From Macrostomum lignano (Eukaryota): a DNA stretch of 64,000 bases. Both the position numbers and the translations under genes were made by a program. Below are positions 1-64,000 of the stretch, piece by piece. The notes under the pieces were generated by a model, which was not told the origin of the DNA, made no database searches, and saw nothing but the letters and a program-made list of their open reading frames with translations. The first letter of the stretch is position 1. Each line of letters begins with the position of its first letter. The stretch lies in contig NIVC01000921.1 in NCBI GenBank assembly GCA_002269645.1, positions 186,001 through 250,000 of the forward strand, given 5' to 3'.

Positions 1-227
1 AAAAAGTAAAAGTCCCTGGGGAACTTTTCTGCTAGTTTCAATTTCGTGTTGTATTTCATCAACTCGGATGGAAGTGGAGAAGACCAAAGCATACAAAATT
101 AGCTGAAAAGGCATTTGTTGTTTCTCACGGTGTTCGACTTAGTTGATTCAAATGGTGAAAATGTAAACTTCCTGTCTAGAGAGAGTTTCAGATTGCAACT
201 CTGCCGCATAGCCATGTCACTATTCCT

Positions 228-1500
228 TCCTGTCTGTCCTCAGCATTACTGCCTGTCTGCAGCCTTCCTGTCCTCAGCATTACTGTCTGTCTGCAGCCTT
301 CCTGTCCTCAGCATTACTGTCTGTCTGCAGTCTTCCTGTCCTCAGCATTACTGTCTGTCTGCAGCCTTCCTGTCCTCAGCGTTACTGTCTGTCTGCAGCC
401 TTCCTGTCCTCAACAGTCCTGTCTGTCTCCAGCCTTCCTGTCCTCAGCATTACTGTCTGTCTGCAGCCTTCCTGTCCTCAGCGTTACTGTCTGTCTGCAG
501 TCTTCCTGTCCTCAGCATTACTGTCTGTCTGCAGCCTTCCTGTCCTCAGCATTACTGTCTGTCTGCAGCCTTCCTGTCCTCAGCATTACTGTCTGTCTGC
601 AGCCTTCCTGTCCTCAGCATTACTGTCTGTCTGCAGCCTTCCTGTCCTCAGCATTACTGTCTGTCTGCAGCCTTCCTGTCCTCAGCGTTACTGTCTGTCT
701 GCAGCCTTCCTGTCCTCAACAGTCCTGTCTGTCTCCAGCCTTCCTGTCCTCAGCATTACTGTCTGTCTGCAGCCTTCCTGTCCTCAGCATTACTGTCTGT
801 CTGCAGCCTTCCTGTCCTCAGCATTACTGTCTGTCTGCAGCCTTCCTGTCCTCAGCGTTACTGTCTGTCTGCAGCCTTCCTGTCCTCAACAGTCCTGTCT
901 GTCTCCAGCCTTCCTGTCCTCAGCATTACTGTCTGTCTGCAGCCTTCCTGTCCTTAGCATTACTGTCTGTCTGCAGCCTTCCTGTCCTCAGCATTACTGT
1001 CTGTCTGCAGCCTTCCTGTCCTCAGCATTACTGTCCGTCTGCAGCCTTCCTGTCCTTAGCATTACTGTCCGTCTGCAGCCTTCCTGTCCTTAGCATTACT
1101 GTCTGTCTGCAGCCTTCCTGTCCTCAGCATTACTGTCTGTCTGCAGCCTTCCTGTCCTCAGCATTACTGTCTTCTGCAGCCTTCCTCTCCGTCAGCATTA
1201 CTGTCTGTCTCCAGCCTTCATGTCCTCAGCATTACTGTCTGTCTGCAGCCTTCCTGTCCTCAGCATTACTGTCTGTCTGCAGCCTTCCTGTCCTCAGCGT
1301 TACTGTCTGTCTGCAGCCTTCCTGTCCTCAACAGTCCTGTCTGTCTCCAGCCTTCCTGTCCTCAGCATTACTGTCTGTCTGCAGCCTTCCTGTCCTCAGC
1401 ATTACTGTCTTCTGCAGCCTTCCTCTCCGTCAGCATTACTGTCTGTCTCCAGCCTTCATGTCCTCAGCATTACTGTCTGTCTGCAGCCTTCTTCTCCGTC
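228..1500. repeat. 34-bp minisatellite (CAGCATTACTGTCTGTCTGCAGCCTTCCTGTCCT)n in FLVCR-like intron 2
   Basis: Unit recurs at 241, 275, etc. It starts just past the 5' splice site at 1517 and explains the spurious ORFs 115..957 and 1220..1522. Confidence 0.97.
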
Positions 1501-1517
1501 AGCAGCCAGCAACTCAC

Positions 1518-4500
1518 CATAGGAGACGGTCAGCAGCACGAATCCCGGATTCGACGCCAGACGCTTCAGCGACCCCGTGTAGGAGCTACCGACGCCGCCG
1601 CCGCCTCCGCCTCCGCCGCTGATGACCCCGCCGCCGCCGATCCGGGCGATGCTGGCAAGGCTGCCGAACGTCTGCGACGCCCGCACGGACGCTGGCGCCA
1701 CCGGCGGCTGCTCGCCATTCAGCAGCACCGCTGCATCCAACCGTCGGGCTATTGTCGGCGGAGTCGGCGGGCCCTCCTTGAACATGGCAACCACGAGGCC
1801 GAGCAGCAGGCCGGTGACCGCGGCGCCGCCGATGTACATAGCCAGCAACTGGCCGCCCATGTCTTCGACGGTGCCGCGGGACACGAACAGCGGCGGCACA
1901 ACAAAGCCGACTGCCACGCCCAGCTGGTTGCCGAAGACGCCCAGCGCGGTGGCCGTTGGCAGCTCGTCGAGGCCGAACCAGGCGGCCGCCAGCGGGGCCG
2001 GCATGCCCAGGATGAAGTTCTGCGCGATGGCGCACAGAATCTGGGCGTGAGGGGGAGGGCATTTAGGGACGGGCATTAAGAAGCAAACTTTGAAATACAC
2101 TGTCGAGATGGGCAGATGAAAGAAACTGCATTCAATAACTTTACTAACCATTCTCGGGAAATCTTGGGTCAAATGGCAAATATCAATGACTGCTAGACCA
2201 TTATCTGAGAGCGAAAAAGGCTGGATAGAAAATTCTGATCGCAGTCGTTTTCTACAATTCCAGCTCGTATTCTACAGCTCGTATTCTAGAGTTCCAGCTC
2301 GTATTCTAGAGTTTCAGCTCGTATTCTAGAGTTCCATCTCGTATTCTAGAGTTCCAGCTCGTATTCTAGAGTTTCATCTCGTATTCTAGAGTTCCATCTC
2401 GTATTCTAGAGTTCCAGCTCGTATTCTAGAGTTTCATCTCGTATTCTAGAGTTCCATCTCGTATTCTAGAGTTCCAGCTCGTATTCTAGAGTTCCAGCTC
2501 GTATTCTAGAGTTCCAGCTCGTATTCTAGAGTTCCAGCTCGTATTCTAGAGTTCCAGCTCGTATTCTAGAGTTCCAGCTCGTATTCTAGAGTTCCAGCTC
2601 GTATTCTAGAGTTCCAGCTCGTATTCTAGAGTTCCAGCTCGTATTCTAGAGTTTCAGCTCGTATTCTAGAGTTCCAGCTCGTATTCTAGAGTTCCATCTC
2701 GTATTCTAGAGTTCCAGCTCGTATTCTAGAGTTTCAGCTCGTATTCTAGAGTTCCATCTCGTATTCTAGAGTTCCAGCTCGTATTCTAGAGTTTCAGCTC
2801 GTATTCTAGAGTTTCAGCTCGTATTATAGAGTTCCATCTCGTATTCTAGAGTTCCAGCTCGTATTCTAGAGTTTCAGCTCGTATTCTAGAGTTTCAGCTC
2901 GTATTCTAGAGTTCCATCTCGTATTCTAGAGTTCCAGCTCGTATTCTAGAGTTCCAGCTCGTATTCTAGAGTTCCATCTCGTATTCTAGAGTTCCAGCTC
3001 GTATTCTAGAGTTCCATCTCGTATTCTAGAGTTCCAGCTCGTATTCTAGAGTTCCATCTCGTATTCTAGAGTTCCATCTCGTATTCTAGAGTTCCAGCTC
3101 GTATTCTAGAGTTCCAGCTCGTATTCTAGAGTTCCAGCTCGTATTCTAGAGTTCCAGCTCGTATTCTAGAGTTCCATCTCGTATTCTAGAGTTCCAGCTC
3201 GTATTCTAGAGTTTCAGCTCGTATTCTAGAGTTCCAGCTCGTATTCTAGAGTTCCAGCTCGTATTCTAGAGTTCCAGCTCGTATTCTAGAGTTTCAGCTC
3301 GTATTCTAGAGTTCCAGCTCGTATTCTAGAGTTCCATCTCGTATTCTAGAGTTCCAGCTCGTATTCTAGAGTTCCAGCTCGTATTCTAGAGTTCCATCTC
3401 GTATTCTAGAGTTCCAGCTCGTATTCTAGAGTTTCAGCTCGTATTCTAGAGTTTCAGCTCGTATTCTAGAGTTCCATCTCGTATTCTAGAGTTCCAGCTC
3501 GTATTCTAGAGTTTCAGCTCGTATTCTAGAGTTCCATCTCGTATTCTAGAGTTCCATCTCGTATTCTAGAGTTCCATCTCGTATTCTAGAGTTCCAGCTA
3601 TATACTTACCTGCCTCGTGTCATGCAAAATCATTAATCTTTTGTTGAGATTCGGGAAAAGTACAATGTCCAGTTTTACTTCAGCGGTCCTTTTTACAACT
3701 TTTTAAAACGAGGCCAAATCAATTAAGAACTACTGATGTTCTACGAGCTAAAATTCATATTTCCGAGCACAAGATCGATGGCCTTGAAAAATTTCGTCAA
3801 GATAACTTCCTGTATTGCATGCACCACACGGTGCAACATTAGCAGCGACCAGGCACCGTAAAAGGCAGGCCTAGTGTTCTATAAATAGATCACCGATGTA
3901 AAGGAAAAGGCGCACCCACAGATGCAGATTGGAAACATGAAAAGGACTCAATGCCCGCCTGCACAACCGGTCAGACTTTTTCCACTAAAGAAAAGTATGA
4001 TTGTGTAGAAATTCAGACAGAAAGCAAAGAACAGCTCATCAAAGACTCCATCAGTGCTCTCACCTGATGCAAGAACAACTCAACACAAAGACTCCATCCA
4101 GTGCTCTCACCTGATGCAAGAACAGCTCAACACAAAGACTCCATCCAGTGCTCTCACCTGATGCAAGAACAGCTCAACACAAAGACTCCATCCAGTGCTC
4201 TCACCTGATGCAAGAACAACTCAACACAAAGACTCCATCAGTGCTCTCACCTGATGCAAGAACAACTCAACACAAAGACTCCATCAGTGCTCTCACCTGA
4301 TGCAAGAACAACTCAACACAAAGACTCCATCAGTGCTCTCACCTGATGCAAGAACAACTCAACACAAAGACTCCATCAGTGCTCTCACCTGATGCAAGAA
4401 CAACTCAACACAAAGACTCCATCCAGTGCTCTCACCTGATGCAAGAACAACTCAACACAAAGACTCCATCAGTGCTCTCACCTGATGCAAGAACAACTCA

Positions 4501-5745
4501 ACACAAAGACTCCATCAGTGCTCTCACCTGATGCAAGAACAACTCAACACAAAAACTCCATCAGTGATCTCACCTGGCTCAAGAACAACCCAACAAAGAC
4601 TCCATCTGTGCTCTCACCTGGCTCAAGAACAACCCAACAAAGACTCCATCAGTGCTCTCACCTGATGCAAGAACAACTCAACACAAAAACTCCATCAGTG
4701 ATCTCACCTGGCTCAAGAACAACCCAACAAAGACTCCATCAGTGCTCTCACCTGGCTCAAGAACAACGCAACAAAGACTCCATCAGTGCTCTCACCTGGC
4801 TCAAGAACAACCCAACAAAGACTCCATCAGTGATCTCACCTGGCTCAAGAACAACGCAACAAAGACTCCATCAGTGCTCTCACCTGGCTCAAGAACAACC
4901 CAACAAAGACTCCATCAGTGCTCTCACCTGGCTCAAGAACAACCCAACAAAGACTCCATCAGTGCTCTCACCTGGCTCAAGAACAACCCAACAAAGACTC
5001 CATCAGTGCTCTCACCTGGCTCAAGAACAACCCAACAAAGACTCCATCAGTGCTCTCACCTGGCTCAAGAACAACCCAACAAAGACTCCATCAGTGCTCT
5101 CACCTGGCTCAAGAACAAGCAACAAAGACTCCATCAGTGCTCTCACCTGGCTCAAGAACAACCCAACAAAGACTCCATCAGTGCTCTCACCTGGCCCAAG
5201 AACAGCAGCCAGAAGCGGTCTGGCGCGGCAGCGAAGCACTTGACGAGAGCGCCAGCAAAGTTGAGCGAGGTCGCGCAGATCGCCGACACTCGCAGCCCGA
5301 ATCGCTGCAGCAGCCAGGCGGCCGGCAGGATGAAGACCACATAGGCGAGCATGTAGATCATGGACAGCCAGTCGATGGCCAGATTGGCCTCAGTGGAATC
5401 GGCCGGCAGAGATTCGTTATAATAAGACAGCACAACGTCAAACACGATGTTGAGGTGAATCCACTGGTAGGCGCTGGACATTGAGTAGCTGCTGAACAGC
5501 AGCAGCACCAGCCAGCGCCGACGGTACAGGTGCGCCGCCGCCGCGCCGCCTCCGTTCTGGCCGGACTTCCTGACTGCCGACGACGACGCCTCGTCAACGT
5601 TGTCGTCTTCATCATCGTCGTCGACAAGCAGATTGTCGCCGCTGCTGCCACCGTTAGCTAACGGAAGCAGTTGGCTTTCGTCCCGGCGGTGCGGCTCATT
5701 GCTGCTTCTGCTGCTGCTGTTGTTGGCTTCGTCTGTCGAACTCAT
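1518..5745 (-). CDS. FLVCR/SLC49-family MFS transporter, first two coding exons: join(5191..5745,1518..2040); gene continues left of the window
   Basis: ATG at 5745. Exon 1 encodes YRRRWLVLLLFSSYSMSSAYQWI...IDWLSMIYML...FGLRVS...FWLLFLGQ and ends CAG|GTGAG (phase 0). Exon 2 (CCCAG|ATT) encodes ILCAIAQNFILGMPAPLAAAWFGLDELPTATALGVFGNQLGVAVGFVVPP...NPGFVLLTVSYG and ends G|GTGAG. These are the conserved FLVCR-type N-half motifs. Confidence 0.9.
2262..3598. repeat. 20-bp minisatellite (GTATTCTAGAGTTCCAGCTC)n
   Basis: Exact 20-bp period, columns align in the listing; lies in FLVCR-like intron 1. Confidence 0.98.
4030..5200. repeat. 44-bp minisatellite derived from the FLVCR exon1/intron1 junction
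   Basis: Unit CTCTCACCTGGCTCAAGAACAACCCAACAAAGACTCCATCAGTG, about 26 copies. The last unit is the real exon end (CTTGGGCCAG|GTGAGAGCAC on -). Confidence 0.95.
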
Positions 5746-6589
5746 CGTTGGCCGAGCGGTCACTGCACCGCATCAAGGCAAAGAAATTAACCTGCACCAA
5801 ATCTTATGACAATAGTATACAGTTTGAAACGAGCGTACACTATAAATATAATGCTTAGTATATTAGTACGAAGTAGCTATCCATCATTATCTTTGTTAAA
5901 GAGCGCGAGATGCAGAGAACAGTTTAAAAAAGTTATACAATAGGCCATTGTACTAGAAGCATTTCACTCAACGCCTATAGAAGAAGAGAAGTATTCGAAT
6001 AGTATATACCTGATGGGTGATGGTGATGATGAGGTGCTATAGTTAAAACAACAAAGCAACAGTCTGTGTACAATAGAAAGAGCACACATGCACACAACAG
6101 GCAGTACACAGAGGCTTACAGTGCAGCAGGCCGCGCTCAAGACCGGAAATAACTGGAGGAGAATCGCTAGATATGCATGCCAAGCTGGAAAGTGCGCCGC
6201 TATTTAAATAGAGATGAAGAATGGGGGAGGAGGTTGGACCAGCTTCGCCCCCAATAGCGGCAGAGAGAAGTGGAGACAGATAAATAGAGGGCGAGGGCAG
6301 CGGCAATGTACTCGGGAGTACTTCAGCTAGCCCTTCCCCGCCAGTTCTTCCAGAGCAGCATTTGCGTATACTATAAACTGTTCACTATAGCGCTCCCTCC
6401 CCACCCTGGCATCCAGGCCTCTCCGCAGGGGACGCTGCGAATACTGCAGTAGATTAAAATAATGCAGTAATAGAAAAGCAATTAATGACTGGCCTGAACT
6501 TTATAAATAAATTCTTACTGATAATCTTTTCGGTTGAGTTTCTTTTCAGTTCGTAGGAATTTAGAAAATCGAGAAAAATAGACCAATCA

Positions 6590-6815
6590 AAATATTCGCA
6601 GAAGGGCTGTGGTGCACCCTGGTGCCCATTCCACTGACGCACACATTTTTGCGTCAATTCTGTACGCGCCAATCTGTACGCACACATACACACGCTCACA
6701 CGGTGATCAGCGGCGGACAACCCCCCCCCCCCGCAGATTTTGCACACAAGCCCAAATGGTCACACACGGAATCAAACCAAGAGTCTGACGCGTTTACCAC
6801 TGAGCTGCTCAGCCC
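6590..6815 (-). mobile_element. Diverged tRNA-derived SINE (same family as 63609..63978)
   Basis: On -: A-box-like AGCTCAGTGG and B-box-like GGTTTGATTCC, followed by body motifs TGTGAGCGTGTG and CCAGGGTGCAC shared with the 63.6-kb copy. Confidence 0.6.
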
Positions 6816-6886
6816 TCAAACTTTGCATAACTGGCGCAGTCATTTTTCATGAAGATTTCCTTCATTCATGACATTCGTGAAAAGTA

Positions 6887-9468
6887 ACAGCCAGTGAGGC
6901 AGCTAGTAACAGCCAGTGAGTGAGGCAGCTAGTAACAGCCAGTGAGTGAGGCAGCTAGTAACAGCCAGTGAGTGAGGCAGCTAGTAACAGCCAGTGAGGC
7001 AGCTAGTAACAGCCAGTGAGTGAGGCAGCCAGTAACAGCCAGTGAGTGAGGCAGCTAGTAACAGCCAGTGAGTGAGGCAGCTAGTAACAGCCAGTGAGTG
7101 AGGCAGCTAGTAACAGCCAGTGAGTGAGGCAGCTAGTAACAGCCAGTGAGTGAGGCAGCTAGTAACAGCCAGTGAGTGAGGCAGCTAGTAACAGCCAGTG
7201 AGTGAGGCAGCTAGTAACAGCCAGTGAGTGAGGCAGCTAGTAACAGCCAGTGAGTGAGGCAGCTAGTAACAGCCAGTGAGTGAGGCAGCTAGTAACAGCC
7301 AGTGAGTGAGGCAGCTAGTAACAGCCAGTGAGGCAGCTAGTAACAGCCAGTGAGTGAGGCAGCTAGTAACAGCCAGTGAGTGAGGCAGCTAGTAACAGCC
7401 AGTGAGTGAGGCAGCTAGTAACAGCCAGTGAGTGAGGCAGCTAGTAACAGCCAGTGAGGCAGCTAGTAACAGCCAGTGAGTGAGGCAGCTAGTAACAGCC
7501 AGTGAGTGAGGCAGCTAGTAACAGCCAGTGAGTGAGGCAGCTAGTAACAGCCAGTGAGTGAGGCAGCTAGTAACAGCCAGTGAGGCAGCTAGTAACAGCC
7601 AGTGAGTGAGGCAGCTAGTAACAGCCAGTGAGTGAGGCAGCTAGTAACAGCCAGTGAGTGAGGCAGCTAGTAACAGCCAGTGAGGCAGCTAGTAACAGCC
7701 AGTGAGTGAGGCAGCTAGTAACAGCCAGTGAGTGAGGCAGCTAGTAACAGCCAGTGAGTGAGGCAGCTAGTAACAGCCAGTGAGTGAGGCAGCTAGTAAC
7801 AGCCAGTGAGTGAGGCAGCTAGTAACAGCCAGTGAGTGAGGCAGCTAGTAACAGCCAGTGAGGCAGCTAGTAACAGCCAGTGAGGCAGCTAGTAACAGCC
7901 AGTGAGTGAGGCAGCTAGTAACAGCCAGTGAGGCAGCTAGTAACAGCCAGTGAGTGAGGCAGCCAGTAACAGCCAGTGAGTGAGGCAGCTAGTAACAGCC
8001 AGTGAGTGAGGCAGCTAGTAACAGCCAGTGAGTGAGGCAGCTAGTAACAGCCAGTGAGTGAGGCAGCTAGTAACAGCCAGTGAGTGAGGCAGCTAGTAAC
8101 AGCCAGTGAGGCAGCTAGTAACAGCCAGTGAATGAGGCAGCCAGTAACAGCCAGTGAGTGAGGCAGCTAGTAACAGCCAGTGAGTGAGGCAGCTAGTAAC
8201 AGCCAGTGAGTGAGGCAGCTAGTAACAGCCAGTGAGTGAGGCAGCTAGTAACAGCCAGTGAGTGAGGCAGCTAGTAACAGCCAGTGAGGCAGCTAGTAAC
8301 AGCCAGTGAGGCAGCTAGTAACAGCCAGTGAGGCAGCTAGTAACAGCCAGTGAGGCAGCTAGTAACAGCCAGTGAGGCAGCCAGTAACAGCCAGTGAGGC
8401 AGCCAGTAACAGCCAGTGAGGCAGCTAGTAACAGCCAGTGAGGCAGCTAGTAACAGCCAGTGAGGCAGCCAGTAACAGCCAGTGAGGCAGCTAGTAACAG
8501 CCAGTGAGGCAGCTAGTAACAGCCAGTGAGGCAGCCAGTAACAGCCAGTGAGACAGCTAGTAACAGCCAGTGAGGCAGCCAGTAACAGCCAGTGAGGCAG
8601 CTAGTAACAGCCAGTGAGGCAGCTAGTAACAGCCAGTGAGGCAGCCAGTAACAGCCAGTGAGACAGCTAGTAACAGCCAGTGAGGCAGCCAGTAACAGCC
8701 AGTGAGGCAGCTAGTAACAGCCAGTGAGGCAGCTAGTAACAGCCAGTGAGGCAGCCAGTAACAGCCAGTGAGACAGCTAGTAACAGCCAGTGAGGCAGCT
8801 AGTAACAGCCAGTGAGGCAGCCAGTAACAGCCAGTGAGACAGCTAGTAACAGCCAGTGAGGCAGCTAGTAACAGCCAGTGAGGCAGCTAGTAACAGCCAG
8901 TGAGGCAGCTAGTAACAGCCAGTGAGGCAGCTAGTAACAGCCAGTGAGGCAGCCAGTAACAGCCAGTGAGACAGCTAGTAACAGCCAGTGAGGCAGCTAG
9001 TAACAGCCAGTGAGGCAGCTAGTAACAGCCAGTGAGGCAGCTAGTAACAGCCAGTGAGGCAGCCAGTAACAGCCAGTGAGGCAGCTAGTAACAGCCAGTG
9101 AGTGAGGCAGCTAGTAACAGCCAGTGAGACAGCTAGTAACAGCCAGTGAGGCAGCTAGTAACAGCCAGTGAGGCAGCTAGTAACAGCCAGTGAGGCAGCC
9201 AGTAACAGCCAGTGAGGCAGCTAGTAACAGCCAGTGAGTGAGGCAGCTAGTAACAGCCAGTGAGACAGCTAGTAACAGCCAGTGAGGCAGCTAGTAACAG
9301 CCAGTGAGTGAGGCAGCTAGTAACAGCCAGTGAGGCAGCCAGTAACAGCCAGTGAGGCAGCTAGTAACAGCCAGTGAGTGAGGCAGCTAGTAACAGCCAG
9401 TGAGACAGCTAGTAACAGCCAGTGAGGCAGCTAGTAACAGCCAGTGAGGCAGCTAGTAACAGCTAGTG
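6887..9468. repeat. 22/26-bp minisatellite (GTGAGGCAGCTAGTAACAGCCA[GTGA])n
   Basis: About 2.6 kb of 22- and 26-bp variants; 26-bp units dominate the left part and 22-bp units the right part. Confidence 0.98.
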
Positions 9469-10361
9469 GTAGCAGGAAGAAGTAAGCAGTGACAAAGGCG
9501 TCGGAAAAAATAGCTAAATAAATTAATAACGACTGAAGACTACGTTGACATAAAATGTAATTTCTGAAACGCCAAGAAACAAATCAGTATTGAAGATTCG
9601 AGCGCATGACTCAATTTAAATAGGCTTTATTATTCCACATTCTAGTGCAGCAGACGAATGAGTAGTATGTATGGCGCAAAAAAAATCCTGAAGCTGCTAG
9701 AATGTAACAGACTTCAGTAGAGTGAGCAAAAATTATTGTTTTCTGTATCTTTTTGAGCAACTCCCACGGACCGGTAGTTATACTGTAAAAACGTAATTAC
9801 AAATTTCAACAGACTTATTGTAGGCAATCAATTAGCAAACTCTGGTTAAGTAAAAAATTCCGTAATGTCGTAAAAAATGGCTACACTACTTACAGTAGCC
9901 AAAATACGAGTATATCTGCGTGAAAGCACTGGAAAATTGGAAGATCAGCAATTAAACAAAATATGTTAAAATGTAGCACAAATGTAGTAGAATTGGCTGG
10001 CGTTGTGACCAAGCTGTACAAGGTGGGAGGTAATATTCTCTGCAGATATGCGGCCACCAACAAATAGTACGGTTTATCTAATCAACAAATTTATGCTAAA
10101 AAATTAATAGACTAAGCGTGCAGCGATGCAGTTATTAAATACTATTGGCGTCCACATTTCACAACTGCGTGCATTCAATAAAAAATTGCGGCACAAAAAT
10201 TACAAAGGACTGTTGCCTTGGATACTGGCAGCTGATTGACACTGCGGAGCTCTCAGATACTCCTTGTAGCTGATTGAACTAATATTTATACAGTAGATAG
10301 ATAGACAGTGGGTTTGATATGCCACCTGGCATATATCATAGGTATATATATGCAGACAGAC

Positions 10362-10443
10362 ACAGATACACAAACAGATAGACAAGAAGACAGACAGACA
10401 GACAGACAGACAGACACTAAGACAGACAGACAGACAGACACTA

Positions 10444-10496
<53 letters not shown>

Positions 10497-10635
10497 GGCA
10501 GACAGACAGACAGACAGACAGACAGGCAGACACTAAGACAGACAGACAGACAGACACTAAGAGACAGACAGACAGACAGACACTAAGAGACAGACAGACA
10601 CTAAGACAGACAGACAGACAGACAGGCAGACAGGC

Positions 10636-10676
<41 letters not shown>

Positions 10677-10707
10677 CTAAGACAGACAGACAGACAGGCA
10701 GACAGGC

Positions 10708-10756
<49 letters not shown>

Positions 10757-10759
10757 CTA

Positions 10760-10799
<40 letters not shown>

Positions 10800-10839
10800 G
10801 GAAAGACAGACACTAAGACAGACAGACAGACAGACACTA

Positions 10840-10880
<41 letters not shown>

Positions 10881-10920
10881 GGCAGACAGACAGACAGACA
10901 GACAGACAGGCAGACACTAG

Positions 10921-10988
<68 letters not shown>

Positions 10989-11061
10989 CTAAGAGACAGA
11001 CAGACACTAAGACAGACAGACAGACAGACAGACAGGCAGACAGACAGACAGACAGACAGGC

Positions 11062-11110
<49 letters not shown>

Positions 11111-11113
11111 GGC

Positions 11114-11146
<33 letters not shown>

Positions 11147-11149
11147 CTA

Positions 11150-11182
<33 letters not shown>

Positions 11183-11185
11183 GGC

Positions 11186-11254
<69 letters not shown>

Positions 11255-11265
11255 GGCAGACACTA

Positions 11266-11306
<41 letters not shown>

Positions 11307-11387
11307 CTAAGAGACAGACAGACACTAAGAGACAGACAGACACTAAGACAGACAGACAGACAGACAGACAGGAAGACAGACAGACAT

Positions 11388-11422
<35 letters not shown>

Positions 11423-11451
11423 CTAAGAGACAGACAGACAGACAGACACTA

Positions 11452-11510
<59 letters not shown>

Positions 11511-11513
11511 CTA

Positions 11514-11564
<51 letters not shown>

Positions 11565-11567
11565 CTA

Positions 11568-11610
<43 letters not shown>

Positions 11611-11636
11611 CTAAGAGACAGACAGACAGACACACA
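10362..11636. repeat. (GACA)n microsatellite with interspersed CTAA/GGCA variants
   Basis: Direct inspection; source of the RQTD/LSVC ORFs. Confidence 0.98.
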
Positions 11637-11787
11637 GGTATTTCAGCGCCTGCTTCAAGCCTCGGATCGCCGTGTTCCTACGAGTAAATTAGCAATCTAG
11701 AGTTGGCATTTCGAGCCCCAGCAGAGCAGGCAGTCAGCCGAATCCGAGATAGGCGCGATCAAAAACAGCAAAACAAAGGAAGTAAAA

Positions 11788-14700
11788 TCAGGCCGAGTCG
11801 CCAAGCAGCGCCGCGATGCCCTGGCAGCAGCCGATGGCCTGCATCGCCCGCACCAGCTGCTGACAGTGCAGCGGCTGCAGCAGCTGCAGTCCCTCATACA
11901 GTAGGCCTGCCGCGGGTTGCCCCCTGGCCTGGCCGCGTTCTAGCAGCTGACGCAGCTCGCCAGGCAGCATCTCCAGCAGCAGCAGCAGCGGCTCGAAGAC
12001 CGCCTGAACAGCCGGGCAGCAGCAGAGCCGGCCGAGCTGCTCCGGTGTGACCAGCTTGTCTGGCGAGATGGACAGCTTGGCCAGATTGACGGCCATACAT
12101 GCGCAACTGCTGGCCGACCTGGCCGATCCGGCCACCGTAAATCGTGGCTGACCAGGGGTAAGTCGCAAAATTGAGTCAACCAAAAACAGAAAAACACAAG
12201 AACCAAGAAAGGCAAGAGGAAAGCGAAAGAAAGAGCAGTTCAGGGAAAATCGTGAAGCAAAAGAAAAAAAATTCGCAAAAGAAGCAAACTAAGTTGTAAA
12301 AATAATCAGGTAAGTCGCAAAAAGGATCAGGTAAGTCGCAAAAGAAGCAAACTAAGTCGCAAAAGGATCAGGTAAGTCGCAAAAGGGTTAGGTAAGTCGC
12401 AAAAAGGATTAGGTAAGTCGCAAAAAGGATTAGGTAAGTCACAAAGGGTTAGGTAAGTCGCAAAAGGGTTAGGTAAGTCGCAAAAGGGTTAGGTAAGTCG
12501 CAAAAGGATCAGCTAAGTCGCAAAAAGGATTAGGTAAGTCGCAAAAAGGATTAGGTAAGTCACAAAAAGGATTAGGTAAGTCGCAAAAAGGATTAGGTAA
12601 GTCGCAAAAAGGATTAGGTAAGTCACAAAGGGTTAGGTAAGTCGCAAAAGGATTAAGTAAGTCGCAAAAAGGATTAGGTAAGTCGCAAAAAGGATTAGGT
12701 AAGTCACAAAGGGTTAGGTAAGTCGCAAAAAGGATTAGGTAAGTCGCAAAAAGGATTAAGTAAGTCGCAAAAGGGTTAGGTAAGTCGCAAAAGGATCAGC
12801 TAAGTCGAAAAAAGGATTAAGTAAGTCGCAAAAAGGATTAGGTAAGTCGCAAAAAGGATTAGGTAAGTCACAAAGGGTTAGGTAAGTCGCAAAAGGGTTA
12901 GGTAAGTCGCAAAAGGGTTAGGTAAGTCGCAAAAGGGTTAGGTAAGTCGCAAAAGGATCAGCTAAGTCGCAAAAAGGATTAGGTAAGTCGCAAAAAGGAT
13001 TAGGTAAGTCACAAAAAGGATTAGGTAAGTCGCAAAAAGGATTAGGTAAGTCGCAAAAAGGATTAGGTAAGTCACAAAGGGTTAGGTAAGTCGCAAAAGG
13101 ATTAAGTAAGTCGCAAAAAGGATTAGGTAAGTCGCAAAAAGGATTAGGTAAGTCACAAAGGGTTAGGTAAGTCGCAAAAAGGATTAGGTAAGTCGCAAAA
13201 AGGATTAAGTAAGTCGCAAAAGGGTTAGGTAAGTCGCAAAAGGATCAGCTAAGTCGAAAAAAGGATTAAGTAAGTCGCAAAAAGGATTAGGTAAGTCGCA
13301 AAAAGGATTAGGTAAGTCACAAAGGGTTAGGTAAGTCGCAAAAGGATTAAGTAAGTCGCAAAAAGGATTAAGTAAGTCGCAAAAAGGATTAGGTAAGTCG
13401 TAAAAGGGTTAGGTAAGTCGCAAAAGGATTATGTAAGTTGCAAAAAGGATTAAGTAAGTCGCAAAAAGGATTAGGTAAGTCGCAAAAAGAAGCAACTAAG
13501 TCGCAATAAGAGGGAAGTAAGTCACAATTAGAGGCAATCAGGGGGTAGTAGGTGCAAGTGTGGCAGGAGAGCAAAAACAGAATAGAAGCCTTCAACCACA
13601 GACAAGATCTTTGAAATCAGAAGCCCGCGTCAACATTTTCCCATTGATTTCCTAAACTCTGGAGCAGGGGTTGGCAAACTCCGGCTCGCGAAGCCCCTCT
13701 ATCTGGCCCTCGCCCCTCGGGTTCTTTGAAACTTCCTAACTACGAGTAGCAAGGTTGGTGTCTCTTCAACTCTCATCTCTCTCTTCTTCTCTACCTTGCC
13801 TCCCCTCTTCTCTCTCTCCCCCTTTTCCCTCTTCTCTCTCCTCTCATTTTTACTCTCCTCTCTTCTCCCCCTTTCTCTCTACTCTTTCTCCTCAATGCCC
13901 TCTTCTCTCCTCTTATCTTCAGCAAAAATATGTGCATATTTTCTTACTTCAAAGTAGAGGGAATAGAAGATTAGAGATAAGCAAACAGAGGAGAGGCGAG
14001 CGATGCGATGGGAGAAAAGATAGAAGAGGAGAGAAAAGCTGAGGGAGGAAAAAGAGATGAGAGAGAAGAGGAGATGAGAGGAAAGAGGAAAGAAAAGATG
14101 ATGGATGAGATCAGAAGAGAGGAAAGAGGAGAGAGTAGATGAGAGAAGAGAGGATAAAGAGGAGATGAGAGGAGAGATGAGAGAGTAGAAAAGAGAGGAG
14201 AGATAAGATGAGAGAGTAGAGTGGAGAGAGACGAGAGGGAAGATAAGATGAGAGAGTAGAGTGGAATGGAGAGAGACGAGAGGAGAGATAAGAATGTAGA
14301 GAGGAGACAGAAGAGATAGGAGAGGAGAGGAAAGAGAGAAGGGATAAGGGATGAGAGAGAAAAGAAAAAGAGGATGAGAAGATTGAGGAATGGAGAGAAT
14401 TTGCAAAGGCCTCAAATCTTAGTTTAACATGCATTACTCCCATCTTTGCCTTTTTCCTAACTGTTAACAAGTTTTTGTTTGAGCATGACTTCAAATTTAG
14501 AATCTATGCAAAAATAGTTCCGGGAATTAGAATTCAGTGGTTTAAAAATCTGTGGGTTTTCACAGCTTGTATCTCTACTGGATTCGTATTCTGCATCTGA
14601 TGAGCCATCTGAATCAGGGCTCTCATCTTCCATGCCAAATCGTCTAGCAAATCGTTCTTGAGCTATAGGTCACACTGTATTCACTTCACTTACTTCTGGA

Positions 14701-16892
14701 CATTCATGAATCATGACTTTTGTAGTATGCTCACTACACTGTACTGACAATTTACTAATTGCTTCATGCCGCCACTAGATGACACTGATTAGCTGTTATA
14801 AAAACGCGGAATCTGCACGCAGCACTAATTAGCTAGCGAGGCATTTAGCTTTAAAAATATGGTCATAGTTACTCTTGCCGTTTACCTAAAGTTTTTGCTT
14901 GGCTCTTTCATAGGTAAGTCGCATTTTTTATCGAAAACTAAGTCGCACGGCCAGCGTAATTTCAGAAGTTGCGCATGTATGTTGACGGCCGTCATGGAGG
15001 CCGGGCCCAAGTCGGTGGAGGAGAACTCGGGCTCCGCAGGCTCCGGGACAGGGACAATTGAGTCCGTCTCGGTTGTCTCAAGCTCCATCTTAAGCAGCTG
15101 ACTGACGGATTCCCCGGGCAGGCAGCCGTTCCAGGCTTCGATTGCCCGATCGAACGGCGGCCGATCTGTCACCACGTATTGGGCGACATTCGCCCAGCTG
15201 GACGCTTGAGTTGCCGCCGGCCAGCGAGCTCGGATTCGGTTGCTAAGCAGGCTGGTCAACTGTTTGGAGCTGAGCTGTCTTCGCGGACAGGCCAGAGTGA
15301 AGACTTCGAAGCAAGACAGCCCGTAGGCGAGTCGATCCTGATCCAAGCAGGCCGGCTGCGGTCCAATTACGCCTGAGTCAAAGCCGCCAATCTAGTAGGG
15401 GGCAAATAGGTAAACGGCGGGAGTAATTATGAACGAGTTGCCTCGTCAGCTAATAAGTTGCTTATTGATCTTGTTTATTGAATAAAAAGGGATCAACTAT
15501 GACCAAATTGCCTAAGCTTCCACCTCATTGTCTTGTAAGTTTTATCAGTTTATCTAACAAGCAGTTAACTATTCTTCACTTAGCAGAAATTCTCACGCCT
15601 TCTCACCTTGGCCTGCAGACTGGCTGTTATTAAAATGTTTCTGGAACTAAAACTGCCGTGACAAATTGGCGGCTTCTCAACGCTGTGCAGGTGATGAAAG
15701 CCTTCGGCAATTTGGCGCAGCCAGAGCGACAGCAGAAGCGGACTCACCGGCTGGCGCTGCGAAATGGGAACAAGTTTGATTGAGCAATACTGGCCACGAA
15801 ACAGATAATAAAACCCATCTTAGATTAAAGGTAAAGCATTTTATATAAAATTTGAAATCTCGATTAGGGATTTGACATCCCGATTAAGGATTTGACATCC
15901 CGATTAAGGATTTCACATCCCGATTAAGGATTTGACATCCCGATTGAGGATTTCACATCCCGATTGAGGATTCGACCTACCGATTGAGGATTTGACATTT
16001 CGATTGGGGGAGGGGGTTGACATCCCGATTGGGGATTTGACATCTCTATTGGGGATTTGACATCCCGATGGAGGATTCGACATCCCGATGGGGATTTGAC
16101 ATCTCGATTGGGGAATTGACATCTCGATTGGGGAATTGACATCTCGATTGGGGAATTGACATCTCGATTGGGGAATTGACATCTCGGTTGGGGAATTGAC
16201 ATCTCGATTGAGGAATTGACATCTCGATTGAGGATTTGACGATGGGGGATTTGAAATCCCCATTGAGGATTTGACATTTCTATTTTGGATTTGACAACGC
16301 GATCTCAGGTTTTCGGTGCCACAATCTAAAAGCTCACAATTGTACTGTTTAAAAGTACACTCACCCGATCTGACTGAGCCAGGCTGAACTCCAAAACATT
16401 GCCATGCTCACAGTGCTCCATCACAATGCCCATCAACATGACATTTTGCTCCATATAAAAAGCCACTGAGCTGAGGAGTGCTGAGTGGTTTGCTTTAATT
16501 TTTTTCAATATATTAAACTGATTACTTATCAGCTTAGTGGCCGTTGTGCTGCAATGTTAGCAAATTGGTTTTTTATTAGAAACAAAGAATCTGAAAAGTG
16601 GAAAAATCATAAAGCTGACAGAGTCTGAGCAAGTGTCATACATCTGTACGCTTGTAGAACTAGATGTAGGCTTCATTTTCTTCAAAAAGTAGCGCTGATC
16701 AGTGGAGTCTTCCTTCCATTTGCAGCAAGCATATGAGAAGTAGCCGCTATCTGAAATGTGTAAAAAATAAAAAGTTAAAATCAACAGATACATAGATAGA
16801 CAGGTAATTCTAAAAGAAAAAGGCATACCAATAGGTGCAGGCTCTAGATCACGAAGGTTATCTTGATTGACAGTAATTTTACTTGATAGCAT
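11788..16892 (-). CDS. Pseudokinase + C-terminal death-fold protein (RIPK1-like architecture), ~391 aa, last exon interrupted by a transposon: join(16829..16892,16650..16750,16365..16517,15607..15756,14982..15391,11788..12085)
   Basis: All exons are GT-AG bounded and in phase. Kinase subdomains in order: IDSGYFSYA (Gly loop), YFLKK (beta3 Lys), FNILKKIKANH, GIVMEHCEHGNV, WLRQIAEGFHHLH...PPICHGSFSSRNIL, AK|IGGFD, DRLAYGLSCFEVFT, DRPPFDRAI. Removing the insert plus one TSD joins MTAVN-LAKL in frame to a six-helix death-domain-like tail (VFEPLLLLLEM...PAAGLLYEGL...CQQLVRAMQAIGCCQGIAALL). The exon-2 donor position is less certain. Confidence 0.78.
12305..13505. repeat. ~21-bp subterminal tandem array (GGTAAGTCGCAAAAAGGATTA)n inside the transposon
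   Basis: About 55 units. The core TAAGTCGCA also occurs singly at 12157, 14915, 14939 and in related elements. Confidence 0.95.
13665..13730 (+). mobile_element. Fragment of a second hAT-type terminus (CAGGGGTTGGCAAACTCCGGCTCGCG)
   Basis: Resembles the common CAGGGGTNGGCAAACT...CGGCCCGCG TIR of hAT/Charlie-type MITEs; no partner end found. Confidence 0.45.
13760..14400. repeat. CT-rich then GA-rich low-complexity tracts
   Basis: Polypyrimidine tract 13760-13920 and polypurine tract 13980-14400. Confidence 0.85.
14815..14886 (-). pseudogene. Degenerate 28S rRNA-like fragment (region around the R2/I-PpoI site)
   Basis: GGTAAACGGCAAGAGTAACTATGACCATATTTTTAAAGCTAAATGCCTCGCTAGCTAATTAGTG compared with conserved 28S GGTAAACGGCGGGAGTAACTATGACTCTCTTAAGGTAGCCAAATGCCTCGTCATCTAATTAGTG. 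Confidence 0.75.
15409..15455 (+). pseudogene. Second degenerate 28S rRNA-like fragment, in a pseudokinase intron
   Basis: GGTAAACGGCGGGAGTAATTATGA...TGCCTCGTCAGCTAAT; the central CTCTCTTAAGGTAGCCAAA is replaced by ACGAGT. Confidence 0.7.
15858..16300. repeat. 20-bp minisatellite (GGGATTTGACATCCCGATTG)n
   Basis: Direct periodicity; lies in the intron between pseudokinase exons 3 and 4. Confidence 0.93.
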
Positions 16893-17125
16893 GATTCATG
16901 AATTTAAAGAGATGGTGCATCAGTACAGAAACAATTAATTTAATCAATTTATTAGTTTAAATTCAGTTACTGGTTTATTTTTTCATTTTAAATATTTATC
17001 CCCTGTTACTAGCAATTTGTAAATTAGCATAATAGTAGTACTCGTACAATAGTGCAATGGTTTTATTCCTTGCCTTAGTGGCACTTATTGAACAGGTAGC
17101 ATTAAACTATGACAACTATTTTGCG

Positions 17126-17297
17126 CATGCTTGGGCGCAAACTTGGGATTCACTCGGCCGTTTCTATTGGCAACACACACATGTAAGTCGCTATTGGACG
17201 GAAAAGTAGTCACGTGACTGGTATCAGCCAATAGCGACTTACATGTGTGTGTTGCCAATAGAAACGGCCGGGTGATTCCCAAAGTTGCGCATGCATG
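17126..17297. mobile_element. 172-bp hairpin MITE of the CATACATGCGCAAC family
   Basis: Arms of about 70 bp are inverted (GGGATTCACTCGGCCGTTTCTATTGGCAACACACACATGTAAGTCGCTATTGG / CCAATAGCGACTTAC...GTGATTCCC); 8-bp TSD ATTTTGCG at 17118-17125 and 17298-17305. Confidence 0.9.
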
Positions 17298-17329
17298 ATT
17301 TTGCGGAATAACTGTATCGCTTTTAATGT

Positions 17330-18420
17330 ACAATCGCTCTCTATGTACATCGTTGACTCAGTCCTAACTCGCATAAATAAAGCGAGCACTGCCTCACGGG
17401 GCCTATGCTGATTTTTGCACTGCCAAATAGCAAGTGTTACAAGTGGTAGCAGAGATCAGAATGACAAAGGGCAGCCACCGCGCGATTCTGAGAACTTTTA
17501 GGCTCTGGCAACTTTAATGAGTGGCTGCAGCGGTTTGAGCTGTGTGCAGCAGCCAACAAGTGGACAAACGACAAACACTTGCATCTGCCAACAATTCTGG
17601 ATGGCGAGGCTCTGGTAGTCTTCTTTGAGCTTGGCGACGAGGAAAAGAGCGACTACAGTCAAGTGTGACCAAAGCATTAACGCAGTGATTAACCGAGGCA
17701 TTTCTCACTTCTCAGCGCTGGAGGCATTCGAGATCCAGAAGCTGCTGCCTGGTGAACCTCCTCGGCTGTTTCTCTACCGCCTGAGGCAGCTGCTCAAGGA
17801 CGCTGAAATCAGCAACAAGAATGCCACGGACAGCATGCTGACCCATCACTTCATTCGCGGACTGCCGGCGGATGTCAGCACTGACGCGTCAGTCAAGACG
17901 CCTGCTACTGGAGGTGCTTTCTGCCACCACGGATGAAAGCCAATCAGCCTCTCGCAGCAGCAGCCAGAACTGCTTGCGGCAGTGCTGAGACTGCAGATTT
18001 GAGGGCTATGGTCAACTTGCTGCAGGCGACAGTCCAAGACCTGGCGGCGAAGCTAAGCTCAGAGGCTTCAGACTCCTGCGTGGTTCGCAGTGCGAGGAGA
18101 CAGCACGAGGTGACCTGCTGGAATGGCAACCACTGTGGCCACATTGCCAGGAACTGCAAGCAGCCATTGGGAAATGGCACTGACCAGGGTGGAGCCCACA
18201 ACCCTGGCCAGTTCTGAGCACAGGGCCCAGCATGAGTGGATTGTTTTGGGGTGCATAGGGGGGCAGGCTGGACAGTGCTTGAGCAGCGCAGCAACTTATT
18301 CTGCATTTGCTGCAACTTTGGCAGCTAGCCGGTCCACTAGTCACATACAAACCAGCTGCACTAATGGTTAGCAGACACCAAGCAGCTCTGCTAGCAGCAA
18401 GTAGCCTACCAAGTTGCACC
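17330..18420 (+). mobile_element. Ty3/Gypsy-type LTR retrotransposon remnant (LTR end, PBS, decayed gag)
   Basis: ...TGTTACA (17441), then AG, then TGGTAGCAGAG (17444-17454, complement of the tRNA-iMet 3' end). Downstream: GNFNEWLQRFELCAAANKW...LPTILDGEAL (gag N-terminus) and a degenerate knuckle CWNGNHCGHIARNC; stops and frameshifts present. Confidence 0.8.
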
Positions 18421-18486
18421 AAAATTGTCATTTTTCCATATAGATATAATTGCCATATAGATATAAGTATTCTTGGACCTATTGGA

Positions 18487-18604
18487 AGTAAGTCGCTATT
18501 GGACAGAATAGTAGTCATGTGACTGCTCTCAGCCAATAGCGACTTACATGTGTGTGTGTTGCCAATAGAAACGACTGAGTGATTCCCAAGGTTGCGCATG
18601 TATG
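18487..18604. mobile_element. 5'-truncated copy of the 172-bp MITE
   Basis: GTAAGTCGCTATTGG...CCAATAGCGACTTACATGTGTG...GTGATTCCCAAGGTTGCGCATGTATG matches 17185-17297. Confidence 0.85.
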
Positions 18605-18989
18605 TTACAAAATGCACCTGTAATATTAAATGAATATCAACTTAAATTACCTTTTGACTATTCTTTCTTTTCTTTTACTTATTCTTTCCCCTCTTTTCTT
18701 TGCTTTCTTTTTTCCTCTCTCCCATCTTTCCCCCTTTTGTCTCTTTTTCTTTATTAATCTTTTTTTATAATTTTTATTAAATAAAATAATAAAAGCTCCA
18801 TTTCAATTACCAAGATCTGTGAAAGCAATGCCTGTTTAGGACTACCAGTTGGTTTCTAAGAAGCCTCCTTTGCAATCTAGTCTTCTTTGATAGTGGCAAA
18901 TGCTAGATAGCTTCCTTATTAGCTAATAAAGACTAAGACTTGACTTTATTTGCAGACTTGACTGCACCACGGTTCAGATAAATGCCGCC

Positions 18990-21900
18990 TCCTCCACGAG
19001 TCCACGGGGTCAAGTCGGAGAGCCGCGCTTAACTGCTGCGGCGGCCAACAGCGGCAGGACCAAGCGGGGGGCAGCGGAGCGCCCGCCGGCGTGTTGAGCG
19101 TCGACGTGAGCTTAATCGGCGAGGTCGGCTGCGTGGCGCCGCCCGCCAAGCCGCCGCCGCACTGGTCCCATCGGATCTTCTGGGTGGCGCCAGGGACCGT
19201 GAGGCCCAACTTCATCGGGCCCCAGCTGTACCACAGGGAGTACTTCGGGTCGGGACGTTCAACTGCCGGACCCTGAAAGATTCCTGGTGGAGAGGGCAGC
19301 TAGCGAAGCTAGCACTCGACCTCAGCTGCGACGGCAGGAGGTATCCATCAAGGCTGACCCGGGAATTCACTCTGAGGACCTGGGTGCTGGCTGGACCTTC
19401 TGGTACACCTCAGCTAACCACCGTGGCCGAGGAGGAGTAGGGGCGCTGATCGGGCCGAGGCTGCAGCAGAGCTGCTGCTGCGTCTCTCTGTCTGACCGGC
19501 TGCTTCGTGTCGATGTCCGGCTTCGCGGCTGGAACGCCCGCCTGTTCTGCGCGTACGCACCGCCCGCCACCCGCCCAGATGAAGCTCAGACCTTCTTTGA
19601 CTTCCTTTCGGAGCAGGTTGAAGCGACGGCACAGCGCGACACGGTGATCGTGCTCGGCGATCTCAACGCTGTGCCGCGCCGCTCCGAGCGGTCGCTCTGT
19701 CACACCACGCGAGAACGGCAACACTGGAGCGCTGGACGACTTCCTGGCCAGGCACGATCTGGTGTCAGTCAACAGCCGCTTCCGCCGGCCGCCTAGCAGG
19801 CTCGCCACCTTTGAGGGCTGCCAGCGCCGGCGACGGAACGCGCGGGGTCGGTTCGCCACGCGGAGGCTAGCACAGCGGGACCACGTGCTTGTGCGCTTTC
19901 GCGAGCGCGGCCGCGCCATCAACTGCCGCATCATCACGCCGCTGGCTCTACGCTCCGACCACCGGCTTGTCATCTGCGACCTTCATGTCCGGGACCCTCT
20001 GTACCGGCCGCCAAAGCGACTGCAGCGGCGCTACTAACGTGCGCTCAAGAACACCAAGACGCGCCGCCGCTTTGCAAACGCCTTCTGCACTGAGCTGGAG
20101 GGCGCGCGTAGCTCCGCCGAGTATGCAGCAGTCAGCGCAGCTGTCCGCACCGCCGCGGAGCAGTCGGTACCGCTGATGCGGCCAACACAGCGGGGACAAC
20201 CAGCCTGGATGGAGGATGAGGAGGTTAGACAGGCGGCAGACAACATGAAACGCATCCGGCTGAATGGCCAGCCTGCGCACGAGGCGGAGGAGGCTCTGGC
20301 GCGTGTCTACCAAGAGCAGGAGCTCGCCGCTGTCGACGACGCCATCCGAGCCGTCTCTGCTGCGGGCCCCGACGCAAGGGGCCGTGTGGCCTGGGCCACC
20401 ATCAATACCCCGACGGGACGCAAGCGGCGTGCAGCACTAAACCTGGCAGGCGACACCTCGAACGAACGCAGGAACAGCTTGCGCACGTTCTTCGCCGCCA
20501 TCGTCAACGCGCCGCCACCGACCACACTTACCAGCCGATCTGCATTTGCCGCCCGAAATACCTGTGCCAACGGCGGAGCAGTTCAACACCAGCCCAGTCA
20601 CCACTGCCGACGTTTTGAAACTTGTCTTTAATACCCCAGGCGGAAAGGCACTGGGGCCAGACGAGGTGCCAATCGAGGCGCTGCGCATCCATTGCGTGGC
20701 CACTGAGGTCACCCGTGTGATAAACGGCGTGCTCGCTGGAGGTCCGGCGCCCACTGAGTGGACCCTAGCGCACATCGTCGGCATCCCAAAGAAGCCAGGC
20801 ACAACCAAACTGGAGGAGCACCGAGGTATCTGCCTAATGTCCATCGCCGCAAAGCTTTTCAACCGGCTTCTGCTCGCCCGGCTGCAGCCCATGCTAGATC
20901 CTTACCTGCGGATCGAGCAGAACGGGTTTCGGCCAAGGCGCGGCACCGTCACGCAGATACTGGCCCTTCAGCGAGTCATCGAGGAGGCGCGCACGCGCCA
21001 GTCGAACCTGATCGTGGTATTTGTTGACTTCAAAAAGGCCTTCGACTCGGTCGCCAGAAGCGCGTTTTCCGCTGGTGCTTAGAGCGTACAACGTACCGCA
21101 GCAACTGGTCAATGCCACGATGGCGCTGTACCAAAACACCAGAGCTGCGGTGGTGACCCCAGACGGTCTCTCGGACACCTTCGATACGTCATCCGGAGTA
21201 CTCCAGAGGGACACGCTGGCGCCATTTCTGTTTGTACTGGTGCTGGACTGGGTGCTGCAGACTGCTTTGCCCACGGCCGAGGACGGCTTACTCCTGCAGC
21301 GCCGTGTGGGTCGCCGCCAACCAGAGCGCCGCCTCAGCATCTTAGGCTACGCCGACGACCTCGCCCTGCTGTCATCAACTGTCGAAGGCGCCCAACATCA
21401 GCTGGACCGGCTGGTTGGCGTTGCTGCGAGCGTCGGCCTGGTGGTCAACACGCAGAAGACCGTCGTGCTCACCACGCCATCCGACATCCAAGCCGACATC
21501 TGCTGAGGTGCCAATGGGCAGGCGATGCCGCTGCCACGCTGTCAGCAGTTTGTGTACCTTGGTGGTCTGGTGCCCGATGCCTCCGACGACCTGAGGCGTC
21601 GCCGCGGACTCGCCTGGGCAGCCTTCAACTTTGTGAGGACCGTCCTACACTCTGCGGCCCTGCCAGACCACCAGCGTTCGGCGCTGTTCCAGGCGGTGAT
21701 TGAGACCATCCTGCTTTACAACGCCAAGACATGGACGCTGACTAAGACACTTGAGCAGCAGGTGGATGTGGCCCACGCCGGCCTGCTGTGCACCACCTTT
21801 AAGATTGGCGGTGGCGAGCACATCTCCAATGCGGCGCTGTATGCCTGAGCCCACCTTGCCTACCCCAGCGACCTGCTTTGACGCCATCAGCTCTAGCTGG

Positions 21901-22040
21901 CAGGCCACCTATCCGCGCCAAGACATACTGCCCCGAGCCAGTACAGGAGACGCTGCTAAAGCTTCCAGTGCCCCTCTGGCGAGGGCAGGCGCCTACCCAG
22001 ATTGCCTACTGGCGCCCCTGACCAAGCCAATGGCCTAGCC
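18990..22040 (+). mobile_element. Decayed non-LTR retrotransposon, RTE-like (APE + RT), frameshifted
   Basis: APE motifs VGTFNCRTL (19246), GVGALIG, LFCAYAP, VLGDLNA, SDHRLV. RT motifs EWTLAHIVGIPKK, RGICLMSIAAKLFN, EQNGFRP, FVDFKKAFDSV, GVLQRDTLAPFLF, LGYADDLAL, FVYLGG. Spread over several broken frames; ends approximate. Confidence 0.9.
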
Positions 22041-22288
22041 TTCCTTCGCTCCTGCGCTCTGAGGCACACCCTGTGACACCCATTGCTGACTCTGGGGCAT
22101 AACTTCTTGTGTTGTTATTAGCTTTATTTATCTTAATTTAAGGCCTACCATCCCAACTTTAATATTCATTGATATCAAAAATGCTGTTTAAGTCCTTGAC
22201 CCCAAAGACTTACAAGCTCTCCTTGTATTGAAAGTAAAAACATTTATTTTAACTTAAAACCCTTAATTCTAATCCCAATATGCATTTA

Positions 22289-22322
<34 letters not shown>

Positions 22323-22728
22323 ATGAATACGATAATTTTATAATTAGTCACATAGCATAGTAATAAAGCCTAATGTTTTCTAAAGATATTAAAACTAAGA
22401 TGGAGATTAAAAAACTTAGATTTTAATAATTAAAATTAGATTGAGATCTTTTTTAACCATAACTAGTTTTTTTTGCCAAGGAATAGTTAAAGAGAAATTA
22501 TTAATGAGCAAATTAGAACAATAATGGCATAGTTGTAGATTGTAGATTTTGTTTAGTTAGAAAAAGTGTTCTAGTTTTTGATGTAAATCATATAATATAT
22601 AAAGATATTATATAGGGCCTAGTATCCCAACTTTTTAAATTGCATCCTAAAAATTGGATCTTTAGGTGCAAATTTGCATTTTAGTACTAGTGGAAAAAAC
22701 CTAGGCCAAGGCCAGGGCCAAGACAAAA

Positions 22729-24240
22729 TGTAACAGTGAATGGGAACAAATCAAAAGGGCTACATATTGAAAGGGCAATAGTCAAAAAGGGTGTTGGCAA
22801 GAGAAGGTATATTTATTTATTTCTGATTTAGACATTAATCTATTATTTAGTTTTTCTTTCGGCATACATTGAGGTCCAACCCTCCTTTTTGAATCATGTA
22901 GCTTGTATATGCAATTAGCACCCACCCCCTTTTATGTTAGTGCTAGTGCTATAATATATATTTGCAGTCTCAGTTGCTTGAGAGTGCACAACTGTGGTTT
23001 TTGGTTAGTTAGATTTGCATTGAGCTATAGCCGTAAAGTCAATTTGATTCTGTGAAGACTTGTTCATATTGCATGACTTGACAAGAATGCAAGAACATCT
23101 GGTAGCAGAGCATGGTTATTTACTCATTACAATCAATCAATGTTGGATGACAGAAATGAAGAGACTGCAGCGGCAGCTCTGGATATGAGCAACCAGCTGG
23201 CTCAACTAAAGGCCACAAAGGCTATTGAGAAGTGTGTCTTCACGAAGCTGCGCAACAAACTTTTGAGGACCCTAAGCTTGGATGGAGCAGAGTTGGACGA
23301 GGCCAAGCGGCTTGTGGAGCAGCTTGATCAGAGCTACAAGAAGGTGAACACTGTGATTCAAGAAGTTTTGCATGAGGTTGGAAGAAATCTGCCTGAGCAA
23401 ATGCAAGCTGTCAAGGAACTGGAGACATTGGAAAGCAATTTTGGTGAGGTAGTGAGTTTGATGACTGAGCTGAGGAAGAGGGTTTGGCAAGCAAAAGAAG
23501 AAACAGTGTGCTATGAGGAAAGAGAGATAAGGCAAAAGGAAGTTGAGGCCGCATGGAGTCAGTGGGTAGAAGTCAGAGAGCGCCAGAGAAAAATGCAAGA
23601 AGAATTTAAAGCTTAGCAGTGCGAGCTGGAGAAGGAGATGGAAAGGTTGGCAACTGTTGCAGGAGATGTTGAAGGTCATTCCATAGGGCAACTACAAGCA
23701 TAGCAAATGCAACAACAAGAGCCCAGTTGGTGCATTGCTTTGTTTGGCAGCTACCCAACTTTTGAGACCAGTGTAGGTTAGGCCTATAGGTCAGAGGGTT
23801 TTCAGCTGCGCACAGAGAGTTGGAGGTATAGGGAGAAGCCAATCAATAAAGTGAGGCAGCTACCTACCCCAACTGGAGCTGTGTACAATGCTAGCAAAGC
23901 GAGTGCTGAGCTAGGCAGGGGTCCAACAGCCCCCCAATCCCAAATGGATTATTTAGCTAACCAATCATTGCGCAGATAGCCTAGTGTGTACGGCCAAGAA
24001 TTAACTAAAAGCATTGGACAAGACATGTGGCGCTAGCTACGAGTGTCAATTCCAGTGTTTAGCAGTGACAAAAGGCAATACAAGGTTGGAAAGTGGCATT
24101 TTATGCATGTGTGAATGCATCACCCTCCTTTAATGCTTACAAATCATTATAATTGTATCAGTCCCTACAGGGAGAAGCTTTAAAACTAGTGGCCAATCTT
24201 GGCTACTCAGAGTTTGTGTACACAGCAGCACTTGAGTGGA
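22729..24240 (+). mobile_element. BEL/Pao-type LTR retrotransposon remnant (LTR, PBS, decayed gag)
   Basis: TGTAAC (22729)...AACA (23097), then TGGTAGCAGAGCATGG (23100-23115, tRNA-iMet PBS). Coiled-coil ORF LKATKAIEKCVFTKLRNKL, then DUF1759-like VSIPVFSSDKRQY..W.VAFYACV and LQGEALKLVANLGYS. Confidence 0.75.
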
Positions 24241-24973
24241 ATGCTTTTGACAATCAAAAGGGCAATAGTCAAAAGGGCAACAGGGTTAGAGCCTATTAGA
24301 CTTGTAGCGGTATTTATTTATATATTTGTACTTGTATGTATATTTGTTTAAGATACATTTTTTAAAGAATTAAAAAGCTACTTTTACTATTTTCCAAGAT
24401 AGAATTCTTGCTTGGGGGTAAGAAAACATGCGCACACATTTTTGGAGCAGCATGTAAGCACACACGCTGGCTATAAAAACGTCATAATGCTGCATTATTA
24501 ATGCAGATCATGGTGGGCCCATGCGCTAAAAAATGAAATTTCTAGTTTTTCAATTCTTATGCCGACGTAAATTAGAAAGTTGTACTTTAAGTGTAAAGTA
24601 GCTTGAACACTATAATTTTTAAAGAAAATATTCTTTAAAATTACAAGAGCTTCACTAAACTTTAAAGTAACTGTTTTTGCTAAAAACTATTCTTCTTTGT
24701 TTTACTTTTGTTTAAAATTTTCTGGCATAAAAACAACCTTCCAGACTATGAAAAGTAGGAGAACTTGAGTGCATATAGGCATATACTACATGGCACATAA
24801 CCATGTTGAATGCATGTAAAGAAATAATCTTGTTGTGTTGCTGCACATTGCTTGACGTTGACGTACAGGAGCCTCGAAGCCAGTTATATTTTTAATTCAC
24901 ACACTAATATGCTAGCAGACGGGGAGGCTATAGTATAGAATTAAACGATCATATTAGTGTTAGAAAAAAGGTA

Positions 24974-25583
24974 TACTTGGCAACAGTCAAAAGTTCCACC
25001 CTCGAAGCGAGATGAACTTTTTTCAATTGTTGTGAGTTACGCAATGACGCAACTAAAAATACGGCACGCGCGAAGCTTGTCACTTGGGAGTGGCTTGGGT
25101 CTACTTAATGGTATACAAATTAAACTGCGTAATAGTAACTTCATGGACAAATGTTCAGTCTATACCTAATTTACAGCTACATGCCCAGCTGCATGCGTAC
25201 TCTGCGCTGGCATTCACGGTCCCCAGACATAAATCCCATCGAGCATGTCTGGGACTTCCTAAAACGCAGCATTAAAAAAGAGAATCTACCACAGAATGTT
25301 GCGGAGCTGCGCGTCATGCCCTTTGAAAACACTTGGCAGCATGCAGCTTTCCCATGCAGGACTTTCTACGCGCCGCCTCATCCTGGGGGATGCCCCGCAC
25401 AGTCGCGTGCGAGGGGATCCCGCACGCGTTATTAGGCATCGATTATTCGATCAACTTTCCCTTCCTCTCGCGGGCGGCTTAGTTGCGTAACTTGTGGGTT
25501 GAATTGTGAGTGAGAAGTTGTCGCAATAAGTGAGAAAATTTTCATCTCGCATGGAGGGTGGAACTTTTGACTGTTGCTGAGTA
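24974..25583 (+). mobile_element. Internally deleted Tc1-like transposon
   Basis: TA-flanked TIRs TACTCAGCAACAGTCAAAAGTTCCACCCTC; internal WHSRSPDINPIEHVWDFLKR is the Tc1 DDE third-acid motif (WPxxSPDLNPIE). Confidence 0.88.
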
Positions 25584-25661
25584 TAGTAAAGACGTATAGC
25601 GTTATCACTACGAGGCACAACATAAATAAAAATGCGTATATTGTATAATACTGATAAAATA

Positions 25662-25982
25662 TACTCAGCAGCAGTCAACTTGTATATGTTTTCTCAACAA
25701 CATTAAAAAGTCACCACCTTAGGGAGTGCGCAGTAAATTCTAGCTCATGCAGAACTGACTTTTGAGTGGGACGCAACTTGCGCCACGCGACGCAGAGTTG
25801 GGCTGGGCGAGGAGGGATTGAGAAGAGCGGAGGGCGAAGATTGGATGGATTGAAGCTTCCTCCTGGTTTTCATTGTTTTTTCAAGCATTTTTAATATCAA
25901 AATAGACGCATGATAGACGCATGGTCAAAAGATCCACTGCTCACTGGGACACAGGGTGGCGACTTTTCAATGTTGCTGAGTA
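25662..25982. mobile_element. Tc1-family MITE adjacent to the previous element
   Basis: TA-flanked TACTCAGCA...AAAAGTCACCACC and its inverted copy GGGTGGCGACTTTTCAATGTTGCTGAGTA. Confidence 0.7.
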
Positions 25983-26589
25983 TATATACGTACATGTACA
26001 TATTGAGTCACATGCATATATACAACTCTGCTGACCATGAAAAATTTCAACTGCTTTAGCTATCTGCGCTGTGAAAATGCACTGCTTTGAAGCGCTTGCC
26101 AGACGACCTTGACAAAAAGGCCGCTGGGCTGTGCCACTGTGGCTATTTTTAGAGCAAAATATTCTATCGCTGCATGCTGTTTCTTGGGAATGGTGACGCG
26201 TCAACTTAAAATGATGCGTGAAATTTGGTGTAATGTACATCAGCGCCAGCGCATCCAGATGAGGGGGGGGGGCTATTTGTGAAAGTACGCGCACGAGCTG
26301 AGTGTGAGCTGAGAGCTGAGAGAAGAGATGAGTCAGCAGTTCTCACAGCTAAACTAGTTTACCGCTTGCAGTAGTTATGCGAAATTTCTTCGCCTTAGAC
26401 ACAGTCGCCTTAGCTACGTGTATACATGTACTTAATACTCATTATGCTTAAGGCAGTGTACATGTAACTATACTATAGATCTGCACAAAAAGTATGAATG
26501 CCTGTGTAACACGTGTTAGCTATCGCTTCCATTGTACATGTATAATCTACTTGAAATATAAAAGTTGAGACTACATTTACGAGCTATGG

Positions 26590-28080
26590 TGTGAAATGCG
26601 CTGTGATGTCAGAGAGGTTGTGGTGTCAGAGAGGTTGTGGCATCGGCGACGTGATGTCTGAGACGCTGTTGTGTCAGAGAGGTTGTGGTTTCAGAGAGGT
26701 TGTGGTATCAAAGAGGTTGTGGTGTCAGAGACGCTGTGGTGTCAGAGAGGTTGTGGTATCAAAGAGGTTGTGGTGTCAGAGACGTTGTGGTGTCAGAGCG
26801 GTTGTGGTATCAAAGAGGTTGTGGTGTCTGAGACGTTGTGGTGTCAGAGACGTGATGTCTTAGACGTTGTGGTATCAAAGAGGTTGTGGTGTCAGAGACG
26901 TGATGTCTTAGACGTTGTGGTATCAAAGAGGTTGTGGTGTCAGAGACGTTGTGGCGTCAGAGACGTGATGTCTGAGACGCTGTTGTGTCAGAGACGTGGT
27001 ATCAGAGAGGTTGTGGTGTCTGAGACGCTGTGGTGTCAGGGAAGTTGTGGTGTCTGAGACGCTGTGGTGTCTGAGAAGTTGTGGTTTCAGAGGTTGTGGT
27101 ATGCTGGTAGAGTCGCTCGCTTGGCGAGAAGAATAAATAGAAAGCTTAATATCAACATTTGAATATGATTGCAATTTCTAACAACTTCAACGCGTTTCGC
27201 ACGCCATGGTGCATCGTCAGGATTTTATTAGAACGATTTGAGAAATTGAGATTGAAAGCGTTTGATTAAATATTGGTTTTTGCAACGTACACAGGTAAGG
27301 AGGGTAAGATTGAAAACAATTGATTACAACTTGGCTTTAACAACATACATAGGTATAGTAGGTAGGAGAGAGAATTATAGATTGAGATTTAAAGTTAAAC
27401 CAAATGTACACAATTCTTGTCCAGTGGTCAAAAGGCAGAATCAGGGGCGGTAGCTTAAGTAATTGAACGTCAAGCTAAGTGTACACAGCGTGCACGACTG
27501 TGTCACTCACTGTTCAGAAAACGCGGAGAACGTGACCTGCACCACTATGTTGTAATTGGGTGTTGAGATTCGGGGTCTGAGCTTTTATGTGCAGGGCCTC
27601 GAGAATTCTAAGTTTGGCGTCAGTATGGCTTTGGTCAATGATTTTAAAGTGTTCTTCTGGTATCAAAGAGGTTGTGGTGTCTGAGACGCTGTGGTGTCAG
27701 AGACGCTGTGGTGTCAGAGACGTTGTGGTGTCAGAGAGGTTGTGGTGTCTGAGACGTTGTGGTGTCTGAGACATTGTGGCGTCAGAGACGTGATGTCTTA
27801 GACACTGTGATGTCAGAGAGGTTGTGGTGTCTGAGACGTTGTGGTGTCTAAGACGTTGTGGTGTCTGAGACGTTGTGGTGTCTGAGACATTGTGGCGTCA
27901 GAGACGTGATGTCTTAGACACTGTGATGTCAGAGAGGTTGTGGTGTCTGAGACATTGTGGTGTCAGAGACGTTGTGGTGTCTGAGACATTGTGGTGTCAG
28001 AGAGATTGAGAGAGGTTTAGGTGTCAGAGACGGGTTACATGTAGTGTCAGGTGCCAAAGAGGCACTTTGGTGTCAGGGAA
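26590..28080. repeat. ~21-bp degenerate minisatellite (GTTGTGGTGTCAGAGAC-type), interrupted by a 555-bp insert (27103..27657)
   Basis: Array on both sides; insert flanked by TGGTAT at 27097-27102 and 27658-27663. Confidence 0.9.
27183..27226 (-). ncRNA. Penelope-type minimal hammerhead ribozyme motif (degenerate)
   Basis: On -: CUGACGA-U-GCAC-CAUGGC-GUGC-GAAA-CGCG-UU, i.e. core boxes, stem II and a palindromic stem III (ACGCGU); stem I is weak. Confidence 0.55.
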
Positions 28081-28927
28081 TGTACCTTCAGCAGGTCCTT
28101 ATTCACACCTATACCCCGCAATTAATACCCCTGACACATGTACTCTCGCCATGGCTACAAATGCGTACTAATAACAGTTATAATTCGAAGCGAATACTAA
28201 TTATTAACAAGGCCAAGTTAGCGAAGCACGTTTTTCCTGTTTCTATTGAATCATAGAGAAGCAGAACGTGAAAGAGTAATGCAGGGAGAAAAGCACAAAT
28301 AGACAAAAGAGCCACCTCAATCTAATGCGATTCATCTGGCACAGGGATGCGGGCGCTTGCCAGGTAATCCAGGATTTGCACTCAGGTTATTCGCTCTTAA
28401 CCGGGATGTGGTCTGAGTGAATTAAAAAAGGTTAATTTGTTATAACTGCGTTATAGCTGCAGGGCTATGAAGTTTGTGGGCAGATGCATCCAACCCCTAC
28501 AATTCGTCTCTCTCTCTCTCTCTCTCGTGCTGCTGCTGAGTCTGACCCCCGAGGTAGACAATCTTCAGCTCGGGCAGCAGGTTGAGATGAGAAGACGAGG
28601 TGAGAGTTGGGTGCAGGGGTGGGCTGACTAGCTAGTAGCAGCTGACAGAGGCCTCTCTCACCGCACGGGTTCGCATTCGCGTATTTAAACCCACAGAGCC
28701 TAAGCAAAAAGCAGATGTTTTATTTGCGTCAACACGCAGACGTTTATTATCCAACCTTGAACTCGCATTGTCGTGCAAGGACTAGCCTTCTGTTTCAGCG
28801 ACCGCAGCAACAAGTAAACATGTTATCGCCGGAAAAGTCAATCCAGGAGTGGTAAGGCTTTGAAAAAATGTTAATAAGGTTTATTGATAATATGAGTATG
28901 CCTCTTGTTAGTTCGAGGTAGCTGTAG

Positions 28928-29175
<248 letters not shown>

Positions 29176-29177
29176 GC

Positions 29178-32256
<3,079 letters not shown>

Positions 32257-32802
32257 GCCGAGTGGCTGAGTGTCCGGCGCCTCTTGGGCCTTGAAGTGTT
32301 TGCCTGTACAGCTGCGTGCATTTCGTGTCATCACTAAAAGTGCAGTTGTACTTTACGGAAATCTATACACTTGACCAGATTATCAAGCCAGTTAAATTCA
32401 TCCAGTTTTTTGTTTTACTGCCACTACATGTATTCCAGAATTATAGCAAAAACAGCGGCGGAAAAGTACATGCACGCTGTCGGTATGAACTCTCATGCAT
32501 TGATTTTTAAGAGTGCACCCAAAAACGTACACACTCTAATGCTTCCACTCATAACATAAACAAAACAGAAAACCTATTTAAAACGAGAGCGTTAGCTGTT
32601 CCCAATTTCCCAATACTGTCTCCTACCGAGTGCTAAAAGCATGAGCACTTGGTAACTACTGACCTTGCTTGCACACGCAACAAGCGAAAAAACTTTTATG
32701 TCATTTTTTTAATTCGTCGAACATACGAGACTCGTATTTTATGTGGTGCGATGACTTTTTCATTTCTTAACTCTCAATTAAATGTCAGTGTAAGTGACAC
32801 TC

Positions 32803-33258
32803 TGGAGGCTGCTGGCCCAGCAACTGAGGATCTGGGAGGCTGGCCCAGCAACTGAGGATCTGGGAGGCTGGCCCAGCAACTAAGGATCTGGGAGGCTGGT
32901 CCAGCAACTGAGGATCTGGGAGGCTGGCCCAGCAACTAAGGATCTGGGAGGCTGGCCCAGCAACTGAGCATCTGGGAGGCTCGCCCAGCAACTGAGGATC
33001 TGGGAGGCTGGCCCAACAACTGAGGATTTGGGAGGCTGGCCCAGCAACTGAGCATCTGGGAGGCTCGCCCAACAACTGAGGATTTGGGAGGCTGGCCCAA
33101 CAACTGAGGATTTGGGAGGCTCGCCCAGCAACTGAGGATCTGGGAGGCTGGCCCAACAACTGAGGATTTGGGAGGCTGGCCCAGCAACTGAGGATCTGGG
33201 AGGCTGGCCCAACAACTGAGGATTTGGGAGGCTGGCCCAGCAACTGAGGATCTGGGAG
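32803..33258. repeat. 28-bp minisatellite (CAACTGAGGATCTGGGAGGCTGGCCCAG)n
   Basis: Period 28 (32821, 32849, ...); two further units at 35655-35705. Confidence 0.95.
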
Positions 33259-34028
33259 AGTTTCGGCTGCGAAAGAACGGAGCGCAGAGCAAGCAGCAGA
33301 AGCCCATATCGGCAGGCAATTGTCAGGATATGATTGCAGCGGTGGCGAAATACTCCGAGGCAAATAAAGAGAGATGTCTGCGGAATTTATATTTAACTCC
33401 TACAATGCGAAGCCGCTCTACAAGGCGGCCGAGTGACACTAAAAAAAGAAATCGCACACAAGCTCAAATCAAAGTTCACACTGTACTCGCCGCAGAATAA
33501 AAAATCAGCTCGGAAACGGGCAGAATTTATCGCAGACAATTAACTGAGAATCAAAGAACCAAAACTGAAGACAACGAAGAAATGAAAGGTGAAGCTCGTG
33601 TGAAAAATGAAAACAGTGAGCGAAACGAGCAAAATTAACAAAATAAGATTGATAAGGTTAAAAGCAATATGTGCAGTTTGTTTTAATGCCTGTGCGGGAT
33701 TAGGGTTCGCTGATCAATCGGAAATACTAATTAGCAATTAAACATTTCAACTCCTACTGCTAGCCTGTCACGCATTAATTTTATAATTTCAATAAAAAAT
33801 CTATCGTCAGATTAAAAACAATGACAGAGATAAGAAACAAAAAACAATGTTTGTGAATTTTTTTTCAGACAAGGAATACTACTGAAAGTAATGTAAGTAG
33901 CTTGGGAGCATACTATTCGAACAGAAAGTTGACAATCAACAAAATAGTCGGCATTGAAAATTAACAGACAGTATAGCAAGTGGATGGGCGCTGTCTTAAA
34001 TCTACTCCGATCTGTCAGCTACTGTCAA

Positions 34029-37000
34029 CTACTGCGCCACTTCTGCGCGCCTTGGCGCCTCCGGAGCGGATCGTCTGGAGGAAGAAGCCGGCTTAAGCGT
34101 CACGAATCCCAGGTACATCAGGCCGGCGATCACGTGCACGATAAAGTACATTGACCTGTTTGTTGAATTGGGGTTGGTGCGGCACTGCTGTTGGATAGCC
34201 CGTTCACCGATCCCCATGTCACTGGGCAAACCGTTCACCGATCCCCATTTTACAGGGCACACCGTTCACCGATCCCCGTGTCACTGTGCACACCGTTCAC
34301 CGATCCCCATGTCACTGGGCAAACCGTTCACCGATCCCCATGTCACTGGGCACACCGTTCACCGATCCCCATGTCAATGGGCACACCGTTCACCGATCCC
34401 CATGTCACTGGGCACACCGTTCACCGATCCCCATGTCACTGGGCACACCGTTCACCGATCCCCATGTCACTGGGCACACCGTTCACCGATCTCCCTGTCA
34501 CTGGGCACACCGTTCACCGATCCCCATGTCACTGTGCACACCGTTCACCGATCCCCATGTCACTGGGCACACCGTTCACCGATCCCAATCACCAGTGTCA
34601 CCAGACACACAGCATTCACCAGTGTTGCAAGCTAGACACACAGAATTCACCAGTGTCACTAGATACACAGAATTCACCAGTGTCACTAGATACACAGAAT
34701 TCACCAGTGTCACCAGATACACAGAATTCACCCGTGTCACTAGACACACAGAATTCACCAGTGTCACTAGATACACAGAATTCACCCGTGTCACTAGACA
34801 CACACAATTCACCAGTGTCACTAGATACACAGAATTCACCCGTGTCACTAGATAAAAAGAATTCACCAGTGTCACTAGACACACAGAATTCACCAGTGTC
34901 ACTAGCCACACACAATTCACCAGTGTCACTAGACACACAGAATTCACCAGTGTCACTAGATACACAGAATTCACCCGTGTCACTAGCCACACACAATTCA
35001 CCAGTGTCACTAGACACACACAATTCACCAGTGTCACTAGACACACAGAATTCACCAGTGTCACTAGCCACACACAATTCACCAGTGTCACTAGACACAC
35101 AGAATTCACCAGTGTCACTAGATACACAGAATTCACCCGTGTCACTAGACACACACAATTCACCAGTGTCACTAGACACACAGAATTCACCCGTGTCACT
35201 AGATAAAAATAATTCACCAGTGTCACTAGACACACAGAATTCACCAGTGTCACTAGCCACACACAATTCACCAGTGTCACTAGACACACAGAATTCACCA
35301 GTGTCACTAGATACACAGAATTCACCAGTGTCACTAGCCACACACAATTCACCAGTGTCACTAGACACACAGAATTCACCAGTGTCACTAGACACACACA
35401 ATTCACCAGTGTCACTTACCACCAGAACCTGAGGCCCTTGTATAGATCCAGCAGAGCGAAAGCCCCGGCACCGTAGTTAAGCGTTGTCAGGCTCGCTAAG
35501 CCGGTAACCACATCGTAGGCCAGCTTAGCCGTCTCAGAACCCTGGAAGTGCGGCCTGAGATGCCGCCGGGCCTGGAAATGTGCAGAAGAGAAAAAATTGA
35601 GCTGAAGAATGGATTCGATCGCTACTAAGATCTTTAAACTTTTGAGGATTTGAGAGGCCCAGCAACTGAGGATCTGGGAGGCTGGCCCAGCAACTGAGGA
35701 TCCGAGAGGACCATTGCACAACATCACACCAAAGACCCCACTGACCAGCCGAGCCACAGTGGTGAAGAAGGCCACAGAGATGAACAGCAGGTAATAGCCT
35801 GGATAGAAGCCGTGCCAGGTGGCGGAGGCGATGAACACGGCCAAGGTGGCGTGCTTGCTCGGCACTCTCTCGTAGACGCATTCGCGAAGCCAGTGCACTG
35901 TGCTGATGTTCCAGTTGTCTATGGCCATCTTCATGGAGGTGGACAGCTGCGGGTGGTGACCAGATCCGCTATTTACTAAAGTAAGGTGTTACAAAGACAT
36001 TAATTAGCAAAATAATTTTAACTTTCAAAGCGCACCTCAACTCCGTTAAAGTCGAAATTCTGCACAGTCTTGTACTCGGCCTTGCCCGTGTCCTTGTTGA
36101 TGCCGGTGAAGCCGCAGCCAGAGGACAGATAGGACAGCTCGCCTGTAAGGTTGGTTGTGAAACTGCTTGCTAGTGAAATAGGTGGCCCTCTTTGAACATG
36201 TGATTTTCTGTGGTGATTTCCTTGTGATGATTTCTGTGGTGATTTCCTTGTGATGATTTCCTTGAGATGATTTCCTTGTGATGATTTTTGTGGTGATTTC
36301 CTTGTGATGATTTCTGTGGTGATTTCCTTGTGATGATTTCCTTGAGATGATTTCCTTGTGATGATTTCTGTGGTGATTTCCTTGTGATGATTTCTGTGGT
36401 GATTTCCTTGTGATGATTTCTGTGGTGATTTCCTTGTGATGATTTCTGTGGTGATTTCCTTTTGATGATTTCTGTGGTAATTTTCTTGTGATGATTTTCT
36501 TTTGATAATTTCTTTGTGATGATTTCTGTGGTGACTTCCTTGTGATGATTTCTGTGGTGATTTCCTTGTGATGATTTCTGTGGTGATTTCCTTGTGATGA
36601 TTTCTGTGGTGATTTCCTTGTGATGATTTCCTTTTGATAAGTTCTTTGTGATGATTTCTGTGGTGACTTCCTTGTGATGATTTCTGTGGTGATTTCCTTT
36701 TGATGATTTCTGTGGTAATTTCCTTGTGATGATTTCTGTGGTGATTTCCTTGTGATGATTTCTGTGGTGATTTCCTTGTGATGATTTCTGTGGTAATTTC
36801 CTTGTGATGATTTCTGTGGTGATTTCCTTGTGATGATTTCTGTGGTGATTTCCTTGTGATGATTTCTGTGGTCATTTCCTTGTGATGATTTCTGTGGTGA
36901 TTTCCTTTTGATGATTTCTGTGGTCATTTCCTTGTGATGATTTCTGTGGTGATTTCCTTTTGATGATTTCTGTGGTAATTTCCTTGTGATGATTTCCTTG

Positions 37001-40000
37001 TGATGATTTCTGTGGTGATTTCCTTGTGATGATTTCTGTGGTAATTTCCTTGTGATGATTTCTGTGGTGATTTCCTTGTGATGATTTCTGTGGTGATTTC
37101 CTTTTGATGATTTCTGTGGTAATTTCCTTGTGATGATTTCCTTGTGATGATTTCTGTGGTGATTTCCTTGTGATGATTTCTGTAGTGATTTCTTGTGATG
37201 ATTTCTGTGGTGACTTCCTTGTGATGATTTCTGTGGTGATTTCCTTGTGATGATTTCTGTGGTGATTTCCTTTTGATGATTTCTGTGGTAATTTCCTTGT
37301 GATGATTTCCTTGTGATGATTTCTGTGGTGACTTCCTTGTGATGATTTCTGTGGTGATTTCCTTGTGATTATTTCTGTGGTGATTTCCTTTTGATGATTT
37401 CTGTGGTAATTTCCTTGTGATGATTTTCTTGTGATGATTTCTGTGGTGATTTCCTTGTGATGATTTCTGTGGTAATTTCCTTTTGATGATTTCTGTGGTG
37501 ATTTCCTTGTGACGATTTTTGGTCATTTCCTTGTGATGATTTCTGTGGTGATTTCCTTGTGATGATTTCTGTGGTGATTTCCTTGTGATGATTTCTGTGG
37601 TAATTTCCTTGTGATGATTTCTGTAGTGATTTCCTTGTGACGATTTTTGGTCATTTCCTTGTGATGATTTCTGTGGTGATTTCCTTTTGATGATTTCTGT
37701 GGTGATTTCCTTGTGATGATTTCCTTGTGATGATTTCTGTGGTGATTTCCTTTTGATGATTTCTGTGGTAATTTCCTTGTGATGATTTCCTTGTGACGAT
37801 TTTTGGTCATTTCCTTGTGATGATTTCTTTTTGATGATTTCCTTGTGATGATTTCTGTGGTGATTTCCTTGTGATGATTTCTTTTTGATGATTTCCTTGT
37901 GATGATTTCTGTGGTAATTTCCTTGTGATGATATCTGTAGTGATTTCCTTGTGACGAATTTTGTGGTGATTTCCTTGAGATTATTTTCTATTTTTCTTGA
38001 TGACTTTTCTGTGGTGATTTTTCTGTGATAATTTTATTTTGGTGATTTCCTTTGGGGATTATCCTGCGACGATTTCTGGCTCGGAGTAATGCAGATTTTT
38101 TGTTTTGTTTTAATTTCTATTTTGACCATCAACGATTGATTGCCATGAAGATAAACTCAGCTCACCCAGACTCCAGGCAAAGTAGTAGCGCTGACGAATG
38201 ACAAAGCAGGCCAAAGTCATGTAGAACCACTTGCTAATCAGTGAATAGGACTGGAATCCGTCCTCTGTAAAATTAACGTAATAAAAATTCATAAATAGCA
38301 ATCAGTCAGTTAATATAAGGGGCCGGGCTGTGAGCGCTGCCGCAAATCAATGCAACTGTCGAACAGCAGCCAGCGAGCAGACGAGCACGCAATACGTACG
38401 CAGACACACGCTCACACAAGGTGTTCAGCGGCCGTGAGTACCTCATTGCCAGGTAGTGTTGCACACTGTAACTTTGGGTATCCCCAACCTTCACCATCCC
38501 CAACCTTCACCATCCCCAACCTTCACAATCCCCAACCTTCACAATCCCCAACCTTCACAATCCCCACCCTTCACAATCCCCAACCTTCACAATCCCAACC
38601 TTCACAATCCCCAACCTTCACAATCCCCAACCTTCACCATCCCCAACCTTCACCATCCCCAACCTTCACAATCCCCAACCTTCACAATCCCCACCCTTCA
38701 CAATCCCCACCCTTCACAATCCCAACCTTCACAATCCCCAACCTTCACAATCCCCAACCTTCACCATCCCCAACCTTCACCATCCCCAACCTTCACCATC
38801 CCCAACTTCACAATCCCCATCCTTCACAATCCCCAAACTTCACCATCTCTAACTTCACCATCCCTAAGTAGAATAGCTAGGACAGTGCAAGTTTTATTAC
38901 CGGCTAAAAAGTTCAACGGAAACACGGTCTGCATAGTGAGGGTGACGAGTGCAAAGAATAGTGTCCACTTGGCTACCACTAGTATGCGAGAGGTGCCGCG
39001 AAGGTAGTGTTCGCGCTGCTCCTTCTGCAAATTGAAAGGCAAAAGTACATATATACTTAGCTGGCTGTAAATAGTTGCTATGGAGGTAATAGCTGATTTG
39101 GTAGTTATGCTATATTTACCACGGGTCAATTAAGATTCTAAGATGGTGATGCAGTTGTCTTGAGCAATATAGTGGCTAATAAAATTAGTAGTGACAGTTG
39201 CTGTGGAGTGATATAGTTGTTATGAGGATGCCATTGCCATGATGTGATTTTTTTGAGATAATGCCGTTTGCAATGAGGATAATTTCGTTGCTAGGATGAT
39301 GCCGTTGCTATGATGATGACGCCGTTGCTATGAGGATGATGTTGTTGCTATGAGAATAATGCCGTTGCTATGAGGATAAAACCGTTACTATGATGATGAT
39401 GCCGTTGCTACGAGGATGATTTTGTTGCTAGGCTGATGCCGTTGCTATGAGGATGATACCGTTGCTATGAGGATGATGTCGTTGCTATGAGAATGATTTT
39501 GTTGCTAATCATTTTGTTGCTAATGCTACTGCTGGTATCACACGTGTTCCAACTGGTCCAAGTCGGATAGCCTACCGTCAAATCCGATGGCATCGGTATG
39601 GTACCGTCCATGTAGTTCCTGAAGTCGACGTAGAACACAAACGGGCCAACTAATATGCCTTGAAAGTGCACCAGATAGGTGTAGTACTGCAGCAGGCTTG
39701 GGAAGTCCCTGATCGCGAGTCCATGACGCAAAGGGGGGGGGCAATATGAGCACAACAGAAATTAGTAGCGGCATGAATAATAATAAATTAATTCGCACCT
39801 GACAAAGTGCTGCATCTGCCTTTCGGTCAAATTCGGCTTAACTTTCTCGCTGCTCTTATCCGACTCCTGCTGCTCCGTTTGATCGTCCGTTTTCTTTTTT
39901 CGATCAGCCTCTTCCATTGCCTTCACCACGATGCCGTCGTGAATATTGAAAGCCAGGGTTGACAGTCGCTGGGTGGAGATCATCAGCGGCCTGGGGTTTC

Positions 40001-43000
40001 GGGTTGGTCGGCTTGCGATGCCATTTTGTCTGGGAGACTTTTCCGGGGTGGTTGTGTCAGAGAGGGGCGACTTTTCCGGGGTGGTTGTGTCAGAGAGGGG
40101 CGACTTTTCCGGGGTGGTTGTGTCAGAGAGGGGCGACTTTTCCGGGGCGATTGTGTCAGAGAGGGGCGAATTTTCCGGGGTGGTTGTGTCAGAGAGGGGC
40201 GACTTTTCCGGGGCGATTGTGTCAGAGGGGCGAATTTTCCGGGGCGATTGTATCAGAGGGGGCGATTTTCTGGGGCGGTTGTGTCAGAGGGGCGATTTTC
40301 TGGAGTGTGTCAGACAGTGGTTGTGTCAGGGTTGTCAAACAGTGGTTGTGTCAGGGTTGTCAAACAGTGGTTGTGTCAGGGTTGTCAAACAGTGGTTGTC
40401 TCAGGGTTGTCAGTGTGGTTGTGTCAGGTTTGTCAGACAGTGGTTGTGTCAGGGTTGTCAGAGAGTGGTTGTGTCAGGGTTGTCAGTGTGGTTGTGTCAG
40501 ATGGCTGGCTCATGTTGCTTGAACAACTTTACAGGGTGATTGTGTCTAAGAGCTCCCGCCAGACCTTTACTTTACTTCCAATAATTTAATAAACTTGACT
40601 ATAAAAGTACAAAACATACTTAATACCGATCGCAGTAAGTTATTCTACCAACCCAGTAATATCGAGAGTGTAGCCGCCATAGTCGTAGAACTGGCGCATG
40701 AGGTGGCAAGCGGACAGGTAGGCAATGGCAAATATGCAGGCGGCAAACCTGGCATAGCGCCTATCAGCATAGAGCATGATTAGCAGGCAGACTGTGCCCT
40801 GGAACAGCACATGCAGTATTTGACTAAAAAACGAATGGCAAATTGAGCGAGGCTCGTTTCAGGATGCAGTGATTGAATTATTGATAAATATTGGTTCCAA
40901 CTCACTGTCCAAAGCAGAACAGACAGAGCAGGCAGCCAACCACAAAAGACACGGCATATCTGGCCATATTGGAGCTGCCTGGCTCTGCAGCAAAGTACTT
41001 TTGAAATGGCCTGCCAAGTGCGATGGCTACTAGCTGGCAGACAATGAAGTTCAACTAAAATATTAATTAGATTAGCAATGTCTTATGGCATTCACAAAAA
41101 TCAATATCTGAATGCAATAATACCAAAGAATAATTTTACAAGCTACAAGTATCTAAGGTTTAAAATTGCATTTACAAGCAATTTAGACACTATTTAATAT
41201 GATCAACTGTCCTTTCATAATGTTTTTATCTTGTAGATAAACATTTGAAAATTTGAAAAAATAAAATCAAGATTTAATTTTTATGCTATATAACTTGCTT
41301 ATTAAATAGAATTTTTTGCAATTATGAGCAATCCAACAAACTTATTGAATGGTCTCATGACTTTAAACTAAAAATTGCAAGGCAATAGCTAGCTTTATAG
41401 CATGTTTTTATTATTATTTTTTGTTATTCTTATTATTATTATTGCATACACATCACTTTCTATACCCACATAGCACTTTAGGCAAGTTCTATTCTTTTAA
41501 GGTATCCTTGGTCTTATAGTCCTCATTATTTTATTGGCTAATATATGGTTTGCTAATTTAAACTATGATAGGTGTATACCTTAATTCTATATTGGAAATT
41601 TCTATGGATATTTTGGTTGATTAATTCATAATTATATGCAAAATGAAATATTCACATTTGCAAATAATTTTTAAAAAAATTTCTATACCTTTGATGACCC
41701 TATCATGGAATAACCCTAATACTATTTGGAGTTGTAGTAAGTAGTTTTGCTCTGCAGAGTTCTTTACTACAAGGCAGCAAAACAAATGACACTCTAAATT
41801 ATGTAGTATACACCTAAAAATTTATATGCCCAAAAATTATTGCAATATCTTTGAATGTCAAAAATAAATGTGCATACTTGGCATGCATCAATCCTAAGAA
41901 AATAGTAGATGTGCACACCTTGTATGCACCTTGTAGAATCACACAGAAAAGTTAATACTAAATAAAAAACAATTTAAAAAGTTTAATTTAAGCATAAATT
42001 TCAAGCTTTTCAAGCTTTTTAGGTCTTGAAAGATTATATTAAAGTATTTGAACAAATCTTTCTGTGTATCATTTTTGCTATAAATAATATAAGCAAAAAA
42101 AGCCAAAAAATTAACCAAATTATTAGCCAGAAAAGTTTTTTATACTACTAAAAAGATTATTTTTTGTTATAATATAAAAAGGTCATTTATTATTGCAATA
42201 TTAACATCAATTTAAGAGTGTGAGCAGTCAATCAATTTTTGGCATGTATTTATAATTATTCAATGTTTTTAGGCATGTACCTAGCATGATCCAGACTATG
42301 GGCTAAAATTTGGATGCATGTTTTCACTTTTAAACATACATACGCAACAATTGGCCAAGTTGGCCAATCTGACAAACTAATTTGGTGGCCAACCAAGGAA
42401 GTTGCAAAAATTCCCACCAAAAAACCCAAGTAGAACTAAGTAGCTGGTGTAGGACCAAGACCGCCACACACCAAGACCGCCACACTTGGGGGAGCTAGGG
42501 GGGAGGAATTTGGCTCGTCATGTTATTGGATGGTGCTGGGGAGGGGTGAGATGGGGACGACAAGGCCGCGAGAGAGGAACCGGTGAGTGAGCGGGCCGGG
42601 TGGGTGCGAGACCGTGAGTGAGCCCTCGTTTTTTTCATTCAATTTGAATTGTAAAGGAACTATCAATCCTAAATAAACAGCTACTTTTAGTAGAAAGCTG
42701 TGAAAAAAGGCTCTTGACTTAACTACATTCTTAATTCGCAGTTTTGAATGTGGTCCTTGAGTTGGTTGTCATTGTTATAATTTGTTATAATGTTAGTTTT
42801 CATGTGTGATTCGAGCATGTTCGATTGCCAATGTGCCATTGGTGAGTCGTGCAGCCATACCGTTTTTATTACGTGTACATGTACAGGCTTCCTATAAAAC
42901 GACACTCAAGTAGTCCGTGATATGTACTAGCTGGGCCTCGATCGAGTTGTACCGAGGCCTGGTAAGCAGCTTTCATATACTCACTTTTGAATCACTCAAT

Positions 43001-46000
43001 CACTATATAACTCACTCACTCTCTCACCCTCTCATTTAGCTCACTCGCTCACTCACTCGCACACATGATCACTCACTCAAAAGTTACTGTGATCGCTCTT
43101 AATACAATCAAAATGTATGGCACGAAAATGCATGTACATCACATGTACATGTAATCGTTTACTTTGATTTCGGATGTTCTCCCTGTTCATTAAAAAATAC
43201 GTTCTAAAACTATTTGAACGTATAATAGCTATAAATGTACATTTGTACATCACATTGGGTACCAGTAGTATACTCGTGCTTGTACGCCGTTCTGACCATA
43301 CAACAGCCGGACAGTATGTCGCTACACTACTTGCTTTTAATTTACCATGCAATCAATTGGCAATGATCGACCTGGTATACAGTATGCGCATTGTGTGATA
43401 GATACAGGTACATGTATATCCATGCTCTGTACAGCTAAATTGGATTAGGAAATAATCTCTCGAGGTCTCTCTTTAATTATCTCACACTGTCTCCTCTCTC
43501 ACCCTCCCTCCACTCTCACCCTCTCTCCACTCTCAGCCTCTCTCCACTTTCAGTCTCTCTTTACTTTCAGCCTCTCTCCACTTTCAGCCTCTCTTTACTC
43601 TCACCCTCTACTCTCAGTCTCTTTCAACTCTCACCCTCTCTCCACTCTCATCCTCTCTTCACTCAGTCTCTTTCAGCGGTCTTTGAGCGGTTTACAAGGA
43701 CGAACAATGCCGTGGAGGCTTGGCACGCGCAGCTCAACAAGCGTGGAGAGAAAGCGCTCAATTTCTATCTTCTGCTGACCCTGCTTCAGCGTGATGCAGA
43801 GCGGGTGCAACGTCTGCTGCAGCAAGTTCATCAAGGCCAAGCTGTCACGCACCACCAGCAAGTGCATGCTAGGTACGCGCGAGTGAATGTCAGCTTTGAG
43901 ACATTCTGCCGACACCTGAGAGAGGGCACTATGTCGATTGCCGCATTTCTCCGGGCCTGCAGCCATATTCATGCGCAACCTGGATGGCAACAAGAGGGCG
44001 AGGATGATGCGCAGCAGAATTGATCGCGATCTCTCCGTTTTGCCTGATTCAAGTGGCAACTTCTAATAATTAACCATTTTACTTAAATCGAGTTATAAAT
44101 CTCATTTCATTGCTTGCTTAGCAAATAGTGCACAGGTAAAGCCATTAATTATTACCGTCTAACTAATGCCATCTTTTTTCGCACGCCATTATATTCTGCA
44201 CTTTTATTTCAGTCCATATGCGGCGCACAGGTAAATGCCATCTTTTTTCGCACGCCATTATATTCTGCACTTTTATTTCAGTCCATATGCGGCGCACAGG
44301 TAAATGCCATCTTTTTTCGCACGCCATTATATTCTGCACTTTTATTTCAGTCCATATGCGGCGCACAGGTAAAAAAGAAAAAATTTGCGCATTCGCTAAA
44401 TTTGCATGCATCTTATTTACTGCACCTTCAGTTTTATTTCTCTGCACCCCCTGCTGGATTGTGGAGGCGGGGGCACATTTGGCTTGTGAGCGCTAATAAC
44501 AAGATCTTCAACTTTTACACCGTGCTTAAAGCGAAATGTGCTGCCAGCTCCATAGGTCATCTCGAGCCCTAACTCAATGTGGCACTTATTTATATTTAAT
44601 CTCTAATCCAAATATACTAAATCTCTAAGGTTTGTATGTTTGCTTGTCCATAACGCTCTAGTAGTATGCTAAAATTACTATATCTGCATGTACTAATGAG
44701 GTAGAACTAGATTGCACAATCACTGTTCAAACTGCACACAGAATAGCCTGCGCAAAAAAGTTCAAATTAATTTCAATACACGACCCCATCTCTGTCTGTG
44801 ACCCCTCTCTACTACATCTTTGTCTCTCCTGCATCGAAGTTCTGATAGTTTAAATCAAAGCGACTTCTTTTCCAGCTTTGCATAACACTATCTGCATAAA
44901 TTAGCTACTCCAGCAATAGCATATTGTCGGGCAAGGTAACAAAAATTTATCACTTTTTTAGAATGAATGCATTGACAGCTGGCTTGGTCAGCCAACTGTC
45001 TCAGGGTTGTTATTAAATCAAGATAAAAAGCAAATACTCCACCCAGTTACCACGAATAGATCGAATAGTAACAAAAAACAGCTGTACTTGACTTTTATCT
45101 CTTATAGGTTCTGACTTCATCGCTATAGCTATAGCTACATGCAACGGCCGTGCATTTTTAATACCAAGCCATAAATCTTGAACGGAACGAGGGGCGTACT
45201 CAAAAAATTTAGGGGGGGGGGGGGTTGTTACGGAGAGAGGTGGCACTGGCAGACCCCGGAATTTTCCTCCCTCGACCCCTCCCCCTCTGGGTGCAACCCC
45301 TGAACTGCATGGACTCGAGTCGAGCTTAAAAAACTGTTTGTATACATAACTGTGAGTTCCAATTAACGTACTGAATTCAAGAGGAGGGCACAAAAAAGAT
45401 TTGGATAGTAACGCATTTTTTACGAGGGGCCGGCGTTAGTGATATAGCTATCAAATATTCCAAAATAGCTGCAGGTAATAAATATTAGTGTGATGCAATT
45501 GAATTTCCGAGCAACGTATGTGGGCGCGGCATCTATATTGTAGTTGGTGTTCCCATGTGTAGAAGTGCAACCAAACAAGGCCCCCGGATCTGCCAAGTGC
45601 AGCATGAGCATGAGGTCATGACCTCAGAATAACATACAAACTTTGATGGGACTAAAAGTTGCATTCCAGATGGGACTATGTAAAATAAAAAAATGATTAT
45701 GCCTTTGGTCCGATCTTATGGTATTTTGCATATTTCGAACGCATGTCCGCATAGTAGCTACATGTACTACTGTACTAACAGATAAATGCAAGCATTTTGC
45801 AAAAGTATGCAACCATTGTTTTCTCACAATTTGTTCGCAAATCTCCCTTCCATCTGCCCTATCCACTGATATCTTCAAGGTTGCAGGTTTTTTCACCAAA
45901 TTCCAGCATCTCCACCGCATGGACTCCTGAAATATAAACGGAGCGAGCAGCTTATACGAGTTTATGCCGGTGCCCTTCCCAAAGTTGATTGGCAAGATTT

Positions 46001-48372
46001 AGAAAAATATGTTCTTCGCTAATATCACATCTTTCTAATATATCACATCACACCACATTACTTATTTGCGAGCGGCAAGGCTACATGCAGTTTGTGCTTT
46101 ACTCGTAAAAACGGCTTTGATTTCGCAAATATTTCCTTTTGCATAACACTGAATGTGATTTCAGCTGCGGAAATTTCAAAAAATTTGACTGCTATTGATA
46201 ATTCCTGATCGGCTAGAAAAAACGTCACAGATAGAATGGATAACGTGTACATGTACATGTATCTTGCACTTATATGCACATACGTGCATCTCACATGTAT
46301 TACATGTATTATATTACATGTATCAAGAAGTTTGGTACATGTATATTTTGGAGAGATGTCAGAATGTCAGAATCAGTATTTATCGATCAGTACCCTTTGA
46401 AAAAATGCATGTACATGTAGCTCACACTGTACCTGTGCAAAGTTGCCGCAGTGCGCGAGAGTAAACTATATTTGCATTTAAAAATCGGAGGCAAAAGATC
46501 AAATGTGTGAAAAATGCTGTAATTTGTGTATTATAGTGCCTGAAATTCAGAAATGAATTAAAAGCGCGAGAATGAGTGAGTGAGAGAGAAAGCGAGAATA
46601 TAGGAGTGAGGGTGAGAGAGTGAGTGAGTGAGTGAGTGAGAGAGAGTGAGTGAGAGAGAAAGCGAGAATATAGGAGTGAGGGTGAGAGAGTGAGTGAGTG
46701 AGTGAGAGAGTGAGTGAGTGAGTGAGAGAGAGTGAGAGAGAGAGAAAGCGAGAATATAGGAGTGAGGGTGAGAGTGAGTGAGTGAGAGAGAGAGAAAGAG
46801 AGAGAGTGAGTGAGTGAGTGAGTGAGAGAGTGAGTGAGTGAGTGAGTGAGAGAGTGAGTGAGTGAGTGAGTGAGTGAGTGAGTGAGTAAGTGAGTGAGTG
46901 AGAGAGAGTGAGTGAGAGAGAAAGCGAGAATATAGGAGTGAGGGTGAGAGAGTGAGTGAGTGAGAGAGAGAGAAAGAGAGAGAGTGAGTGAGTGAGTGAG
47001 TGAGTGAGTGAGTGAGAGAGTGAGTGAGTGAGTGAGTGAGTGAGTGAGTGAGTAAGTGAGTGAGTGAGAGAGAGTGAGTGAGAGAGAAAGCGAGAATATA
47101 GGAGTGAGGGTGAGAGAGTGAGTGAGTGAGAGAGAGAGAAAGAGAGAGAGTGAGTGAGTGAGTGAGTGAGAGATCTCCTAACCCCCGGATCCATATATTC
47201 TCTCAAATTACATGTGCATGTACATTTACTCTCATCCCCTCCCTTTGCTTTCACCAAAATTCTCGCTTTGAGTACACAATAAAATACACACAATAATGCT
47301 CGTACATTTACACAGACATTCTCATAGGCATTGGGCCTAAGATGCGCTTTTTCTGTTATGTGAGTGAACGATAGTGGTTAACTTGCTTTCGTCAAAGTAC
47401 ATGTAAACCTTCGTCAAAATGAATGGCACCTCTAAATCCACGTACCATAGCACAATATCAAGCCGCTAGATTTGTTTGTCCGTAATAATGCACTAGACGC
47501 ACCCAGACGCCGAATATACACTCAAATAATCGTGCGAGCTCGTAAAAAAACTTTTCAAATTACAGCAACTTGCAATTGAACTTTTGAGAGGCTTTTTGAA
47601 AGTGAAGTTAAAATTAATTACTCAAGCTTTTGCCCTCAAAAGCATTATTCATGCTCATCCACTGCTAAAAGTAACAAATTGTGCTTTTGTTAAAGATATT
47701 TTTAAAATTGCCCTTGTTGACTTGCAATCGTTTTGGGCCACTTAATTATTCATCTTATTCCTGACCAATCTTGGGACGCTTCTTCCTCATCTAACTCCAC
47801 AACCCATCACAACCAATAGCAATGCTGGAAGATTGGTAGCTCCCCCTCAATTCCAGTAGCCAGTAAGAGCTGTGGCGGTCTTGGTGTGTGGCGGTCTTGG
47901 TCATGCGCCAAGTAGCTAACAAGGCATTCTGACTTAATGAGACAGTCATAGTTATTCCTGCTGTTTACCCAAAGTTGCGTTAATTTTGCTTTAGGGTTTT
48001 TTTACATGTAAGTCGCATTTTTGGCCAAAAACTAAGTCGCATAGCTGACCAAATTTTGGAGGTTGCACATGTATGCCTTTAAAGAAAATTTAAATCCCTA
48101 GAATTAAGGATTAAGATAGGGTTAGGATGATAAAGGCTAAATTTAAGATGAATGTTTTCACTTTTAATGTGAGGCAAGCTTTCAAAACCCTAGAATCAGG
48201 GACTCAAGCAATAAAGACAAGAATGTTTAATACTATACTAGTATCTGCAACTAGTAAATATTTATATTATCAATTTATGCAAAAACAATTAAAAACATCT
48301 TTTTGAAATTTAAACTTACCTTGTCTACAGTCAATCCAGTATACGGTACAAATGGTGACAACAAATAACTAC
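34029..48372 (-). CDS. MBOAT1/2 (oysgedart)-like lysophospholipid acyltransferase: join(48320..48372,40906..41054,40653..40823,39799..39990,39576..39708,38901..39024,38166..38264,36036..36142,35746..35946,35420..35571,34029..34155); start exon not identified
   Basis: Exons are in phase with GT-AG ends. Motifs: [14 protein letters not shown]|[20 protein letters not shown]|[29 protein letters not shown]...[42 protein letters not shown] (catalytic Asn/His). Confidence 0.92.
34198..34585. repeat. 31-bp minisatellite (CACCGTTCACCGATCCCCATGTCACTGGGCA)n
   Basis: Period 31; last MBOAT intron. Confidence 0.95.
34590..35414. repeat. 27-bp minisatellite (CACAGAATTCACCAGTGTCACTAGATA)n
   Basis: Period 27; begins right after the donor at 35419. 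Confidence 0.96.
36200..38050. repeat. ~26-bp minisatellite (GATTTCCTTGTGATGATTTCTGTGGT)n
   Basis: MBOAT intron; source of the [10 protein letters not shown] ORFs. Confidence 0.96.
38480..38865. repeat. 16-bp minisatellite (ATCCCCAACCTTCACA/C)n
   Basis: MBOAT intron. Confidence 0.93.
39230..39510. repeat. 20-bp degenerate minisatellite (TATGAGGATGATGCCGTTGC)n
   Basis: MBOAT intron. Confidence 0.85.
40040..40500. repeat. 33-bp array (TTTTCCGGGGTGGTTGTGTCAGAGAGGGGCGAC) grading into a shorter GTGGTTGTGTCAGGGTT-type array
   Basis: MBOAT intron; both halves share the core GTGGTTGTGTCAG. Confidence 0.9.
43677..44023 (+). pseudogene. MULE transposase C-terminal exon fragment
   Basis: TTTCAG acceptor, then [21 protein letters not shown] (RTNNxxExWH motif downstream of the MULE DDE core); no upstream DDE exon seen. 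Confidence 0.8.
44163..44375. repeat. 69-bp tandem repeat, 3 copies
   Basis: ATGCC at 44166, 44235, 44304. Confidence 0.95.
46570..47172. repeat. (GAGT)/(GA)n array with a recurring AAAGCGAGAATATAGGAGTGAGG higher-order unit
   Basis: Inside the MULE; a short inverted counterpart lies at 42975-43080. Confidence 0.92.
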
Positions 48373-49224
48373 CTGAATAGAAATCAGACATACTAAGAAG
48401 TAAGAACTTTGAAAATGATTAAAATGGTATTATTATAAAAGTAACACAGAAAAACTGGACAGATAAGAATAATTCAAATAGATTCTAATAGAAGAACTGC
48501 AAGATTTTCTGCTTGTTCTTAGGCTTCAAGAATTAAAATTTTTATCCTAGACTACCTATATAGTATCTACTTTTAAAGGTAATGTAATGTTCGAATTAGG
48601 TCTAGAAATAAATTTCTATTTCTAATCTAAGGCCTATCTAGAATTTCTAAATTTCTGAAGGGTTTGCAAAAAATCTTAATATTTTGTCGATTAACAAGGA
48701 CGTTAAGACTTTATTTGAGACCTAGAGAACAGAATTGCTATTGCTTTCATGCATGCATCACCATTCGCGGTTGAACTTTTAAACCATGTCAGATGATGCG
48801 CTTGAACTGATGTAAGGTACATAAATTCAATCGGTATCGTTATTTCTAAAATTAAAAGAGAAAAACCGTATGCAACCCATTCTTATTTTAAATTTTAAAT
48901 ATTTTATACCTTTTTGCAACATTTCTTACAAAAGCCTTCAACAGAACTGAATTATAAGTACATAATTTGTTTATGTACAGTGGCTGGTAAGCTTGATAAT
49001 TTGCGAATCCAAAACCTGCACCGCTGGGCGCAGTAAGCGTACTTTGACGCTGAAATTTCCTCGGATAAGATGCCACAGCCTGTCAAATAATTTATAATCA
49101 AAATAATTCTAATACGAGTGTATAGAAGCATTTTCTATTAAGCATCTGAGTATTTCTACAGTCGTGTTTGTCTTAATTACATGTGTATACTACATGAACA
49201 TTAGGTCATTTACTGCTCCTTGTA

Positions 49225-50440
49225 CACCATTTTACCTCCTATTTTGAACAAAGTCTTGTTCAGAAGAAACAAGCAGAACTTCAATTCAAACACTTTAAAA
49301 AATAACAGCCTTTGTGGAACTTCAATTCAAACAATTAAAGTCCCTTTCTATTGAAACAGAAGAACTTCAAATATTCAGACTGTCTGTGGCCCAAATTGTC
49401 CCAGAATGACGCGCATGCGCAGATTTGAAATTCAAAAGAAACAAAGTCACATTCTATTTCGACAGAGATTTTTGCACATACATTTAGATACGAAAGTACA
49501 TTTTTAGTACATTAATCTATTTTTTTGTTTTTCCTGTACTGCATAACTGTACAATCGTTGCGCAATAAGAAACGATATGAATGCTGAAGATCAGATTGAA
49601 GAAGACGATCAATTGCTGGAAGAAGGGGGAATCGGTGAATTTAAAGCAGAATTCGATGAAGATATCATGGAACAGCAGCCTCGGCAGTACGCAATTGTAA
49701 GCAACAGTGACAGAGACCGTATCATCAGGGCTGCTGATCGTAGATGACTTTGTGGAACTGGCGCGCCAACTTGGAGTCAAGAGGTCAACAGCGTACACGA
49801 TTGTGAGGTCAGGGAGAGCGGAAAAGCAGCCTACGAGATTCCGGACTCCATTCAGGTCAAGCGGCTTCCACCATTTTGACTCCTGTGGAGAACTTAATCT
49901 CCTGTTGGAAGGCCGCTCTGAAGAGAGCAGACCAGCAAAATTTTATCGCTCCGATAGTTGAGTAGCACCGCAATCAGTCGATGGCGGCCTATCGGCGAGA
50001 CATTCTGTACAGCATGGTGGACAGAACCATTGGCTGCATCTCTGTGAACAAATGCATTGAGTGGTTCAACCATGTGTTTACATGCTTCGCTCGCTGCCTT
50101 GGCAACTGATGGTCAGGTGTCTCAAGTTGGCCAACTGACACTGTCTTATTCCTGTTTTTCATTTTACTCTTATGTTCGTCGATATGTTGTATTTTATCCC
50201 TTTGTCGAAATAGAATGTGACTTTGTTTCTTTTGAATTTTAAATCTGCGCATGCGCGTAATTCGGGGACAATTTTGGCCACAGACAGTCTGAATTGAATT
50301 TCTTCTGTTTCAATAGAAAGGGACTTTGTTTGAATTGAAGTTCCGCAAGCGCTAATGTTTCTTAAAGTGTTTGAACTGAAGTTCTGCTTGTTTCTTTTGA
50401 ACAAGACTTTGTTCAAAATACCATAGGAGGTAAAATGGTG
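49225..50440 (+). mobile_element. Internally deleted Tc1/mariner (IS630-like) element with ~245-bp TIRs
   Basis: TA-flanked long inverted repeats 49225-49470 / 50195-50440. Internal frameshifted HTH (SNSDRDRIIRAA..DDFVELARQLGVKRSTAYTIVR) and C-terminal CIEWFNHVFTCFARCL; DDE core missing. Confidence 0.85.
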
Positions 50441-51108
50441 TAGAAGCCATGTAAGCAAAATGGAGCTACTATCTCACATAAAAATTTATGTTTAACAAGT
50501 ATCTATGGTATAAATTATATTAATTTTCTAATAAGCATTAAACATCAAAAGTAAAACAAATTATGTATTTGCGTTTAAAATATACACGTAATAAAATTAT
50601 ATAACCATGAGGTATTTCCATGTACATGTATGAATAATTTATCTCTCAATTTATAAGCTATTTTCATATCATTAGTAAATTAAGATCGTATAATGACTAA
50701 CGATCCTACGACTAACGAACTAACGATAGTTTAACGAAATGGTGATTACAAATAGGTCCTATAAGAAAACGAATCAAGCTAACCTTATCGTTTAAGTAGT
50801 ACACACAGGAAGCAAACATGAAAAACAGCACATTTACATGTACAGAGAGAACATGGTTTATTGCAGAGAATCTAAACAAGTAATAGTGCTATTATAGCAT
50901 GCAAAACAATGGACACAATACTGTAAATACTGTGTACCAAAAGTATACAAATATTGAATACAAATATTCAACTACAATACTGAAACAATATTTATTCAAT
51001 CTATGCAATATGTCACTACTTGTATTTTCACGCTGAAATGACTGTCCCAGTCTTAAAGCGACTTAGTAAAAGTGGAGTACAGGAGGATATCAATGCCCCA
51101 CAGCGAGT

Positions 51109-51528
51109 TCACTGTTCATTAGCCTTCTCTGTTTCCATGGGAACGTCCTTCAGCTGCGGCTGCTCCCGAGCTGCCGGAGCCTCGAACGGCGCCTCGATGC
51201 ACAGTCGGCCATCGTGGCTGAGCTTGCTCACAACCTGGTCCAGCTTGGTGCCGTCGGGCAGCTGGTAGATTCGCTCCAGCCGCTTGTGGACCCGCTGCCC
51301 GCCGGCCTCCTCCTTGTGCTCCGCCTCCACCAGAACGCAGTCGCCCTGCTGTCGCACGCGAATCTCGTCCGGCTTGAACTCGCGCACCGACAGCTCCGCC
51401 TTGAACCGCTTGCTGCCATCGTCCGCCTCCACCAGCTGGCCGGACCCCTCAGACTGCAGGTCGCCTCGCAGCAGGCCGCGCAGCTCGTCCCACACGGAGT
51501 CGCCCTGCGGTTTCTGCTGCTGCTGCTG
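51109..51528 (-). CDS. Small heat-shock protein, 3' half (second alpha-crystallin domain), separated from its 5' half by the LINE
   Basis: QQQQQKPQGDSVWDELR...KRFKAELSVREFKPDEIRVR...VLVEAEH...LERIYQLPDG..LDQVVSKLSHDGRLCIEAP, stop at 51109; AATAAA on - near 50856-50861. Confidence 0.9.
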   Translation of the reverse strand, partial: QQQQQKPQGDSVWDELRGLLRGDLQSEGSGQLVEADDGSKRFKAELSVREFKPDEIRVRQQGDCVLVEAEHKEEAGGQRVHKRLERIYQLPDGTKLDQVVSKLSHDGRLCIEAPFEAPAAREQPQLKDVPMETEKANEQ

Positions 51529-54500
51529 CTGTTGTTGTTGTTGTTGTTAGTTGGCCCAAACGCGCCCAGGATCCATGCAGAACCTGGCCAGCGCGACCAA
51601 ACCATCAGGGTAATCGGACAAGTTGCTGAGGGAGAGCGGAGCTCCAATGAAGCGACGGCGGGCGGCCTCGAGAGCAGGGCACGCTGTCCAGTGCTCAAGG
51701 GTGTCTGGTTCGAGGAAGCACCTTTGGCACGTCGGATCCACCGTGGGGTCCATGAGGGCGCGGAAGGCTCCGAAGAGGCTGGAGTGGCCGGAGCGCAGCC
51801 GGGCAAGAAGGACAGCGTCTTTGCGGTTAGTAATAAGCCGACGTTCCTTTTCGGCGTCGGCGGAGGCATAGGTGAGACGAGATCTCGCGTGGGTGACCGG
51901 CTTGTCAACCAGAGTGCGGCGGATCACCGAGGCGGCAGTGGGAAAACTGATGCTGGGGCGCGGTGCTTCATCGGCGTTGGCGGCAGCGGAGTTAGCAGCG
52001 CGGTCCGCGAGTTCATTGCCCGGAATGCCGACATGACCCGGGACCCACAGGAGAGCGCGGCAGTTGTGCGGGAAGCGGAGGGAAGAGGCCAGGCGGCTGA
52101 AGGGACGCTGAAGGGCGCGCAGAAGAGACTGACTGTCAGAGCAGATGATGGCAGGGCGCGTGGGGTGCGAGCGGAGGTAGTCGAGGGCTAGGACCAGAGC
52201 GCGGAGTTCCTCTTCAAAGGAGCTGGTGTAGCGGCTGCCAGCGGACGTGCGGGCTTCCACGGTCGTCGGGACTGCCGGGTCTCCGATGGTGACCACAGCG
52301 GCCGCCCCGCCAGCCTCGGAGCCGCCGGCCGCCGAACCATCGCAGTAAATGACGAGCTCAGCCGGGTGAGACCGGATGACGTCGAGAGCGGCAAGACAGC
52401 GCTCCAACGGGGGCGTGGTGGCCGGAGGCAAAGGATTGTCAGCTAGGATCGCCGGAAGATGTTGGTCCAGCCAGGGGCATGGGAAGGCCGGTGTGAGCGG
52501 CAGACGCGGCGTGAGATCAATGCCAAGGCCATTGGCAAGCTGAGCCGAGCGGAGTCTCCAGCTACTGCGGGCGAGCCGGTGTTGCACGGTGCCCGAGAGG
52601 GCGATGGCGCGAGGATGGTCGTTGGGCAGCCTGAGCGCGCGTTCCCTGGCGATGAGGCAAAGGCGGTCGCTGGTGTTCCTGTAGCTGCCGATGCCGGCCT
52701 CCAGGTGCACAGCGTCAAGCGGCGCCGAGCGGTGCAAGCCCGTGACGATTCTGAGGGCCTGGTTTTGCGCGCGCTCAAGGCGCTCGAAGGAGGTGCTGGA
52801 AAGCCAAGGTTGCCAAGCCGGGGCCGCGTAGTTAAGAAGGCTCTGCTGCATAGCCAGGTAGACGCCGCGAAGGCGCTCCTTGCGCCAACCCCAGTCCCGA
52901 GCCGCGAGGCAGGACAGCATGCGGCAGCGGGACAGGACTCTGCTGCAGATGTCGTTGACGTGCGCGTTAAAGCTGAGCGTACGGTCCAGGGTAATGCCTA
53001 GGAGTCTAGGAGTGCTGCAGTGCCGAACTTGGGAATGCCCGATGAAGAGCGAGGGGCTCCAGCTCGCTTCGCTGGGGTCGGTAGAAAAGAAGGCGATTTC
53101 ACTCTTGTCAGCGTTGAGCACCATCTTGTTGGAGGAGCTCCAGGCGGTAACAGCGTTGAGGGCGGCCTGAAGGCGGGAGGCGGCCGTGAGCTTGTTGCGG
53201 TGCCTGCATCTGAGAGAGATGTCGTCAGCGTATAACGTGATGCCAACATCCTCAGGGATAACGGAGACGACAGGGTCAATGAAAAGCGTGAATAGCAGCG
53301 GTCCCAAGACGGATCCCTGCGGAAGGCCTTGGCGCATCGGCTTGGACTTGCTGAGGGACCCGTTGAAGGAAACCCGAGCGCGGCGGTCGCTGAGGAAGGA
53401 CGAAATCCAGCGAATGTAAGCAAGCGGGACACCTTTATCAGCGAGGATGGTGATAAGCTTCTCGCGCCACACTTTGTCGAACGCCTTAGAGTAGTCCAGG
53501 AGGGCGAGAATGGTCCTTTCGGCCGGTTTGAGTTGGAAGCCGTCGCTAATGTCCTGCACAACTCTGAGTAACAGGTCCTCGCACGAGTACATCGCACGGA
53601 AGCCAGCCTGGGCCGGCGAGATCCAGCCACGAGAGTTGGCGAGGTGTCTCAGTCTGGTGTCGATGATTCGCTCCAGAAGTTTAACGGCACAGGAGGTGAG
53701 GCTCACTGGGCGGAAACTGGAGATCTCTCTGGCCGACTTGCCGGCTTTAAGAAGCGGGATGATAATGGCGCAACGCCAGATGTGGCCCAGGGATCCGGTG
53801 TGCAGCGACATGTTGAAGATAAACAGCAACTCTAAGAGGGCTGCGTCCCCCAGGTGTTGCAACATGCGCGGGGAAATGTCGTCCGGGCCGGCGGCGCCGT
53901 TAGTCTTCTGATGAGCAATCGCTCCGCGAAGCTCCTCCATGGTGATGGGTGGGGTCTCCGCGGTAGCCGGCGCGTTGCTCCGCAGAATGGCTTTGGCGCG
54001 CCTGACGACCGCCCGGTCGTCACTGTCGATCTTGAGGCGACAGACAGAAGCATAGTGGCTGGCGAAGGCGTTGGCTTTGCTGCGGTTGTCAGTGAGAGAG
54101 CGTTCACCCACGAGCAGAGCCTCGTTGGGCGCGGAGGAGCCCGGGGAGCCGCTGAGGGACCTGATCAGTTTCCACGCCTGGCTCGAATCATGGCTGTGGT
54201 GCAGGTCGGCGAGGTATTCCTTCCAGGCAGAGTCTTTGGCGTCGCGGGTGAGCCGGGAAGCTTCGATGCAAGCGTCGAGCCACTCTTGACGCCTATGATG
54301 CACTTCGTGCCGGAGGCGGTTGCGGCGCTTGATGGCAGCTTTAGCTTCTTGGGTAAGCCAGGGCTTGGATTGTCTCTTAAGCCGGATTTTGCCTATGTGT
54401 TTGTGCGCCTGCTCCAGGATGATCTGATTGAAGCGAAGGATGCGTTTGTGAACCGACAGGCGGGACTTAGGGAGGTTGCGGAAGGCTTCCTCGGTGGCGG

Positions 54501-56196
54501 CGCTGAAGCCCTGCCAGTCGGCGCCCTTCTTGCGCCAAACCATGCGGCCAGGAGCCTTGTGCTGGATGGTAGCCGTGTGGAACCGGACGATGATAGGCAA
54601 GTGATCCGCCCCGAGATCTTCATCGACGCTCCAGTCGGCCTTCTCAGCCCAGCCCGGCGGGGCAGCCGTGACATCCGGGGTGCTGAGGCCTGCAGTGGCT
54701 CTGTTCACCCGGGTGTGGGAACCATCATTCAGAAAGCACATGTTGTGGGAAGTGCTCCAGTCCACGAGGGAGTCGCCACGCGCGTCGGGCGGTTGGGAGC
54801 CATCCCACAGCGGAGAGTGCGCGTTGACGTCTCCAAAAACTATCGTGTTGCTGTCGGTTGGGACGCAGTTCCATTCCGAAGCGGGAACAGGGTCTTCGCA
54901 AGAGCGAAGCGGCGCCGCATACAGGTTAACAGCTCTGAGCCAGGAGCGCTTGGAGATTTGGATGTCAACCTGTAGGACCTCAACCGGGGCCGAGTAGGTG
55001 TACGGTCCGCGACGAAAGCAGAGGTGCTCGTTGATGAGGAAGAGGAGACCGCCTCCAGACTGAGTCCCTGGCCTGTCCGCTCTGACTTGGGAGTAGCCGG
55101 GGGTCGACGGGAGCTGAATTCTGGAGTTGAGTTTCGTCTCCTGGATGACAGCGACGTCAATGTGGAGCTCTTTAAGTCTGTCCATGAGCTCACTGAGTTT
55201 GGGACATAGCCCGTCGGCGTTCCATTGCAGAAAGCGAATGCTGCTAGCCGAGGGAAGCGTAGAGGAGCAGACCGTGAGGGCAGTGGAGCGTACACGAGAA
55301 GACGCGGAGTGATCTCCAAGGTGACGGATCGACTGGCTGGAAGTGCCCGCGGGGGAGCAGGATTTGCAGAGCCAGGCTCCCCGGAGAGCTGAGTTGGCGC
55401 CTTCGCGCGTGAGGCCAGAGCAGCTCTTGTGGCTAGTGCCGCCGCAGACGGAGCAGGTGAGGCGAGGGGCGCCCTGACGAATGCTGGTGCCGCACTTGGA
55501 GCAGGTGGTGCGGGCGAGGGGGCGCAGTTCGTGGGGCCTGGCCGGATGGCGACCGGCAATTGAGCGCTGAGGGGCTGGACAATGCGCCTGGCAGGTCCAA
55601 GCAGGGGCGCCGAGATAACGAGAGAGGCCACTGCAATTGCGAGAACGGTGCACAAGGAGTGGGCAGTCGCTGTGGGAGCATCTGAGCGGAGCAGTGCCGG
55701 AACGAATGCGTGTGCCGCAAGCCGCGCAGAAGTCGATCGTTGGCGCTTGCGCAGAGCCGGGGGCGGGGGCCGGGGCGGCCGGGAGGGCCTGCCCGCGGAC
55801 GCGCCCCGCGGGGGCAGCGCTGTGCCTGGGGCACAGCCAGATACGCGCGGGGTCAGCCAGCTGGAGCCGCGAGAGACCGCTGCAGCGCGACTGTAGATGG
55901 CAACGCTCAGCGCAAGAGGCAGCGGCACATTGCGGAGAGTTGGTGGTGCGAATCGCTTTGGAGCAGGTCGTGCAGATGGGGCCCGGATTGAGTTCGACGC
56001 AGCCCAGCAGAAGAAGAAGCAGCACGAGCAGAGGAGCAACTTGAGCGATCACCGACCTGGCAGAGCCGAGGGCTCTAGCCAGGTGATAGTGAGGTGACCT
56101 ATGGAAAGGGGGTTTGGCGCTACGTCCGGGTCGCCGCGAAGAGGCACCCCCCATGACCGCGCCAGGAGGCGCTCGACTCCTATGGGAATCAACGGG
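51529..56196 (-). mobile_element. Apparently full-length, intact LINE (I-group, Ingi-like): single ORF with 2A-like motif, 3 PHD-like fingers, APE, RT, RNase H, C-terminal Cys/His motif
   Basis: No stop from 56196 to 51547. APE: FLQWNADGL, IQETKL, GDVNAH, DHLPI. RT: FRPVSLTS..VKLLER, QAGFR, LLDYSKAFD, GLPQGSVLGP, YADD. RNase H: IYCDGS, EELRAL, SDSQS, LWVPGHVGIPGNELAD. CQRC...EHWTAC. 3' (CAA)5 tail; (CAG)5 target duplication at 56197-56211 and 51514-51528. Confidence 0.95.
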
Positions 56197-56592
56197 CTGC
56201 TGCTGCTGCTGCTCCTGCTGCTCCTTGAACGGCGCCTGCAGCACCAGCATGCCGTCCCGGGTGAAGCCGCTGTTCAGCTTCTCTGCGTCCACTTCCTCCG
56301 GCAGCTCCACCGTCCGCTTCACCTCCGTCACGTCCTCGCCGTTCTCCAGCCGCGCCACCACCCGCACCTTCCGCTCCTCCCGCTTCACCGACACGTCCTT
56401 CGGCGAGAAGCCGCGAAGGTCCACAGTCCGGCTCCACTGACGCGGTCGCCTCGGACCTCTGTGCCGCAGCAGCTGCACCAGCGGGTCATACTCCGGCGTC
56501 AGCCAGTCGTCCAGCTCGCTCATGGCTGCCACGAGCGGCAGAGAGTGCGAGAACGGCGTGTACACGTTGCTCGGTGCGATCCACAGAGACAT
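51547..56592 (-). CDS. Chimeric 1681-aa ORF: sHSP first alpha-crystallin domain fused in frame to the LINE polyprotein
   Basis: First ATG downstream of the TATA box is at 56592 (MSLWIAP...); the frame is open to TAA at 51547. The GTG start at 56760 in the ORF track lies in the promoter. Confidence 0.8.
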   Translation of the reverse strand: MSLWIAPSNVYTPFSHSLPLVAAMSELDDWLTPEYDPLVQLLRHRGPRRPRQWSRTVDLRGFSPKDVSVKREERKVRVVARLENGEDVTEVKRTVELPEEVDAEKLNSGFTRDGMLVLQAPFKEQQEQQQQQPVDSHRSRAPPGAVMGGASSRRPGRSAKPPFHRSPHYHLARALGSARSVIAQVAPLLVLLLLLLGCVELNPGPICTTCSKAIRTTNSPQCAAASCAERCHLQSRCSGLSRLQLADPARIWLCPRHSAAPAGRVRGQALPAAPAPAPGSAQAPTIDFCAACGTRIRSGTAPLRCSHSDCPLLVHRSRNCSGLSRYLGAPAWTCQAHCPAPQRSIAGRHPARPHELRPLARTTCSKCGTSIRQGAPRLTCSVCGGTSHKSCSGLTREGANSALRGAWLCKSCSPAGTSSQSIRHLGDHSASSRVRSTALTVCSSTLPSASSIRFLQWNADGLCPKLSELMDRLKELHIDVAVIQETKLNSRIQLPSTPGYSQVRADRPGTQSGGGLLFLINEHLCFRRGPYTYSAPVEVLQVDIQISKRSWLRAVNLYAAPLRSCEDPVPASEWNCVPTDSNTIVFGDVNAHSPLWDGSQPPDARGDSLVDWSTSHNMCFLNDGSHTRVNRATAGLSTPDVTAAPPGWAEKADWSVDEDLGADHLPIIVRFHTATIQHKAPGRMVWRKKGADWQGFSAATEEAFRNLPKSRLSVHKRILRFNQIILEQAHKHIGKIRLKRQSKPWLTQEAKAAIKRRNRLRHEVHHRRQEWLDACIEASRLTRDAKDSAWKEYLADLHHSHDSSQAWKLIRSLSGSPGSSAPNEALLVGERSLTDNRSKANAFASHYASVCRLKIDSDDRAVVRRAKAILRSNAPATAETPPITMEELRGAIAHQKTNGAAGPDDISPRMLQHLGDAALLELLFIFNMSLHTGSLGHIWRCAIIIPLLKAGKSAREISSFRPVSLTSCAVKLLERIIDTRLRHLANSRGWISPAQAGFRAMYSCEDLLLRVVQDISDGFQLKPAERTILALLDYSKAFDKVWREKLITILADKGVPLAYIRWISSFLSDRRARVSFNGSLSKSKPMRQGLPQGSVLGPLLFTLFIDPVVSVIPEDVGITLYADDISLRCRHRNKLTAASRLQAALNAVTAWSSSNKMVLNADKSEIAFFSTDPSEASWSPSLFIGHSQVRHCSTPRLLGITLDRTLSFNAHVNDICSRVLSRCRMLSCLAARDWGWRKERLRGVYLAMQQSLLNYAAPAWQPWLSSTSFERLERAQNQALRIVTGLHRSAPLDAVHLEAGIGSYRNTSDRLCLIARERALRLPNDHPRAIALSGTVQHRLARSSWRLRSAQLANGLGIDLTPRLPLTPAFPCPWLDQHLPAILADNPLPPATTPPLERCLAALDVIRSHPAELVIYCDGSAAGGSEAGGAAAVVTIGDPAVPTTVEARTSAGSRYTSSFEEELRALVLALDYLRSHPTRPAIICSDSQSLLRALQRPFSRLASSLRFPHNCRALLWVPGHVGIPGNELADRAANSAAANADEAPRPSISFPTAASVIRRTLVDKPVTHARSRLTYASADAEKERRLITNRKDAVLLARLRSGHSSLFGAFRALMDPTVDPTCQRCFLEPDTLEHWTACPALEAARRRFIGAPLSLSNLSDYPDGLVALARFCMDPGRVWAN
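56197..56592 (-). CDS. Small heat-shock protein, 5' half (first alpha-crystallin domain)
   Basis: WSRTVDLRGFSPKDVSVK...KVRVVAR...EVKRTVELPEEVDAEKLNSGFTRDGMLVLQAP (HSP20 signature DGxLxxxAP), then a poly-Q linker. Confidence 0.92.
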
Positions 56593-56713
56593 GCTTGCTG
56601 TGTCGCTTGTAAATGATAGAGTTTGGCGATTGATTCGCTTTGCTTGAGATTGCTTTGCTTGCGGTTGCTTTGTGTGCTCGAATCCTGCCTCACTCTCGGA
56701 TCCAGCTGTCTCG

Positions 56714-56785
56714 CTTTTATAGACTGGCACTGAGGAAGCTTCTCGAATTTTCTTGCCCACTGACTCATTCTGGAAATTTCTAGAA
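56714..56785 (-). promoter_or_regulatory. Heat-shock promoter: TATA box + two 4-unit HSEs + AP-1-like site
   Basis: TATAAAA at 56721-56715 (-); GAAgcTTCtcGAAttTTC at 56735-56752; TTCtgGAAatTTCtaGAA at 56768-56785; TGACTCA at 56761-56767. Confidence 0.9.
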
Positions 56786-58324
56786 ATCGAGCCGCCTACC
56801 CAAATTTAGACAGCAAAATGTTCATATTTCTACTGCTAGTGAAAAAACGTGTACAAAAATATATACTTTATACTATTTGTAAGTTTGATTTTTAACCTCC
56901 CGATGAAACTAAAATTATGTATGTATTATCTTTCAAACATAGCAAGTTTAAACAAAATAGCAAAAAGTGAAACCATAAGTATAGTCAGCTATAACAATAT
57001 TTTCGGCTGTTTAAATCCCTAAAGCTGTTTATTTTCAATAATATCATCATAATTAAACTTAATTTGTCTTACACATACAATTCAAAGCCTTTAACTAGCC
57101 AAACAGAGCACTACGGACGCACAATTAAAGCATGGGCAGCTTTGCTATTAAGTCACTAAACATGAATGCTGGTAGCAAGGACTTAAAGTTACCGTAAGCT
57201 CACTATAGTTAAAAAGCTCGAGCCAGAAGTAAAACTATGTACAAAAAATGACATCAGCTGCCAGGAGTTTTGGAATTTTGCGAGCGTTTAGCTTATGTGT
57301 TTTTCCATGGATAAATTTATAGGTTTCTCTGAGATGCGGCGATGGGAGCTTAGGGCCCTCCTAGATCAGGATGCAGAATCCGCATTAGAGATGCGCAGGC
57401 AAGTTAATTGTCATTAACAGGCAAAGAGAGGGGTGGGGAGTTATCTAAGCTGAGAATAAATTGATAAACGAATAACAGGATGCCAGACGGAACCTATTGC
57501 GGGCTGGTATAGTGTACTATGTAGTAATGACCAATGCCGCACAAGCAGACTCAAAAAAGCAGTAATTGGAATTACGGTTTAAAATAGCTTACTGCAGAAG
57601 GCGAATTACAATACAAAGACGCCATTAAAGTGATTATTGACGATGCAAACCAAATTTCTGTTAAGACGTTTGAGAGGGGTTTGCAATTGTCTGACAATTC
57701 GATGGGGCTTATTTAAAAAAGCAGTTGGTTACTTACGACAGGAAATTACGTAGTTTACTATACAAATAGAAACTGTTAGAAGATGATATATGTTACAGAT
57801 TGACTGGGCAAAACTTTATGATATCCTTATGAGTCCTTGCTCCATGGATGGCAAGCAAAATCCCTATGGCTATGTGAACATTCGAGAAGAAAACAATGAA
57901 CTTCTAAAACCTGTCACTGTAGCTCTCTAAATACTATCTATATGAGATATATCCAGAATTATAGTCAATTATAGTGCAATATCCAAAGGTCAGTAGCCTT
58001 TGACGTAGTTATTGGTAACACATCAAAGCTGTTTGAGTTTTACAAAAATGCCCCCCCCTCAATGTCGCTTGAATTTGGAATTCTATGAAAACCGATAGAA
58101 ACGCACAGCAAGCTTGCTAATTGTCTGCATCAGTACTCCGTAAAGCCCATTAACTACTTGTACGATTGCATCCTAAAACCAAGAGCTGGCAAAGATTGCT
58201 CCAAGATACACTTACTTATGTTAAAGCTTTAAGCTGTTGTTGGTATTTTGCAATTCTAAGAATCTAAAATTTTAAACTGCGTGAGTCAAGTCAGCCGCAT
58301 ATATTTCGAACTCGGCGCTGCATC

Positions 58325-60541
58325 TTAGGCCTCGGCCACTGTGTAATCCAGAATCTCGCCAGCAGGGTGCTCAATGCTGTACCGCAGCACCAGCTCCTTG
58401 GACTCGCCTGGTGTGTTGGAAGCAACCAGGACGGCAGGGAAATAATACAGTGGAAATATTCTTCGACAAAAGATTGGTGGAAAGTATAGTATAAGTACCG
58501 TCTGAGCTATAACTTCTGAGCATGGTTTAAACTGATTTTCTCACCTTTTTCTAAACCTCTGCTATGGGGGGGGGCAACACAAACCCGAGAAATCTCTACT
58601 CCGAAAAGCGCTTCCCTTCATAAACCCGAAATATCATAAACCCCAAAATATCATAAACTCCGAAAGTTCTAGCAATGTTCAACACTATTTTGGTGTTGTC
58701 AGTATAGTCTTTTATACTGATTCTGTTCACTGTTAGTTCTGTTAGCCAGACAAAGAAACTTTTTCTGGTGCGCTTCGATTTTAAACAAACGTTTAATCAA
58801 AATGGTTCTTCAGTTCGTGACTGGAACAAAGGCTTGAATGCTCTGTAGAAAAACCCGAGGTTGGCTAGCCTCAGGAGTAGATAGCTAAAACTGGGTCTCC
58901 ATCGCCCTAATGAGGAAGGCGTGGCGGAATGCAATGGGCTGAGAAATAGACTCGCAGCTGTCCTGGTCACTGCGCTAGGCTTTACAAAGAGAGAAGCTCT
59001 GGATGGGAATTCGAGTCGACATGTTGAGAGCCGAGCCAGTGGAGGCCATTCCGAACCACTTAAGTGTTACTCGGTTTGGTCTGGCACTGTAACTATGTAG
59101 CTTGTAGAAGATAGGGGGGAATACTTTGCTAGAAGCCTTTGCCAGAGCAATGTTGATGCTGATTTCATTAAGCTACGCTCGGGTTTTATACTCAGAAATC
59201 CCATACATATGAGCATAGGTTTATGAATGTACTTTTGCCGCTAAAGAGTGAACTGTTGGATATTCTAATCCAGGTTTTGGAAGGCTTCCAACCGGAAGGC
59301 GCTAAATTCCATCGAACCTCTCAAATCGAGCGTACCAGCTTCAAGGTCGATGTCCCACTCGACATTGTTGGCCTTGTTGACGCGGATTGGTTTCTGCCTG
59401 TCGTACTTTTCCGGATGCTTCACCTGTGGCTCAATCAGGCTCACCTGGGTTTGAAGAAATAGCCATAGTTTAGTAAGTTAGATCGCTCGCCCGGGTTTTG
59501 TACTGCTAATCCAGACAACAGCCGACCCGCAGCTAGCGAGGAGGCAAGCAATCGAGCTCATTCCACTGAGATGTACGCAGGCACATGCTCACGCGCTCAG
59601 GCAAGTACGCACTTTGCGCCTTGGCATTGGCCTTCATAGGCGTGAATCGCGGATTTCCGTGCACGAGCCGATAGATAAATTAACATGGTCGTTCGACGAA
59701 TCGCACCCATGCAGAGACTTTGGCAGATTCAGACGCGTCACCGCTCCAGCACTCACTAATTAACCAAGCACCACCCTTAAAATGCTCACCTTGATCTTGT
59801 CTTCAACAGACAGTGGATAGGATTCCATCACTAGCACCCGAAGTGCCTTCTGATGATTGTTCTTGACCTCGATGACCTGCCGGTGTAGAAAGCTGACGGT
59901 TTTGGACTGGCCAGTGTCGCGCTTCTTGAACATTGGCTTGTAATTGATCTTGATGCCGTGGTCGGCGCCAAGCGGACAGCTGAACTCCTCTAAGGGTGCG
60001 GCCGCCTTCAACTCAGACTGTGTTGGAAGCGGAGATAGGGATGTTGCGAATCAACTGTATTCATTAGGGACTGTAGCTTGGAACTGTAGCTAGGAGCTGG
60101 GAACTGTAGCTAGGAGCTGGGAACTGTAGCTAGGAGCTGGGAACTGTAGCTAGGAGCTGGGAACTGTAGCTAGGAGCTGGGAACTGTAGCTAGGAGCTGG
60201 GAACTGTAGCTAGGAGCTGGGAACTGTAGCTAGGAGCTTGGAACTGTAGCTAGGAGCTGGAACTTTACCTTGGAGATGAAGTTGTTATCCACGTAGATAT
60301 TGGCCGGGCCAGCCAGCAGTGCGTACGCCGAAGTGTTGGTCACGTTGGCCTTCAAGTAGGCGTACGGAGCTCGCCGCGGCACCGATTCGTAGCTGAAGGT
60401 AGGGCTCAGATCAATGATGGCGATGGTCACCTTGTGCTGCTCGCCATCGGATGGGATGGTAAACAGGCGCGGCACTTCGAACTGTGTGCTCTGGACGTTC
60501 AGCGACGAACGAAGCGTCTCCATGAGGCGGATCTGGGTGCC
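58325..60541 (-). CDS. DUF4139-domain (C. elegans F37C4.5-like) protein, 3' exons: join(60269..60541,59790..60017,59336..59444,58325..58407)
   Basis: In-phase GT-AG exons encoding TIPSDGEQHKVTIAIIDL...VPRRAPYAYLKANVTNTS.YALLAGPANIYVDNNFISK|...CPLGAD.GIKINY...VIEVKN...ESYPLSVEDKIKV.LIEP...NNVEWDIDLEAGESKELVLRYSIEHP; upstream exons not found. Confidence 0.85.
60078..60262. repeat. 20-bp minisatellite (GGGAACTGTAGCTAGGAGCT)n
   Basis: Begins directly after the donor at 60268. Confidence 0.95.
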
Positions 60542-60644
60542 CTGAATTAGTTAGTCAATTATGAGAGGGTTTTTTAGTGCGATAGCCTCGCGTATTGAAG
60601 TATGGAGTGTGCGAACCCAAAGTTTCCTATAGAAAGTTTCTGTA

Positions 60645-61225
60645 CAAGTTACCCTTGGATTCGGATTAGTTAACCTTTGGATTCGGACGAGTTAACCTTT
60701 GGATTCGGACGAGTTAACCTTTGGATTCGGACGAGTTAACCTTTGGATTCGGACGAGTTACCCTTGAATTCGGATTAGTTACCCTTGGATTCGGATTAGT
60801 TACCCTTGGATTCGGACGAGTTACCCTTGAATTCGGATTAGTTACCCTTGAATTCGGATTAGTTACCCTTGAATTCGGATTAGTTACCCTTGGATTCGGA
60901 TTATATAGTTACCCTTGGATTCGGATTATATAGTTACCCTTGGATTCGGACGAGTTACCCTTGAATTCGGATTAGTTACCCTTGAATTCGGATTAGTTAC
61001 CCTTGAATTCGGATTAGTTACCCTTGAATTCGGATTAGTTACCCTTGAATTCGGATTAGTTACCCTTGAATTCGGATTAGTTACCCTTGGATTCGGACGA
61101 GTTACCCTTGGATTCGGATTAGTTACCCTTGGATTCGGAAGAGTTAACCTTGGATTCGGATTAGTTACCCTTGAATTCGGATTAGTTACCCTTGGATTCT
61201 GATTATATAGTTACCCTCGGGTTCG
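60645..61225. repeat. ~21-bp minisatellite (GTTACCCTTGGATTCGGATTA)n
   Basis: Direct inspection. Confidence 0.95.
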
Positions 61226-62909
61226 GACGAGTTTCAATTTGGTTTCACGTTGTTTCACCCGTTTTGGGGATGTTGGGATATATTTAGATAGGCTTTATCA
61301 TGATTTTTATTTTCCTGAATTCAGGATCATTGTTCATGAGTTTCTACAATTTCTCTTCAAATCGAAATCTTCAGGAAGAAAACAAACAAACTTTCTGGCG
61401 TATATTTTAATAAAGCCGAAAGTTTTGTTACTCGAAAAACTGCCATTATGCTACTTTCCATTAGTATTCGGTCTTTATTTTCGGTACAGCCCCTGGTAAT
61501 ACTAGAATTTGCTCGAAGCAGCAAAAAAGTTTCAGGATTAAGTGCCTGTTGTGTGAGCGAGTGACCAAGTCCTAATCCGTTAGGGCTTGGAGTAAACCCC
61601 GTTGACTCAGCATAGCTCCCTCACGTGACTCACCCCCTGTTCTGCCTCTGTCTAGCGCTCTCCCGGGCAAGCCCAGCTCAGGCCCTAGCGACAATGCAAA
61701 AAAGCAAAGCCAAAGCCGCATCCCTGTAAACTGGGAAGCCTCCCAGCCTCCTTCCTATCTCTTTGCCTGGGTCTCCTCCCCACTGCCTTTCTTCTCTTGG
61801 CTCCCTCCCATTCCTCCTTGCTGTGTTTTTCTTCCTCCCATCGCTCGCGCGCGGGGCGCGGAGCGGAGGAAATGGGGGGAAGGCGGCGGGGGGAGGGTTG
61901 CGGTCGGGCAAGCAACTCCGCGGCGATGCGTTTTTTACGAGATGAAGAAGAGGAGAGGCTGGGCCTGGGAGAGAGATAGGATTTGCAGGGGTCGGGAACA
62001 GTGCTGGGGATCTGAGTCACGATTGCTGAGCAGTCCAGGCAGTAGAGGGAGGGGAATTGAAAGAAGCTCCGTCTTCTCCTTCTTTTTCCGCTCCGTCTTC
62101 CTAGTCGTCATCCGCTTTTATCTTCTTGGCTATCGCCTGTTCTCTGATTGCATTTTCTGCCGAGCCGCTCCCAGGGCAAGAGAGAATAAAGAAGGCGACC
62201 CCCCTGAAGCCCTCTGGCGCGCCCGACTCTTCGATCTTGAGGGAGCAGTTTTGACTTTTTTTACTTGAGCAGCGAGCCCGACTCTTTTTACTTCGAAGCT
62301 TCGAGGGCGATTAGATGGAGAGAGAGAGAGAGAGAGAGAGAGAAATGAGGGGCGGGACAGAAAGATGGAGAGTTGAGATGCTGAGGCTGGATGAGGCCTG
62401 GGTGAAAGCTTTGTTTAGGTTTGAGCTTATTCGACCCCCCCACCCAACCCAATCGCCGTCCCAAATCCCACAGGCCTAATCGCGGATAACGGTTGCCAAG
62501 AGGTTTCCGGTTGCTGGGATCGAATCGGGGATTTGGATGAGGAAGTGACTGAGAGCGGCAGCGCTGAGATGGAGAAATCTGGCGCCAGTCCCACAGGGTG
62601 AGCCTGCTCAAGCGTGAGACAGACGTCACGTGCTGCGGCGGGATGGTTCGAATTTTCTGAGCATTGTCCCGAATCGAGCATGCAGCATGCAGCTCGGAGC
62701 AGCAAGGTCTCTGAACCGGCGCAAAGTCTCAGAATTCGCTGTTGGGTTGGTCGGATTATATCTCGGCTCGTTCCTTGCTGCTCAAGTGAGCACATCATAA
62801 AAGAGTCAATCTTTAAAGAGAGCTCATATATCCTCTATTTTGTGACTCCTAAAACTCAGTTAGGACAAAATGGATGACGAATAGTTTAGGCGTTATAGAA
62901 CTTATTGTC

Positions 62910-64000
62910 TGTGAAGTTTAGGATTTGTGAAGTTTAGGATTTGTGAAGTTTAGGATTTGTGAAGTTTAGGGTCTGTGAAGTTTGGGGTCTATGAAGTTTG
63001 GGGTGTGTGAAGTTTAGGGTCTTGAAGTTTGGGGTGTGTGAAGTTTAGGGTCTTGAAGTTTGGGGTGTGTTAAGTTTAGGGTTTGTGAAGTTTAGGGTCT
63101 GTGAAGTTTGGGGTGTGTGAAGTTTAGGGTCTGTGAAGTTTGGGGTCTATGAAGTTTGGGGTGTGTGAAGTTTAGGGTCTTGAAGTTTGGGGTGTGTGAA
63201 GTTTAGGGTCTTGAAGTTTGGGGTGTGTGAAGTTTAGGGTTTGTGAAGTTTAGGGTCTATGAAGTTTGGGGTTTGTGAAGTTTAGGGTCTTGAAGTTTGG
63301 GGTGTGTTAAGTTTAGGGTTTGTGAAGTTTAGGGTCTGTGAAGTTTGGGGTGTGTGAAGTTTAGGGTTTGTGAAGTTTAGGGTCTATGAAGTTTGAGGTG
63401 TGTGAAGTTTAGGGTCTTGAAGTTTGGGGTGTGTGAAGTTTAGGGTCTGTGAAGTTTGGGGTGTGTGAAGTTTAGGGTCTGTGAAGTTTGGGGTGTGTGA
63501 AGTTTAGGGTCTGTGAAGTTTAGGGTTTGTGAAGTTTAGGGTCTGTGAAGTTTAGCATTTGTGAAGTTTAAGGTTTGTGAAGTTTAGGGTTTGTGAGGTT
63601 TAGGGTTTTTTTATTTTTTTTTTTAGAGGCAGGGGGGTTGTGTGCACCCTGGCGCAATTTAAGCGATATTGGCACACAACCGGCGAGAGGCATTACTGCC
63701 CATTCCGCCGACTCCCCTGAGCAGGCATACAAGCGCGCGGATACGTACGCAGGCACACACTCACACAGGAGTGTACAGCGGCCCTAACTTTATTTTATCG
63801 TTAGGCATGTACACTTTACTGCGCCTTGGGGGGTTGGCTCTCAAGGCCGTTAATTGCACGAGCAGAGCCAAGCCGAGATTCCAAATCAGCCCCAAATTAA
63901 TGTGACTGCACTTGGAATCGAGCCTGGGTCGCTGGCACACCAGAGCAGCTGCGCTACCGCTGGGCTACGGCCCCCCTCTGAGGTTTAGGGTTTGTGAAGT
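62910..64000. repeat. ~19-bp minisatellite (TGTGAAGTTTAGGGTC/T)n, interrupted by a SINE
   Basis: Array 62910-63608, resumes at 63979. Confidence 0.93.
63609..63978 (-). mobile_element. tRNA-derived SINE with poly(A) tail and TSD
   Basis: On -: A-box TAGCCCAGCGG, B-box GGCTCGATTCC, 3' A-rich tail; 15-bp TSD TGAGGTTTAGGGTTT at 63594-63608 and 63979-63993. Confidence 0.88.

What the first reader, a model, noticed from the sequence alone, without database searches (positions are those of the whole stretch)
11788..16892. Unannotated-looking pseudokinase with MLKL-like catalytic substitutions and a C-terminal death fold
Seen: this gene is invisible as a whole in the ORF track and was rebuilt from five in-phase exons. 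HRD is replaced by HGS (CHGSFSSRNIL), DFG by GFD (KIGGFD), the beta3 Lys is kept, the activation segment is very short, and a death-domain-like six-helix tail follows. Known: human MLKL has HGK...SSN and GFE at these positions, while RIPK1 has kinase + C-terminal death domain. Inference: a catalytically dead RIPK-like adaptor of a cell-death or innate-immune pathway in an invertebrate. No N-terminal four-helix bundle is visible.
Basis: partly seen in the sequence, partly recalled or inferred. Interest (0 to 1): 0.75.

Follow-up and report, generated by a model that had tools for sequence, protein, structure and literature searches.

The report
Transposon-split orphan flatworm pseudokinase gene
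This is a real but already annotated gene of the flatworm Macrostomum lignano for a catalytically dead kinase found only in this species; this copy is cut by a transposon, its likeness to the cell-death protein MLKL rests on two short motifs, and the proposed death domain could not be confirmed.

Summary
The window is Macrostomum lignano contig NIVC01000921.1. The finding's coordinates match GenBank gene BOX15_Mlig006697g1 ("hypothetical protein, partial", PAA74822.1).

**Confirmed**
- The motifs HGS for HRD, GFD for DFG, a kept beta3 Lys, Gln for the alphaC Glu and a degenerate Gly-loop.
- Only 13 residues between GFD and alphaF.
- So this is a clear TKL/TK-type pseudokinase (Pfam E 3e-13; AF2 pLDDT above 85 for residues 11-180).

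**Changed**
- The gene has five exons with four GT-AG introns.
- The 2.9-kb gap before the tail is not an intron. It is a 2,888-bp hAT-like non-autonomous transposon in exon 5, with a 19-nt TIR and an 8-bp duplication GCCGTCAA.
- A near-identical paralog (NIVC01000677.1, PAA78578.1) has the empty site.
- This copy therefore reads through to a stop and loses the tail.

**MLKL and death fold**
- MLKL pseudokinase domains are the best PDB sequence hits (E 6e-6), but only by a few bits.
- Masking 13 motif residues removes that lead.
- HG and GFx also recur among the nearest TKL relatives.
- There is no four-helix bundle and no RHIM.
- The 98-aa Leu/Gln/Ala-rich tail has no Pfam or PDB match and no confident model, so the death fold is unverified.
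- No ortholog turned up among 1.84 billion representative proteins.

Interest is modest.

The parts
16829..16892 (-). Exon 1 (ATG at 16892; MLSSKITVNQDNLRDLEPAPI, then phase-1 donor GTATGC)
   Evidence: Matches P0001/P0004. An in-frame TGA lies two codons upstream.
16642..16750 (-). Exon 2: degenerate Gly-loop DSGYFSYA and beta3 strand RYFLKK (K45)
   Evidence: The intron before it is 78 nt, GT..AG.
16365..16548 (-). Exon 3: alphaC (Glu replaced by Gln in NQFNILKK), beta4, beta5 and hinge
15607..15756 (-). Exon 4: alphaE and catalytic loop CHGSFSSRN (HRD to HGS)
14982..15391 (-). Exon 5, proximal part: IGGFD (DFG to GFD), 13-residue activation segment, alphaF to alphaI, linker up to ...SMTAVN
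   Evidence: It is contiguous with the distal part in paralog L002 at 11524-12231.
12094..14981 (.). 2,888-bp insertion: hAT-like non-autonomous DNA transposon inside exon 5. It holds a 21-bp satellite (12310-13510) and AG-rich low-complexity sequence.
   Evidence: 19-nt TIR CATACATGCGCAACT(T/G)CTG at 12094-12112 and 14963-14981, 18/19 matching. Empty site in L002. Tandem repeats. Related termini elsewhere in the window.
12086..12093 (.). Target-site duplication, copy 1 (GCCGTCAA on the minus strand)
   Evidence: The paralog has a single copy.
14982..14989 (.). Target-site duplication, copy 2 (GCCGTCAA on the minus strand)
14882..14884 (-). Stop codon reached when exon 5 is read through into the transposon. 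It adds IHAQLLKLRWPCDLVFDKKCDLPMKEPSKNFR and gives a 337-aa product without the tail.
   Evidence: The same read-through peptide begins in UniProt A0A1I8HF26 (P0005).
11788..12085 (-). Exon 5, distal part: 98-aa Leu/Gln/Ala/Cys-rich helical tail (LAKLSISPDK...ALLGDSA) plus stop. Detached from the ORF in this copy.
   Evidence: GC 0.68, GC3 0.8-0.9. No family or structure match.

Best explanation
**What it is**
The locus is one of at least two near-identical copies of a Macrostomum lignano gene. So far the gene is seen only in this species. It encodes a 404-aa pseudokinase of the TKL/TK type followed by a linker and a 98-aa helical, Leu/Gln/Ala-rich tail of unknown fold.

**Why it cannot be a kinase (shown)**
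- The catalytic Asp is Ser.
- The Mg-binding Asp is Gly.
- The alphaC Glu is Gln.
- The Gly-loop is degenerate.
- About 25 residues of the activation segment and APE region are missing.

**How it most likely works (inferred)**
If it functions at all, it does so as a binding or scaffold module. The well-kept N-lobe and catalytic-loop face, and perhaps the tail, would serve as interaction surfaces.

**State of this copy (shown)**
A 2,888-bp hAT-like non-autonomous DNA transposon has inserted into exon 5 between Asn305 and Leu306. Translation therefore runs 32 codons into the element and stops. This copy can only make a tail-less 337-aa product. The intact protein comes from the paralog on NIVC01000677.1.

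**Why GenBank shows an intact protein here (inferred)**
The GenBank model bridges the transposon. The annotation pipeline mapped de novo transcripts with BLAT at >=80% identity, so a transcript from the intact copy also fits this locus with the element as a gap.

**Relation to MLKL (likely)**
The HG.../GF(D/E) resemblance to MLKL is most likely parallel degeneration on a non-RD TKL background, not orthology.
For: **Identity of the locus**
- Window 1788-26889 is 100% identical to NIVC01000921.1.
- The protein is PAA74822.1.

**Kinase fold and dead motifs**
- Pfam E 3.3e-13.
- PDB alignments.
- AF2 with 30 sequences gives pLDDT 78-96 for residues 11-180.
- Foldseek finds 1,956 kinase chains at E<=0.001.
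- Motif positions come, and the alignment with relatives.

**Transposon**
- Inverted repeat and 8-bp duplication.
- Empty site ...ATGACGGCCGTCAATCTGG... in L002.
- Gene span is 5,102 bp here against 2,231 bp in the paralog, a difference of 2,871.
- No GT-AG is possible at any offset within the duplication (sequence shown).
- The same terminal sequence occurs at 17283-17296 and 18590-18603, where 0.01 matches are expected by chance.
- The read-through peptide is present in an independent older assembly (P0005).

**Recent duplicates**
- 5 differences in 1,215 CDS nt and 1 in 994 intron nt.
- This fits the 180 Mb of >=95% identical duplicated blocks reported for this assembly (PMC5730564).

**Orphan status**
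- Only M. lignano entries are close.
- The next best hits, at <=70 bits, are multi-kinase proteins of Mastigamoeba, Tulasnella and plants.
- No hit covers residues beyond about 260.

**MLKL-likeness is motif-driven**
-.
Against: - MLKL is still the single best-scoring solved relative with the native sequence.
- One MLKL chain stays third after masking, so distant kinship with the MLKL pseudokinase domain is not excluded.
- Both AF2 runs place six helices in the last 80 residues. That is what a death-fold domain would show, so the tail may be a real folded domain.
- No RNA-seq reads were examined here. Expression of either copy, and the fate of the transposon-bearing transcript, are inferred from the annotation method only.
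- No transposase was found, and superfamily assignment rests on TSD length and the TIR alone.
Confidence: 0.75

Rival explanations
1. One reading: a RIPK/MLKL-related dead adaptor whose C-terminal tail is a death-fold domain. The tail would recruit it into a cell-death or innate-immune complex.
For: - MLKL pseudokinase domains are the best PDB sequence hits (E 6e-6), with HG..SS.N and GF(D/E) aligned.
- RIPK2 is the top structural match.
- Six helices are predicted in an ~80-residue C-terminal segment in two AF2 runs.
- The pattern L..QLVRAMQAIG....IAALL looks like the last helices of death domains. This is my own reading and was not tested.
Against: - The MLKL lead disappears when 13 motif residues are masked.
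- HG and GFx recur among unrelated TKL neighbours.
- Foldseek E-values do not separate RIPK2 from JAK3, EGFR and others.
- There is no Death/CARD/DED/PYRIN hit even at E<=10, and no death-fold chain among PDB sequence hits at E<=10.
- Tail pLDDT is mostly below 50.
- There is no RHIM and no four-helix bundle.
- MLKL has been reported in protostomes only from bdelloid rotifers (PMC11476962).
- The tail is compositionally biased: Leu 23%, entropy 3.61 against 4.13 bits for the kinase part.
Confidence: 0.1
2. A decaying or functionless young gene. It would be a degenerate duplicate of a TKL kinase that is transcribed and keeps an ORF by youth alone. Its tail would be a translated GC- and CTG/CAG-rich stretch rather than a domain.
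For: - No orthologue in 1.84 billion representatives.
- The activation segment is deleted, and AF2 confidence in the C-lobe is low (residues 182-222 and 252-344 below 50).
- The isolated C-lobe gives no Pfam hit.
- GC rises from 0.38 to 0.73 along the CDS.
- The tail region is open in several frames on both strands.
- One copy tolerates a disrupting transposon.
Against: - The 404-codon ORF with four canonical introns is intact in the paralog, and apart from the insertion it is intact here.
- The N-lobe and catalytic core model with very high confidence.
- The gene model comes from a transcriptome-based annotation.
- GC3 of 0.8-0.9 in the tail suggests codon structure.
- The copies are too alike for any test of selection, so nothing here argues strongly against this reading either.
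Confidence: 0.15
3. The 2.9-kb interval is a genuine, unusually bounded intron. It is spliced out, so this copy makes the full 404-aa protein as the GenBank model implies.
For: The GenBank CDS of this very locus joins ...SMTAVN to LAKLS... across the interval.
Against: - No GT-AG, GC-AG or AT-AC pair fits at any offset in the duplicated 8 bp.
- The interval has a terminal inverted repeat and a target-site duplication, and it is exactly absent from the paralog.
- The annotation pipeline placed transcripts by BLAT with loose identity, which explains the model.
- An older assembly's model reads through into the element (P0005).
Confidence: 0.03

Closest known systems
MLKL pseudokinase domain (vertebrate necroptosis effector)
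   Same: - Best PDB sequence hits (E 6e-6 to 6e-5).
- The HRD Arg is replaced by Gly.
- SS.N is kept in the catalytic loop.
- DFG is replaced by G-F-acidic.
- The beta3 Lys is kept.

   Different: - No N-terminal four-helix bundle or brace.
- The activation segment is cut to 13 residues, so no RIPK3-type phosphosites are possible.
- A C-terminal tail that MLKL lacks.
- The similarity outside the two motifs is no better than to other TKL kinases.
- MLKL is not reported from flatworms (PMC11476962).
Plant NFR5/NFP-type LysM receptor pseudokinases
   Same: - TKL-group pseudokinases with a degenerate Gly-loop.
- HG(N/S) stands at the HRD position.
- N/G-F-S/D stands at the DFG position.
- The activation segment is shortened.
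- NFR5 is the second-best PDB hit after motif masking, and its alignment runs through to alphaF.
- The LYK-like hit P0042 reads VHGNINSSN / IGNFS.
   Different: - Those are receptor kinases with LysM ectodomains and a transmembrane helix.
- This protein has neither.
- The likeness is convergent loss in an unrelated lineage.
Non-RD TKL kinases with an H-G-D catalytic loop (IRAK1/Pelle type, from my own knowledge, and many fungal and amoebozoan TKL kinases)
   Same: The ...PPIxHGD(L/I)KxxNIL... context matches EKPPICHGSFSSRNILI. Of the 130 nearest proteins, 34 have HGD.
   Different: - Those keep the catalytic Asp and DFG and are active or activatable.
- IRAK and Pelle carry an N-terminal death domain, and there is no room for one here (21 residues).
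RIPK1 (kinase + RHIM + C-terminal death domain)
   Same: The order kinase domain, linker, C-terminal helical region. RIPK2 and RIPK3 appear among weak sequence hits and top structural hits.
   Different: - RIPK1 is an active kinase.
- No RHIM is found here.
- The death domain is not detectable.
hAT-superfamily non-autonomous DNA transposons
   Same: - 8-bp target-site duplication.
- Short terminal inverted repeat beginning CA.
- Subterminal repeated motif (GCGACTTA) in opposite orientation at the two ends.
- Exact empty site in a paralog.

   Different: - No transposase ORF was found inside. One 70-aa ORF was tested, with no Pfam hit.
- P elements also make 8-bp duplications, so the superfamily call is provisional.

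Membership tests
Protein kinase-like fold (Pfam PK_Tyr_Ser-Thr / Pkinase) | Significant match to the kinase-domain profile and a bilobal kinase fold | tested here: met
   - PF07714 E 3.3e-13 (50 bits, cutoff 23.1) and PF00069 E 1.7e-9.
- AF2 pLDDT 78-96 for residues 11-180.
- Foldseek probability 1.00 to about 2,000 kinase chains.
Pseudokinase (sequence definition) | Loss of at least one of: beta3 Lys, HRD Asp, DFG Asp | tested here: met
   HRD Asp is Ser154 and DFG Asp is Gly172. The beta3 Lys45 is kept. The alphaC Glu is Gln and the Gly-loop is degenerate.
MLKL | N-terminal four-helix bundle (killer domain) plus brace before the pseudokinase domain | tested here: not met
   - Only 21 residues precede the kinase domain.
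- An in-frame stop lies two codons above the ATG.
- No gene is called in the 10 kb upstream.
MLKL | Pseudokinase domain closer to MLKL than to other TKL kinases | tested here: inconclusive
   - MLKL is the top PDB hit at 28.8 bits, against 27.0 for RTKC8 and 24.4 for ZAK.
- With 13 motif residues masked, MLKL is third at 18.5 bits, and the human and mouse chains drop out.
- No phylogeny could be built for lack of orthologues.
MLKL | Activation loop carrying the sites phosphorylated by RIPK3 | tested here: not met
   Only 13 residues (SGVIGPQPACLDQ) lie between GFD and alphaF.
RIPK1-like | RHIM core ([IV]Q[IVLC]G) in the intermediate region | tested here: not met
   A pattern search of the 404-aa protein gave no match.
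RIPK1-like / death-fold superfamily | C-terminal domain that matches a Death/CARD/DED/PYRIN profile or folds as a six-helix Greek-key bundle | tested here: inconclusive
   - Profiles: nothing at E<=10.
- PDB sequences: only SAMTOR noise at E 0.1.
- AF2: six helices at 319-398, but pLDDT is 29-66, so no usable fold.
- No homologues exist to deepen the alignment.
IRAK/Pelle | N-terminal death domain before the kinase domain | tested here: not met
   The N-terminal extension is 21 residues.
hAT-like DNA transposon (insertion 12094-14981) | 8-bp target-site duplication flanking terminal inverted repeats, with an empty site elsewhere | tested here: met
   - TSD GCCGTCAA appears twice.
- The TIR is 19 nt with 18/19 matching.
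- The paralog has the empty site.
hAT-like DNA transposon (insertion 12094-14981) | hAT transposase (or clear derivation from an autonomous hAT element) | tested here: not met
   The interior is a 21-bp satellite plus AG-rich low-complexity sequence. The one plausible ORF (14460-14669) has no Pfam hit. It is therefore treated as non-autonomous, and its superfamily as provisional.

The most novel reading that the evidence does not exclude
The protein is a true distant relative of the MLKL/RIPK pseudokinase lineage in a flatworm. Instead of an N-terminal killer bundle, it would carry a very divergent C-terminal death-fold domain. That would be a new architecture for a cell-death or immune adaptor in a phylum where no MLKL or RIPK1-type protein is recorded.
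Probability: 0.07. Interest if true: 0.7.

Novelty: new member of a known kind. Interest (0 to 1): 0.3.

Why it matters
**As it stands**
- The result corrects an over-reading. The gene is a species-restricted TKL-type pseudokinase that GenBank already lists as a hypothetical protein.
- The window copy is a transposon-disrupted duplicate.

**Practical points**
- The GenBank CDS for this locus bridges a transposon and should not be taken as this copy's product.
- The pair of loci gives a cleanly dated, recent DNA-transposon insertion with its empty site. That is useful for describing active DNA transposons in the neopolyploid M. lignano genome.
- The recurrence of HG.../GFx in unrelated TKL pseudokinases (MLKL, NFR5, this protein) is a small but concrete example of parallel degeneration of the same catalytic positions.

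**If the tail is a death fold**
If the tail were ever shown to be a death fold, the protein would become interesting for the evolution of cell-death signalling in Spiralia.

Tried and rejected
1. **Tail-only word-index search.** It found nothing, but it also failed to return the parent protein, which local phmmer finds at 193 bits. That negative result is uninformative.
2. **Full-length word-index search at E<=10.** It again returned only the three M. lignano clusters, so no deeper alignment was available for the tail.
3. **AF2 with the three M. lignano sequences.** Mean pLDDT was 29.7, which is unusable. The second run, with 28 distant kinases added, rescued the kinase core but not the tail.
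4. **Foldseek of the whole model.** It confirms a kinase fold but does not discriminate between families. The tail could not be searched on its own.
5. **P0003 as a divergent paralog for a selection test.** It matches the locus in alternating reading frames. It is best explained as a frameshifted model from the older, indel-prone assembly, and I rejected it as independent evidence.
6. **dN/dS between the two copies.** This is impossible because they differ at only 5 of 1,215 CDS positions and 1 of 994 intron positions.
7. **Extra exons inside the 2.9-kb interval.** The ORF at 14460-14669 has no family hit, and the paralog lacks the whole interval.
8. **Literature search for the two gene identifiers.** No papers were found.
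9. I did not do this. With a single-sequence query it would add little beyond the Pfam models, and remembered sequences are not a test.

Full report
**Where the window comes from**

The best is GenBank PAA74822.1, 'hypothetical protein BOX15_Mlig006697g1, partial'. Its contig is NIVC01000921.1 of assembly GCA_002269645.1. That contig is 100% identical to window 1788-26889 over 25,102 bases. The annotated gene span is window 16889-11788, which is the finding's interval. So the gene is already annotated, as a hypothetical protein with a kinase domain.

**Gene structure**

On the minus strand the CDS pieces are:
- 16892-16829
- 16750-16642
- 16548-16365
- 15756-15607
- 15391-14982
- 12085-11788

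Joined, they give 1,215 nt and 404 aa. Without the Met this is identical to PAA74822.1. The four short introns (78, 93, 608 and 215 nt) all have GT..AG ends.

**The 2.9-kb gap is a transposon, not an intron**

- It is bounded by a 19-nt inverted repeat, CATACATGCGCAACT(T/G)CTG, at 12094-12112 and 14963-14981.
- It is flanked by a perfect 8-bp direct duplication, GCCGTCAA, at 12086-12093 and 14982-14989.
- No GT-AG pair fits at any offset.
- A second copy of the gene lies on contig NIVC01000677.1 (PAA78578.1, locus L002). It spans 2,231 bp instead of 5,102 bp.
- That copy has one GCCGTCAA and a continuous 708-nt last exon...ATGACGGCCGTCAATCTGGCC....
- The same terminal sequence occurs twice more in the window, where 0.01 matches are expected by chance. 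Those sites share further terminal similarity. A 72%-identical end fragment lies at 47910-48075.
- The interior is a 21-bp satellite (58 copies) plus AG-rich low-complexity sequence. No coding potential was detected.

An 8-bp duplication, short TIRs and subterminal repeats point to a hAT-like non-autonomous DNA transposon of 2,888 bp inserted in exon 5. The superfamily assignment is provisional.

**Consequence for this copy**

Reading exon 5 through the insertion adds 32 residues (IHAQLLKLRWPCDLVFDKKCDLPMKEPSKNFR) and stops at 14884-14882. This copy can therefore encode only a 337-aa protein without the tail.

A UniProt model from the older ML2 assembly (A0A1I8HF26) ends in ...SMTAVNIHAQLLKLRW. 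So the insertion is not an artefact of one assembly.

The GenBank CDS nevertheless bridges the element. The Mlig_3_7 annotation was built by mapping a de novo transcriptome with BLAT (minId 0.8, near-best 1%) together with RNA-seq assemblies (PMC5730564). A transcript from the intact copy would therefore be laid on this locus too, with the element as a gap. This step is inference.

The two copies differ at 5 of 1,215 CDS positions and 1 of 994 intron positions. That fits the 180 Mb of >=95% identical duplicated blocks in this genome. It also means no test of selection is possible from them.

**The pseudokinase**

- Pfam PK_Tyr_Ser-Thr matches at E 3.3e-13, but only from the N-lobe to the catalytic loop.
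- With 28 distant kinases added to the alignment, AlphaFold2 models residues 11-180 at pLDDT 78-96.
- Foldseek finds about 2,000 kinase chains.
- Alignments and motif positions show the following:
  - the beta3 Lys45 is kept;
  - the alphaC Glu is Gln;
  - the Gly-loop is DSGYFSYA;
  - the catalytic loop is CHGSFSSRN, so the catalytic Asp is Ser;
  - DFG is GFD, so the metal-binding Asp is Gly;
  - only 13 residues lie between GFD and the alphaF Asp, with no APE motif.
The protein cannot be a phosphotransferase by the usual mechanism.
- The C-lobe after GFD is modelled poorly (residues 182-222 below 50). On its own it gives no Pfam hit.

**Is it MLKL-like or RIPK-like?**

By sequence, the best solved relatives are MLKL pseudokinase domains (28.8 bits, E 6e-6). 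They are followed closely by a choanoflagellate RTK, NFR5, ZAK, RIPK2 and FERONIA. I ran three tests, and all weaken a specific link.

1. **Motif masking.** I masked the nine catalytic-loop residues and the four GGFD residues. MLKL dropped to 18.5 bits, behind RTKC8 and NFR5, and the human and mouse MLKL chains vanished from the list.
2. **Nearest relatives.** Among the 130 proteins that HMMER finds in 1.84 billion representatives, the HRD position reads HRD in 39, HGD in 34 and HGN in 8. G-F-(S/G/D) replaces DFG in about 17, three of them the gene's own copies. So HG and GFx are common states in non-RD TKL kinases and their dead relatives.
3. **Structure search.** RIPK2, JAK3, TYK2, Roco4, EGFR, MLKL, TNNI3K and IRAK4 all fall in one narrow band.

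The other defining parts are also missing.
- There is no four-helix bundle. Only 21 N-terminal residues precede the kinase domain, and an in-frame stop lies upstream.
- There is no RHIM.
- No neighbour among 66 scanned proteins carries a Death or MLKL N-terminal domain.
- MLKL has been reported in protostomes only from bdelloid rotifers (PMC11476962).

I therefore file the protein as an orphan TKL/TK-type pseudokinase, not as an MLKL or RIPK family member.

**The tail**

- Residues 306-404 are Leu 23%, with Ala and Gln 11% each and six Cys.
- The tail is encoded by GC-rich, CTG/CAG-rich DNA (GC 0.68, GC3 0.8-0.9) that is open in several frames on both strands.
- Pfam gives nothing at E<=10.
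- PDB sequences give only an E 0.1 noise hit.
- No protein in the 1.84-billion library matches beyond about residue 260, apart from the gene's own copies.
- Both AF2 runs draw six helices between 319 and 398. pLDDT there is 29-66 and mostly below 50, so no fold can be assigned.
- The death-fold idea is thus neither confirmed nor excluded. On the present evidence I give it about one chance in ten.

**Most likely function**

*Shown:* the protein is a dead kinase fold with a well-preserved N-lobe and catalytic-loop face, a gutted activation segment, and a helical tail.

*Inferred:* if functional, it acts by binding, as a scaffold, decoy or allosteric partner of an active TKL kinase, as other pseudokinases do. 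The tail would be a second interaction surface.

A serious alternative is a young, decaying duplicate without function. No orthologue was found, the C-lobe is degenerate, and one copy already carries a disrupting transposon.

**Verdict**

- The sequence observation is largely right.
- The gene model needs the transposon correction.
- The interpretation as an MLKL/RIPK-like death-fold adaptor is not supported by any test that could be run.
- Interest is modest. The one thing that could raise it is an orthologue set that allows the tail to be modelled.

Noticed in passing
window 51547-56760 (-): Intact 1,737-aa ORF of a non-LTR retrotransposon (endonuclease/exonuclease/phosphatase + reverse transcriptase + RNase H). 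Its N-terminal region also matches the HSP20/alpha-crystallin domain (aa 107-190, E 4e-8) and, weakly, a C1 domain. An HSP20-like module in a LINE ORF is unusual.
   Followed up: no
window 17283-17296 and 18590-18603 (-), 47910-48075: Further termini of the same transposon TIR family (ATACATGCGCAAC). The first two share about 100 nt of subterminal similarity with each other, and the third is a 72%-identical end fragment. The family seems multi-copy, and possibly recently active.
   Followed up: partly
window 12310-13510: Inside the transposon, a 21-bp unit GTAAGTCGCAAAAAGGATTAA is repeated about 58 times, with higher-order periods of 245 and 449 bp. Its core GTAAGTCGC is the subterminal motif found in opposite orientation at both ends of the element. 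This looks like a satellite array grown from a transposase-binding-type subterminal repeat.
   Followed up: partly
window 10353-11637 and 15850-16296: A 1.3-kb (CAGA)n microsatellite lies directly 3' of the gene. A 20-bp minisatellite (22 copies) sits in intron 3 and differs by exactly one unit (20 nt) between the two gene copies.
   Followed up: no
window <=5745 (-); L002 15030-22231: An MFS_1 transporter gene lies downstream of the pseudokinase gene in both copies. The duplication is therefore segmental or whole-chromosome rather than a single-gene event.
   Followed up: no
UniProt A0A1I8HF26 (P0005), older ML2 assembly: This model has the transposon read-through peptide but the Ala17 variant of the intact paralog. 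The window copy has Pro17. That hints at a third copy or haplotype, or at recombination between copies.
   Followed up: no
window 17625-18217 (+), 20546-21082 (+): A gag-like ORF with a degenerate zinc-knuckle-like motif (CWNGNHCGHIARNC) has no Pfam hit. Upstream of the gene there is also a reverse-transcriptase fragment (RVT_1, E 4e-12). The 10 kb upstream is transposon debris with no called gene.
   Followed up: partly
GenBank CDS of BOX15_Mlig006697g1 (window 16889-11788): The deposited CDS joins two exon halves across a transposon with non-canonical 'intron' ends. This is probably a side effect of BLAT-based transcript placement on near-identical duplicates. Other gene models in this assembly may hide disrupted copies in the same way.
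   Followed up: partly

What the first reader, a model, noticed from the sequence alone, without database searches (positions are those of the whole stretch)
12086..14989. Exon-inserted DNA transposon with phase-matched splice sites: possible intronisation rescuing the pseudokinase gene
Seen on -: the host frame reads 32 codons into the element to TTT AG|GTAAAC (donor at 14885, phase 2). Near the far end, GGCCAGCAG|T TGC GCA TGT ATG (acceptor at 12107, phase 2) rejoins the death-domain frame. Splicing 14885 to 12107 would give a full-length protein with about 39 extra residues in the kinase-DD linker. Known: maize Ds elements can be spliced from exons using terminal sites. Inference: new intron formation, or a switch between truncated (kinase only, stop at 14882) and full-length isoforms. 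The acceptor has a weak pyrimidine tract, as do several genuine acceptors in this window.
Basis: partly seen in the sequence, partly recalled or inferred. Interest (0 to 1): 0.75.

Follow-up and report, generated by a model that had tools for sequence, protein, structure and literature searches.

The report
Transposon insertion breaking one flatworm gene copy
A 2.9-kb cut-and-paste transposon has recently landed in the last coding exon of one of several near-identical copies of a pseudokinase gene in the flatworm Macrostomum lignano; the idea that it is spliced out as a new intron rests on a coincidence expected by chance, so this is an ordinary insertion allele.

Summary
Window 12094-14981 is a 2888-bp non-autonomous DNA transposon. 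It has exact 15-bp terminal inverted repeats (19 nt at 95%) and a perfect 8-bp target-site duplication (TTGACGGC). It sits in the last coding exon of the minus-strand gene BOX15_Mlig006697g1 of Macrostomum lignano (contig NIVC01000921.1). A paralogous copy on NIVC01000677.1, 99.6% identical in the exons, has the uninterrupted site.

The intronisation reading is not supported:
- 8 of the 15 possible GT/AG pairs restore the frame, so the phase match is chance-level.
- The acceptor is poorer in pyrimidines than all four genuine acceptors of the gene and ranks 64th of 120 AGs in the element.
- The acceptor AG is absent from a second family copy in the window.
- The hypothetical intron would be 2779 nt, against 78-608 nt for the real ones.

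The deposited "full-length" protein for this locus needs a 2896-nt gap with non-canonical ends. That fits a transcript from the empty-site paralogue mapped across the insertion. No RNA data could be examined. The likeliest outcome is a truncated or null copy buffered by intact paralogues. The "death domain" label could not be confirmed.

The parts
12094..14981 (-). Non-autonomous TIR DNA transposon (2888 bp, 41% G+C against 64% in the flanking exon). Strand is given as host-gene orientation. No transposase ORF.
12086..12093 (.). Target-site duplication copy, TTGACGGC (+ strand)
   Evidence: single copy in paralogue L002
14982..14989 (.). Target-site duplication copy, TTGACGGC (+ strand)
12094..12112 (+). 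Terminal inverted repeat CATACATGCGCAACTGCTG. It contains the proposed acceptor CAG (A 12108, G 12107 on the - strand).
14963..14981 (-). Terminal inverted repeat CATACATGCGCAACTTCTG
12310..13510 (.). About 58 tandem copies of a 21-bp unit GTAAGTCGCAAAAAGGATTAG (higher-order periods 245/449 bp). The core TAAGTCGC also occurs near both termini, in the second copy and in the MITE, so it is a presumed transposase-binding motif (inference).
13760..14365 (.). GA/CT-rich low-complexity block. On the - strand it is a ~400-nt polypyrimidine tract ending in CAG, with first exon base 14038. This is the strongest acceptor-like site in the element.
14882..14884 (-). First in-frame stop (TAA) after 32 element-encoded codons. 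It is the predicted end of the truncated product.
14884..14885 (-). It matches the consensus at 6 of 9 positions and lacks the G at +5 that all four real donors have.
12107..12108 (-). Pyrimidine fraction 0.40.
14982..15391 (-). Upstream part of the interrupted last coding exon of BOX15_Mlig006697g1 (real acceptor ...CTACTAG|ATT at 15391)
11788..12085 (-). Downstream part of the interrupted exon, through the stop codon. It encodes the helix-rich C-terminal domain.
15392..16889 (-). Remaining annotated part of the gene: four exons and four GT-AG introns of 78, 93, 608 and 215 nt.
42335..48075 (+). Second, 5741-bp copy of the same family (TSD CTTTTAAA/CCTTTAAA). Only the terminal ~80-166 bp are shared. 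GGTAAAC is kept; the acceptor AG in the TIR is absent.
17126..17297 (.). 172-bp MITE with related termini (CATGCATGCGCAAC), a TAAGTCGC motif pair and an exact 8-bp TSD ATTTTGCG. A partial second copy lies at 18488-18604.

Best explanation
A non-autonomous cut-and-paste DNA transposon with an 8-bp target-site duplication (hAT-like or P-like; superfamily unresolved) recently inserted into the last coding exon of one subgenome copy of a TKL-type (MLKL/RIPK-like) pseudokinase gene in the neopolyploid flatworm Macrostomum lignano.

Shown: the element, its TIRs and TSD, the in-frame empty site in a 99.6%-identical paralogue, and the stop 32 codons into the element.

Inferred: transcripts of this copy read into the element. 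They encode a protein that lacks the C-terminal ~100 residues and carries a 32-residue element-derived tail, or they are unstable or silenced. The loss is tolerated because at least one intact paralogue remains. The deposited full-length protein for this locus is an annotation artefact. A transcript from the empty-site paralogue was aligned to this locus and the element became a 2896-nt pseudo-intron. The phase-matched GT and AG are chance features, not an evolved or efficient splice pair.
For: Locus: the window is 100% identical to NIVC01000921.1 of assembly GCA_002269645.1.

Element: TIR and TSD. Empty site in L002 on NIVC01000677.1, with the same downstream MFS_1 neighbour. The gene copies differ at 5 of 1216 exon and 1 of 989 intron positions. 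Stop after 32 codons.

Annotation artefact: the deposited protein PAA74822.1 carries this locus's own alleles but skips exactly element plus one TSD. All 11 placements of that 2896-nt gap have non-canonical ends. The annotators mapped de novo transcripts with BLAT at minId 0.8 and kept hits within 1% of the best (PMC5730564). The species has three subgenomes with ~98% local identity, and 93% of read pairs multi-map (PMC10733133).

Splice sites: 8/15 site pairs are in frame. Acceptor pyrimidine fraction is 0.40 against 0.5-0.8 for the real ones, rank 64/120, with a 0.95 competitor at 14038. The hypothetical intron is 2779 nt against 78-608 nt. The acceptor AG is missing in the second family copy.

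Other models: an older gene model (P0005) reads straight into the element. No protein in the collection has the predicted splice junction or other element peptides.
Against: No RNA data were examined, so the fate of this copy's transcripts is inferred. The donor TAG|GTAAAC is as close to the generic consensus (6/9) as two of the gene's real donors (5/9), and it is conserved in the second copy. Only four genuine introns were available as a yardstick, and splice-site strength was judged by crude measures. The exon coordinates of the deposited model could not be read directly; they were deduced from its protein.
Confidence: 0.8

Rival explanations
1. One reading: the element is removed as a new spliceosomal intron from donor 14885 to acceptor 12107. 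This gives a full-length protein with 39 extra residues, constitutively or as one of two isoforms.
For: The join is in frame and open. The donor AG|GTAA is consensus-like (6/9), removes the stop codon it overlaps, and is conserved in the second copy. Maize Ds/dSpm exon insertions are known to be spliced from sites in their ends (own knowledge). M. lignano introns average ~1.1-1.4 kb genome-wide.
Against: The phase match is chance-level (8/15 pairs). The acceptor is weaker than all four real acceptors and is outranked by 63 other AGs, including a very strong one at 14038 that the donor would meet first. The acceptor AG is absent in the second copy. The donor lacks the +5 G found in all four real donors. 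No database protein carries the junction. The intact paralogue removes any need for rescue.
Confidence: 0.06
2. Leaky cryptic splicing through other site pairs. For example, donors at 14948, 14938 or 14885 joined to the better acceptors at 12147 or 12288, or to internal acceptors such as 14038. The result would be a mixture of mostly aberrant and a few in-frame mRNAs.
For: Eight in-frame combinations exist. Acceptors 12147 and 12288 have pyrimidine fractions of 0.70 and 0.65, within the range of real sites. There are 11 GTs with at least 6/9 consensus matches on the - strand between 15391 and 12094.
Against: No RNA evidence either way. The only in-frame donor for 12147 or 12288 (14938) matches the consensus at 2/9.
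Confidence: 0.1
3. The 2896-nt gap in the deposited model is real. The element plus one TSD would be removed precisely, by footprint-free somatic excision or by a non-spliceosomal RNA process guided by the paired termini.
For: The deposited protein for this locus skips exactly element plus one TSD.
Against: The empty-site paralogue, 99.6% identical, and the permissive transcript mapping explain the model fully. Excision of transposons with 8-bp TSDs normally leaves footprints (own knowledge). No such RNA process is known in flatworms.
Confidence: 0.02
4. Assembly artefact: the element was mis-joined into the exon by the assembler.
For: The genome is repeat-rich and hard to assemble.
Against: A perfect 8-bp TSD next to perfect TIR ends is the signature of transposition, not of a mis-join. 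A gene model from the older ML2 assembly also reads from the exon into the same element end (P0005), although both assemblies share the same PacBio data.
Confidence: 0.02

Closest known systems
Non-autonomous hAT-type (or P-type) TIR transposons with 8-bp target-site duplications and subterminal repeats
   Same: 8-bp TSD in three family members. Short TIRs of 15-19 bp. A repeated subterminal motif (TAAGTCGC) near both ends. No transposase ORF. Presence/absence polymorphism between paralogous loci.
   Different: The termini begin CATAC, not the hAT-typical YARNG (own knowledge of the consensus). No autonomous partner or transposase was found, so the superfamily is unresolved. The subterminal motif has expanded into a ~1.2-kb, 58-copy array.
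Maize Ds / dSpm / Mu exon-insertion alleles spliced from pre-mRNA through sites in the element ends (Wessler and others, late 1980s; own knowledge)
   Same: An exon insertion of a non-autonomous DNA transposon with a GT near one end and an AG near the other that would restore the frame.
   Different: In maize the spliced transcripts were observed. Here there is no RNA evidence, the acceptor is poor, stronger competing acceptors exist, and the frame match is at chance level.
Introners: transposon families that create introns on insertion (PMC9860276)
   Same: A TIR/TSD DNA element inside a coding sequence. Some introner families add a few codons to the mRNA.
   Different: Introners are short (median 30-654 nt) and multi-copy as introns, and they carry or co-opt splice sites at the element/TSD boundary. 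This element is 2888 bp. Its candidate sites lie 97 nt and 13 nt inside the ends, and the acceptor is not a family feature. None of the other three copies seen lies in a known intron.
Mis-annotated 'introns' caused by transcripts of a paralogue or allele aligned across an insertion polymorphism
   Same: The deposited CDS skips exactly element plus one TSD with non-canonical ends. A 99.6%-identical empty-site paralogue exists. The annotation pipeline kept near-best BLAT hits.
   Different: Nothing differs in kind. The exon table of the deposited record itself could not be read with these tools.

Membership tests
Class II TIR DNA transposon (cut-and-paste), non-autonomous | Terminal inverted repeats at both ends | tested here: met
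   15/15 exact, 19 nt at 95%. The motif occurs 6 times in the window against 0.2 expected.
Class II TIR DNA transposon (cut-and-paste), non-autonomous | Target-site duplication flanking the element, single copy at an empty site | tested here: met
   TTGACGGC 8/8. Paralogue L002 has one copy and no element.
Class II TIR DNA transposon (cut-and-paste), non-autonomous | No intact transposase gene | tested here: met
   No long ORF. The only 58-aa ORF has no Pfam hit. The interior is tandem and low-complexity repeats.
hAT superfamily | 8-bp target-site duplication | tested here: met
   Three family members: 8/8, 7/8 and 8/8.
hAT superfamily | Termini matching YARNG | tested here: not met
   Termini are CATAC / CATGC. 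The consensus is from own knowledge.
hAT superfamily | Mobilised by a transposase with BED/RNase-H/hAT-dimerisation domains | not testable with these tools
   No autonomous copy in the window. The 5.7-kb copy has no Pfam-recognisable transposase. The rest of the genome was not available.
Introner / transposon-derived spliceosomal intron | Canonical splice sites at or within a few bases of the element/TSD boundary, so that the element is the intron | tested here: not met
   All 11 precise-removal placements are non-canonical. The candidate GT lies 97 nt and the AG 13 nt inside the ends.
Introner / transposon-derived spliceosomal intron | Splice signals shared by family copies | tested here: not met
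   GGTAAAC is shared, but the acceptor AG is absent in copy 42335-48075 (CAACAATTGG).
Introner / transposon-derived spliceosomal intron | Many copies that are introns of genes | tested here: inconclusive
   Only four members were visible (window only), none in a known intron. The genome-wide census was not possible.
Introner / transposon-derived spliceosomal intron | Removal from mRNA demonstrated | not testable with these tools
   No RNA-seq access. No protein with the predicted junction is in the collection.
Protein-kinase-like pseudokinase (TKL group, MLKL/RIPK-like) | Kinase fold recognisable by profile | tested here: met
   PF07714 at E = 6e-11. Best PDB matches are MLKL pseudokinase, RTKC8 and RIPK2.
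Protein-kinase-like pseudokinase (TKL group, MLKL/RIPK-like) | Catalytic residues replaced | tested here: met
   HRD is replaced by HGS and DFG by GFD in the alignment to the RTKC8 kinase.
Death domain (C-terminal region of the host protein) | Match to death-fold profiles or structures | tested here: not met
   No Pfam hit at E<=1. No death-domain chain among PDB sequence hits at E<=10. No homologue outside the species in 1.84 billion representatives.
Death domain (C-terminal region of the host protein) | Six-helix bundle fold | tested here: inconclusive
   The AF2 single-sequence models are helical but have mean pLDDT of 37 and 49, too low for a fold search.

The most novel reading that the evidence does not exclude
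The insertion is caught at the first step of intron birth in an animal. In one subgenome copy of a neopolyploid flatworm, a 2.9-kb TIR transposon in an exon would be removed, at least in part of the transcripts, through a GT and an AG in its own ends. The product would be a full-length protein with a 39-residue linker insertion, while redundancy from the intact paralogues lets the allele persist.
Probability: 0.06. Interest if true: 0.6.

Novelty: new member of a known kind. Interest (0 to 1): 0.2.

Why it matters
As it stands, this is a routine insertion polymorphism between near-identical gene copies of a recent polyploid.

Its practical value is a curation warning. The deposited protein PAA74822.1 presents the interrupted copy as intact, because a paralogue's transcript was aligned across the transposon. 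Similar pseudo-introns with non-canonical ends are likely elsewhere in this annotation.

It also defines a small, apparently recently active family in M. lignano. The family has 8-bp target-site duplications and CATACATGCGCAAC termini, and includes a 172-bp MITE. It could serve as a marker for telling subgenomes apart. Only if junction reads from this copy were found would it become an interesting case of nascent intron gain in an animal.

Tried and rejected
- Death-domain test: Pfam, PDB sequence search at E<=10 and an exhaustive HMMER search of 1.84 billion representatives found nothing outside M. lignano. Two single-sequence AlphaFold2 runs had mean pLDDT of 37 and 49. I did not run a fold search, because its matches would be meaningless.
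- Transposase search in the 5.7-kb second copy: no long ORFs. A fragment that recalled a MULE transposase motif ([16 protein letters not shown], about 43700-44020) had no Pfam support, so the Mutator idea was dropped. Two Pfam calls with raw frames failed on stop codons.
- Proxy for RNA evidence: a search of 5.8 billion protein clusters with the element-derived read-in and tail peptides found nothing. Cluster members of the host protein show only empty-site forms and one read-in form.
- A bacterial promoter/terminator scan is irrelevant to a eukaryote and should be ignored.
- Rfam and tRNA scans of the whole window found nothing.
- No AATAAA or ATTAAA lies on the - strand inside the element. 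Premature polyadenylation at a canonical signal is therefore not supported.


Full report
**Where the window comes from.** A protein search with the joined flanking exons returned Macrostomum lignano proteins at 97% identity. The contig that encodes the best hit (PAA74822.1, BOX15_Mlig006697g1; NIVC01000921.1 of assembly GCA_002269645.1, Mlig_3_7) is 100% identical to window 26889..1788 over 25,102 bases. The window is therefore flatworm nuclear DNA. The host gene occupies window 16889..11788 on the minus strand.

**The observation.** The element is real.
- Inverted repeats lie at 12094-12112 and 14963-14981. They are 19 nt at 95% complementarity, and the outer 15 nt (CATACATGCGCAACT) are identical.
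- They are flanked by a perfect 8-bp direct repeat, TTGACGGC, at 12086-12093 and 14982-14989.
- The terminal motif occurs six times in the window against 0.2 expected by chance.
- The interior has no transposase. It holds about 58 tandem copies of a 21-bp unit (12310-13510), a GA/CT-rich low-complexity block (13760-14365) and short unique stretches without Pfam matches.
- G+C is 41%, against 64% in the flanking exon.
- Deleting the element and one repeat copy restores a single open frame...GPASMTAVNLAKLSISPDKL....

**The empty site exists.** The protein cluster holds a second Mlig_3_7 protein, PAA78578.1. Its locus (L002, NIVC01000677.1) has the same downstream MFS_1 neighbour and a gene span of 2231 bp instead of 5102 bp. 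L002 aligns to both flanks of the element and carries a single GCCGTCAA with no element. Across the gene the two copies differ at 5 of 1216 exon positions and 1 of 989 aligned intron positions. They are very recent duplicates. This fits the three subgenomes of the DV1 line, which have about 98% local identity (PMC10733133). The perfect TIR ends and TSD, and the near-identity of the copies, indicate a recent insertion.

**The family.** Three further members lie in the window.
- A 5741-bp copy at 42335-48075 has the TSD CTTTTAAA/CCTTTAAA. It shares only its terminal ~80-166 bp with the exon-inserted element.
- A 172-bp MITE at 17126-17297 has an exact 8-bp TSD, ATTTTGCG.
- A partial MITE lies at 18488-18604.

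All share CATRCATGCGCAAC-type termini and the motif TAAGTCGC near the ends. An 8-bp TSD with short TIRs and subterminal repeats points to hAT, or less likely P. The termini do not fit the hAT YARNG consensus (own knowledge) and no autonomous partner was found, so I leave the superfamily open.

**The host gene.** The annotated part has four GT-AG introns of 78, 93, 608 and 215 nt. The kinase-like region matches PF07714 (E = 6e-11). Among solved structures it is closest to the MLKL pseudokinase, RTKC8 and RIPK2. In the alignment to the active RTKC8 kinase, HRD is replaced by HGS and DFG by GFD, so 'pseudokinase' is justified.

'Death domain' is not. The C-terminal 101-110 residues have no Pfam hit at E<=1 and no death-domain chain among PDB sequence hits at E<=10. 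They have no homologue outside M. lignano in an exhaustive search of 1.84 billion representatives. Single-sequence AlphaFold2 models are helical but far too uncertain for a fold search (mean pLDDT 37 and 49). The region is best called an orphan helical C-terminal domain.

The host frame continues for 32 codons into the element (IHAQLLKLRWPCDLVFDKKCDLPMKEPSKNFR) to TAA at 14884-14882. The GT of TAG|GTAAAC starts at 14885. CAG|T ends at 12107. Joining them is in frame and adds 36 element residues plus 3 duplicated residues.

**Is this more than chance? No.**
- Frame match. Before the stop there are three GTs. In the 65 codons that stay open in the downstream frame at the far end there are five AGs. 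Of the 15 pairs, 8 are in frame and free of stops. A phase-matched pair was therefore to be expected.
- Acceptor strength. The proposed acceptor has 40% pyrimidines in the 20 nt upstream, against 50-80% for the four real acceptors of this gene. It ranks 64th among the 120 AGs downstream of the donor. A far better site follows a ~400-nt CT-rich tract, with first exon base 14038 and 95% pyrimidines.
- Donor strength. The donor matches the generic consensus at 6 of 9 positions. That is comparable to the two weaker real donors (5/9), but it lacks the +5 G that all four real donors have. It is one of 11 equally good or better GTs on that strand between 15391 and 12094.
- Intron length. The hypothetical intron would be 2779 nt, 4.6 to 36 times the length of the real ones.
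- Family conservation. In the second family copy GGTAAAC is kept, but the terminal AG is missing (CAACAATTGG), so the acceptor is not a family feature.

**What the databases say about transcripts.** The deposited protein for this very locus (PAA74822.1) reads ...MTAVNLAKLS..., as if the element were absent, yet it carries this locus's own alleles (LEPAPI, GIAALL). That requires a 2896-nt gap. All 11 placements that reproduce the protein begin and end with non-canonical dinucleotides; none is GT-AG, GC-AG or AT-AC. So the gap is not a spliceosomal intron.

The annotation paper explains it. De novo transcripts were mapped to the genome with BLAT at minId 0.8, hits within 1% of the best were kept, and the result was merged with StringTie models (PMC5730564). 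A transcript from the empty-site paralogue, 99.6% identical, would map here with the element as a gap.

An older gene model (UniRef A0A1I8HF26, from the ML2 assembly) reads from the exon straight into the element (...AVNIHAQLLKLRW). The two assemblies share their PacBio data, so this is only weak independent support for the insertion. No member of the protein clusters has the predicted 39-residue insertion. A search with the element-derived peptides found nothing in 5.8 billion clusters.

**Most likely mechanism.** Shown: the insertion, the stop after 32 codons and the intact paralogue. Inferred: transcripts of this copy run into the element. They either encode a protein without the C-terminal domain or are lost. 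The copy is effectively a null or truncation allele, buffered by its paralogue(s). This copy also has a private ~3.2-kb retroelement insertion about 2 kb upstream (18925-22105, 9-bp TSD TTATTAGCT) that L002 lacks. That fits a copy accumulating insertions under redundancy.

**Comparison with known systems.** Introners are short, multi-copy as introns, and carry or co-opt splice sites at the element/TSD boundary. This element fails those tests where they could be made. It is an ordinary non-autonomous TIR transposon insertion. The nearest match for the 'full-length' model is a known kind of annotation artefact.

**Verdict.** This is a new member of a known kind, and interest is low (0.2). The decisive test is a read-level look at the public RNA-seq, with the three diagnostic junction sequences phased by the five copy-specific SNPs.

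Noticed in passing
window 12310-13510, + strand: On the + strand (antisense to the host gene) the 21-bp tandem unit reads AG|GTAAGT. The element has 41 sites matching the 5' splice-site consensus at 8/9 and 3 sites at 9/9. Inserted the other way round in a gene, the element would present dozens of near-perfect donors.
   Followed up: partly
window 18925-22105: A GC-rich retroelement (endonuclease/RT-like ORFs on the + strand, YADD motif) flanked by a 9-bp duplication, TTATTAGCT. It is absent from the paralogous locus L002 and lies about 2 kb upstream of the annotated start of the same gene copy.
   Followed up: partly
window 42335-48075: A 5741-bp second copy of the transposon family (TSD CTTTTAAA/CCTTTAAA) whose interior is unrelated to the first copy. 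It contains a ~110-aa ORF fragment (about 43700-44020, +) with a motif reminiscent of MULE transposases, but no Pfam hit.
   Followed up: partly
window 17126-17297 and 18488-18604: A 172-bp MITE with related termini and an exact 8-bp TSD, ATTTTGCG, plus a partial second copy 1305 bp away. Both lie within the stretch (window 18924..14982) that aligns to paralogue L002 at 96%.
   Followed up: partly
protein P0005 (UniRef A0A1I8HF26) versus window 16841: The older ML2-assembly model that reads into the element carries Ala in LEAAPI, as the empty-site paralogue does. The window copy has Pro (LEPAPI). Either a third copy also carries the insertion or the older consensus is a mosaic. Unexplained.
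   Followed up: no
window 11788-12093 (- strand), C-terminal 101 residues of the host protein: An orphan domain with no homologue outside M. lignano among 1.84 billion representative proteins and no Pfam family.
   Followed up: yes
window about 10290-11640: A long (CTGT)n-type microsatellite starts about 150 bp downstream of the gene's stop codon. It is seen as endless SVCLSVCL translations.
   Followed up: no
window 6883-9468, 4027-5207 and 2242-3599: Large tandem-repeat arrays, seen as ladders of self-matches offset by about 22-26, 44-48 and 20 bp, between the pseudokinase gene and the neighbouring MFS_1 gene and within that gene's span.
   Followed up: no
deposited annotation of NIVC01000921.1 (gene BOX15_Mlig006697g1): The CDS of PAA74822.1 must contain a 2896-nt 'intron' with non-canonical ends that equals transposon plus one TSD. 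This is a likely systematic artefact wherever subgenome copies differ by an insertion.
   Followed up: yes

What the first reader, a model, noticed from the sequence alone, without database searches (positions are those of the whole stretch)
51109..56785. Heat-shock promoter driving an in-frame small-HSP / intact LINE fusion (candidate stress-inducible retrotransposon cassette)
Seen: TATA plus two perfect 4-unit HSEs; ATG at 56592; an alpha-crystallin domain; then, with no stop, the whole LINE ORF (PHD-APE-RT-RNase H). The second alpha-crystallin domain follows the element. Known: HSF binds inverted nGAAn arrays, flatworm p40/Tsp36-type sHSPs have two alpha-crystallin domains, and sHSP genes are strongly induced. 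Inference: heat shock would produce an mRNA carrying the complete retrotransposon and translate its enzymes as an sHSP fusion (or as a 2A-released protein), coupling mobilisation to stress. The alternative is a chance recent insertion that knocks out one sHSP copy; in-frame orientation has a prior near 1/6, so frame alone does not prove selection.
Basis: partly seen in the sequence, partly recalled or inferred. Interest (0 to 1): 0.9.

Follow-up and report, generated by a model that had tools for sequence, protein, structure and literature searches.

The report
CAG-repeat-seeking LINE inside flatworm hsp20 gene
An intact jumping gene (a LINE retrotransposon) sits in frame inside the glutamine-repeat linker of a Macrostomum heat-shock gene; this looks like a recent, repeat-guided insertion that broke the gene and could make this LINE copy heat-inducible, with no sign that it is a selected stress cassette.

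Summary
On the minus strand there are two perfect 4-unit HSEs and a TATA box. They are followed by the ATG at 56592, alpha-crystallin domain 1, and then, with no stop, an intact 1549-codon LINE (three PHD-like fingers, APE, RT, RNase H, CCHC). A (CAA)5 tail, (CAG)6 and alpha-crystallin domain 2 come next.

The host gene is the counterpart of Mlig-hsp20, the experimentally heat-inducible Macrostomum lignano gene. Orthologs in M. lignano (three loci) and in another Macrostomum-like sample are uninterrupted and keep the HSE/TATA layout and the polyQ linker.

The only close relative of the LINE (49% identity, M. lignano) has the same termini: (CAG)5|CCCG... at the 5' end and (CAA)5(CAG)5 at the 3' end. 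More distant relatives also end in (CAA)n. The element therefore seeks CAG/CAA runs in a fixed orientation, and its ORF runs open to the 5' junction in the CAG=Gln frame. Orientation and frame follow from that, so the "1 in 6" prior does not apply.

The 2A-like motif of this copy (GCVELNPGP) lacks the conserved Asp, so self-release is doubtful. Nothing points to selection of a cassette. Heat-driven chimeric transcription is plausible but untested.

The parts
56768..56785 (-). Distal heat-shock element, four perfect inverted nGAAn units (TTCtaGAAatTTCcaGAA)
   Evidence: Only match in the window, 0.00 expected from shuffles. An equivalent array lies upstream of the orthologs.
56735..56752 (-). 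Proximal heat-shock element, four perfect units (GAAaaTTCgaGAAgcTTC)
   Evidence: Only match in the window, 0.01 expected. Orthologs carry a 3-unit array at the same place.
56714..56721 (-). TATA box TATAAAAG, about 120 nt upstream of the ATG
   Evidence: Read from the sequence. TATAAAAG in L001 and TATTTAAG in M. lignano align at this position.
56197..56592 (-). sHSP 5' part: ATG, N-terminal arm, alpha-crystallin domain 1, and the start of the polyQ linker ending in (CAG)5 (56211-56197), which is the upstream target copy
   Evidence: Pfam HSP20. 88% nucleotide identity to L001 and 74% to Mlig-hsp20. Protein alignment.
51532..56196 (-). Complete LINE insertion, 4665 nt (3 x 1555), with a single ORF open from its first base to TAA at 51549-51547
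   Evidence: Closest protein among 1.8 billion representatives is M. lignano P0003 at 52%.
56159..56192 (-). Two 5'-terminal RNA hairpins (element nt 5-24 and 25-38)
   Evidence: 13 base pairs, 5 of them with compensatory double changes between the window and the M. lignano copy. No Rfam ribozyme match.
56152..56154 (-). The LINE's own ATG (gcggtcATGg), 14 codons after the 5' junction
   Evidence: Sequence. The M. lignano copy has AAA at this position.
55978..56037 (-). Hydrophobic leader plus 2A-like motif APLLVLLLLLLGCVELNPGP (Cys in place of the conserved Asp)
   Evidence: Relatives read GD[VI]ExNPGP.
55357..55974 (-). Three PHD-like C4HC3 zinc fingers (55974-55822, 55728-55579, 55503-55357)
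   Evidence: Pattern scan. Weak Pfam PHD/C1 hits. Conserved CxxC..HxxC..WxC columns in the family alignment.
54589..55230 (-). APE-type endonuclease domain
   Evidence: Pfam PF03372/PF14529.
53020..53724 (-). Reverse transcriptase domain (YADD at 53232-53221)
   Evidence: Pfam RVT_1, E 5e-34. YADD located.
51982..52359 (-). RNase H domain
   Evidence: Pfam RNase_H, E 2.5e-10.
51670..51729 (-). C-terminal CCHC motif CQRCFLEPDTLEHWTACPAL
   Evidence: Pattern. Conserved in the relatives' C-termini.
51532..51546 (-). (CAA)5 3' tail of the LINE, directly after the stop codon
   Evidence: (CAA)n tails also occur in L009, L027, L029, L031 and L032.
51514..51531 (-). (CAG)6, the downstream copy of the target (TSD-like), in the Gln frame of domain 2
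51109..51513 (-). sHSP 3' part: rest of the linker, alpha-crystallin domain 2 (about 51417-51157), and the stop codon
   Evidence: Pfam HSP20, E 2e-14. 84% nucleotide identity to L001. dN/dS 0.26, no sign of decay.
50857..50996 (-). Two AATAAA poly(A) signals of the sHSP 3' UTR (50996-50991 and 50862-50857)

Best explanation
Summary: a young, intact, single-ORF APE-type LINE has inserted by target-primed reverse transcription into the short CAG run that encodes the polyglutamine linker of a two-domain small heat-shock gene. That gene is the counterpart of Mlig-hsp20 in a Macrostomum flatworm.

Shown:
- The host gene is uninterrupted in relatives.
- The insertion is flanked by CAG runs on both sides and ends in a (CAA)5 tail.
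- The only close relative of the element, in M. lignano, has identical terminal anatomy.
- More distant relatives share the (CAA)n tail.
- The element's ORF is open up to its first base in the CAG=Gln frame.

Inferred:
- The nicked (CTG)n bottom strand primes on the CAA/CAG 3' end of the LINE RNA. This fixes both the target (CAG/CAA runs) and the orientation.
- Landing in a sense-strand polyQ tract therefore yields an in-frame fusion automatically.

Consequences (inferred):
- This hsp20 copy is truncated after domain 1.
- Heat shock probably produces a chimeric hsp20-LINE-hsp20 transcript that ends at the hsp20 poly(A) site.
- That transcript could be translated from the hsp20 ATG into a domain-1/LINE fusion. 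Release at this copy's degenerate 2A would be poor.
- Heat-inducibility of this one copy would be a by-product of where it landed. Nothing indicates that it was selected for.
For: 1. Empty sites. P0001 (84% identity, 276 aa, five Logan contigs) and P0002 (Mlig005128g1, 72%, three M. lignano loci) are continuous two-domain sHSPs with a polyQ exactly at the insertion point. Their linker DNA is (CAG)n with some CAA.
2. TPRT hallmarks. (CAG)5 lies upstream, and (CAA)5 plus (CAG)6 lie downstream. (CAG)5 or longer runs cover only about 0.1% of the rest of the window.
3. Independent copy. In L009/L026 the junctions read (CAG)5|CCCGATCAGCCCCATAGG at the 5' end and (CAA)5(CAG)5 at the 3' end, in the same frame.
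4. Family-wide tail. (CAA)n tails occur in L027, L029, L031 and L032 (L030: (CCA)5 CAG(CAA)3). L029 is inserted into a sibling copy's (CAA)6 tail. L031 and L032 are two different sites of one family.
5. Young age. The LINE ORF is intact. dN/dS of domain 2 (0.26) is about the same as domain 1 (0.20) against L001.
6. Native, conserved promoter. The HSE/TATA layout is shared with the orthologs. Mlig-hsp20 is experimentally heat-inducible (PMC6371448) and the published primers map to L006-8.
7. No poly(A) signal in the LINE sense strand.
8. The reconstructed sHSP best matches Tsp36 (2BOL) across both domains.
Against: - Only two copies with CAG-run flanks could be examined, and no genome-wide census was possible.
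- In M. lignano the element sits inside another LINE, not inside a cellular gene, and the frame relation there is ambiguous.
- Some relatives (L031, L032) have flanks without CAG, so the specificity may be loose and driven by microhomology.
- Transcription, translation and population frequency of the window allele are all untested.
- An assembly mis-join through CAG repeats cannot be formally excluded without reads.
Confidence: 0.7

Rival explanations
1. Specialised polyQ parasite. The Macrostomum lineage of this LINE has evolved to colonise CAG-coded polyglutamine tracts in sense and in frame. It borrows the host promoter and start codon and sheds the host peptide with its N-terminal 2A. On this reading the hsp20 insertion is a working, heat-inducible source copy.
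For: - The ORF is open to the 5' junction in the Gln frame in both CAG-flanked copies.
- The M. lignano copy has no ATG between the junction and a perfect GDIETNPGP.
- ATG-less open leaders of about 80-115 codons precede the 2A in L009, L029, L030 and L031.
- The LINE has no poly(A) signal of its own.
- 2A is near-universal at the N-terminus of the family.
- The papers on 2A in LINEs that I checked do not mention a host-fusion role.
Against: - The window copy has its own ATG in good context (56154).
- Its 2A has Cys at the essential Asp position.
- Many relatives start with their own Met shortly before the 2A.
- In L029 and L030 the flanking CAA run is read as ACA (Thr) in the ORF frame, so being in frame with Gln is not general across the clade.
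- Conservation upstream of the ATG is explained at least partly by two RNA hairpins with 5 compensatory pairs.
- The M. lignano copy lies in another LINE, with a TAG four codons upstream in the Gln frame.
Confidence: 0.15
2. Selected stress-inducible cassette. The hsp20-LINE arrangement is maintained because it couples retrotransposition or a host function to heat shock.
For: - The promoter, the fusion frame and the LINE ORF are all intact.
- LTR retrotransposons of M. lignano are known to use HSEs for heat activation (PMC12801592). Heat-coupled transposon expression therefore occurs in this genus.
Against: - Orthologs in two other genomes are uninterrupted.
- No second example of this LINE in an hsp gene was found.
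- Frame and orientation are explained by the insertion mechanism.
- The sHSP loses domain 2.
- Both halves show equal purifying-selection signatures, which indicates a very recent event. A long-maintained arrangement would show relaxed constraint on the cut-off domain 2.
Confidence: 0.07
3. Autonomous expression, or RNA processing. The LINE is expressed from its own 5' end, through an internal promoter or through cleavage at the structured 5' terminus. In that case the in-frame fusion is never translated as such, and the hsp20 context matters at most for transcription.
For: - The 5' ends of the two copies are identical (CCCG...) despite different upstream sequence.
- Two hairpins supported by compensatory changes sit at the very 5' end.
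- The element has its own ATG 42 nt from the 5' end.
- Precedents: L1Tc Pr77 is an internal promoter in the first 77 bp (PMC1874656 abstract). R2 5' ribozymes are a further precedent (my own knowledge).
Against: - There is no Rfam ribozyme hit on the element.
- The two-hairpin layout is not the HDV-like nested fold.
- The M. lignano, L029, L030 and L031 copies lack an ATG upstream of the 2A.
Confidence: 0.3
4. Assembly artefact. A LINE copy has been mis-joined into the hsp20 gene through shared CAG repeats.
For: Both junctions lie in simple CAG repeats. Such repeats could in principle confuse an assembler.
Against: - The shared repeat is only 15-18 nt.
- An artefact would need two precise mis-joins that insert exactly one complete element between two halves of one gene.
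- The same anatomy is seen in an independent assembly of another species.
Confidence: 0.03

Closest known systems
Microsatellite-targeting APE-type LINEs: Waldo (ACAY)n, Mino (AC)n, Kibi (TC)n, Koshi (TTC)n, Dong (TAA)n (review PMC3812793; Kojima & Fujiwara 2003/2004 as cited there)
   Same: Both show insertion inside a simple repeat, a fixed orientation relative to the repeat, a repeat-like 3' tail, and precise junctions.
   Different: - The target here is a CAG (CAG/CAA) trinucleotide run, which is not on that list.
- CAG runs are typically coding (polyQ), so insertions hit genes instead of harmless repeats.
- Specificity rests on only two CAG-flanked copies plus the tail data from relatives.
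Single-ORF LINEs with an N-terminal 2A peptide: L1Tc/ingi in trypanosomes, and Rex1, L2, CR1 and Ingi-clade elements of marine invertebrates (Odon et al. 2013, PMC3708506; PMC3894237)
   Same: - No ORF1.
- A 2A motif within the first 100 or so residues, upstream of APE-RT.
- A hydrophobic stretch before the motif.
- APE-RT-RNase H order, as in ingi/L1Tc.
   Different: - Three PHD-like fingers lie between the 2A and the APE domain.
- The tail is (CAA)n.
- Many copies have no ATG upstream of the 2A.
- The window copy has Cys in place of the conserved Asp.
- Clade membership by RT phylogeny was not determined.
ingi/RIME insertions in RHS (retrotransposon hot spot) genes of Trypanosoma (PMC7563717, citing Bringaud et al. 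2002)
   Same: A 2A-bearing LINE inserted at a defined site within a protein-coding gene. The result is a gene split into two halves that flank the element.
   Different: - RHS is a large multigene family with a recurrent hot spot, and more than 50% of its members are hit.
- Here only one insertion in one heat-shock gene is known.
- The site is defined by a trinucleotide repeat, whereas the RHS hot spot is a fixed site in the 5' coding region.
Heat-activated retrotransposons: M. lignano LTR retrotransposons with HSEs in their LTRs (PMC12801592); ONSEN in Arabidopsis (my own knowledge)
   Same: A retroelement placed under HSF/HSE control in the same genus.
   Different: Those elements carry HSEs within their own LTRs, as a heritable family trait. 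Here the HSEs belong to the host gene, and only this one copy would be affected.
Tsp36 / p40-type flatworm small heat-shock proteins with two alpha-crystallin domains (PDB 2BOL), and Mlig-hsp20 (PMC6371448)
   Same: - Two HSP20 domains in one chain.
- The best solved-structure match is 2BOL across both domains.
- The gene is the ortholog or a close paralog of the characterised heat-inducible Mlig-hsp20.
   Different: The window allele is interrupted between the two domains by 4.7 kb of LINE. At best it encodes domain 1 only.

Membership tests
Two-domain small HSP (Tsp36/p40 type; Mlig-hsp20 orthogroup) | Two HSP20/alpha-crystallin domains in one reading frame | tested here: met
   Pfam HSP20 hits in both halves. 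The halves join into a 267-aa protein that aligns end to end with P0001 and P0002.
Two-domain small HSP (Tsp36/p40 type; Mlig-hsp20 orthogroup) | Closest solved structure is Tsp36, matched across both domains | tested here: met
   2bol_A, E 2.4e-13, query 59-243 against chain 120-312.
Two-domain small HSP (Tsp36/p40 type; Mlig-hsp20 orthogroup) | Heat-inducible expression | not testable with these tools
   Shown only for the M. lignano ortholog (more than 100-fold at 35 C; PMC6371448). The published primers map to L006-8.
HSF-dependent heat-shock promoter | At least three contiguous inverted nGAAn units close to a TATA box | tested here: met
   Two perfect 4-unit arrays, each unique in the window. 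The TATA box lies 14 nt downstream of the proximal array.
HSF-dependent heat-shock promoter | Promoter layout conserved in orthologs | tested here: met
   4-unit plus 3-unit HSEs and a TATA box in L001 and L006-8.
APE-type non-LTR retrotransposon (LINE) | APE endonuclease plus RT (YxDD) in one ORF; here also RNase H and a C-terminal CCHC | tested here: met
   Pfam. YADD and CCHC located.
APE-type non-LTR retrotransposon (LINE) | Target-site duplication and a 3' tail | tested here: met
   (CAG)5 and (CAG)6 flanks with a (CAA)5 tail. The pre-insertion state is inferred from the orthologs.
APE-type non-LTR retrotransposon (LINE) | Clade assignment by RT phylogeny (I, Ingi, Nimb and so on) | not tested
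   No reference LINE set was available. Only the domain order (APE-RT-RNase H-CCHC) is known.
2A-bearing single-ORF LINEs (Odon et al. 2013) | [quoted passage not shown] | tested here: inconclusive
   The window copy reads GCVELNPGP, with Cys for Asp. About two dozen relatives read GD[VI]ExNPGP. Substitutions at this Asp abolish activity in F2A/P2A.
2A-bearing single-ORF LINEs (Odon et al. 2013) | No ORF1 | tested here: met
   The element begins 42 nt before its ATG, directly after the sHSP sequence. There is no room for an ORF1.
2A-bearing single-ORF LINEs (Odon et al. 2013) | StopGo (ribosome-skipping) activity | not testable with these tools
   Needs a translation reporter assay.
Sequence-specific (microsatellite-targeting) LINEs | Independent copies flanked by the same repeat, in the same orientation, with identical junctions | tested here: met
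   The window and L009 both read (CAG)5|CCCG... and (CAA)5(CAG)5-6. This rests on only two copies.
Sequence-specific (microsatellite-targeting) LINEs | Majority of genomic copies at the target repeat | not testable with these tools
   No searchable Macrostomum genome was available. DNA-pattern scans of the available collections gave only bacterial chance hits. The covariance model of the 5' end found no further copy in 200 kb.
Co-transcribed LINEs with a 5' self-cleaving ribozyme (R2-like strategy) | HDV-like or other ribozyme at the 5' end | tested here: inconclusive
   No Rfam ribozyme match on the element strand. However, two conserved 5' hairpins with 5 compensatory pairs are present. Their fold is not the HDV-like nested pseudoknot.

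The most novel reading that the evidence does not exclude
A flatworm LINE lineage is specialised for CAG-coded polyglutamine tracts. Repeat-guided TPRT places it in the sense orientation, and because the target is a triplet repeat, always in the Gln frame. It can then be transcribed from the host promoter and translated from the host start codon. Its N-terminal 2A frees it from the host peptide. The hsp20 insertion would then be a naturally heat-inducible source copy.
Probability: 0.15. Interest if true: 0.85.

Novelty: new variant of a known kind. Interest (0 to 1): 0.55.

Why it matters
- Target choice. If the CAG/CAA-run targeting holds genome-wide, this would be a microsatellite-specific LINE whose preferred target is usually coding sequence (polyQ). 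Other site-specific LINEs are thought to target multicopy or non-essential repeats, which limits harm to the host, so this would run against that pattern.
- Role of the 2A. It gives a concrete, testable rationale for the N-terminal 2A peptides of single-ORF LINEs, and for the ATG-less open leaders seen in several relatives.
- Experimental handle. The allele in the window places a complete LINE behind the counterpart of the best-characterised heat-inducible promoter in Macrostomum. This is a natural experiment for heat-triggered LINE expression in a genus where transgenesis and heat-shock reporters already exist (shown for M. lignano).
- Host gene. The allele is most likely a simple loss of domain 2 of one hsp20 copy.

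Tried and rejected
1. Other copies in the window. tblastn of the LINE and both sHSP halves found no other copy.
2. DNA-pattern scans. The conserved 5' motif TGCCTCNTCGCGGCGACCCGG was scanned against metagenome contigs and genome contigs.
3. More M. lignano copies. A third homolog search, with P0003 as query, gave only the messy model P0030, which has a Q9 run right after the LINE C-terminus.
4. Representative search over 1.8 billion proteins. Nothing came closer than P0003 at 52%.
5. Rfam on 50800-57000, both strands. There was no ribozyme or other credible hit on the element.
6. Covariance model of the 5' hairpins. Searched over about 200 kb (the window plus 12 loci), it recovered only the two training copies.
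7. LINE removed as an intron. The best candidate sites (CCC|GTTGAT ... CAACAG|CAG) are a poor donor and an acceptor without a pyrimidine tract. I rejected this as unlikely; it was not tested.
8. Stop-codon read-through into domain 2. The insert is 3 x 1555 nt, so only the TAA separates the LINE ORF from domain 2. In L009 the insert length is not a multiple of 3, so I treat this as coincidence.
9. 'In frame with Gln' as a clade-wide rule. Rejected, because L029 and L030 read the flanking CAA run as Thr.
10. Clean in-frame host fusion in M. lignano. Not confirmed. The surrounding sequence is another LINE: a gag-like ORF1 with three CCHC knuckles upstream and APE-RT downstream. There is also a frame discrepancy and a TAG.

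Full report
**1. The observation**

On the minus strand a single open frame runs from 56760 to the TAA at 51549-51547 (1737 codons). The first ATG that fits the orthologs is at 56592.

Pfam finds these domains, in order:
- HSP20 (aa 107-190)
- APE endonuclease (511-724)
- RVT_1 (1013-1247, E 5e-34)
- RNase H (1468-1593)
- only weak PHD/C1 hits

A pattern scan finds three C4HC3 PHD-like fingers and a C-terminal CCHC. A second HSP20 domain (E 2e-14) lies in the ORF 51495-51109.

Upstream are TTCtaGAAatTTCcaGAA (56785-56768) and GAAaaTTCgaGAAgcTTC (56752-56735). Each is the only match to its pattern in 64 kb, with 0.00-0.01 expected from shuffles. TATAAAAG follows at 56721-56714. The one adjustment is that the element ends at 51532, not 51529.

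**2. The host gene**

Joining the two halves gives a 267-aa two-domain sHSP. Its relatives are:
- P0001, 84% identical, 276 aa, on five Logan contigs
- P0002, 72% identical, 296 aa, 'BOX15_Mlig005128g1' of Macrostomum lignano, on three contigs

Both relatives are uninterrupted and have a polyQ exactly where the LINE sits. Their linker DNA is a short CAG run with occasional CAA. The best solved structure is Tsp36 (2BOL), matched across both domains.

Mlig005128 is 'Mlig-hsp20'. It is induced more than 100-fold at 35 C, and its promoter drives the hsp20::mScarlet heat sensor (PMC6371448). The published promoter and qPCR primers map onto L006-L008.

The promoter layout is conserved in L001 and in M. 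lignano: a 4-unit HSE, a second HSE and a TATA box. The heat-shock promoter therefore belongs to the sHSP gene, and heat-inducibility of the window locus is a strong inference. The window comes from a Macrostomum species or paralog distinct from the M. lignano reference, with 74-81% nucleotide identity in the coding sequence.

**3. The insertion**

The 5' junction reads ...GAG(CAG)5|CCCGTTGATTCCCATAGG. The 3' end reads ...GCCAAC TAA (CAA)5 (CAG)6 AAACCG....

- The element is 4665 nt long and has no AATAAA/ATTAAA on its sense strand. The sHSP 3' UTR has AATAAA at 50996 and 50862.
- Apart from the two LINE flanks, the window has only two other (CAG)5-or-longer loci, about 0.1% of the sequence.
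- dN/dS against L001 is 0.20 for domain 1 and 0.26 for domain 2. Domain 2 shows no sign of decay since being cut off, and the LINE ORF is intact. The insertion is therefore young.

**4. Relatives of the LINE**

The closest protein in 5.8 billion clustered sequences, and also in 1.8 billion representatives, is M. lignano P0003 at 49-52% identity. Its locus (L009/L026) has the same termini:
- 5' end: CGG(CAG)5|CCCGATCAGCCCCATAGG...
- 3' end: stop, 26 nt, then (CAA)5(CAG)5
- the ORF is open up to the junction in the CAG=Gln frame

Two copies from two species both lie in CAG runs, in the same orientation, with the same terminal sequence. That cannot be chance; by rough estimate, two random hits in 0.1% of sequence have a probability of about 1e-6.

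More distant relatives (37-46% identity, unknown invertebrate sources) show the following:
- L027 ends in (CAA)5.
- L029 ends in (CAA)9 or more, and its 5' flank is the (CAA)6 tail of an upstream sibling copy, giving a head-to-tail tandem.
- L030 ends in (CCA)5CAG(CAA)3.
- L031 and L032 are two sites of one family, ending in (CAA)3-4 and (CAA)7CAG, followed by unrelated flanks.
- L010 and L011 have A-rich tails.

I conclude that (CAA)n is the element's tail and that CAG/CAA runs are the preferred landing sites, at least in Macrostomum. Under target-primed reverse transcription (established mechanism), a nicked (CTG)n bottom strand can pair with a CAA/CAG 3' end of the RNA. This would fix both site and orientation, but it is inference.

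The known microsatellite-targeting APE LINEs use ACAY, AC, TC, TTC and TAA (PMC3812793). CAG is not among them. TG, tRNA and rDNA targets are listed for other clades (PMC4640811).

**5. Frame**

In both CAG-flanked copies the ORF continues to the first base of the element as CAG CAG|CCC. Any insertion into a sense-strand, CAG-coded polyQ tract is therefore in frame.

**6. The 2A and the start codon**

Nearly all relatives with a complete N-terminus carry GD(V/I)ExNPGP within the first 20-120 residues. This matches what is known for single-ORF LINEs (PMC3708506).

The window copy reads GCVELNPGP, with Cys for Asp. No substitution at that Asp kept high StopGo activity in F2A/P2A scans, and D12A abolishes it (bioRxiv 10.64898/2026.09.24.754024). 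Release of the LINE protein from an sHSP fusion is therefore doubtful for this copy.

The window element has its own ATG (56154, context gcggtcATGg) 14 codons after the junction. By contrast, the M. lignano copy, L029, L030 and L031 have open leaders of about 80-115 codons upstream of the 2A that contain no ATG. This unexplained feature keeps alive the idea that such elements are translated from upstream, host-derived start codons, or by non-AUG initiation.

Several facts argue against a general 'polyQ fusion' design:
- Many relatives begin with their own Met.
- L029 and L030 read the flanking CAA run as Thr.
- The M. lignano copy is nested in another LINE, with a gag-like ORF1 carrying three CCHC knuckles upstream and APE-RT downstream. 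The frame relation there is ambiguous, and a TAG lies four codons upstream.

**7. A structured 5' end**

The first 106 nt are 78% identical between the two copies. The proteins as a whole are only 49% identical.

RNAalifold predicts two hairpins at element nt 5-24 and 25-38. Of their 13 pairs, 5 show compensatory double changes. This explains much of the apparent 'coding' conservation upstream of the ATG, and it points to an RNA-level function such as 5'-end definition, promoter activity, processing or translation.

Rfam finds no ribozyme. A covariance model of the hairpins finds no further copy in about 200 kb. The 3' end also carries a conserved CCTGGGCGCGT block. It is coding in the window and untranslated in M. 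lignano.

**8. Synthesis**

The best-supported reading is a recent, repeat-guided LINE insertion that split an hsp20 gene. The conserved heat-shock promoter very probably drives a chimeric transcript through the element to the hsp20 poly(A) site.

Three things remain untested: whether that RNA is translated into active LINE protein, whether it is processed at the 5' hairpins, and whether it is used as a retrotransposition template. Nothing indicates that the arrangement is selected.

The wider interest lies in the element family. It combines (CAA)n tails, CAG/CAA-run targeting, an N-terminal 2A, ATG-less leaders and a structured 5' terminus.

Noticed in passing
window 234-1504, 2275-3599, 4027-5204, 6883-9468, 10353-11637, 12290-13510, 30182-30850, 34200-35416, 36205-37986, 60647-61205, 62907-63606: The window is packed with long, well-conserved minisatellite arrays (units of 15-45 nt, 25-130 copies) and tetranucleotide runs such as (CAGA)n, (ATCT)n, (ATCA)n and (GACA)n. 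No other obvious protein-coding gene was seen outside the hsp20/LINE locus.
   Followed up: no
window 11974-11988 and 29796-29831 (+ strand): Two other (CAG)n runs, of 5 and 12 units, are unoccupied by the LINE. They are potential empty target sites.
   Followed up: no
window 49240-49467 and 50200-50420: A pair of terminal inverted repeats of about 230 nt (91-95% complementary) encloses about 730 nt, roughly 700 nt downstream of the hsp20 3' end. An ORF between the arms (49707-49961) has a helix-turn-helix-like stretch, so this looks like a small DNA-transposon remnant. The arms are 71-75% identical to L008 19267-19422, about 8 kb downstream of Mlig-hsp20.
   Followed up: partly
window 51532-56196: The insert length is exactly 3 x 1555 nt. 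The LINE ORF, its TAA and alpha-crystallin domain 2 are therefore all in one frame, with the single stop codon as the only barrier. In L009 the insert is not a multiple of 3, so this is probably coincidence.
   Followed up: partly
window 51550-51575; L009 7395-7415: A conserved 3'-terminal block CCTGGGCGCGT lies 8-10 nt before the (CAA)n tail. It is coding in the window copy and lies in the 3' UTR of the M. lignano copy. This suggests an RNA signal for reverse-transcription initiation.
   Followed up: partly
L026 7433-9738 and 14479-17500: The M. lignano relative of the LINE is nested inside a different two-ORF LINE. A gag-like ORF1 with three CCHC knuckles lies upstream and APE+RT lies downstream. 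The CAG run it hit lies at the ORF1/ORF2 boundary region of that host element.
   Followed up: partly
L029 1-240: Head-to-tail tandem of two related LINEs. The downstream copy starts right after the (CAA)6 tail of the upstream copy, and its ORF is in the same frame as the upstream ORF. The two ORFs are separated by one TAG.
   Followed up: partly
L009 2722-3000; L029 235-608; L030 68-643; L031 57-1388: In these copies the long ORF stays open to an upstream stop (L029, L030, L031) or to the 5' junction (L009). The roughly 80-115 codons before the conserved 2A contain no ATG. How the leader and 2A are translated is unexplained.
   Followed up: partly
window 51112-51531 and 56197-56592 versus flanks: The hsp20 coding sequence is as GC-rich (66-67%) as the LINE (63%), while the adjacent non-coding DNA is 32-38% GC. 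High GC here marks coding sequence in general, so it is no sign that the LINE is foreign.
   Followed up: yes
L006 14693-15574: An unrelated LINE-like fragment (23% identity to the window LINE, APE/RT region) lies about 4 kb downstream of Mlig-hsp20 in M. lignano.
   Followed up: no
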